Positions 1-26,791 of a stretch of 26,791 bases of DNA are shown one piece after another (within the stretch, counting starts at the first letter, position 1; every line of letters starts with the position of its first letter). The notes under the pieces were generated by a model. It did no database searches. It saw only the letters and a list, made by a program, of their open reading frames with translations, and was not told the DNA's origin. A program made the translations under genes and the position numbers. Source of the DNA: Candidatus Thorarchaeota archaeon (GTDB lineage: Archaea > Asgardarchaeota > Thorarchaeia > Thorarchaeales > Thorarchaeaceae); assembly GCA_046758445.1 (NCBI GenBank), contig JBHIAE010000038.1:1-26791 (forward strand), in the 5' to 3' direction.

Positions 1-93
1 TTAACCTTTGTTAATCTGCAGAGTGTTTTGAGAGGTTGGAAACGAGTCAATCTGTGCGATACCGTACGAATACCGTTCATTGTAATTTGGACA

Positions 94-1284
94 TCAAGCT
101 GTCCTTCCAGGAACGACACTGGATGCTCTGTCTTGAACATAAATGATGTTTCCAGCCGCATTTATGTCGGCATAAGAGTGTTCATCACATATTGAACAAT
201 AGAAGTACTCTCCGCCTCTTCTCTCCGCAGTGGACCTCTCGTCTTCCACACGAACACCTCTCTCTCCGCAAAAGTGACATGTCTGAGATGTATACCTTGG
301 GTTCACGGTCCACACACTATACGGTGAGTGTCCAAGCGACTCCCGCATGTACCTCACCGTCTCTATGACCTTCCCCCACAGATTGGAGCTCAGGTTCCAC
401 GACAGGTCCCTTGACCCCGCATGAGCCCGGAAGCTCCGAAGGTCCTCGAAGAACATCCTCTTGACCCGATGCTGCTCACAGAACCACACAGTCTTCGAGG
501 CAATGATGCGGGCGATCTCACGGTCGAGTCGCCGTAACTTCCTCCATGTTGCCTCGAGGTGCCTCATTTTCCTGAAGAGGAATCGAGGATACGCCTGCCC
601 AGAATGTTTCTTCTTCCAGTTGTTCTTTCTCCTGTCCACCTCTGACTGTAGGACCGATGCCTTCCGCCTCAGTGTCATCCTCTTTCTCATGAGGGAATCC
701 ACTGATATGAACAGGTCCACAAACTCGGTGTCCTTCTCCACTGAGAGAGCCACTGGCACCCTGAGGCCCCTGTCAGCTCCCGCCTTAGTTGTGTATTCCC
801 TCCCACCAAGGACCTCCGCGCTCACCACTCCATTGGGAGAATGGAATGGAATCTGGAGGATGACTCGATGGCCTCGCAGCAGCAGCCTTGGAGGAGCACT
901 CCGTCTTGAGCTCTTGAGTTGTTGAGTGTCAGAGAATGGGACCACATGAATAAAACACTGCCTGCACAACTCGACAAGATGACCCCTGGTCATATCAACG
1001 AAGTCGAGTTCAGGAAGGAATGGATGTGTGAGTACAACTGTAGTCTTTCCTCGAGTCACACCAAAAGCGGGTTTCGTTTCTGTGTAGGTCCTCCTGCTCT
1101 TGCCAATTCGTTCTACTATCGCACTATCCGGTCTTGGAAACGGATACCGGGTCATACCTAGGAACCGGAGTCTATCTCCTGCGCTGTTAAGGAGCATGTT
1201 GAGCGGACCAATAGTTCCCTCTCGCCATTCATAGACTCTCCTAGCTTCTCTATTTCCATAGAGAGCAGTTGTGTTGAAGACCAT
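94..1284 (-). CDS. tnpB: TnpB/Cas12f-like RNA-guided RuvC nuclease, intact C-terminal part (frame is open from 1350)
   Basis: RuvC-I GADRGLRVPVALS, basic helical segment, RuvC-II FFEDL, VNPRYTSQTCHFC...CSIC zinc ribbon, RuvC-III ADINAAGNI. The D/E/D triad is present. Confidence 0.9.
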   Translation of the reverse strand: MVFNTTALYGNREARRVYEWREGTIGPLNMLLNSAGDRLRFLGMTRYPFPRPDSAIVERIGKSRRTYTETKPAFGVTRGKTTVVLTHPFLPELDFVDMTRGHLVELCRQCFIHVVPFSDTQQLKSSRRSAPPRLLLRGHRVILQIPFHSPNGVVSAEVLGGREYTTKAGADRGLRVPVALSVEKDTEFVDLFISVDSLMRKRMTLRRKASVLQSEVDRRKNNWKKKHSGQAYPRFLFRKMRHLEATWRKLRRLDREIARIIASKTVWFCEQHRVKRMFFEDLRSFRAHAGSRDLSWNLSSNLWGKVIETVRYMRESLGHSPYSVWTVNPRYTSQTCHFCGERGVRVEDERSTAERRGGEYFYCSICDEHSYADINAAGNIIYVQDRASSVVPGRTA

Positions 1285-1900
1285 GTCCAGATGGTTCTTT
1301 CGGAGAGGTTCCTCGATGTCGCATATTGATACAAAACGGCAATCATCATCTTAGGCACGTCTTGATTTACTCTGGCTTAGAGCACTCCTCCACAATTTGG
1401 CTGCGCGAATATGTGGCTCACCATAAACCTCCACACCTCTCTGAATCAGGGGAATGAGTGATCTCATCGCAATTGCTTTTGAGGCTCTAATCGCCCCCTC
1501 TGGGTATTTGAGAACTGCCTTGGGGATGAACACAGAATCCAAACGGAATCGTAGACCCTTGAGTCTTACTCCTTAACCCATGGCGGTGGAGTTGTGGAAT
1601 GCTCTCTACACTCCTGTGCGAGATGCTTGAGTTGTCTGTAAAGGTCGCCGATTCTCTTCTGACGATGTCTTGAGACACTGGCATTGACGACACACTTCTT
1701 CTTAATGGAGATCTTGATGGTTTCTCTCCGGACTTTCAGGAGCCTGTTCACGTCGGAGAGAGATCCTCCTGTGGCATCCCATGGTCCTTAAACAGTGGAA
1801 TGCACCTCTACTGTCCCATCTTCTGATTGTCTTGGATCAGACTTCCAGTCTGAGGCCTGCAGGTGACACTTGTGAGCATGGATTTTCTTTCAACAGTCAT
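1285..1900 (-). pseudogene. Disrupted N-terminal part of the same TnpB/Cas12f-like gene
   Basis: Contiguous minus-strand segments: ATG 1900 MTVERKSMLTSVTCR; TAG at 1808-1810; frameshift within 1787-1751 (a (CT)3 slip gives GMPQEDLS|DVNRLL); -1 shift at 1569-1572 (PPPWVK|GVRLKGLRFRLDS); ORF 1351-1542 is in frame with 94-1284, separated by TAA at 1351-1353 or by a compensating frameshift pair via 1158-1358. Confidence 0.6.
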
Positions 1901-1999
1901 CTAATGATTGTCCAAGTTTGTATGAGATTTCAGGAGCTGTTGCAAACCCTTAAGAAAGACAAAAAGGGCATGAAATGACGTAGTCACGAGGCGAAGTTC

Positions 2000-2887
2000 A
2001 TGGTAAACTGCTCTCTGTGCGGAAAAGAGGACCTGTCGTTCACGTGTCCCTATTGCCGCGGCGTGTTCTGTGCAGAACATAGGCTGCCTGAGAGCCACGG
2101 GTGCCCAGGACTTCAAAAGGCAAAGGACGACGCTCGCAGGAAGATTGCAGACACATTTACTGGACAGTACCAAGAGGAAGACTATGATCAAGATGTCGTC
2201 AAGAGAGTCAAACCTCGAAAAGAACGCAAGAAGAGAGTAAGTAGGTTCTCCAGACAAGAACGAAGGGACCTACTGATAGCTTCAATTCTAATCGCCCTTG
2301 TGGGATTTGCAATGGTGGGAGGTATAGGTGGAGGGATACTGTTCGCAATCATCGAGTTGCCATCCCTGCTATTTTCACCAAACTGGTGGTTCATCCCCGC
2401 GATGTTGGTGGTCTTTTGGACTTCCTTTATGCTACATGAAATGGCTCACAAGTTCGTTTCTCAGAGGTATGGAATGACATCAGAGTTCAGAATGACACCT
2501 CAGGGATACTATCTCTCAGCTGTTGCAATCATCTTCGGCATCCCAATCTTCGGAACGGGAACGATGATGACGGGTGGCGTGCGGAGTATGGATGATTTCG
2601 CCAAGTCGAGTCTTGCAGGACCGCTGAGTAATCTGATCATTGGAGGCAGCCTGCTTGCAATTGCTGAAATCATTGTAGCGACCGGTGGCATTCTTCTTGG
2701 ACCACTCGGCTCTGTGCTGTTCTACGGGACTATTTTGAATGCCCTACTCGGTCTGTTCAACATGATACCTCTCAGGGGATTCGATGGAGGCACCGTTCTG
2801 CGTTGGGACAGAACGGTCTGGATTGTGGTTACAGCCTCGCTGCTTGTTCTCCTTCTGCTAGGCTACTTCGCGTTCCCATTCTCTTGA
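2000..2887 (+). CDS. AN1-type zinc finger fused to M50 (site-2 protease family) intramembrane metalloprotease
   Basis: CSLC..CPYC...FCAEHRLPESHGC AN1 motif, charged linker, several hydrophobic segments, HEMAH (HExxH), AGP, NMIP..FDGG. Confidence 0.88.
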   Translation: MVNCSLCGKEDLSFTCPYCRGVFCAEHRLPESHGCPGLQKAKDDARRKIADTFTGQYQEEDYDQDVVKRVKPRKERKKRVSRFSRQERRDLLIASILIALVGFAMVGGIGGGILFAIIELPSLLFSPNWWFIPAMLVVFWTSFMLHEMAHKFVSQRYGMTSEFRMTPQGYYLSAVAIIFGIPIFGTGTMMTGGVRSMDDFAKSSLAGPLSNLIIGGSLLAIAEIIVATGGILLGPLGSVLFYGTILNALLGLFNMIPLRGFDGGTVLRWDRTVWIVVTASLLVLLLLGYFAFPFS

Positions 2888-2946
2888 GTTCAGGAGGGGT
2901 TTCAATGGATGTATCCGTCAGAAGAAGACTTAGCAATGTGAAACTG

Positions 2947-2980
2947 ATATAAGACTGCACAACCCCCGCATCGTAGGTGG
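2947..2980 (+). promoter_or_regulatory. Putative TATA box (ATATAA 2947-2952) and Shine-Dalgarno (AGGTGG 2975-2980)
   Basis: Typical archaeal spacing ahead of ATG 2988. Confidence 0.5.
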
Positions 2981-2987
2981 AGCGTTC

Positions 2988-3665
2988 ATGTCCGTGGATA
3001 AGGAGAAGTTACTAGAACAAGTTGACACTCTCAGGAAATCAGTTGGCAAGGCGCTAGATAAGATCGAAAGACTCGAAACGGAGGTCGAGAATGCATCTAG
3101 TGATGCCGAACAGCTTCGAACAGAAAAGCGTGAAGCGGAAGAAAAGGCTTGGGCTGCTGAAGAGAAGGCTCAGAAATCAGAAGAGGAGCTTGAATCAACG
3201 AAGAGCTCTCTTCAGAGGTCCAAGAAGAAACTCAAGACTGCAACTGAAGAGCTCGAAACTTTGAAGAGTGACACAGCAAAAGATGATGAGATTACATCCC
3301 TCAGAGGGGAGCGCGATGCGCTCCAGGCTGAAATGGATGAGATAACTGGCAAACTGGAGAGAGTATCAGAGCTTTACAGAGAAACCGCCGCAGAGAAAGA
3401 GAAGCTCCAAGAGAAGGTCGATGTGAGTGATCTTCTGGCAATATACATCATGTTGATTGAAAACATATTCGGCGGGAAACCTCATGCTCGAGTTCTCTAC
3501 ACTCTACACAACACCAAGGCAGCAATAACCAGAAAGAACATCGAAGCAAGCACAGGCGTCATGCCTACAGCTGTCATTAAGGCTATTCATGATCTCCGCA
3601 ACGCGGAGCTTGTGTCCTTTGACGAGGAGAGTCAGGAAGTCAAACTTATCAAAGAGATAATGTAG
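2988..3665 (+). CDS. Coiled-coil protein with C-terminal winged-helix domain
   Basis: About 145 aa of E/K-rich heptads, then ARVLYTL...ITRKNIEASTGVMPTAVIKAIHDLRNAELVSFD wHTH pattern. Confidence 0.75.
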   Translation: MSVDKEKLLEQVDTLRKSVGKALDKIERLETEVENASSDAEQLRTEKREAEEKAWAAEEKAQKSEEELESTKSSLQRSKKKLKTATEELETLKSDTAKDDEITSLRGERDALQAEMDEITGKLERVSELYRETAAEKEKLQEKVDVSDLLAIYIMLIENIFGGKPHARVLYTLHNTKAAITRKNIEASTGVMPTAVIKAIHDLRNAELVSFDEESQEVKLIKEIM

Positions 3666-3713
3666 CCAAGACCATCATTGGTCCTGTTGCGACAAAGGAG
3701 CGAGTGAAAACAC

Positions 3714-4715
3714 TTGGGAAGAATCAAGTATGGACCCAGCCTAAAGAAGCATGTAAGGAGATACAATCTGCACGAGAAGCTGGGCTCAATCTTCCGGCTC
3801 TTGGGGAGCGACGCGCAACAGGTGGTGAATTGGGCGCAGGAAGAAGCTCGGCGGCAAATCAAAACAGGTGAAACGTCAAAGGGCTCGAGTCTCGGTAAGA
3901 CCATCTTTCACCTAATCGGGCATACTGCCGCAATTAGACTAGTACAACAGAACCATGCAAGGGGCCGACTCACGACCAAGAGCGAGGTGAAGGCACGGAC
4001 CGGTCAGAAGGTGGAGATGCCTGTGCTCTACCAAGAAGCAGGTCTGCGTCATCCTCAGGAAGCCAGAAACCTTAGGCATAATATCTTCCACGAGGCTTTT
4101 CTAGCCCTCATCCTTCATCACTTTCCTGATGTGTCCACCAGCGTGCCGTCAACGGGTGCAAGTCTTACACCGGACCTGATCGTCACACACACCAAACCAG
4201 ATTGGACGATTTCCGTTGAGTACAAGGGATATCGGTCGATTACGCTCCTGAGCGAGTCAGAGATACTCAAGGGAATGAGATACCAGGCGGCATATGGTAC
4301 CGCTTGGTTGGTTACTTCTTCCACAAAGAGCGTGGGTCACCTCTATGGCTCCACATTGTCGTCGGAGGAAGTAATCACAAAGGGTTTGGAACGTCTGCGG
4401 CGTATAGCTAAGAGAAGGGTCTTCACGGAAGAACAGAAGGAAAACAGAGGCATCGCAAAGAAAGGCATAGCACACCTGCAGAAGCAGAAAGATGTGAAGA
4501 TACAATGCATGATGATATCTGCAAAAGACTTGTTGGAGTCGTGTCGATCAGGTAAGCCGCTTAAGGGCCTTGCTATCACAACTGGACTGGAATTTGTGGA
4601 CCTTCTGAAAGAGTCGGGCTTCCCAAGGTTTGCAGAGAATGTTCTCAGAATCATGAAAACACCAGCTCGCTCAATTCACAGCGATACTGTTACCTCAATC
4701 CGGTTGATCGGTTGA
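3714..4715 (+). CDS. PD-(D/E)XK restriction-endonuclease-like protein
   Basis: FHEAF helix, TPDLIV...VEYKG core, basic helical N-terminus, TTG start. Confidence 0.7.
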   Translation: MGRIKYGPSLKKHVRRYNLHEKLGSIFRLLGSDAQQVVNWAQEEARRQIKTGETSKGSSLGKTIFHLIGHTAAIRLVQQNHARGRLTTKSEVKARTGQKVEMPVLYQEAGLRHPQEARNLRHNIFHEAFLALILHHFPDVSTSVPSTGASLTPDLIVTHTKPDWTISVEYKGYRSITLLSESEILKGMRYQAAYGTAWLVTSSTKSVGHLYGSTLSSEEVITKGLERLRRIAKRRVFTEEQKENRGIAKKGIAHLQKQKDVKIQCMMISAKDLLESCRSGKPLKGLAITTGLEFVDLLKESGFPRFAENVLRIMKTPARSIHSDTVTSIRLIG

Positions 4716-4747
4716 TCTCCTGCCCCTACCAAGACATGTTCCGAACC

Positions 4748-4754
4748 TTTATTT
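4748..4754 (+). promoter_or_regulatory. Putative TATA box (TTTATTT) for the Roadblock-nifB unit
   Basis: Only AT-rich patch in the spacer; the same CTTTATTTG occurs upstream of the 25277 gene. Confidence 0.45.
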
Positions 4755-4823
4755 GGCGCCAGCAACAACTCCCAGATATGCGCAGGTGAGGACCGAAAGG
4801 CCGCGCCCTGAGAGGGTTGAGAA

Positions 4824-5213
4824 TTGAATCAGCAAGACGCAAGCAACGTCCCCGGTATGCTAAAGGAGATGCTGAGAAAGCTCTCGCACAACTCTCCAAT
4901 CCTAGGAGCAGCCGTCCTATCAATTGAAGGACTGCCTTTGGTCAGCTACTTCCATGGAAGAGCAGAAGAAGTCGCAGTCGCGGCAATGGTAGCTGGCATT
5001 TACTCGGCAGGGGAGGCTACTGTTCGCGAACTTCGACAAGGTGACTTAAAGTCCATAATCATTGAAGGAGAGATGGGCACAACACTTGCCATTTCCATGC
5101 ATGGTGGCTACCTGCTGGCCGTAACAGCACCGGAGAACGCAAGGCTTGGACTTGTATTCAACGATTCCAAGAGAGTCGCAAGAGAGGCCGCCAAGATACT
5201 TCAGGGCTTTTGA
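4824..5213 (+). CDS. Roadblock/LC7 (MglB/LAMTOR-like) domain protein
   Basis: GAAVLSIEGLPLVS, VAAMVAGI..GE..V.EL..GDL..IIIEGE.G, ARLGLVF signature. Start is TTG 4824 or ATG 4857. Confidence 0.93.
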   Translation: MNQQDASNVPGMLKEMLRKLSHNSPILGAAVLSIEGLPLVSYFHGRAEEVAVAAMVAGIYSAGEATVRELRQGDLKSIIIEGEMGTTLAISMHGGYLLAVTAPENARLGLVFNDSKRVAREAAKILQGF

Positions 5214-6052
5214 TGAGTGAGCTTCCCATGACGGAGGCGTATCCATTCAAACATCACCCCTGCTGGTCAGAGAGAAGAGATGCCCTTTGGGAGCGGATTC
5301 ATCTCCCGGTGGCGAGAATCTGCAACCTGAAGTGCGCGTTTTGTGACCGTGTTTCCGTCTCGAGCTGTCATCTTCCGCGGCCGGGATATGCCAGTCAACT
5401 CATGAAGCCGTCAGCGGCTGTCTCTAGAACAATGGAGCTACTGTCCGAAAGACCTGACTTGCGAATTGTCGCAGTTGCCGGACCAGGCGAGCCTTTGGCG
5501 AATAGTGCGACCTTTGCTACCTTGTCGAGAATTAGGTCAAAACGGCCCGATGTCAGATTCTGTTTGAGCACAAACGGCGTTCTTTTGGAGGAGTATCTTG
5601 TTAAGCTCGTTGATCTAGGTATGGAAACGGTTACTGTCAGCATAAGCACTGTGAAACCTGAAACTGCTGCTGTCATTTATGAGTGGGCTACAATCGATGA
5701 TGGTGTCATGACCGGAATCGAGATGGGAAGGGAGATAGTGAAACGGCAATTGTCGGGAATCTCGCGAGCTTCGCAATCCGGAATTCGCGTCAAATGCAAC
5801 ACCATTCTCATACCGACTGTCAATGACATGGAAATGGCCAAAGTTGCCGAAGCTGTTTCCCAGGTTGGTGCTTCAATTCAGAACATTGTGCCGCTAGTCC
5901 CCTTTGCAGGGATGAGTCACTTGCGTAAGCCATCCCGGGACGAGATTCTCGAAGCACGTCAAAAGGCCTCCGAGTACTGCCGGCAGTTCTCACACTGTAG
6001 GCAGTGTAGAAGTGACGTTGTTGGCGTACCCGGATGTGATGCAATTCTCTAG
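5213..6052 (+). CDS. nifB: NifB-like radical SAM enzyme (stand-alone, no NifX domain)
   Basis: HPC, RIHLPVA, CNLKCAFC, RPG, AGPGEPLAN, CLSTNG, HCRQCRSD. ATG 5213 overlaps the Roadblock TGA (TGATG). Confidence 0.8.
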   Translation: MSELPMTEAYPFKHHPCWSERRDALWERIHLPVARICNLKCAFCDRVSVSSCHLPRPGYASQLMKPSAAVSRTMELLSERPDLRIVAVAGPGEPLANSATFATLSRIRSKRPDVRFCLSTNGVLLEEYLVKLVDLGMETVTVSISTVKPETAAVIYEWATIDDGVMTGIEMGREIVKRQLSGISRASQSGIRVKCNTILIPTVNDMEMAKVAEAVSQVGASIQNIVPLVPFAGMSHLRKPSRDEILEARQKASEYCRQFSHCRQCRSDVVGVPGCDAIL

Positions 6053-6876
6053 GCGGCATCAAGCATGCCCAGACAACCAACCTCTACTAGTTTGTTTATC
6101 AGAAACCAAAGGGCGTTCCGATCCAAAGGGAGAGACTCCAGTATTTCTTCTATCTCCTTGTGACCGTCAAAGCTGAGAACAAGGGCATCAATCGGCGTTC
6201 CATATTGAGCTTTCAATCTATCTAAGTGGACACTATCACAATCTTGTCGAACAAGAATATCCCTCTCACTTAGGCGACGCCTGAAGTCTATCCAACGGTA
6301 CTTGTACAGGGTTGAAATGGCCGCTATCACTTCGTCTTCAGGAAGTCCGATGAGGTCGAGAATCTCAGCAACGGTTCTTTTCCCGTTAATGAAAGCCTCT
6401 ACCTGTTCCAACTTCTTGTCAACATCACCAACTCGGAACCCAATCCTGTGTCCGCTCTTCTTCCGAAATGGTACAAGCTCCAAGTCGACATCGGAAAATG
6501 GGAACTCCTTGATCACGTTGAGCGCAAAGTCCCTAAACACTCTCACGTCTCCTTCGAAGTGGCGCAATCTCCTCCCATATTCTGATTCCACCTGCGTGAG
6601 AATATTCTTCAGTTTGTCACGGTAAGGTACTTCATCTGGCACAGGATCAACGACTAGAAGGATGAGCACGTTTTCTCCGACCTCGATAAGGATGTCATAG
6701 GCTTGCTTCTTGATGGTACGAATGGGGGTCTTTGCAAATATGATCACCGCGGTGACAAAACCAGCAATCAGGTCTGGGTCGACCGTGAGTTCGGCATAAG
6801 GAATGTTAAGCACAGACTCCCCTCCCTCCATCCGTATGAGAGACAGATATCTGACTTTCGACACGTCAACCGACAT
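6049..6876 (-). CDS. Longin domain + tandem winged-helix protein (NPRL2/NPRL3-like architecture), paralog B
   Basis: Longin pattern DPDLIAGFVTAV...ESEY..L..FEGD...F..F; repeats FINGKRTVAEI and FDGHKEIEEI. SD GGAGTGA at 6883-6889 favours ATG 6876. Confidence 0.72.
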   Translation of the reverse strand: MSVDVSKVRYLSLIRMEGGESVLNIPYAELTVDPDLIAGFVTAVIIFAKTPIRTIKKQAYDILIEVGENVLILLVVDPVPDEVPYRDKLKNILTQVESEYGRRLRHFEGDVRVFRDFALNVIKEFPFSDVDLELVPFRKKSGHRIGFRVGDVDKKLEQVEAFINGKRTVAEILDLIGLPEDEVIAAISTLYKYRWIDFRRRLSERDILVRQDCDSVHLDRLKAQYGTPIDALVLSFDGHKEIEEILESLPLDRNALWFLINKLVEVGCLGMLDAA

Positions 6877-6949
6877 TGTCAATCACTCCTCCAGTTCGCA
6901 AATACCTGTTGTCGAAGCTGAGAATGGAACCATAACGGACTCTATGCAT

Positions 6950-7804
6950 TCAAGACCCACCTGCCTTATGGAACCCCAATACGCCAGCATCAATCAGATT
7001 CTTCGCGACAGTTCTAACTGCTTCCATATTATAAGGAAGCACTTCACACACCTGCTGCAACGTCTTTGTCCCGTCGCACAACTCTACAAGCTTCGTCAGC
7101 TGATCACCATATACGCCGGCCAGAAGTTTCGGAGGTTCCATCACTTTCACTAGGATACTAGTGTCATGCAGCCGCTGGCTTAATGTTATCCATTTGTAGC
7201 GGTCAAGCATGGACAAGAGTGCTATGACTTCGCTGTCGGGAATTCCGCACTGTTGAATTATCTCTGAGATTGTGCGTTTTCCATTGATGTAACCAGCAAT
7301 CATCTGCAACTTCTTGTCAGTTTTGCCGACACTCCACGGGATGGTCGAGTGATGGTCTGGTGCGGCTTCAGACTTGGTGACCATTCTGGGAACAAGCTCC
7401 TCATCAAGATGCCTGTATGGATACACCTCCAATATGTGGAGAGCAAATTCGCGAAAGGGGCGGATATCACCTCTCCAGCTCTTCAGCTGGGTTTCGTATC
7501 CTGATTCGAACTTCTCTATGATCTGTGTCAAGGCCTCCCTATACTGGTTGTCATCCTCCACTTTGTCAATTATGAGTAGCCCAACGACGTAGTCACCCTC
7601 CTCAATTACGACTACGTAACCCTCCTTGGTGAATGTCTTGAGCTGCCTGTTCTCAAAGATGATAATGGCAAGAACGAAGCTGGCTACAAGGTCTGGGTCA
7701 ACTGTCATTTCTCTGTACGGGATACCTATTATTGGCTCTCCACCCTCCCGTCTGACCAAGGAGAGATATCTGACCTTTGCTTCAGAATCGGTCGGTTCGC
7801 TCAT
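6950..7804 (-). CDS. Longin domain + tandem winged-helix protein (NPRL2/NPRL3-like architecture), paralog A
   Basis: Colinear with paralog B (KVRYLSL.R.EGGE, TVDPDL, GD.R.FR.FAL, ELVP, DKKL, INGKRT..EI); second repeat CDGTKTLQQV. Confidence 0.72.
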   Translation of the reverse strand: MSEPTDSEAKVRYLSLVRREGGEPIIGIPYREMTVDPDLVASFVLAIIIFENRQLKTFTKEGYVVVIEEGDYVVGLLIIDKVEDDNQYREALTQIIEKFESGYETQLKSWRGDIRPFREFALHILEVYPYRHLDEELVPRMVTKSEAAPDHHSTIPWSVGKTDKKLQMIAGYINGKRTISEIIQQCGIPDSEVIALLSMLDRYKWITLSQRLHDTSILVKVMEPPKLLAGVYGDQLTKLVELCDGTKTLQQVCEVLPYNMEAVRTVAKNLIDAGVLGFHKAGGS

Positions 7805-7832
7805 CGCCTTGTGATGCTGTGTAAACGAGCAG

Positions 7833-7838
7833 ATATAA
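7833..7838 (-). promoter_or_regulatory. Putative TATA box (TTATAT) of the longin pair
   Basis: About 29 nt upstream of ATG 7804. Confidence 0.5.
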
Positions 7839-7850
7839 CTTGTCTGAACA

Positions 7851-8744
7851 TTATGTGAAATCTAGAATTCCAGTCTGTGAAATCACGCTGATGTCAGCGT
7901 CCTCATCAATCGTGTAGCCAATGAGATCATTCAGATTAGCTACTGAGAAGGACTTCTCAATCCGAGTCACTAAAAGAGGCCCTTTCATCGATACTACAGT
8001 ACCTAACAACTGGAGGCCGTCTAGCTGCGTTCCTCGAGAGCGCCACAAGTGAGGCTCTGCGGTCAACTCGTTCATTCCATAGAATCGAGAGAGGTCTACG
8101 AGAGTCATCTCGTGTGATATCTCGTGCCTGTCAACTGAATCAAGAAAGCCTTGCGCTATTGACTGAGCCTCTTCTGCACGTAGCTGCTTTAGGAGGAGTG
8201 ATGTTTTCCTTTCAGTGCGCACTTGCCTAGTGACTCTTGGACTCCTGCTTAGAGCATACTCGAGTTGCCTTGCCTTCCTGCCGTCTGTCACTTCAGCTAT
8301 CATGATTCCAAAGTCTGCACCCTGCTCAACCCATCTTGTGACAAGCCTGCGCTGGCTTGAAACACCTACCTTCAGTGTCCTATCATTGAAGATGGCTAGG
8401 TAGACTGCGTAGTTTGTTTCACTGCAGCGCTTAACCCGATCCTCTGTCGCATTGCACTCTCTGCCGTCACAGCGTATGCAAGGGTCCATTACGTCCATGG
8501 CTCTACAAGGACCACATCGTCGCTTGCCATGGTCAACAATGGCTTTCTCAGGACACTTGCTGCGGCGGCCCGTGGATTGTACGCTACCTATACATCTCCG
8601 AGGACCTCTAATTGTCCAGCCAATTGCTTTCCCGGGACAGAGCCTCACGAACCGAGGCTCATCTGAATTCTTGGCCCATCCAACCAGACCGGGTTCATAG
8701 TTCTCCGAGTCCTGAGTTCTCCATTGAACATCGAACAAATGCAT
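7851..8744 (-). CDS. DUF2797 domain-containing, cysteine-rich protein
   Basis: RRCIG..CP..RCGPC..CIRCDG.C, VYLA...LKVGVS...RWVEQGA...LE. ATG 8744 with upstream GAGGT is preferred over the overlapping 8795 start. Confidence 0.8.
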   Translation of the reverse strand: MHLFDVQWRTQDSENYEPGLVGWAKNSDEPRFVRLCPGKAIGWTIRGPRRCIGSVQSTGRRSKCPEKAIVDHGKRRCGPCRAMDVMDPCIRCDGRECNATEDRVKRCSETNYAVYLAIFNDRTLKVGVSSQRRLVTRWVEQGADFGIMIAEVTDGRKARQLEYALSRSPRVTRQVRTERKTSLLLKQLRAEEAQSIAQGFLDSVDRHEISHEMTLVDLSRFYGMNELTAEPHLWRSRGTQLDGLQLLGTVVSMKGPLLVTRIEKSFSVANLNDLIGYTIDEDADISVISQTGILDFT

Positions 8745-8755
8745 CTGCAAAGACC

Positions 8756-9802
8756 TCAGTACAATGATATCCGGGATGTTCCAGTCCCCATCCACCTGAC
8801 GCCTTCGATATTCAAATCAGCGTCACACTTGGGACAGCGCCCATTCGCATTCAAGTGGTTCTTCTTGAGATAGACAGAGAATCGTTCTACCGCTCTTTGA
8901 CCACATTCTGGGCAGTAGGTGTTCTCATAATCATGACCAGCGACGTTCCCGGAGTAGACAAAAGTCAGTCCGGCGTCCCTTGCTATGTCAATGTGTTTCT
9001 CTAGGGTTGACGCTGGTGTTCGCGGCAAGTTGGTGACCTTGAACGTTGGTGAGAAGGCGATTATGTGAAGAGGGATTCTCGGGCCGAGGTTCTCTACCGT
9101 CCATTCAGCCAAATGTCTGGTGTCTTCTTCATGGTCACCGATCTCCGGAATAATCAGATTAGTGATCTCAATGAAGATGCCTCTTTCTTTCATCCGAAGG
9201 AGAGCGCTGAAGATTGGCTCCACCTTGGGAACGCTCATGTATTTTTGGCTGAACTCCTTGTTGGCACTCCCCTTGAGGTTCACTGAGGCCGCATCGAGGT
9301 AGGGGGATATGTAATCAATAGCTTCAGGAGTCATGTAGCCGTTTGTTACAAACGTGTTGAACATTCCACGCTCGTTTGCAATCCGCGCAGTGTCATATGC
9401 TATTTCCATGAAGATTGTAGGTTCAGTATAGGTGTAGGTCATACCTTGGCAGTTGTACTTCTCAGCCAGATTGACAATCTCTTCCGGAAGCAGAGTCTGG
9501 CCAACAGGTTTCTCGCGGTGAGAAGAGTGATAGTTCAAGCAGAAATCACAGCGGAAGTTGCACGAAGATGTACTGATTGAGAATGTGCTCGAGCCTGGGG
9601 CGAAATGGAACAGGGGCTTCTTCTCAATAGGGTCAGCCGCCATTCCGTCAAGAAGACCGTATACACTGGTGTAGAGCTTGCCATCCTTTACCAGTCTGAC
9701 TCTGCAGAAACCGCTTTCACCCTCATGTACAACACATCGCCTAGCACAGAGGTCGCAACGAACGCCCCGTTTCAACGTCGAGTATAGAACTGCTTCCTTC
9801 AT
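8756..9802 (-). CDS. amrS: AmmeMemoRadiSam system radical SAM enzyme (PFL-activase-like)
   Basis: VRCDLCARRC...GFCRVR, DPIEKKPLFHF.PG, CNFRCDFC, YTYTEP, VTNGY, ENTYCPECG. Confidence 0.92.
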   Translation of the reverse strand: MKEAVLYSTLKRGVRCDLCARRCVVHEGESGFCRVRLVKDGKLYTSVYGLLDGMAADPIEKKPLFHFAPGSSTFSISTSSCNFRCDFCLNYHSSHREKPVGQTLLPEEIVNLAEKYNCQGMTYTYTEPTIFMEIAYDTARIANERGMFNTFVTNGYMTPEAIDYISPYLDAASVNLKGSANKEFSQKYMSVPKVEPIFSALLRMKERGIFIEITNLIIPEIGDHEEDTRHLAEWTVENLGPRIPLHIIAFSPTFKVTNLPRTPASTLEKHIDIARDAGLTFVYSGNVAGHDYENTYCPECGQRAVERFSVYLKKNHLNANGRCPKCDADLNIEGVRWMGTGTSRISLY

Positions 9803-9920
9803 CTCAACAGAATTACGTTCGCGGCTCTTATGCCTGTTATGGTGTGTTCAAGGCAACTACATACAATCAAGGTATCCAGGGAGAATCATGAAATGAAGCA
9901 AAGGGGGCCGTACACGAGCA

Positions 9921-11372
9921 TTACATCTCAATCTTCTCTCGTGCCAGAACCACTGTCTGACCATCATCTTTGACATTGACAAGTCCCAGCTTCTGATAGT
10001 CTTCAATCCATTTGCCCACAGTCGCAGGAGAAACCCCAAGAGATCTTGCGATTTCCCTTACCGACATCTCCCGGTGTTCTTCGACCATCATGAAGGCTTT
10101 GGTCTTCTCTGTTATGTCCATTAGATCGAGGTAACCCTCAAGCTTCTGTTCCGTAAAGGCCAGTTTGGTGAGTGTGCTTTTGTGGTCATTTGTGAGCCGT
10201 TCAAGAGACGCAGATGCTCGTTCCAAATCACTCTTGACACGTTCTAGCTCCCGGGTTTGGTCTCCTGACTCATAGGATCTGAGTCTGGCCCTGAGATCAT
10301 CAACCTCCAATATCTCTTCACGACTCTTCTCAATGTCTGCCTCTAGTTGGCCAATCTGGGTCTTGAGATCGCCAATTTCAATGTCCTTCTTTGCCACAAG
10401 CTCTCTTTGTACCCCGGCCTTTGATTCAGCCTCATCGGCTCTACGTTCAGTATCATTGACCTTCTCAGTCAGAAGATCTCTGGCGGCTTCGAGCGACTTC
10501 ACATTCTGTCGAAGCTCGGCAAGTGCAGTCTTGTCAACTTGTGGTGCTGCTTTCAAACTGGTGACTGTTTCCTCAAGACCCTCTTCCCGAAACTTGGCCT
10601 GTTTTAGGTCCTCTTGAAGCTCAACTACTCGCGCTTCTCGGTTCTGCAACTTCTCCTCAGCCATCTTGAGGTCACGGCTCAGTTCTTCAGTCTGCCTCTC
10701 CAGTTCCTTGACTCTCTTAGTGACCTCCTCAGGCGTTGCTTCTTTTGGCTTCATGAGTAGCTCTCTAGCCAGGAACTCTACTTCTGTGGTCGCTCGCTGA
10801 GTGAAGTCGTCAACAGTCGTCTTTAGTGTCGTTAGTTCTTCATAGGTCGTCTTCATCGCCATCTTCAACCCTTCAGTGATGTCGCGGATCTTATCCATGA
10901 CGGGGGCTGACATTCCAGTGGTGAGAGTTTCTTCTACCTTCTCAAATTCCTCGTTGACAATAGCTCTCACCTGGCTATCCACATATTCGGCTTGAAGGTT
11001 TGTTCTAGCACGACGCCTGCTCTTGCCAACAATCGTAGTTCTCATGTTAACTAGGTTGCCCTTTAGTCCGACCAAGAATGATAAGACGACAGGTACAAGG
11101 TCGCGCTCCACCCTGTCCACAGTGTTCTCCGCTGTGCTCATGTTTCCCTCTAACAACACTAGACTGTCCCTTAGTCGCTCGGCACTGCGTTCGATTTCCA
11201 TCCTTCGTCGAACCTGCTCTGCCGATTCAACCATGAACACATCGGTCGTCAGTCGACCAGAGTCGATGAGCTCCTGCTTGAGCTCATCGTCAACACCCAA
11301 TTCCTCCAAGAGCTCATCCACAACGCGCGCTCGATCGGTTCCGGACGGCTCTTTGTCTGGTTCTTTACTCAT
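9921..11372 (-). CDS. Long coiled-coil protein with C-terminal winged-helix domain
   Basis: Extensive heptad repeats; C-terminal MSVREIARSLGVSPATVGKWIEDYQKLGLV HTH; no Walker motifs. Confidence 0.78.
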   Translation of the reverse strand: MSKEPDKEPSGTDRARVVDELLEELGVDDELKQELIDSGRLTTDVFMVESAEQVRRRMEIERSAERLRDSLVLLEGNMSTAENTVDRVERDLVPVVLSFLVGLKGNLVNMRTTIVGKSRRRARTNLQAEYVDSQVRAIVNEEFEKVEETLTTGMSAPVMDKIRDITEGLKMAMKTTYEELTTLKTTVDDFTQRATTEVEFLARELLMKPKEATPEEVTKRVKELERQTEELSRDLKMAEEKLQNREARVVELQEDLKQAKFREEGLEETVTSLKAAPQVDKTALAELRQNVKSLEAARDLLTEKVNDTERRADEAESKAGVQRELVAKKDIEIGDLKTQIGQLEADIEKSREEILEVDDLRARLRSYESGDQTRELERVKSDLERASASLERLTNDHKSTLTKLAFTEQKLEGYLDLMDITEKTKAFMMVEEHREMSVREIARSLGVSPATVGKWIEDYQKLGLVNVKDDGQTVVLAREKIEM

Positions 11373-11484
11373 ACTAGAACCTCATGTACCTCGTGCCCGC
11401 GCGAGCATTGGGTCAGGAGTAGCAGACAACACATAAATCTATTCGCCCGTCAAACGATGTACCACTTTGGTTTGAGGTTGGGAT

Positions 11485-12321
11485 TTGAAACTGAGGATAG
11501 AGATGCAGGCAGATGTTCTGAACAGGAGCCCGTTTCGAGTCCGCAATGGGAGAATGACTTGGCATCTCTTCACGGACATGGAAAATCAGTTTGTTGAGAT
11601 GATTGATGTGTTTCCTCCTGCAAGAGTGATGGAGAAGGCTGAGCACAACATCGTGGCAGTTCTCAAAGTGCCCGAGATAAACCCTGGTGAGAGCTTCTCT
11701 TCAACAGTCATGCTCCGAATCGACACCACGACACGCGACTGGCTCTTGGAGAGGCAGGCTATTTCAGAATCGGCCAAGACCAAGAATCGTGGTATGTATA
11801 CTTCGATGCAGAAGTACTGGGAAATGGAGGACCCAGTGATTCAGGAGCTGTCGCAGAGCATTGCAGAGAAGAGTGACGGAGACCTCACATTCTCGAAACT
11901 AGCCTATCAAGTTGTTCGAGAGAAAGTGAAGCTGAAGACCCACCTGGATGAGAGACGCGGCGCCGTCAAGGCCGCCATCGAGAAAGAAGGTGATTGTGAT
12001 GAACACGCAGATCTCTTTATCGCCTTGACTCGCGCGGTCAAAATCCCCTCACGTAGAATTATCGGTCACTACTACAAGGGTGCACATGAACCAGAACCAC
12101 ACGCATGGTGTGAAGTCTTTCTTGAGGATAGAGGATGGATTCCGGTTGATCCGGCCCTTGGTCGATTCGGAGTGCTTACCGAGAGCTATTTCTCTCGTGT
12201 CCGAGAGGGCCTTGTTTCAGAACGCCCAACCGTCCAGCTAAAAAGCAGTGGAAGTGAATCAGGACTCTTCTCGATTGAAGAAACCGTCAGTATGTCCACG
12301 GTTCTCAATGAGAAGCGCTAG
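11485..12321 (+). CDS. Transglutaminase-like (Cys-His-Asp) protein
   Basis: GDCDEHADLFIAL.RA..IPSR, HAWCEVF, GWIPVDP. Confidence 0.9.
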   Translation: MKLRIEMQADVLNRSPFRVRNGRMTWHLFTDMENQFVEMIDVFPPARVMEKAEHNIVAVLKVPEINPGESFSSTVMLRIDTTTRDWLLERQAISESAKTKNRGMYTSMQKYWEMEDPVIQELSQSIAEKSDGDLTFSKLAYQVVREKVKLKTHLDERRGAVKAAIEKEGDCDEHADLFIALTRAVKIPSRRIIGHYYKGAHEPEPHAWCEVFLEDRGWIPVDPALGRFGVLTESYFSRVREGLVSERPTVQLKSSGSESGLFSIEETVSMSTVLNEKR

Positions 12322-13049
12322 AGGCCAGTCAAGTGACCGGACTCCAACAGAGTGACAAACATTTCCGCCCCAAACTCCCAACAAGAGTGCGAATCGAATA
12401 CACAGCATTGTATGTTCGGAAGCAGAGGTGCGTTCAGAGCGCTTCGCAGTGTCCCTGCCAAGTGGTGGGCCATCATTTCGCCATAGGCTGACACTTGTGG
12501 CAGTGACTCCAGAAACCTGTTGGGTGTGGAATCAAGAGGACCTGGTTTGTAGTCACAGACCTGAATCTTTCCATCGACATACCGTATTAGGTCCACATGA
12601 CCTGACAGCTTATAGCGGTCAGACCATACGGGGACTTCAATCGCGATGGTACCTGGGTCACTATGAAGAAACTCTTTCAGGATACCGTGGTCAGCAGAGT
12701 AGGACGGGTCATTTCTAGCACGATGATATTCTCGTATCCTGAGAACTAGGTCATTCTCGACGGACTGAACAACCGAGCGCACTCGTATCAGACGCTTTCT
12801 TAGTGCAACTCTCCTTGCCGCCTTCATCTTTGTGAGCTTCAGTCCTGAAGACCGAACATAGAATGGATCGGTGAAAGGCTCTGATGGTATTCTTCCGCTT
12901 GATATCAGCGTCAGATGAGCCCACAAAGAAGCAAGGTCCCCCTCATTCTTCCCAAGATGCTCATGATGCGTCTTGTTCCATTGAAAGCCATACGCGACCT
13001 TACCATGACGGTAGTCACGCCTTACTATCTCGTCGCCCCCGGCAGTCAT
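12318..13049 (-). CDS. PD-(D/E)XK nuclease, RecB/Cas4-like subgroup
   Basis: IEVPV...GHVDLI...CDYKP...QVSAY; lacks the Cas4 Fe-S cysteine pattern. Confidence 0.85.
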   Translation of the reverse strand: MTAGGDEIVRRDYRHGKVAYGFQWNKTHHEHLGKNEGDLASLWAHLTLISSGRIPSEPFTDPFYVRSSGLKLTKMKAARRVALRKRLIRVRSVVQSVENDLVLRIREYHRARNDPSYSADHGILKEFLHSDPGTIAIEVPVWSDRYKLSGHVDLIRYVDGKIQVCDYKPGPLDSTPNRFLESLPQVSAYGEMMAHHLAGTLRSALNAPLLPNIQCCVFDSHSCWEFGAEMFVTLLESGHLTGL

Positions 13050-13132
13050 GGCCTTCCGACTCTAGCCCGGGTTCAAATCTTTTTAATCCACCGACATCGA
13101 GATACGCAGTGATTGACGTGGCCAGGCTCGCA

Positions 13133-13177
13133 TCGCATGAAAAATGCGAACCGGGAGGGCCGTCTAAGCCCTACCCG
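13133..13177 (-). terminator. Double hairpin with T-run after the 13180-13935 gene
   Basis: Stem cggg-agggc/gccct-a-cccg (13152-13177) directly after the stop, then tcgcat/atgcga (13133-13149) with TTTTT on the minus strand. Confidence 0.55.
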
Positions 13178-13179
13178 AT

Positions 13180-13935
13180 CTACCTTTGCGCCAGAGCAGC
13201 GTCTTCCATTAGATTGACGATCCAGTTCAGGTCTTTCTCGTAGATGCCTTCACCTGTTCGGTAGATCATAAGGGAACCTGCTTCAGCATTGACTGTTGTA
13301 GTCAGGAATGCACCACTTGGGTACGGAAACGTTCCGCGGAATCGAGTGATTTCACCCTTGTACCGCCGGGTGTAGAGACTTATCTCATCCTCATTCTGGA
13401 TTCCTATTCCTCTAAACTCAGCCTGGGTGAGATTGCCCTTCTCGACTCCACTCAACAGGACAGATGCGATGTCTGCGGCGGCGTCGTAGATCTTCTTTGT
13501 GCCGCCATTGAGGTTCAGAGGTGATAGCTTGGCTCCCGTCGCGTCTTCGACTAGGGACTTGAACCTTCTCGCGATGCGCTCAGAACCTCGGACCTCAACA
13601 GTTCCTTTGTCGGTCTTCACGTAAGCAGTACCTTTGTCTATACTTACGTAGTGAACAGGGGTCAGATTGCCGTCCTTGTCGTAGCTGAGAATGGGAACCC
13701 TGAATCCGGCGACGATGTCAGCAATCACTTTCTTGCCGATTGCTGTCACTTTGGTGAAACCTGCAGCAGCATCCTTCTTGCTCTTCGGGCTATACTTGAT
13801 CTTCTTCAGTGCAGTTGCAAGCTGAGTGGCGCTCAGCTTCAGGCCTGCGTATCGAAACAGCTTCACAGATAGGCCCATGCCACGGGTCCTCACCAGGCTA
13901 GCCGCTTTCTTCTTCCTTGTAGTTCTCTTGCTCAA
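13180..13935 (-). CDS. Basic alpha/beta hypothetical protein, possibly nucleic-acid binding
   Basis: 251-aa clean ORF, Lys/Arg-rich N-terminus, own TATA box and terminator. Confidence 0.7.
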   Translation of the reverse strand: MSKRTTRKKKAASLVRTRGMGLSVKLFRYAGLKLSATQLATALKKIKYSPKSKKDAAAGFTKVTAIGKKVIADIVAGFRVPILSYDKDGNLTPVHYVSIDKGTAYVKTDKGTVEVRGSERIARRFKSLVEDATGAKLSPLNLNGGTKKIYDAAADIASVLLSGVEKGNLTQAEFRGIGIQNEDEISLYTRRYKGEITRFRGTFPYPSGAFLTTTVNAEAGSLMIYRTGEGIYEKDLNWIVNLMEDAALAQR

Positions 13936-13984
13936 GATGACTCATCTCGGTTTGCTTATGCTATCCTAGGTATAGGTCTATAAC

Positions 13985-14029
13985 TGACCTTCACTTCCTA
14001 TGGAGTTTTCCAATATAAAGAGAAGGTCA
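13985..14029. promoter_or_regulatory. TATA box (TTTATA, minus strand, 14014-14019) with a 12-bp inverted repeat spanning the promoter
   Basis: tgaccttcactt (13985-13996) / aagagaaggtca (14018-14029), 11 of 12 complementary. Confidence 0.55.
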
Positions 14030-14184
14030 AATCGGGATATTAGCTGCGAGTAGCCCTGGTAATACCCAGATAGCTATCGGCGTATGAAAGCGGGTAGAAC
14101 CAAAGTAGCGAGGATTTGCCGGTGATTGGGTTTGGCGCCAAATGCGCAAAACCGAAAGTGAAACAAGAAGGTGAGTAGTTGGGA

Positions 14185-14643
14185 CTATTCTAGGCTGGCA
14201 AGAAGCTTCAGAATGAGTTTGTGAGCTCGAGGTGCATCTGATACGAATGGGGTGAATGTTCGACCCCTAGCCTCAGATATGCACTGAGGAAGCTTTGCCA
14301 GATCTCTGCACCAGACGAGATGGCCCCGCTTCTCCATCTCTCCAATGAGCTGAGCTTGGTGTCCCTCCATGAGTGTAGGGTTCTCAACTGTCACCAAGCG
14401 ACGTCCCATCTTGACACATTCAAGAGTCGTGGCTGCTCCACCTGTGCTGACTATCACTTCTGCCTTCTCGTACAACTTGCTCATGGACTTGATGAATCGA
14501 AAGTACCGAAAGTGTTGCGGTATATATGACCCACAGCCAATCTGGGCAAGGACTTTGTCCCGAATTACGCCGTCACGAACAAGGCGATCAAACTCGACAA
14601 TTAGAGGGTCGAAATGTGCAGTGCCAACTGTCAAGAGAATCAC
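14185..14643 (-). CDS. alg13: Alg13-like UDP-GlcNAc transferase catalytic subunit (GT28 C-terminal / PssE-like)
   Basis: LTVGT..FD.L, AQIG, VENPTLMEGHQAQL. GTG 14643 overlaps the upstream TGA and is preceded by GGAGGT. Confidence 0.85.
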   Translation of the reverse strand: MILLTVGTAHFDPLIVEFDRLVRDGVIRDKVLAQIGCGSYIPQHFRYFRFIKSMSKLYEKAEVIVSTGGAATTLECVKMGRRLVTVENPTLMEGHQAQLIGEMEKRGHLVWCRDLAKLPQCISEARGRTFTPFVSDAPRAHKLILKLLASLE

Positions 14644-15143
14644 AGCAGTTGACCTCCGTAGATAACGCCGGGTATGCGCGAAACAAGTGATTCCCATTGA
14701 ACGAGAAAGAGATCAGTCTTTCCAAGAATGATTCTCCCAGTCAAGGAGAGTGACTCAACGCTGGCCATGTTCTCGATATAGACTGTCCTGACTCCCGTAA
14801 TGCGAGCCGAATAGAAAATGGGTACAGTCATTCCGGTCCCGCAACTGACGACAACTTTTGGCCGAAACGCTGCGAAGTAGAACAAAGAGAGGAAGAGGGT
14901 CATGAGAGCTCTAAGAAAGGACATTATTCTGGAGTCCTGAGGCAGTAGTCTTGGTGCAAGGACAGGGACTTTGCGTCCTGGGATTCTTATTCTTCGCGGA
15001 GTGAGACGATCCAGAAGCCCAATCAGATAGATGTAGTCAAACGTGGGTCCCAGTAAGTCGACTAAGGCGAGAGCTTCTGAAGTGTGACCTCCTCTTCCCA
15101 AGACAACTGCAACACTTGGCAAATTTATCCACTGAACTGACAT
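14640..15143 (-). CDS. alg14: Alg14-like UDP-GlcNAc transferase subunit (PssD-like)
   Basis: VVLGRGGHTSE, RP.VVVSCGTG..VP, VYIE..A.V..LSLTGRI, FLVQW. Start ATG 15143 or TTG 15122, not 15227. Confidence 0.87.
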   Translation of the reverse strand: MSVQWINLPSVAVVLGRGGHTSEALALVDLLGPTFDYIYLIGLLDRLTPRRIRIPGRKVPVLAPRLLPQDSRIMSFLRALMTLFLSLFYFAAFRPKVVVSCGTGMTVPIFYSARITGVRTVYIENMASVESLSLTGRIILGKTDLFLVQWESLVSRIPGVIYGGQLL

Positions 15144-15401
15144 TCTTGTTCGATGCCACATAAAGGGTTCTCTGGGAAATGTACCTCTGGTGGAGAATCG
15201 CGGAACAGAATAAGGATCTGTTGGCACATGTGTTGCCGCTCGTGAGCCAAGTAGTCCGGCTTGCCAGAGTTCAGGATATGGACTGAAGAGGAGGCTTGCT
15301 CAGAGTGTCGGCCAAGTCATTTCTTTCTTCTAACAGACTCTCACAGGTTTGCTAGCAACAATCTATACTCCTCCAAGCTAGGCTGTCTAGGATTATGACT
15401 G

Positions 15402-15427
15402 CCTTCCTCAAACCTCAACGAGGAAGG
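15402..15427. other. Perfect 8-bp stem-loop, possible terminator or processing hairpin
   Basis: ccttcctc (15402-15409) / gaggaagg (15420-15427), downstream of the deacetylase gene. Confidence 0.35.
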
Positions 15428-15502
15428 GACAATCAAATCTGCCAGTGATTGTGCTCAATTCCAAAAGGTATTGTGTGGCAGTCTTCATTACGATCCTGGA
15501 CT

Positions 15503-16171
15503 CTAGCGGTCACGCTGCGAGCTTGTATTCCAAGTACCCTTGGCAAGCATGAAGGCCTCTGCAAAACTAGTGTTGACATAAACTCCATCATGCTTCAAGC
15601 TGGCCCAGAAACGGTCAGGGTTGAACCAGGTGCCACGAAGTTTCATCTGAGTCTTATACTCGGAGAGCGCCTTGATCTTGGTATCGGCCTCCTCCTCGGA
15701 GAGTGGAATGTAAAGGTTGGGATTGAAGTCCTTACAGGTCCCCAGGATGGGATATTGGAGTAGCGAAACATGGTTCCTTGTGAAAGCTCTCACAGCCTCT
15801 TCGGCCACGGTCCTATGGTCTTGATGAATATCGCCGGGATACGGAGCCAAGACCAGATCCAGCTGTGGATCGTTTCTATAGGGATACATAAGGTCCAGAA
15901 TCTCCTGACGAGACTTCTGGAGATGTTTATTCTCGAAGTCGTGATAAATGATTCTCGAAGCACCTAGGAAACTCGCCGCTTTGCGGTCCTCCTTGGCGAG
16001 CTGTCCGTTCGGAAACTCAGTTCCAATAAGAGAGTCGCCGCAAGTTGTGAACACCATATAGTCAATGTGCGCACCGTGTTTCGCTAGCTTGTAGATGAAG
16101 CCACCAGCTCCCAAGATAGCGTCGTCCGTATGGGGTGAAACAACAAGTGCCTTTTTTACACTGACAAACAT
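15503..16171 (-). CDS. PIG-L/LmbE family N-deacetylase
   Basis: SPHTDD..LGAGG, D.HQDH, KIKAL..Y.TQ, AEAF. ATG 16171 likely; GTG 16204 possible. Confidence 0.9.
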   Translation of the reverse strand: MFVSVKKALVVSPHTDDAILGAGGFIYKLAKHGAHIDYMVFTTCGDSLIGTEFPNGQLAKEDRKAASFLGASRIIYHDFENKHLQKSRQEILDLMYPYRNDPQLDLVLAPYPGDIHQDHRTVAEEAVRAFTRNHVSLLQYPILGTCKDFNPNLYIPLSEEEADTKIKALSEYKTQMKLRGTWFNPDRFWASLKHDGVYVNTSFAEAFMLAKGTWNTSSQRDR

Positions 16172-16546
16172 GATGACATCAACTTCCGTTTCAGCAGCGG
16201 CCACGTATTGATACCGTTAATAGCGTTTCTGTTTCTGCTCTCTACCTCTGGCTCCTTCAACACCGGCGGCAAAATCACATCAAGACCGGCTTCAACATAC
16301 TTTGCGGCAGTCGAATGGACTCTCTTTCCTGAACTCGTCCCATTACTGTCAGCAATAGGTCTTTGGTGGTATCAAGGAACTTTCGATGAAACAGAACTCA
16401 GCGCCCCCAAGTCTTCACCACATGGGAAAGTGATAATGATTGAAACCGGAAGATTGTGGTTGACGGAGCAGACAGCGCTTGCGTGAACGTAGACACATTG
16501 GTTTCACCACATTCAAGAGCAGACGTAGGGAGCTGCTCAATCAATG

Positions 16547-17482
16547 CTATGAATAACGTCCTCTTGTTTTGAGAAGATCATAGACAACCCATATCCAGGA
16601 CTTGCCATAACCATAGAACTTCAAGACGTCGGCATCATCACATCTCCAAGTTCCTTTCATGCGTTCGTGAAGATAACCCTGTAGCATCGCAGTGCCATGT
16701 CTCCTAAGAAAGACCCTCCTGAGTGATCTCAGCAAAACTCCCAAGAATGGCCTTCCGATGAAGTAGTTCAGTTGACCCTGATAGAACATGCCTCTTTCTG
16801 TGCTTGAGAACGCAGGAGTGTCTTGTCGTATTGGGATGCGCCAAATCTTCAAGTCATACCCCTCTCGCAGCGTCCTGATATTGAGAAAAGTGTCTGGTGA
16901 GAGATCCCAATATCTCTCAATTCTGCGAACTATCTCCCATCGCACAACCTTACAGCCACCCACCGGCATTCCGGCCTCGCTCAGAGTCTCCTCTCCCACA
17001 ACCGTTCCAACACATGCTCCAATCTTGGGACTATTCTCGAGTAGCCAGATCATCCGGGCAAAGTAGTTTGGACAGGGCTCTGTATCAACGTCTTGGATTG
17101 TGAAGTACTGAATGCCTATGGAATCCAGTCGATCAATGAGCCGGGGCATCACGGCCGTGTAGGCACGGCCGATGGTGTTGAGATTCCCCTTCTTCTTGGG
17201 AGGCATTCTTTCGAGCCACACCTCAATTTCGGGATAGTTCTCAGCAATTCGGAGTATCTCTTTTGCCGTATCGTCAGTGGAACCGTCATCTATCCATACC
17301 CAGACTCTAGGAGGTTTGGTCTGGCTGACAGCTCTCTTGAAAGCTGCTTCTATGTGATCACGCTCATTCCAAACATTCGTAAACTGAACATACGGTGCGT
17401 CTGTTTCAGCCGGACTGTGGCATGCATCTCTGCAAAAATCGCAATGCAAATGGTAGGGAAAGGCGTTATCCTCGTCTTGCAC
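16547..17482 (-). CDS. Glycosyltransferase family 2 (GT-A)
   Basis: WNE..HI, WIDDGSTDDT, DVD (DxD) motif. Confidence 0.88.
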   Translation of the reverse strand: MQDEDNAFPYHLHCDFCRDACHSPAETDAPYVQFTNVWNERDHIEAAFKRAVSQTKPPRVWVWIDDGSTDDTAKEILRIAENYPEIEVWLERMPPKKKGNLNTIGRAYTAVMPRLIDRLDSIGIQYFTIQDVDTEPCPNYFARMIWLLENSPKIGACVGTVVGEETLSEAGMPVGGCKVVRWEIVRRIERYWDLSPDTFLNIRTLREGYDLKIWRIPIRQDTPAFSSTERGMFYQGQLNYFIGRPFLGVLLRSLRRVFLRRHGTAMLQGYLHERMKGTWRCDDADVLKFYGYGKSWIWVVYDLLKTRGRYS

Positions 17483-17575
17483 GGAAATGGGTCCTCCCTA
17501 TACTCGAGTTCCACTCGGGACTATAGCGTCCTCAAATATAGATGTCGCTCTTCCAGTGTAGAGTGGGAGATTAGC

Positions 17576-17581
17576 TTATAA
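17576..17581 (+). promoter_or_regulatory. TATA box (TTATAA), probably leaderless transcript
   Basis: About 25 nt upstream of ATG 17606; no Shine-Dalgarno at the usual spacing. Confidence 0.5.
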
Positions 17582-17605
17582 GGACTGCAACGAGGCCACG
17601 CATTG

Positions 17606-18592
17606 ATGAAGATTCTGCATATCTGTGATGGTGGGCTTCCTGACCCCAGAGTGGAGAGAATGGCACTGACAATGAAGAAAGAGGGGCATGAACTATCATT
17701 CATAGGCGGAAAGGAAACGAGGAGCCAGAATCTTTCAGTCTTCTCTCACACGAGCTCGGTTTCAATTGGCAGTGGGCCTAGACTTGCCCATGACCCGAGG
17801 ATAAGATCACGATGGGTAAGAGCAATCGAAAAAGCAAATCCGGATATTGTTCATGCCCATGATGTGCTGGTTGGCCACTTTATGCTGCACACCGATATCC
17901 CCGCCATCTTCGATGACCACGAGAACCTGAGTGCACAACGGTTTGCGTATATGTCAAGATCATTCATCCGAAGGAATGCAGCACGTCTACTTCTGAGGAA
18001 GATCCCTATTTGGGAAAGGCAGATGGCGGAACGCTATCCTGTGCTGACTGTTAGTGAAGGCATTGCCAACTTCTACCGGAATTACACGAACGATGTGAAT
18101 GTCCTAATGAACGTCCCATCGCTGCCAGAAGTGGAATGGTTAGAGAGTCCAAAGGTCAGAGAAGGGTGCGTCTTTATAGGAAGTGACTTCTTATTGTCCA
18201 GATTTCATCCCGCTCGAGATATGACCGGGCTTCAAGAGCTCATCGATTTCGACATTGTGACGGGGCTCCCGCATAGAGAAATGATGCGGTTTCTTGCTGG
18301 ACATAAGATAGGACTCACACCGTACAGACCACATCCGTTCCAGTTGGTCTGCAATCCAAACAAGAACTATGAGTACTTGCATGCTGGGCTTCAAGTTGTA
18401 TTGCAGAGAAACCTAGCTCATCTCTTCAAGAACAATCCGTACGTCTACTCGTTCAGAAACTATGATGACATTAGAAACGTCATAGACTCTGTTCAGGATG
18501 TGGATCACAGTGCCATTATGGCTCATTCTCGGCGCAATTATATCTGGGAAAACCAAGAGGACATTATCAGAGAGGCATACAAAAGGGCTTGA
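17606..18592 (+). CDS. GT-B glycosyltransferase (GT4-like, compact C-terminal domain)
   Basis: MKILHI, DPRVE..A.T, PDIVHAHD, DDHE, PNKNYEYLHAGL, YIWE. Confidence 0.82.
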   Translation: MKILHICDGGLPDPRVERMALTMKKEGHELSFIGGKETRSQNLSVFSHTSSVSIGSGPRLAHDPRIRSRWVRAIEKANPDIVHAHDVLVGHFMLHTDIPAIFDDHENLSAQRFAYMSRSFIRRNAARLLLRKIPIWERQMAERYPVLTVSEGIANFYRNYTNDVNVLMNVPSLPEVEWLESPKVREGCVFIGSDFLLSRFHPARDMTGLQELIDFDIVTGLPHREMMRFLAGHKIGLTPYRPHPFQLVCNPNKNYEYLHAGLQVVLQRNLAHLFKNNPYVYSFRNYDDIRNVIDSVQDVDHSAIMAHSRRNYIWENQEDIIREAYKRA

Positions 18593-18619
18593 TGCCTGAC
18601 TGCAAAACCGAAGCGTATC

Positions 18620-19756
18620 TTAGCCACCTAAGTTGTAGTAATCCACATAGGAGAGTTCTCTCCGATCAGTCGGGATAGCAATCTCGCCTGACTCAATGAT
18701 AGGAGGTATCCTCTTAGCCGCATTCCCATCTCCATATACAGACGGATCATTCGAGAGCTTCAACCCATACATCCGGTTACAGTTGTGTACAATCCGTTCA
18801 GGCTCAAGCGCTGTCAGAGTGCTTGCTCCTGCCTCTAGAGTTTCCACCCATTCAGTCCGCTCCTGAAGCGAAACAATGGGAATGTTCAGAAGATAACACT
18901 CTTTCTGAATGCCCCCAGAGTCACTAATCACAAGCTTGGATGCGGCGACGAGGCTCATGAACTCGTCATAGGAAAGAGGGTCACAGATGTGAATGTGCGA
19001 ATCATCCAACTTCAATGAAAACTCCTCAAGGCGTTTCCGAGCCCGGGGATGGACTGGGAAGATGATTGGGAAATCTACTGAGTTGAGACCCGTGACTATG
19101 TTAGCAAGTGTGTTTGCACGATCTACGCTCTCTCGTCTGTGCATGGTCAAGACGGCGTATTCCTTCTCCCTGGTGCCAATCTTTGAGAACACTTGCTCGC
19201 GATATGACACATCAGTATACTTAGGCAAGCGGTTCTTCAAAACGTCATACATCGTGTCGCCAATGTGATACACCTTTCCTTGAACCTGCTCAGCATTCAG
19301 ATTGTCGACAGCGATCTTTGTGGGAGCGAAAAGAGCGGATGCTCCATGGTCAATCAGCCTTCTGTTGACCTCTTCTTGGAAGCTCAGGTCAAATCTCCTC
19401 AAGCCAGATTCCAAGTGGCAAACAGCTATCTCCATCTTGAATCCGACCAGGGCAGCTCCGAGGGCTGAAGTGGTGTCCCCTGGTACAATCATGAGGTCTG
19501 GGCGATTCATTTTGTAATGTGAAGCCAATCGCTGCATGATTGTGTATACTTGATAAGAGTAGTCACCGGACCCGACCTCCAAGTCCATTGGGGAATCAAG
19601 TTCGAATCCATCTATGAATGCCCCAGCAAGCTCGTAGTCATAATGCTGGCCAGTATGGATGAACTCGTGCTCGATTCCGAACTCCGCCAATGCACTTAGA
19701 ACAGGGGCAGTCTTGATTATCTGTGGACGAGTACCTGTGACTAATGAAACGAACAT
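18620..19756 (-). CDS. wecB: UDP-N-acetylglucosamine 2-epimerase (non-hydrolysing)
   Basis: GTRPQIIK, HTGQHYD, PGDT, HLESGLR, EEVNR, HRRE, SDSGGIQKE, TEW.E, YGDG.A. Confidence 0.95.
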   Translation of the reverse strand: MFVSLVTGTRPQIIKTAPVLSALAEFGIEHEFIHTGQHYDYELAGAFIDGFELDSPMDLEVGSGDYSYQVYTIMQRLASHYKMNRPDLMIVPGDTTSALGAALVGFKMEIAVCHLESGLRRFDLSFQEEVNRRLIDHGASALFAPTKIAVDNLNAEQVQGKVYHIGDTMYDVLKNRLPKYTDVSYREQVFSKIGTREKEYAVLTMHRRESVDRANTLANIVTGLNSVDFPIIFPVHPRARKRLEEFSLKLDDSHIHICDPLSYDEFMSLVAASKLVISDSGGIQKECYLLNIPIVSLQERTEWVETLEAGASTLTALEPERIVHNCNRMYGLKLSNDPSVYGDGNAAKRIPPIIESGEIAIPTDRRELSYVDYYNLGG

Positions 19757-20341
19757 GTAAATCCTCCAATCATGCTGAAGAGCTCTCGGAAAGACTTCAG
19801 ATTAAAGTATTTGCCAACGTTCTCAGGCAGACATCACTCCTTGCTAGGTGAGCCTTCAAAGATCTCCTTGCCTCGAGATTTGATTTGCACATTGTCCAAA
19901 ATCAGAATTGGAACAAAGGCAATTCCTACCAGAGTGATTCTACAGAGGACTTCATTCTGGAAACTGGCAAGCAATCCAAGAAGAAAGGACCCTAAGCATT
20001 CGATAAGTCAGGGTCATCGCCAGTGATAGCTCTAGATGTCCACTGCATTTGACATGTCGTCCTTTGTCTGCATTAGCCCCTTCTGGATCATGTCGTAAGA
20101 ATCGAACGCTAGTGAAGGAACGTTAAGCTAAGGCATTTGCCAAGAATAAGTCTGCTGCTCCGTTGCCCTCGACCAAACAAAGGAGATATTGCCCACTTGC
20201 TTCTGACGGAACTCTAAGTTGTTGTCATAAGACCTCTTCTGATGATTGTCGTTGATCGCGCATTCTCGCTGTCGGACCTCGAATACACAGTCCAAGTCCG
20301 AATCACTGGATGCTAGATTCGATGCAAATCGTATCTAACAC

Positions 20342-20932
20342 TCAGCATTCAAGCTCCTTCTTTGCAGCAACGAACAGAACCTTACAGAACCTTATCGGTA
20401 TTGTAATCCTTAGATAGTTATTCGGAATGAGCCGCGATAGGTATCTATCCAGTCTCACTTGAGACACTCCCAGTCCCTTCCTCCTTAGAATCTCATAGCC
20501 TGCATCTCTTATGGTGTCAACAAGCTGTTCGCTTGTGAAGCTGTGTCTATGGTGATCAATTGAGTTCACAGGGGAAGAAATGAAGAGAAGACCTCTTGGA
20601 ACAGTGACTCTGTTGCATTCGACAAGTACTTCGATCGGAGAAACAACGTGTTTCATAACTGACTCAAGAACAACCGATTTGAAGGTGCAACTAAGGAAGG
20701 GGATCCTTTCACCCACCGCTCTAACATCAACTGGCCCCCGTGGATATGGATCAAGCGACACTGTTCTTCCACTTGATCCACCAGACCCAATGTCCAATGA
20801 GGGACGAGGAAGTTCTCCAATGAACTTCAGCCATTCTTCATACATTATACGCCATTGATTTCTAAGATGCTGACTCACATCAAAAGTATGTCCCAATTCA
20901 CGTGCGTAGGAATCCTCTCTATCGCCGTTCAT
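20342..20932 (-). CDS. Class I SAM-dependent methyltransferase (type 11-like)
   Basis: LDIGSG, GERIPF...F.SV, VMKHV..P, RV..P.G.LFISSP. Confidence 0.82.
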   Translation of the reverse strand: MNGDREDSYARELGHTFDVSQHLRNQWRIMYEEWLKFIGELPRPSLDIGSGGSSGRTVSLDPYPRGPVDVRAVGERIPFLSCTFKSVVLESVMKHVVSPIEVLVECNRVTVPRGLLFISSPVNSIDHHRHSFTSEQLVDTIRDAGYEILRRKGLGVSQVRLDRYLSRLIPNNYLRITIPIRFCKVLFVAAKKELEC

Positions 20933-21052
20933 TATTGCGCCTTTCAGGACATAGATTAGGAGAGAATAAACTTAACTCGTTCAAGTGGGTGCCTCCACAC
21001 AGGAGTTGTAGCCTAGTCCTCGGACGAAAAGCAAGAATGAGGGAGGCTCTGA

Positions 21053-22234
21053 GTGAAGATACTATTGTTGTCCGATCCGAATAGCATTCATACAAGAAAC
21101 TGGTTCGACGGCCTTGTATCTAGCAATATCGTGACAGACGTGCTGTACGTGAGAGGATGGGGACACTCATGCATACATGGCAATTCTATTCCTGAAGAGC
21201 ATTTGATCCTTCTTGATAAGCCAGGCAAAACCGCCCTCATAAAAGGTACCGTGAAACATGGAGAGTTTGGCAAGCTAATCAGAGATCTCAAGGCAAGAAC
21301 GACCCTTCACCAATCGCTTGTTCTATTGGGGAGAGAGGTTGGGAGAATAGCAGAGGAGCGCGGCTACGATATGATTCACGCCCATGGCGCGGCAACATCT
21401 GCACTGTTGGCGTTCTCCAGTAGGTTCCGCCCATACTCCGTATCCACATGGGGTTCCGACATCTATTTGATGCCTGATACATATTCCTATCTAAGACCGC
21501 TTATCTCAGAAGCACTGTCAAATGCTGCATTTGTCCATGTTGAGAGCCAGATATCCGCTCAGAGAGTCGAAGAACTGACTGGAACAAAAAGACACGATTT
21601 TCTGGTCAGTACTTGGGGAGTTGATACAAGTCGATTCACACCAGGCCTTCCAATTGGGAGTACAAGACGGGATCTGAGCATCCCACATGGGAGAATGATT
21701 CTGAGCCTCAGATCGCTTGAGCCTTTGTACAGGATTGATTCAATCATCCGTGCGTTCTCAATGATCGCGGATACTGTATCTGATGCCATACTTGTAATTG
21801 CTAGCTCAGGACAATTGAGAAACGAGTTAGAGGATCTTGCAGGTAATCTAGGAATTCATGATAGGGTGGTATTTACGGGATTCATTGAGTCAGAGCAAAA
21901 GCGCATCCTCCTATCAAACTCCTATGCTTATGTTCAGTTCCCAAGTTCAGACGGGGTTGCTTTGGCGATGATGGAAGCAATGAGCTCAGGATTGCCATTG
22001 ATATCATCAAATGTGGGAGAAACATCCGTTCTCATCGAGAGTGAGTCAAATGGTCTGCTGGTCGAGGATGATAGTTCTGAAGCTCTGGCGCAAGCTATGA
22101 CTCAGATTCTTAATGATGACCTCCTCAGAAACAGGATGTCACAAAGATCACGGCGATTGGCCCTCGAGAAGCACAATAGATCGAATTTCTTCAGGAAGTT
22201 CGTGACCAAGGCAGAAACAACTTTGAAAACCTAG
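21053..22234 (+). CDS. Glycosyltransferase family 4
   Basis: IHAH, WGSDIY, GVDT..F, V.FTGF, MMEAMSSGLP.I.S.VG. Confidence 0.92.
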   Translation: MKILLLSDPNSIHTRNWFDGLVSSNIVTDVLYVRGWGHSCIHGNSIPEEHLILLDKPGKTALIKGTVKHGEFGKLIRDLKARTTLHQSLVLLGREVGRIAEERGYDMIHAHGAATSALLAFSSRFRPYSVSTWGSDIYLMPDTYSYLRPLISEALSNAAFVHVESQISAQRVEELTGTKRHDFLVSTWGVDTSRFTPGLPIGSTRRDLSIPHGRMILSLRSLEPLYRIDSIIRAFSMIADTVSDAILVIASSGQLRNELEDLAGNLGIHDRVVFTGFIESEQKRILLSNSYAYVQFPSSDGVALAMMEAMSSGLPLISSNVGETSVLIESESNGLLVEDDSSEALAQAMTQILNDDLLRNRMSQRSRRLALEKHNRSNFFRKFVTKAETTLKT

Positions 22235-22236
22235 TT

Positions 22237-23388
22237 CTACAATCGAAGCGACTCCTTGAGACTAGTTATGACACGATTTACATCATTGTCGGTGATGTTT
22301 TGGTGTAGTGGAAGTGTCACAACTCTTGAACCAACCTCATTGCTATTAGGCAGATAAAGGTCTGAATAGCCGAGCTTCCTGTAATAGGTGAACTTGTGAA
22401 TAGGTGTATAGTGAATACTAGTTCCGACCCCTCGTTCAAGGAGATGAGCGCGAACCTTGCTTCGGGTTCCATGAGGAAGCAGCACAGGAAGCACGTGATG
22501 ACTATGCTTGACATAATCTGGTGTTTCTTGAAACTCAAGTGGAAGATCCTCTACAAGCTCACGGTAGAGCATATACATCTCACGGCGTCGTGAGTTGTTG
22601 GAGTCCAACTTTGAAAGCTGTGTAATGCCGAGCGCTGCACCAATCTCGGTGATTCGGTAATTGAAGCCTAATTCTGTCATATCATAGAGTTGGTCTAAGG
22701 ATTCTTCGTCTTTTTTGTGATGACGACTCCAAGTTGGTTTCGTGAGCCCATGAGACCGCATAAGCCTAAGTCGTTGAGCCGTTTCATCATCGTTGGACGT
22801 AATAGCACCGCCTTCACCAACTGCAAGATTCTTGTTTGAGAAGAAACTGAAAGCAGTCACAGATTCCAAGCCGCCAATTCTCTTACCTTTGTACTCCGCC
22901 CCAATTGCGTGCGCTGCATCATCCAGCATAGCGAGATCATGACGCTCACAGATTTCCAGAAGATGATCCATTTCAGCTGGAAGTCCTGCAAGATGAACCG
23001 GCAAAACAGCCCTAGTCTTAGGTGTGATATTATCTTCCACAAGGTTTGGATCAATGTTGAATGTGTTTTTGTCAATATCGGCAAAAACGGGAGTTGCACC
23101 TGTATAGAGAATACAGTTGGCTGACGCCACAAATGTCATCGGCGTGGTAATGACCTCATCGCCCGGGCCGATACCCATTGAAAGCAACCCAAGATGTAAT
23201 GCAGATGTCCCGCTATTCACTGCTATGACGTTGTCCGCTTCAAGATAAGATGCAAGATGTCGTTCAAACTCCTCTGTCCTTGGCCCCATTGTGAGCCATT
23301 GACTCTTCACAACATCAACAACAGCGTCTACCTCTTCTTGACCATAGCTTAGATCAGACACGGCGATGGGAGTTTCATCATCTCTCAT
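22237..23388 (-). CDS. DegT/DnrJ/EryC1/StrS nucleotide-sugar aminotransferase
   Basis: NSGTSALH, DDAAHA.G, FSFFSNKNLAVGEGG (PLP lysine), GFNYR. Confidence 0.95.
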   Translation of the reverse strand: MRDDETPIAVSDLSYGQEEVDAVVDVVKSQWLTMGPRTEEFERHLASYLEADNVIAVNSGTSALHLGLLSMGIGPGDEVITTPMTFVASANCILYTGATPVFADIDKNTFNIDPNLVEDNITPKTRAVLPVHLAGLPAEMDHLLEICERHDLAMLDDAAHAIGAEYKGKRIGGLESVTAFSFFSNKNLAVGEGGAITSNDDETAQRLRLMRSHGLTKPTWSRHHKKDEESLDQLYDMTELGFNYRITEIGAALGITQLSKLDSNNSRRREMYMLYRELVEDLPLEFQETPDYVKHSHHVLPVLLPHGTRSKVRAHLLERGVGTSIHYTPIHKFTYYRKLGYSDLYLPNSNEVGSRVVTLPLHQNITDNDVNRVITSLKESLRL

Positions 23389-24104
23389 ATGAAGAGCCCC
23401 TCTGTGTCACTATCAACCCCATTTTCTATATCACTTATCGCCTTCATGTAGTCATCGAGCCGACCAATATCACGCCAAGATTCACTGAACTCATATCCCA
23501 CAACGTTCATTCCCTTACTAATTGCCACATCTATTAGATCTGTCATCTGAAAGATCCCATCATTAGGGATAAGAGGAAGAACGCTAGGCGAAACTGCGTA
23601 GATTCCTGAGTTGACAAGAAAACTGAAACGTGGCTTCTCTTCAATCGATGATACTGAATCATCATCCTGGATTTCGACGATTCCATAAGCTATACTCCTT
23701 TCAAACTTCTTTAGGGCAATTGTCAAATCAGCACCGCGGTTCTTATGAAAACTGAGCAAATCCTTGAAACGCAAATTCGTCAGGAGATCTGCATTCATGA
23801 CAACAAAAGGCGATGTCTGATGATCCTTGAGCTCTGAGAGTGGACCAGCAGTTCCACGTGGATTTTTTTCCTCGAAATACTCGATTTCTACACCGAATGT
23901 TGCACCAGTACCAAAATAGCTTCGAATCATCTCTGATTTATAATTCGTCATGAGATAGAATGTCTTGAACCCCTGGTCCCTCATCTTTGTAAGAGTGACT
24001 TCTAGTATTGGCTTGGACCCAAGGGGAAGAAGTGGCTTGGGTACTGCATATGTTAGCGGTCGAAGTCGCGTTCCTTCTCCGCCACAAAGTATAGCTGCAT
24101 CCAT
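23385..24104 (-). CDS. Sugar-phosphate nucleotidyltransferase
   Basis: ILCGGEGTRLRPLT...PKPL, GTAG, MNAD, EEKP, WRDIG. Confidence 0.93.
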   Translation of the reverse strand: MDAAILCGGEGTRLRPLTYAVPKPLLPLGSKPILEVTLTKMRDQGFKTFYLMTNYKSEMIRSYFGTGATFGVEIEYFEEKNPRGTAGPLSELKDHQTSPFVVMNADLLTNLRFKDLLSFHKNRGADLTIALKKFERSIAYGIVEIQDDDSVSSIEEKPRFSFLVNSGIYAVSPSVLPLIPNDGIFQMTDLIDVAISKGMNVVGYEFSESWRDIGRLDDYMKAISDIENGVDSDTEGLFI

Positions 24105-24113
24105 CTTCTGTCA

Positions 24114-25103
24114 CTACTCGTAGCCTTGCATGGATTTATAGAAAGACAAGTAACTCTTGTACCATTGAATTGTTTCTGTCAAGCCTTCCTCAAGGGAAGT
24201 CTTTGGTTTCCACTTGAGGAGTTTCTTGGCTAACTTCGTGTCAGCGCACAGTCGGTTTACCTCACTCTTTGTTGGTCTTATGCGTGAGGCATCGAAGACA
24301 ACCTTTGCATTCGTTTGGGTGAGTTCAGTTATCATCTCGGCCAATTTCCCGATATCGACCTCAGTGCCTGTGCCGAGGTTTATTTCCTTACCATGAAGAC
24401 CATCAGCGGCATTAGCTATGTCGATGATTCCCTGAACTGTATCCTTCACGTACAAGAAGTCGCGTGTTGGTCTAGTATCCCCGAGAAGTATAACCTTCTG
24501 ACTGAGCGCTTGGGTGATTATTGTTGGTATGACTGCCCTCGTTGATTGCCTAGGACCATAGGTATTGAAAGGGCGCACAGTCACTACTGGTGAGTCAAAA
24601 GATCTGAAGAAACTCTCTACGATCTTGTCAGCTGCTATCTTGCTGGCTGAGTATGGTGACTGTGCTTTCAGAGGGTGCGTTTCTGGAATGGGAATTTGCT
24701 CAGCTGTTCCATAGACCTCACTTGTGGAGGTATGAATAATGGCTCTTGTTTCAAGTTCCTGCGCGGCTTGAAGTATGTTGAGAATAGAATAGACATTGTT
24801 ATCGAAGTACTCTCGTGGATTCCTGTAGGAATAGGGTATAGAGATAACAGATGCAAGATGGAACACATAGTCAACATCAATCATCGCTTTCTTGCAGGCA
24901 TAGGGGTCTTTCAAATCGCCCATCATGATCTCCAGATCATCAATGTTGCCCTCCACAAATCGAAGATTTCCTATATGGCCACTTGATGTATACCTCACAA
25001 AGGCTCTTACTTGGGCACCGATAGACAGAAGCTTCTCAACTAGGTGGCTACCTATGAACCCACCAGCCCCAGTCACCAGCACCTGAGCAGATTCAAATGT
25101 CAT
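24114..25103 (-). CDS. NAD-dependent nucleotide-sugar 4,6-dehydratase (LegB-like)
   Basis: GAGGFIG, ISIPYSY, TSTSEVYG, SPYSASK, RPFNTYGPRQS.RAVIP, SEV.RL. ATG 25103 likely. Confidence 0.9.
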   Translation of the reverse strand: MTFESAQVLVTGAGGFIGSHLVEKLLSIGAQVRAFVRYTSSGHIGNLRFVEGNIDDLEIMMGDLKDPYACKKAMIDVDYVFHLASVISIPYSYRNPREYFDNNVYSILNILQAAQELETRAIIHTSTSEVYGTAEQIPIPETHPLKAQSPYSASKIAADKIVESFFRSFDSPVVTVRPFNTYGPRQSTRAVIPTIITQALSQKVILLGDTRPTRDFLYVKDTVQGIIDIANAADGLHGKEINLGTGTEVDIGKLAEMITELTQTNAKVVFDASRIRPTKSEVNRLCADTKLAKKLLKWKPKTSLEEGLTETIQWYKSYLSFYKSMQGYE

Positions 25104-25276
25104 TCCTATATCACTAACCTTCAGATAATCGGTTCCATCATAAGTGATTCGGCTACATTGCCATTGAACCTGTTCGTTCAACGCGCTTCTATATGCTTTC
25201 TCGAACTTGAAACCAGTAGGCTTCAGGAAGGCTTTATTTGCTGTTTAGAACCGAATTTGGTCAGGTGGCTGGGTAT

Positions 25277-26506
25277 ATGAAGAATGTTCTCATCATTGCC
25301 TACTACTACCCACCACTGGGGGGAATTGGAGTCTTAAGACCACTTCACTTCTCTCGATACTTGCTAGAATACGGCTGGAGAGCGAGCATCCTTACGGTGG
25401 CCAACGATCAATCATACTTGCGTGATGAGTCGCTGAGCAGGAAAATCCCGCATGGCCAACCAATAGCACGAGCGTACCGAGTACCTGTATTCGAAGCTCT
25501 CAGAAGGCTAGCTAAGAAGAACCTCCGGAAATATCCTCTGGCATACTCATTCTTGGATCCTCAGTTCGACTGGGTTCCTAGCGCGCTGAGATTAGGAAGG
25601 AGATTGATGAGAAGCCACGATTTTGACGTGATACTTGCAACTGCACCTCCATTCTCATCGCTGAGAGTTGCTCGGGGACTGAAGCGAGATTTCAACACTC
25701 CGATAATCGCAGACCTCAGAGACCCGTTCATCACTGATGTAGTCAATTGGCCCAGTAGGCTTCACAAGGCGTTCTACGAAGCGTATTGGAGAAAACTGAT
25801 TGGAGACCATAATAGGGTCGTGGTGGTGAATGAACCAATGAGAAGACACATCATGGATGATAGCAGATTGCTTCATCTTGATCCAGTTGTAATCCCAAAT
25901 GGATACGATCCTCATGATTTTGCAGGAAAGTCCAATGGCCCACCTGATGACAGATTTGTGATAGGCTATGTTGGATCTCTTTACGGAAAGATTACTCCTG
26001 AACCATTCTTCAAATCGCTTGTCGCTGCGATGAAGGAGAGACCTGACATGAATACAAGACTAGAAGTCGTTTTCGTGGGCAAGATTGACACTTACCAGAT
26101 TTCTCTGCTTATGAAGAAGTACTCGCTTAATCATGTGGTACACATTCGAGGGTTTGTGCCGCATTCTGAGGCTGTACAATTCATGAGGGGTTGCCATGTC
26201 TTATTGCTATTTACAGGAATGGTATATCCTTCAGCATCTGGGAAGATCTATGAGTATGCAGCAAGTCAAAGACCCGTTCTGAGTTTCGGTGTCCATGAGT
26301 ACACACAGAAGTTCATCACAGAGAATGGGTTTGGCTATTCAGTAGACGGAAGACGCCCTAGAGAAGGCACGACAGTATTAGTTGAGCTGTACGACTTGTT
26401 TCGGAAAGGAGCCTCTATTCTAGGACCATCCCGTGAGAACTATGAGAAGTATAGCCGCAAGAAACTAACAAGGAATCTTGCTCGGGTTCTTGATTCAGTA
26501 ATCTAG
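25277..26506 (+). CDS. Glycosyltransferase family 4
   Basis: VLIIAYYYPP..G.GV.R, ATAPP, DLRDP, IPNGYD, YVGSLY, GKIYEY..S.RPVL; ATG 25277. Confidence 0.9.
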   Translation: MKNVLIIAYYYPPLGGIGVLRPLHFSRYLLEYGWRASILTVANDQSYLRDESLSRKIPHGQPIARAYRVPVFEALRRLAKKNLRKYPLAYSFLDPQFDWVPSALRLGRRLMRSHDFDVILATAPPFSSLRVARGLKRDFNTPIIADLRDPFITDVVNWPSRLHKAFYEAYWRKLIGDHNRVVVVNEPMRRHIMDDSRLLHLDPVVIPNGYDPHDFAGKSNGPPDDRFVIGYVGSLYGKITPEPFFKSLVAAMKERPDMNTRLEVVFVGKIDTYQISLLMKKYSLNHVVHIRGFVPHSEAVQFMRGCHVLLLFTGMVYPSASGKIYEYAASQRPVLSFGVHEYTQKFITENGFGYSVDGRRPREGTTVLVELYDLFRKGASILGPSRENYEKYSRKKLTRNLARVLDSVI

Positions 26507-26623
26507 TTCTGAGTCTTGATTTGCTTTTCAGATGATCAATAGTGGTATGCATGGATGATACAATGATGTAGCAGGAACCTTCTCAATGAAGCAACTCGCC
26601 CTTCTGTGGAATCCAGGTCTGAG

Positions 26624-26791
26624 CTACTGATCATCCTTTCTCCGAAACGGATGCTCAGAAATGTACTGTGCTCTCATTCTCGCTCCTTCCTCGATATCCT
26701 CCTTTCTCTCTGGCTTTAGCGTGATCAGCTTTGAGAAGTATTCTCGGACTTCGTCAATTGAAGATCGGTCGACTTGAGCCTCCTCAGCCAA
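26624..26791 (-). CDS. Partial CDS (C-terminus), product unknown
   Basis: Open frame from the window edge, LAEEAQVDRSSIDEVREYFSKLITLKPERKEDIEEGARMRAQYISEHPFRRKDDQ, ending in TAG 26624-26626. Confidence 0.6.
   Translation of the reverse strand: MAEEAQVDRSSIDEVREYFSKLITLKPERKEDIEEGARMRAQYISEHPFRRKDDQ

Follow-up and report, generated by a model that had tools for sequence, protein, structure and literature searches.

A tandem pair of NPRL2-like longin and winged-helix proteins in one family of Thorarchaeota

Introduction

Two adjacent genes in a Thorarchaeota genome raise the question of whether an archaeon can encode a counterpart of the paired proteins NPRL2 and NPRL3 and, if so, whether such a pair is ancestral to the eukaryotic one or parallel to it. 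NPRL2 and NPRL3 (Npr2 and Npr3 in yeast) are the longin subunits of GATOR1/SEACIT, the GTPase-activating protein (GAP) for RagA/Gtr1. The two genes, here called A and B, lie in a window of 26,791 nt, the whole stretch of DNA that was analysed, and an initial annotation made from the sequence alone had proposed that they encode a GATOR1-like heterodimer.

The protein family itself is already known: the main text of Liu et al. (2020, bioRxiv 10.1101/2020.10.19.343400) places an NPRL2-like family with the domain organisation of A and B "in most Thor MAGs", and the fold and Thorarchaeota distribution given there for this Asgard NPRL2-like asCOG family (Liu et al. 2020/2021) match those of A and B. 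That text is silent on the conserved pairing of A and B in tandem and its origin within one lineage, and also on the absent arginine and the fusion to a GTPase. We add here the fixation of the pair in one Thorarchaeota family, its probably local duplication, the loss of A in one genus, the missing arginine, and the fusion or adjacency of related modules to GTPases.

Results

Genes A and B are adjacent paralogs

The products of A and B (Table 1) are 41% identical across their full length (E 5e-71), and both genes are on the minus strand, which bears out their description as co-oriented paralogs. At its full extent, the B open reading frame spans 6049–6882 (277 aa from a TTG at 6882); the start is most likely the ATG at 6876, judging from the 275 aa that it gives, as in B orthologs. 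There are more than 230 orthologs of A, all annotated as hypothetical proteins and from Thorarchaeota MAGs, and more than 280 of B, beginning MxxDVSKVRY; taken together, nearly all of them are from Thorarchaeota.

The initial annotation had also placed the pair behind one TATA box. An A/T-rich box like that of A stands at equal distance in 11 of 12 orthologous loci, whereas B has no such box, none recurred ahead of it when the orthologous loci were compared, and GGAGG-like or G-rich motifs precede B in most of them. This arrangement fits a single promoter, from which A and B would be co-transcribed.

Table 1. Features of the A-B locus (positions in the window)
Feature	Position	Strand	Description
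Gene A	6950–7804	minus	284 aa; NPRL2/3-like (longin + tandem winged helices), first of the pair; from ORF, orthologs and model
Gene B	6049–6876	minus	275 aa from ATG at 6876; paralog of A, same architecture
A longin domain (residues 9–130)	7415–7780	minus	Secondary-structure order beta-beta-alpha-beta-beta-beta-alpha-alpha; structural alignment
A C-terminal module (residues 136–280)	6965–7399	minus	ELVP strand + two winged helices; counterpart of the C-terminal domain of NPRL2
TATA-like box TTATAT	7833–7838	minus	Precedes the start codon of A by about 33 nt; putative A-B promoter
GGAGG Shine-Dalgarno-like motif	6888–6892	minus	Precedes the B start, within the 67 nt that separate A and B

The modelled fold of A resembles that of NPRL2

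Modelling of the whole of A with AlphaFold2 (AF2; pLDDT 82.9, pTM 0.76) recovered the longin domain, ELVP linker and two winged-helix repeats that had been read from the sequence. In the model, a longin domain of order beta-beta-alpha-beta-beta-beta-alpha (residues 11–108), plus a helix (115–127), is followed by the ELVP-bearing strand (137–141) and by winged helices at 160–220 and 226–278. The best 13 Foldseek matches of the whole model are all NPRL2, NPRL3 or Npr2 chains of GATOR1/SEACIT (E 1.5e-7 to 3e-5). By itself, the longin domain is closer to SNARE and adaptin longins than to NPRL2; in VIA-align it matched Sec22b with Z 15.1 (119 aligned, rmsd 2.3), VAMP7 with Z 14.0 and Ykt6 with Z 13.8, and Fuzzy reached Z 13.6, while MglB aligns to the longin part only. 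Likewise, SNARE and adaptin longins lead the rigid alignments of the whole model, with NPRL2 outside the top 50; since the longin domain dominates these alignments, we modelled the C-terminal half separately.

Modelled alone with AF2 (pLDDT 88.1), the C-terminal module had human NPRL2 (Z 11.1, 139/149 aligned) and yeast Npr2 (Z 10.4) as ranks 1 and 2 of 48,161 PDB representatives, the aligned regions being NPRL2 172–347, Npr2 242–490 and, with Z 9.6, NPRL3 258–411. The ranking was obtained twice, with Foldseek, where the top seven matches are NPRL2/Npr2 chains, and with a Foldseek-independent scan of the 48,161 chains. Generic winged-helix proteins cover just one repeat of the module (75 residues or fewer), and NPRL2/Npr2 rank first over the tandem unit, so that the resemblance is not limited to generic domains, an outcome that had been considered beforehand. 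Together, these comparisons support the proposed NPRL2/NPRL3-like architecture, and the likeness of A to NPRL2/3 is real at the level of the modelled fold.

Sequence similarity to NPRL2/3 is weak

The sequence evidence for a relation to NPRL2/3 is weak. The Pfam profiles NPR2 (PF06218) and NPR3 (PF03666), which had been suggested as a check, match neither A nor B even at E 10, and scans of their own genome with NPR2, NPR3 and IML1 found nothing. HTH_NPRL3 (PF24064) gives E 0.042–0.055 with A, below the cut-off; its sole match genome-wide, at 7196–7300 within A (E 0.042), is likewise below the cut-off, and it matches nine of 20 family members at sub-threshold level, the best of them with E 2.5e-5. 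Direct comparison with NPRL2 yielded E 0.17 in Blastp and, with vertebrate NPRL2 in hhalign, an alignment of A 163–212 on NPRL2 190–239 (E 0.016, probability only 2.8%); phmmer and profile searches against PDB sequences retrieved nothing relevant.

This sub-threshold signal falls at the matching place in A and NPRL2. A short motif, D-x3-Q-x-I-x2-Y-I-[DN]-G-x-R-x-I, is shared with NPRL2 190–206, and the NPRL2 segment quoted in the initial annotation is exact, being residues 190–233 of human NPRL2 (chain 6ces_N). An exhaustive profile search over 1.84 billion representatives retrieved 344 relatives, with no Pfam NPR2 protein among those tested. Ten proteins of 404–509 aa were suspected to be eukaryotic NPRL2 and were discarded, as two have V4R domains and the others no significant domain.

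A and B have no arginine in the loop of the NPRL2 finger

Arg78 of NPRL2, the catalytic arginine finger, is located in the loop that leads into the fifth longin strand and is invariant across the NPRL2 alignment. The beta4-beta5 turn of A and B, which we matched to the R78 loop by strand order and not by superposition, reads IEEGDYV in A and IEVGENV in B; as the initial annotation had noted, it contains no arginine, which is absent from the turn in all 234 sequences compared, and its glycine is invariant in the same set. Any stimulation of GTP hydrolysis by A and B must thus proceed without a classical arginine finger. Arginines conserved elsewhere in the proteins are R12, R18, R89, R115 and R118 in both paralogs, R31 and R53 in A, and R55, R58 and R150 in B.

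A second site differs between the two paralogs. NPRL2 contains a GP motif (G20-P21) before its second longin strand, and NPRL3 lacks it. In its place, G22-E23-P24 is invariant in A, while the residues in B are G-E-S, and neither is a strict GP; as far as sequence goes, this asymmetry is reminiscent of that of NPRL2 versus NPRL3.

Related modules are fused or adjacent to GTPases

No GTPase gene is present within the window. The genome contains four matches to the Gtr1_RagA profile, all of them better described as Arf/Ras-like and none in the window, and no match at E 1 to DEPDC5/Iml1 (PF12257), with a completeness of 92.7%. It also encodes a 646-aa protein in which an Arf/Roc/Ras-type GTPase domain (121–259) is followed by a full A/B-like module (360–642, E 1e-22), and proteins matching this fusion in size and layout occur in four other genomes of the order. 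In another Asgard family (L056), the GTPase and the A/B-like module are adjacent genes, and in a third (L062) two Ras/Arf-type GTPase genes come after an A/B-like gene, at spacings of 12–14 nt.

We also considered as a partner the convergent Roadblock gene of the window, and set it aside. This gene is kept within the order, but so is the entire 17-kb block around A-B, which is syntenic throughout the family, and Blastp with its product found no Roadblock gene near seven more distant A/B homologs.

The duplication appears local to one Thorarchaeota family

The A-B pair is fixed across one Thorarchaeota family, in which 74 of 76 genomes have a match and gene order is identical in 12 of 13 sampled loci. 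The tandem pair is confined to this family; at the syntenic position, a genome of the sister family has just one gene. Because of this restricted range and the single-copy sister locus, the duplication was probably local to the family, parallel to the NPRL2/NPRL3 split and not ancestral to it. The initial annotation had left both options open, "ancestral or parallel to GATOR1"; the same two grounds point to the second, and we reject the A-B pair as the ancestor of NPRL2 and NPRL3. A duplication local to this family does not date the NPRL2/NPRL3 split either. In phylogenetic analysis, A and B form separate, clean clades (support for the B clade, 100/99); the tree does not resolve how these clades branch relative to the single-copy gene and to the clade of a third paralog, nor whether A and B are exclusive sisters.

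These distributions bear on whether A and B work together. They could be NPRL2-like in fold and act alone or as homodimers, possibly with differing GTPase partners, the tandem merely reflecting a recent duplication. Three genomes of genus g4, 96–99% complete, have lost A and retain at the locus only the gene of B type, so that not every genome can depend on a heterodimer; the single copy in the sister-family genome, the third, shorter A/B paralog found elsewhere in the same genome and the GTPase-fused paralog point in the same direction. However, nearly every genome of the family has retained both copies as neighbours in an unchanged order, each copy forms its own clade, and about 30 positions are fixed to differing residues in A and B, as expected of complementary subunits. 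Moreover, all eukaryotic relatives with the NPRL2-type fold work, to our knowledge, as heterodimers of paralogs. We see independent action of A and B as unlikely.

The winged helices as possible DNA- or peptide-binding elements

A and B might instead be transcription regulators that contact DNA through their winged helices, with the longin as a sensor or dimerisation domain. This would agree with weak Pfam matches to IclR, MarR-type, TrmB and other HTH families and with the alignment of single winged helices to many regulators (Z 5.5–6.7). Nevertheless, these matches span one winged helix of about 50 residues, whereas those of NPRL2/Npr2 span the 139-residue tandem unit with higher Z; the winged helices of NPRL2/3 are protein-interaction domains, and the fusion or adjacency of related modules to GTPases points to GTPase signalling. 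A regulatory role on DNA is, in our opinion, improbable.

Slimmer still is the chance that the first winged helix and its leading strand are an RRE/PqqD-like peptide-binding element, making A and B adaptors for DUF2797 or for radical SAM enzymes encoded nearby. In its favour, the genes immediately upstream of A-B, also in the sister family, are DUF2797 and a radical SAM gene of the AmmeMemoRadiSam type, DUF2797 was lost alongside A in one genus, and the RRE domains of MccB (Z 8.0), PbtF (Z 7.4) and TigE align to residues 1–75 of the C-terminal model (Z 7.0–8.0, about 70 residues). These matches are, however, weaker than those of NPRL2 and extend over half the module, the PqqD match (TIGR03859, E 9.7e-5, 22 bits against a cut-off of 46) is only 24 residues long, adjacency has little weight at the depth at which the entire 17-kb block is syntenic, and the more distant homologs adjoin GTPases and not radical SAM genes.

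Discussion

On balance, we lean towards reading A and B as an Asgard NPRL2-like pair that arose by tandem duplication, forms one transcript unit and acts as a heterodimer regulating an Arf/Rag-like GTPase. The family combines a longin domain with a tandem winged-helix module that, outside it, is known from NPRL2/NPRL3 (Npr2/Npr3) alone. The duplication most likely took place in the ancestor of one Thorarchaeota family, with A and B presumably transcribed as a unit, and their products may form a pseudo-symmetric heterodimer, with both the longin and the C-terminal domains taking part in the pairing, as in NPRL2-NPRL3, FLCN-FNIP and C9orf72-SMCR8. Such a dimer could be a platform for, or a regulator of, an Arf/Rag-like small GTPase; it might stimulate GTP hydrolysis without a finger, by an MglB-like mechanism or with another conserved arginine, or alternatively serve as an exchange factor or scaffold.

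A and B share with NPRL2-NPRL3 the order of an N-terminal longin and a C-terminal tandem of winged helices, as well as the encoding of two paralogs as partners. In contrast, they are about 100 residues shorter than NPRL2, lack the R78-loop arginine, a strict GP motif and any Pfam NPR2/NPR3 match, occur in a genome without DEPDC5/Iml1, and derive from a duplication specific to Thorarchaeota. Comparable parts make up the MglB-MglA system and, in actinobacteria, the conservon (CvnB roadblock, CvnC/DUF742 winged helix, CvnD GTPase), where a roadblock/longin-fold protein and a winged-helix protein act with a Ras-like GTPase; MglB works as a GAP but contributes no arginine finger. Weak DUF742 matches, below the cut-off, were found in the winged helices of relatives (L056, E 5.5e-6; P0257, E 9.7e-5). 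A and B differ in uniting longin and winged helices in one chain, which is duplicated. Mon1-Ccz1, Fuzzy-Inturned and other heterodimeric longin GEFs are likewise paralogous longin pairs that form a GTPase-binding platform, but they are tri-longin proteins without winged helices. Finally, Asgard FLCN/SMCR8-type GAP longins are also proposed regulators of Arf/Rag-type GTPases, but they retain the GP motif as well as the arginine finger (Traffic 2025, PMC12290439), whereas A and B have neither a strict GP nor a finger, and winged helices replace the DENN-type C-terminus.

A more far-reaching version of the preferred reading is one that we offer only tentatively. A and B could be an independently evolved, finger-less NPRL-type heterodimer controlling an Arf/Rag-like GTPase, most plausibly of the type that this genome encodes in fusion with a paralogous module. 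In that case, pairing of paralogs as in GATOR1 would have evolved on two occasions, and the ancestral module might have been a finger-less platform like MglB, to which the catalytic arginine was added later.

The evolutionary point is more modest, in that the duplication appears local to one Thorarchaeota family. Asgard NPRL2-like proteins are among the few connections from archaeal signalling to the Rag/TORC1 nutrient pathway of eukaryotes, and we know of none that has been studied at the bench. The two soluble proteins encoded by the A-B locus, each of about 280 aa, are a compact pair and well conserved, and the natural fusion found in this genome points to a candidate GTPase partner, making feasible a direct test of NPRL-type pairing in archaea and of finger-less switching of a small GTPase.

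Organization of the A-B pair

Genes A and B lie next to each other on the minus strand of a Thorarchaeota (Asgard) contig and their products are 41% identical across the full length (E 5e-71), in agreement with the initial annotation of two co-oriented paralogs. The ATG at 6876 is the likely start of B, because its orthologs begin two codons after the TTG. Co-transcription is plausible, given that a TATA-like box precedes A and that B is preceded by a GGAGG, with no recurrent TATA-like box found ahead of B in the orthologous loci compared. The orthologs of both genes, all annotated as 'hypothetical protein', come almost exclusively from Thorarchaeota MAGs.

Features of the window
Feature	Position	Strand	Remarks
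TnpB/Cas12f-like gene	94-1284	minus	Cas12f1-like TNB domain, E 3e-11
Coiled-coil gene	2988-3665	plus	SMC/Rad50-like matches; flanks block
Roadblock/LC7 gene	4824-5213	plus	
NifB-like radical SAM gene	5210-6052	plus	TIGR01290 229.9 bits, under 343.65 cut-off
Gene B	6049-6882	minus	listed from TTG; 275 aa from ATG
GGAGG	67-nt spacer ahead of B		
Gene A	6950-7804	minus	284 aa
TATA-like TTATAT	~33 nt upstream of A		comparable box in 11/12 orthologous loci
DUF2797 gene	7851-8795	minus	
AmmeMemoRadiSam-type radical SAM gene	8756-9802	minus	TIGR04337, E 2e-89
Coiled-coil gene	9921-11372	minus	SMC/Rad50-like matches; flanks block
Glycosylation cluster	14185-26506		Alg13/Alg14-like genes, PIG-L deacetylase, several glycosyltransferases, UDP-GlcNAc 2-epimerase, DegT aminotransferase, nucleotidyl transferase, 4,6-dehydratase

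The coiled-coil genes keep their synteny across the family, and the larger product has an HTH at its end; the TnpB/Cas12f-like gene falls outside the block conserved in other genomes. The start of the NifB-like gene overlaps the stop of the Roadblock/LC7 gene; no nitrogenase genes were found near it, and it is missing from the syntenic site in a sister-family genome (locus L050). Directly upstream of A, the DUF2797 and AmmeMemoRadiSam-type genes overlap by 40 nt, and both also occur in the sister family.

Likeness to NPRL2 and NPRL3

With a 20-sequence alignment as input, AlphaFold2 modelled A confidently, with a pLDDT of 82.9 and a pTM of 0.76. The model comprises a longin domain (strands 11-18 and 26-29, helix 37-51, strands 57-60, 63-69 and 73-80, helices 86-108 and 115-127), followed by a strand with the conserved ELVP (137-141) and by two winged helices (160-220 and 226-278). 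Its 13 best PDB matches with Foldseek, aligned over the full length, were NPRL2, NPRL3 and Npr2 chains of GATOR1/SEACIT (E 1.5e-7 to 3e-5), and longin-only proteins ranked next. The longin domain dominates rigid-body alignment of the whole model and SNARE longins come first (Sec22b, Z 15.1), indicating that this domain alone is not specifically NPRL2-like.

We also modelled residues 136-284 of A on their own (pLDDT 88.1). The seven best Foldseek matches were NPRL2/Npr2 chains (E 1.7e-4 to 1.6e-3, TM 0.55-0.63), with NPRL3 next, and VIA-align yielded Z scores of 10.0-10.9 for NPRL2 residues 172-347, 10.4 for Npr2 and 9.6 for NPRL3. In a Foldseek-independent scan of 48,161 PDB representatives, human NPRL2 ranked first (8fw5_B, Z 11.1, 139/149 aligned), yeast Npr2 second (Z 10.4) and FAM91A1 third (Z 8.8); the remaining matches span one winged helix each, of at most 73 residues. 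This ranking indicates that the tandem module is specifically NPRL2/3-like; repeats matching generic domains only, the outcome that the initial annotation had set against its own reading, were not what was found. Judging from these models, the likeness to NPRL2/3 at the fold level is well supported.

At the sequence level, the evidence for such kinship is thin. Even at E 10, neither A nor B matched the Pfam NPR2 or NPR3 profile, and a profile search of PDB sequences found nothing. Nine of 20 family members matched HTH_NPRL3 (PF24064), all below its cut-off (best E 2.5e-5), and when the entire 3.25-Mb genome was searched in six frames this profile matched the first winged helix of A alone. With hhalign, NPRL2 190-239 pairs with A 163-212 (E 0.016, probability 2.8%, both profiles being shallow); the NPRL2 segment given in the initial annotation is exactly human NPRL2 190-233.

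Distribution and origin

From 301 Asgard genomes searched, 74 of the 76 of the window's family had an A/B match and, among the matches listed, A and B are adjacent and co-oriented in the genomes of this family. Of 13 loci retrieved from this family, covering nine genera, 12 share one gene order: a coiled-coil gene, a gene of unknown function, Roadblock and the NifB-like gene on one side run convergently towards B, A, DUF2797 and the AmmeMemoRadiSam-type gene. At 10066-10907 and neighbouring positions of locus L042 (G152:C4), the tblastn matches to A, to the NifB-like gene and to the transglutaminase gene each fall into two pieces, which suggests frameshifts or assembly errors, not a true split of A.

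A sister-family genome has a single gene at the A-B site, 28-30% identical to A and to B, and three genomes of the Thor genus g4 (96-99% complete) contain the B type only, A and DUF2797 having been lost together. Each of the two genes forms a monophyletic group (100/99) in a tree that does not resolve the branching among A, B, the single-copy gene and a third-paralog clade. These data are most simply explained by tandem duplication in the ancestor of the window's Thor family, which would be parallel, not ancestral, to the NPRL2/NPRL3 split. Thus, from the initial proposal of a pair ancestral or parallel to GATOR1, the single gene in the sister family and the presence of the pair in one Thor family favour the second option and speak against the first.

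The third paralog of the window's genome (G000:C55:7680-8324, locus L064) is shorter, with 214 aa, a longin domain and one winged helix; it is 36% identical to B and conserved in its genus, and the extended match in the genome search is interrupted by one TGA. A domain that matches the A/B longin also lies close to the C-terminus of many proteins 1,100-2,800 aa long (P0300, P0304, P0315, P0320, P0331 and others).

Catalytic features and links to GTPases

Ten aligned vertebrate NPRL2 sequences conserve G20-P21 and R78, the latter placed by strand order in the loop preceding the fifth longin strand. The loop equivalent by strand order is a tight turn with an invariant glycine (EEGD in A, EVGE in B), and none of 234 A/B sequences has an arginine in it, bearing out the suspected absence of the arginine-finger residue. 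Arginines R12, R18, R89, R115 and R118 are invariant in both proteins, R31 and R53 in A only, and R55, R58 and R150 in B only. The most conserved part of both is the loop before the second strand, R-x-E-G-G-E followed by P in A or S in B, which recalls the GP motif reported in NPRL2 and not in NPRL3 (PMC12290439), although it is not a strict GP. No DEPDC5/Iml1 homolog was found in the window's genome.

There are no GTPase genes within the window, but related modules elsewhere are linked to GTPases in three arrangements. Asgard genomes are GTPase-rich, so loose proximity to such genes means little; a GTPase fusion and tight operons constitute stronger evidence. A 646-aa protein of the window's genome (G000:C28:5607-7547; locus L063 5607-7547, also L004 58-1998) has an N-terminal extension of ~120 aa, an Arf/Roc/Ras-type GTPase domain at 121-259 and, at 360-642, an A/B-like module complete with its longin domain and two winged helices (E 1e-22). 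Fusions matching it in size and layout are present in the sister family, in genus g4 and also as representatives P0254 and P0263. In another Asgard family (L056, genome G007), the fusion halves are adjacent genes, the best non-Thor homolog lying just downstream of the gene that encodes this extended Arf-like GTPase, and in a third one (L062) two Ras/Arf-type GTPase genes come after an A/B-like gene, with 12-14 nt spacing.

The protein family of A-B is already known: Liu et al. (10.1101/2020.10.19.343400) described an NPRL2-like family of this domain layout in most Thor MAGs, and 'NPRL2-like longin domain' is an asCOG category taken up by later work. The text of Liu et al. and that of PMC12290439 make no mention of a conserved tandem A-B pair. 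What this analysis adds is incremental, namely that the tandem pair is fixed and of local origin, that one genus has lost A, that an arginine finger is lacking, and that a GTPase fusion names a candidate partner for the putative A-B heterodimer, whose predicted role is GTPase regulation.
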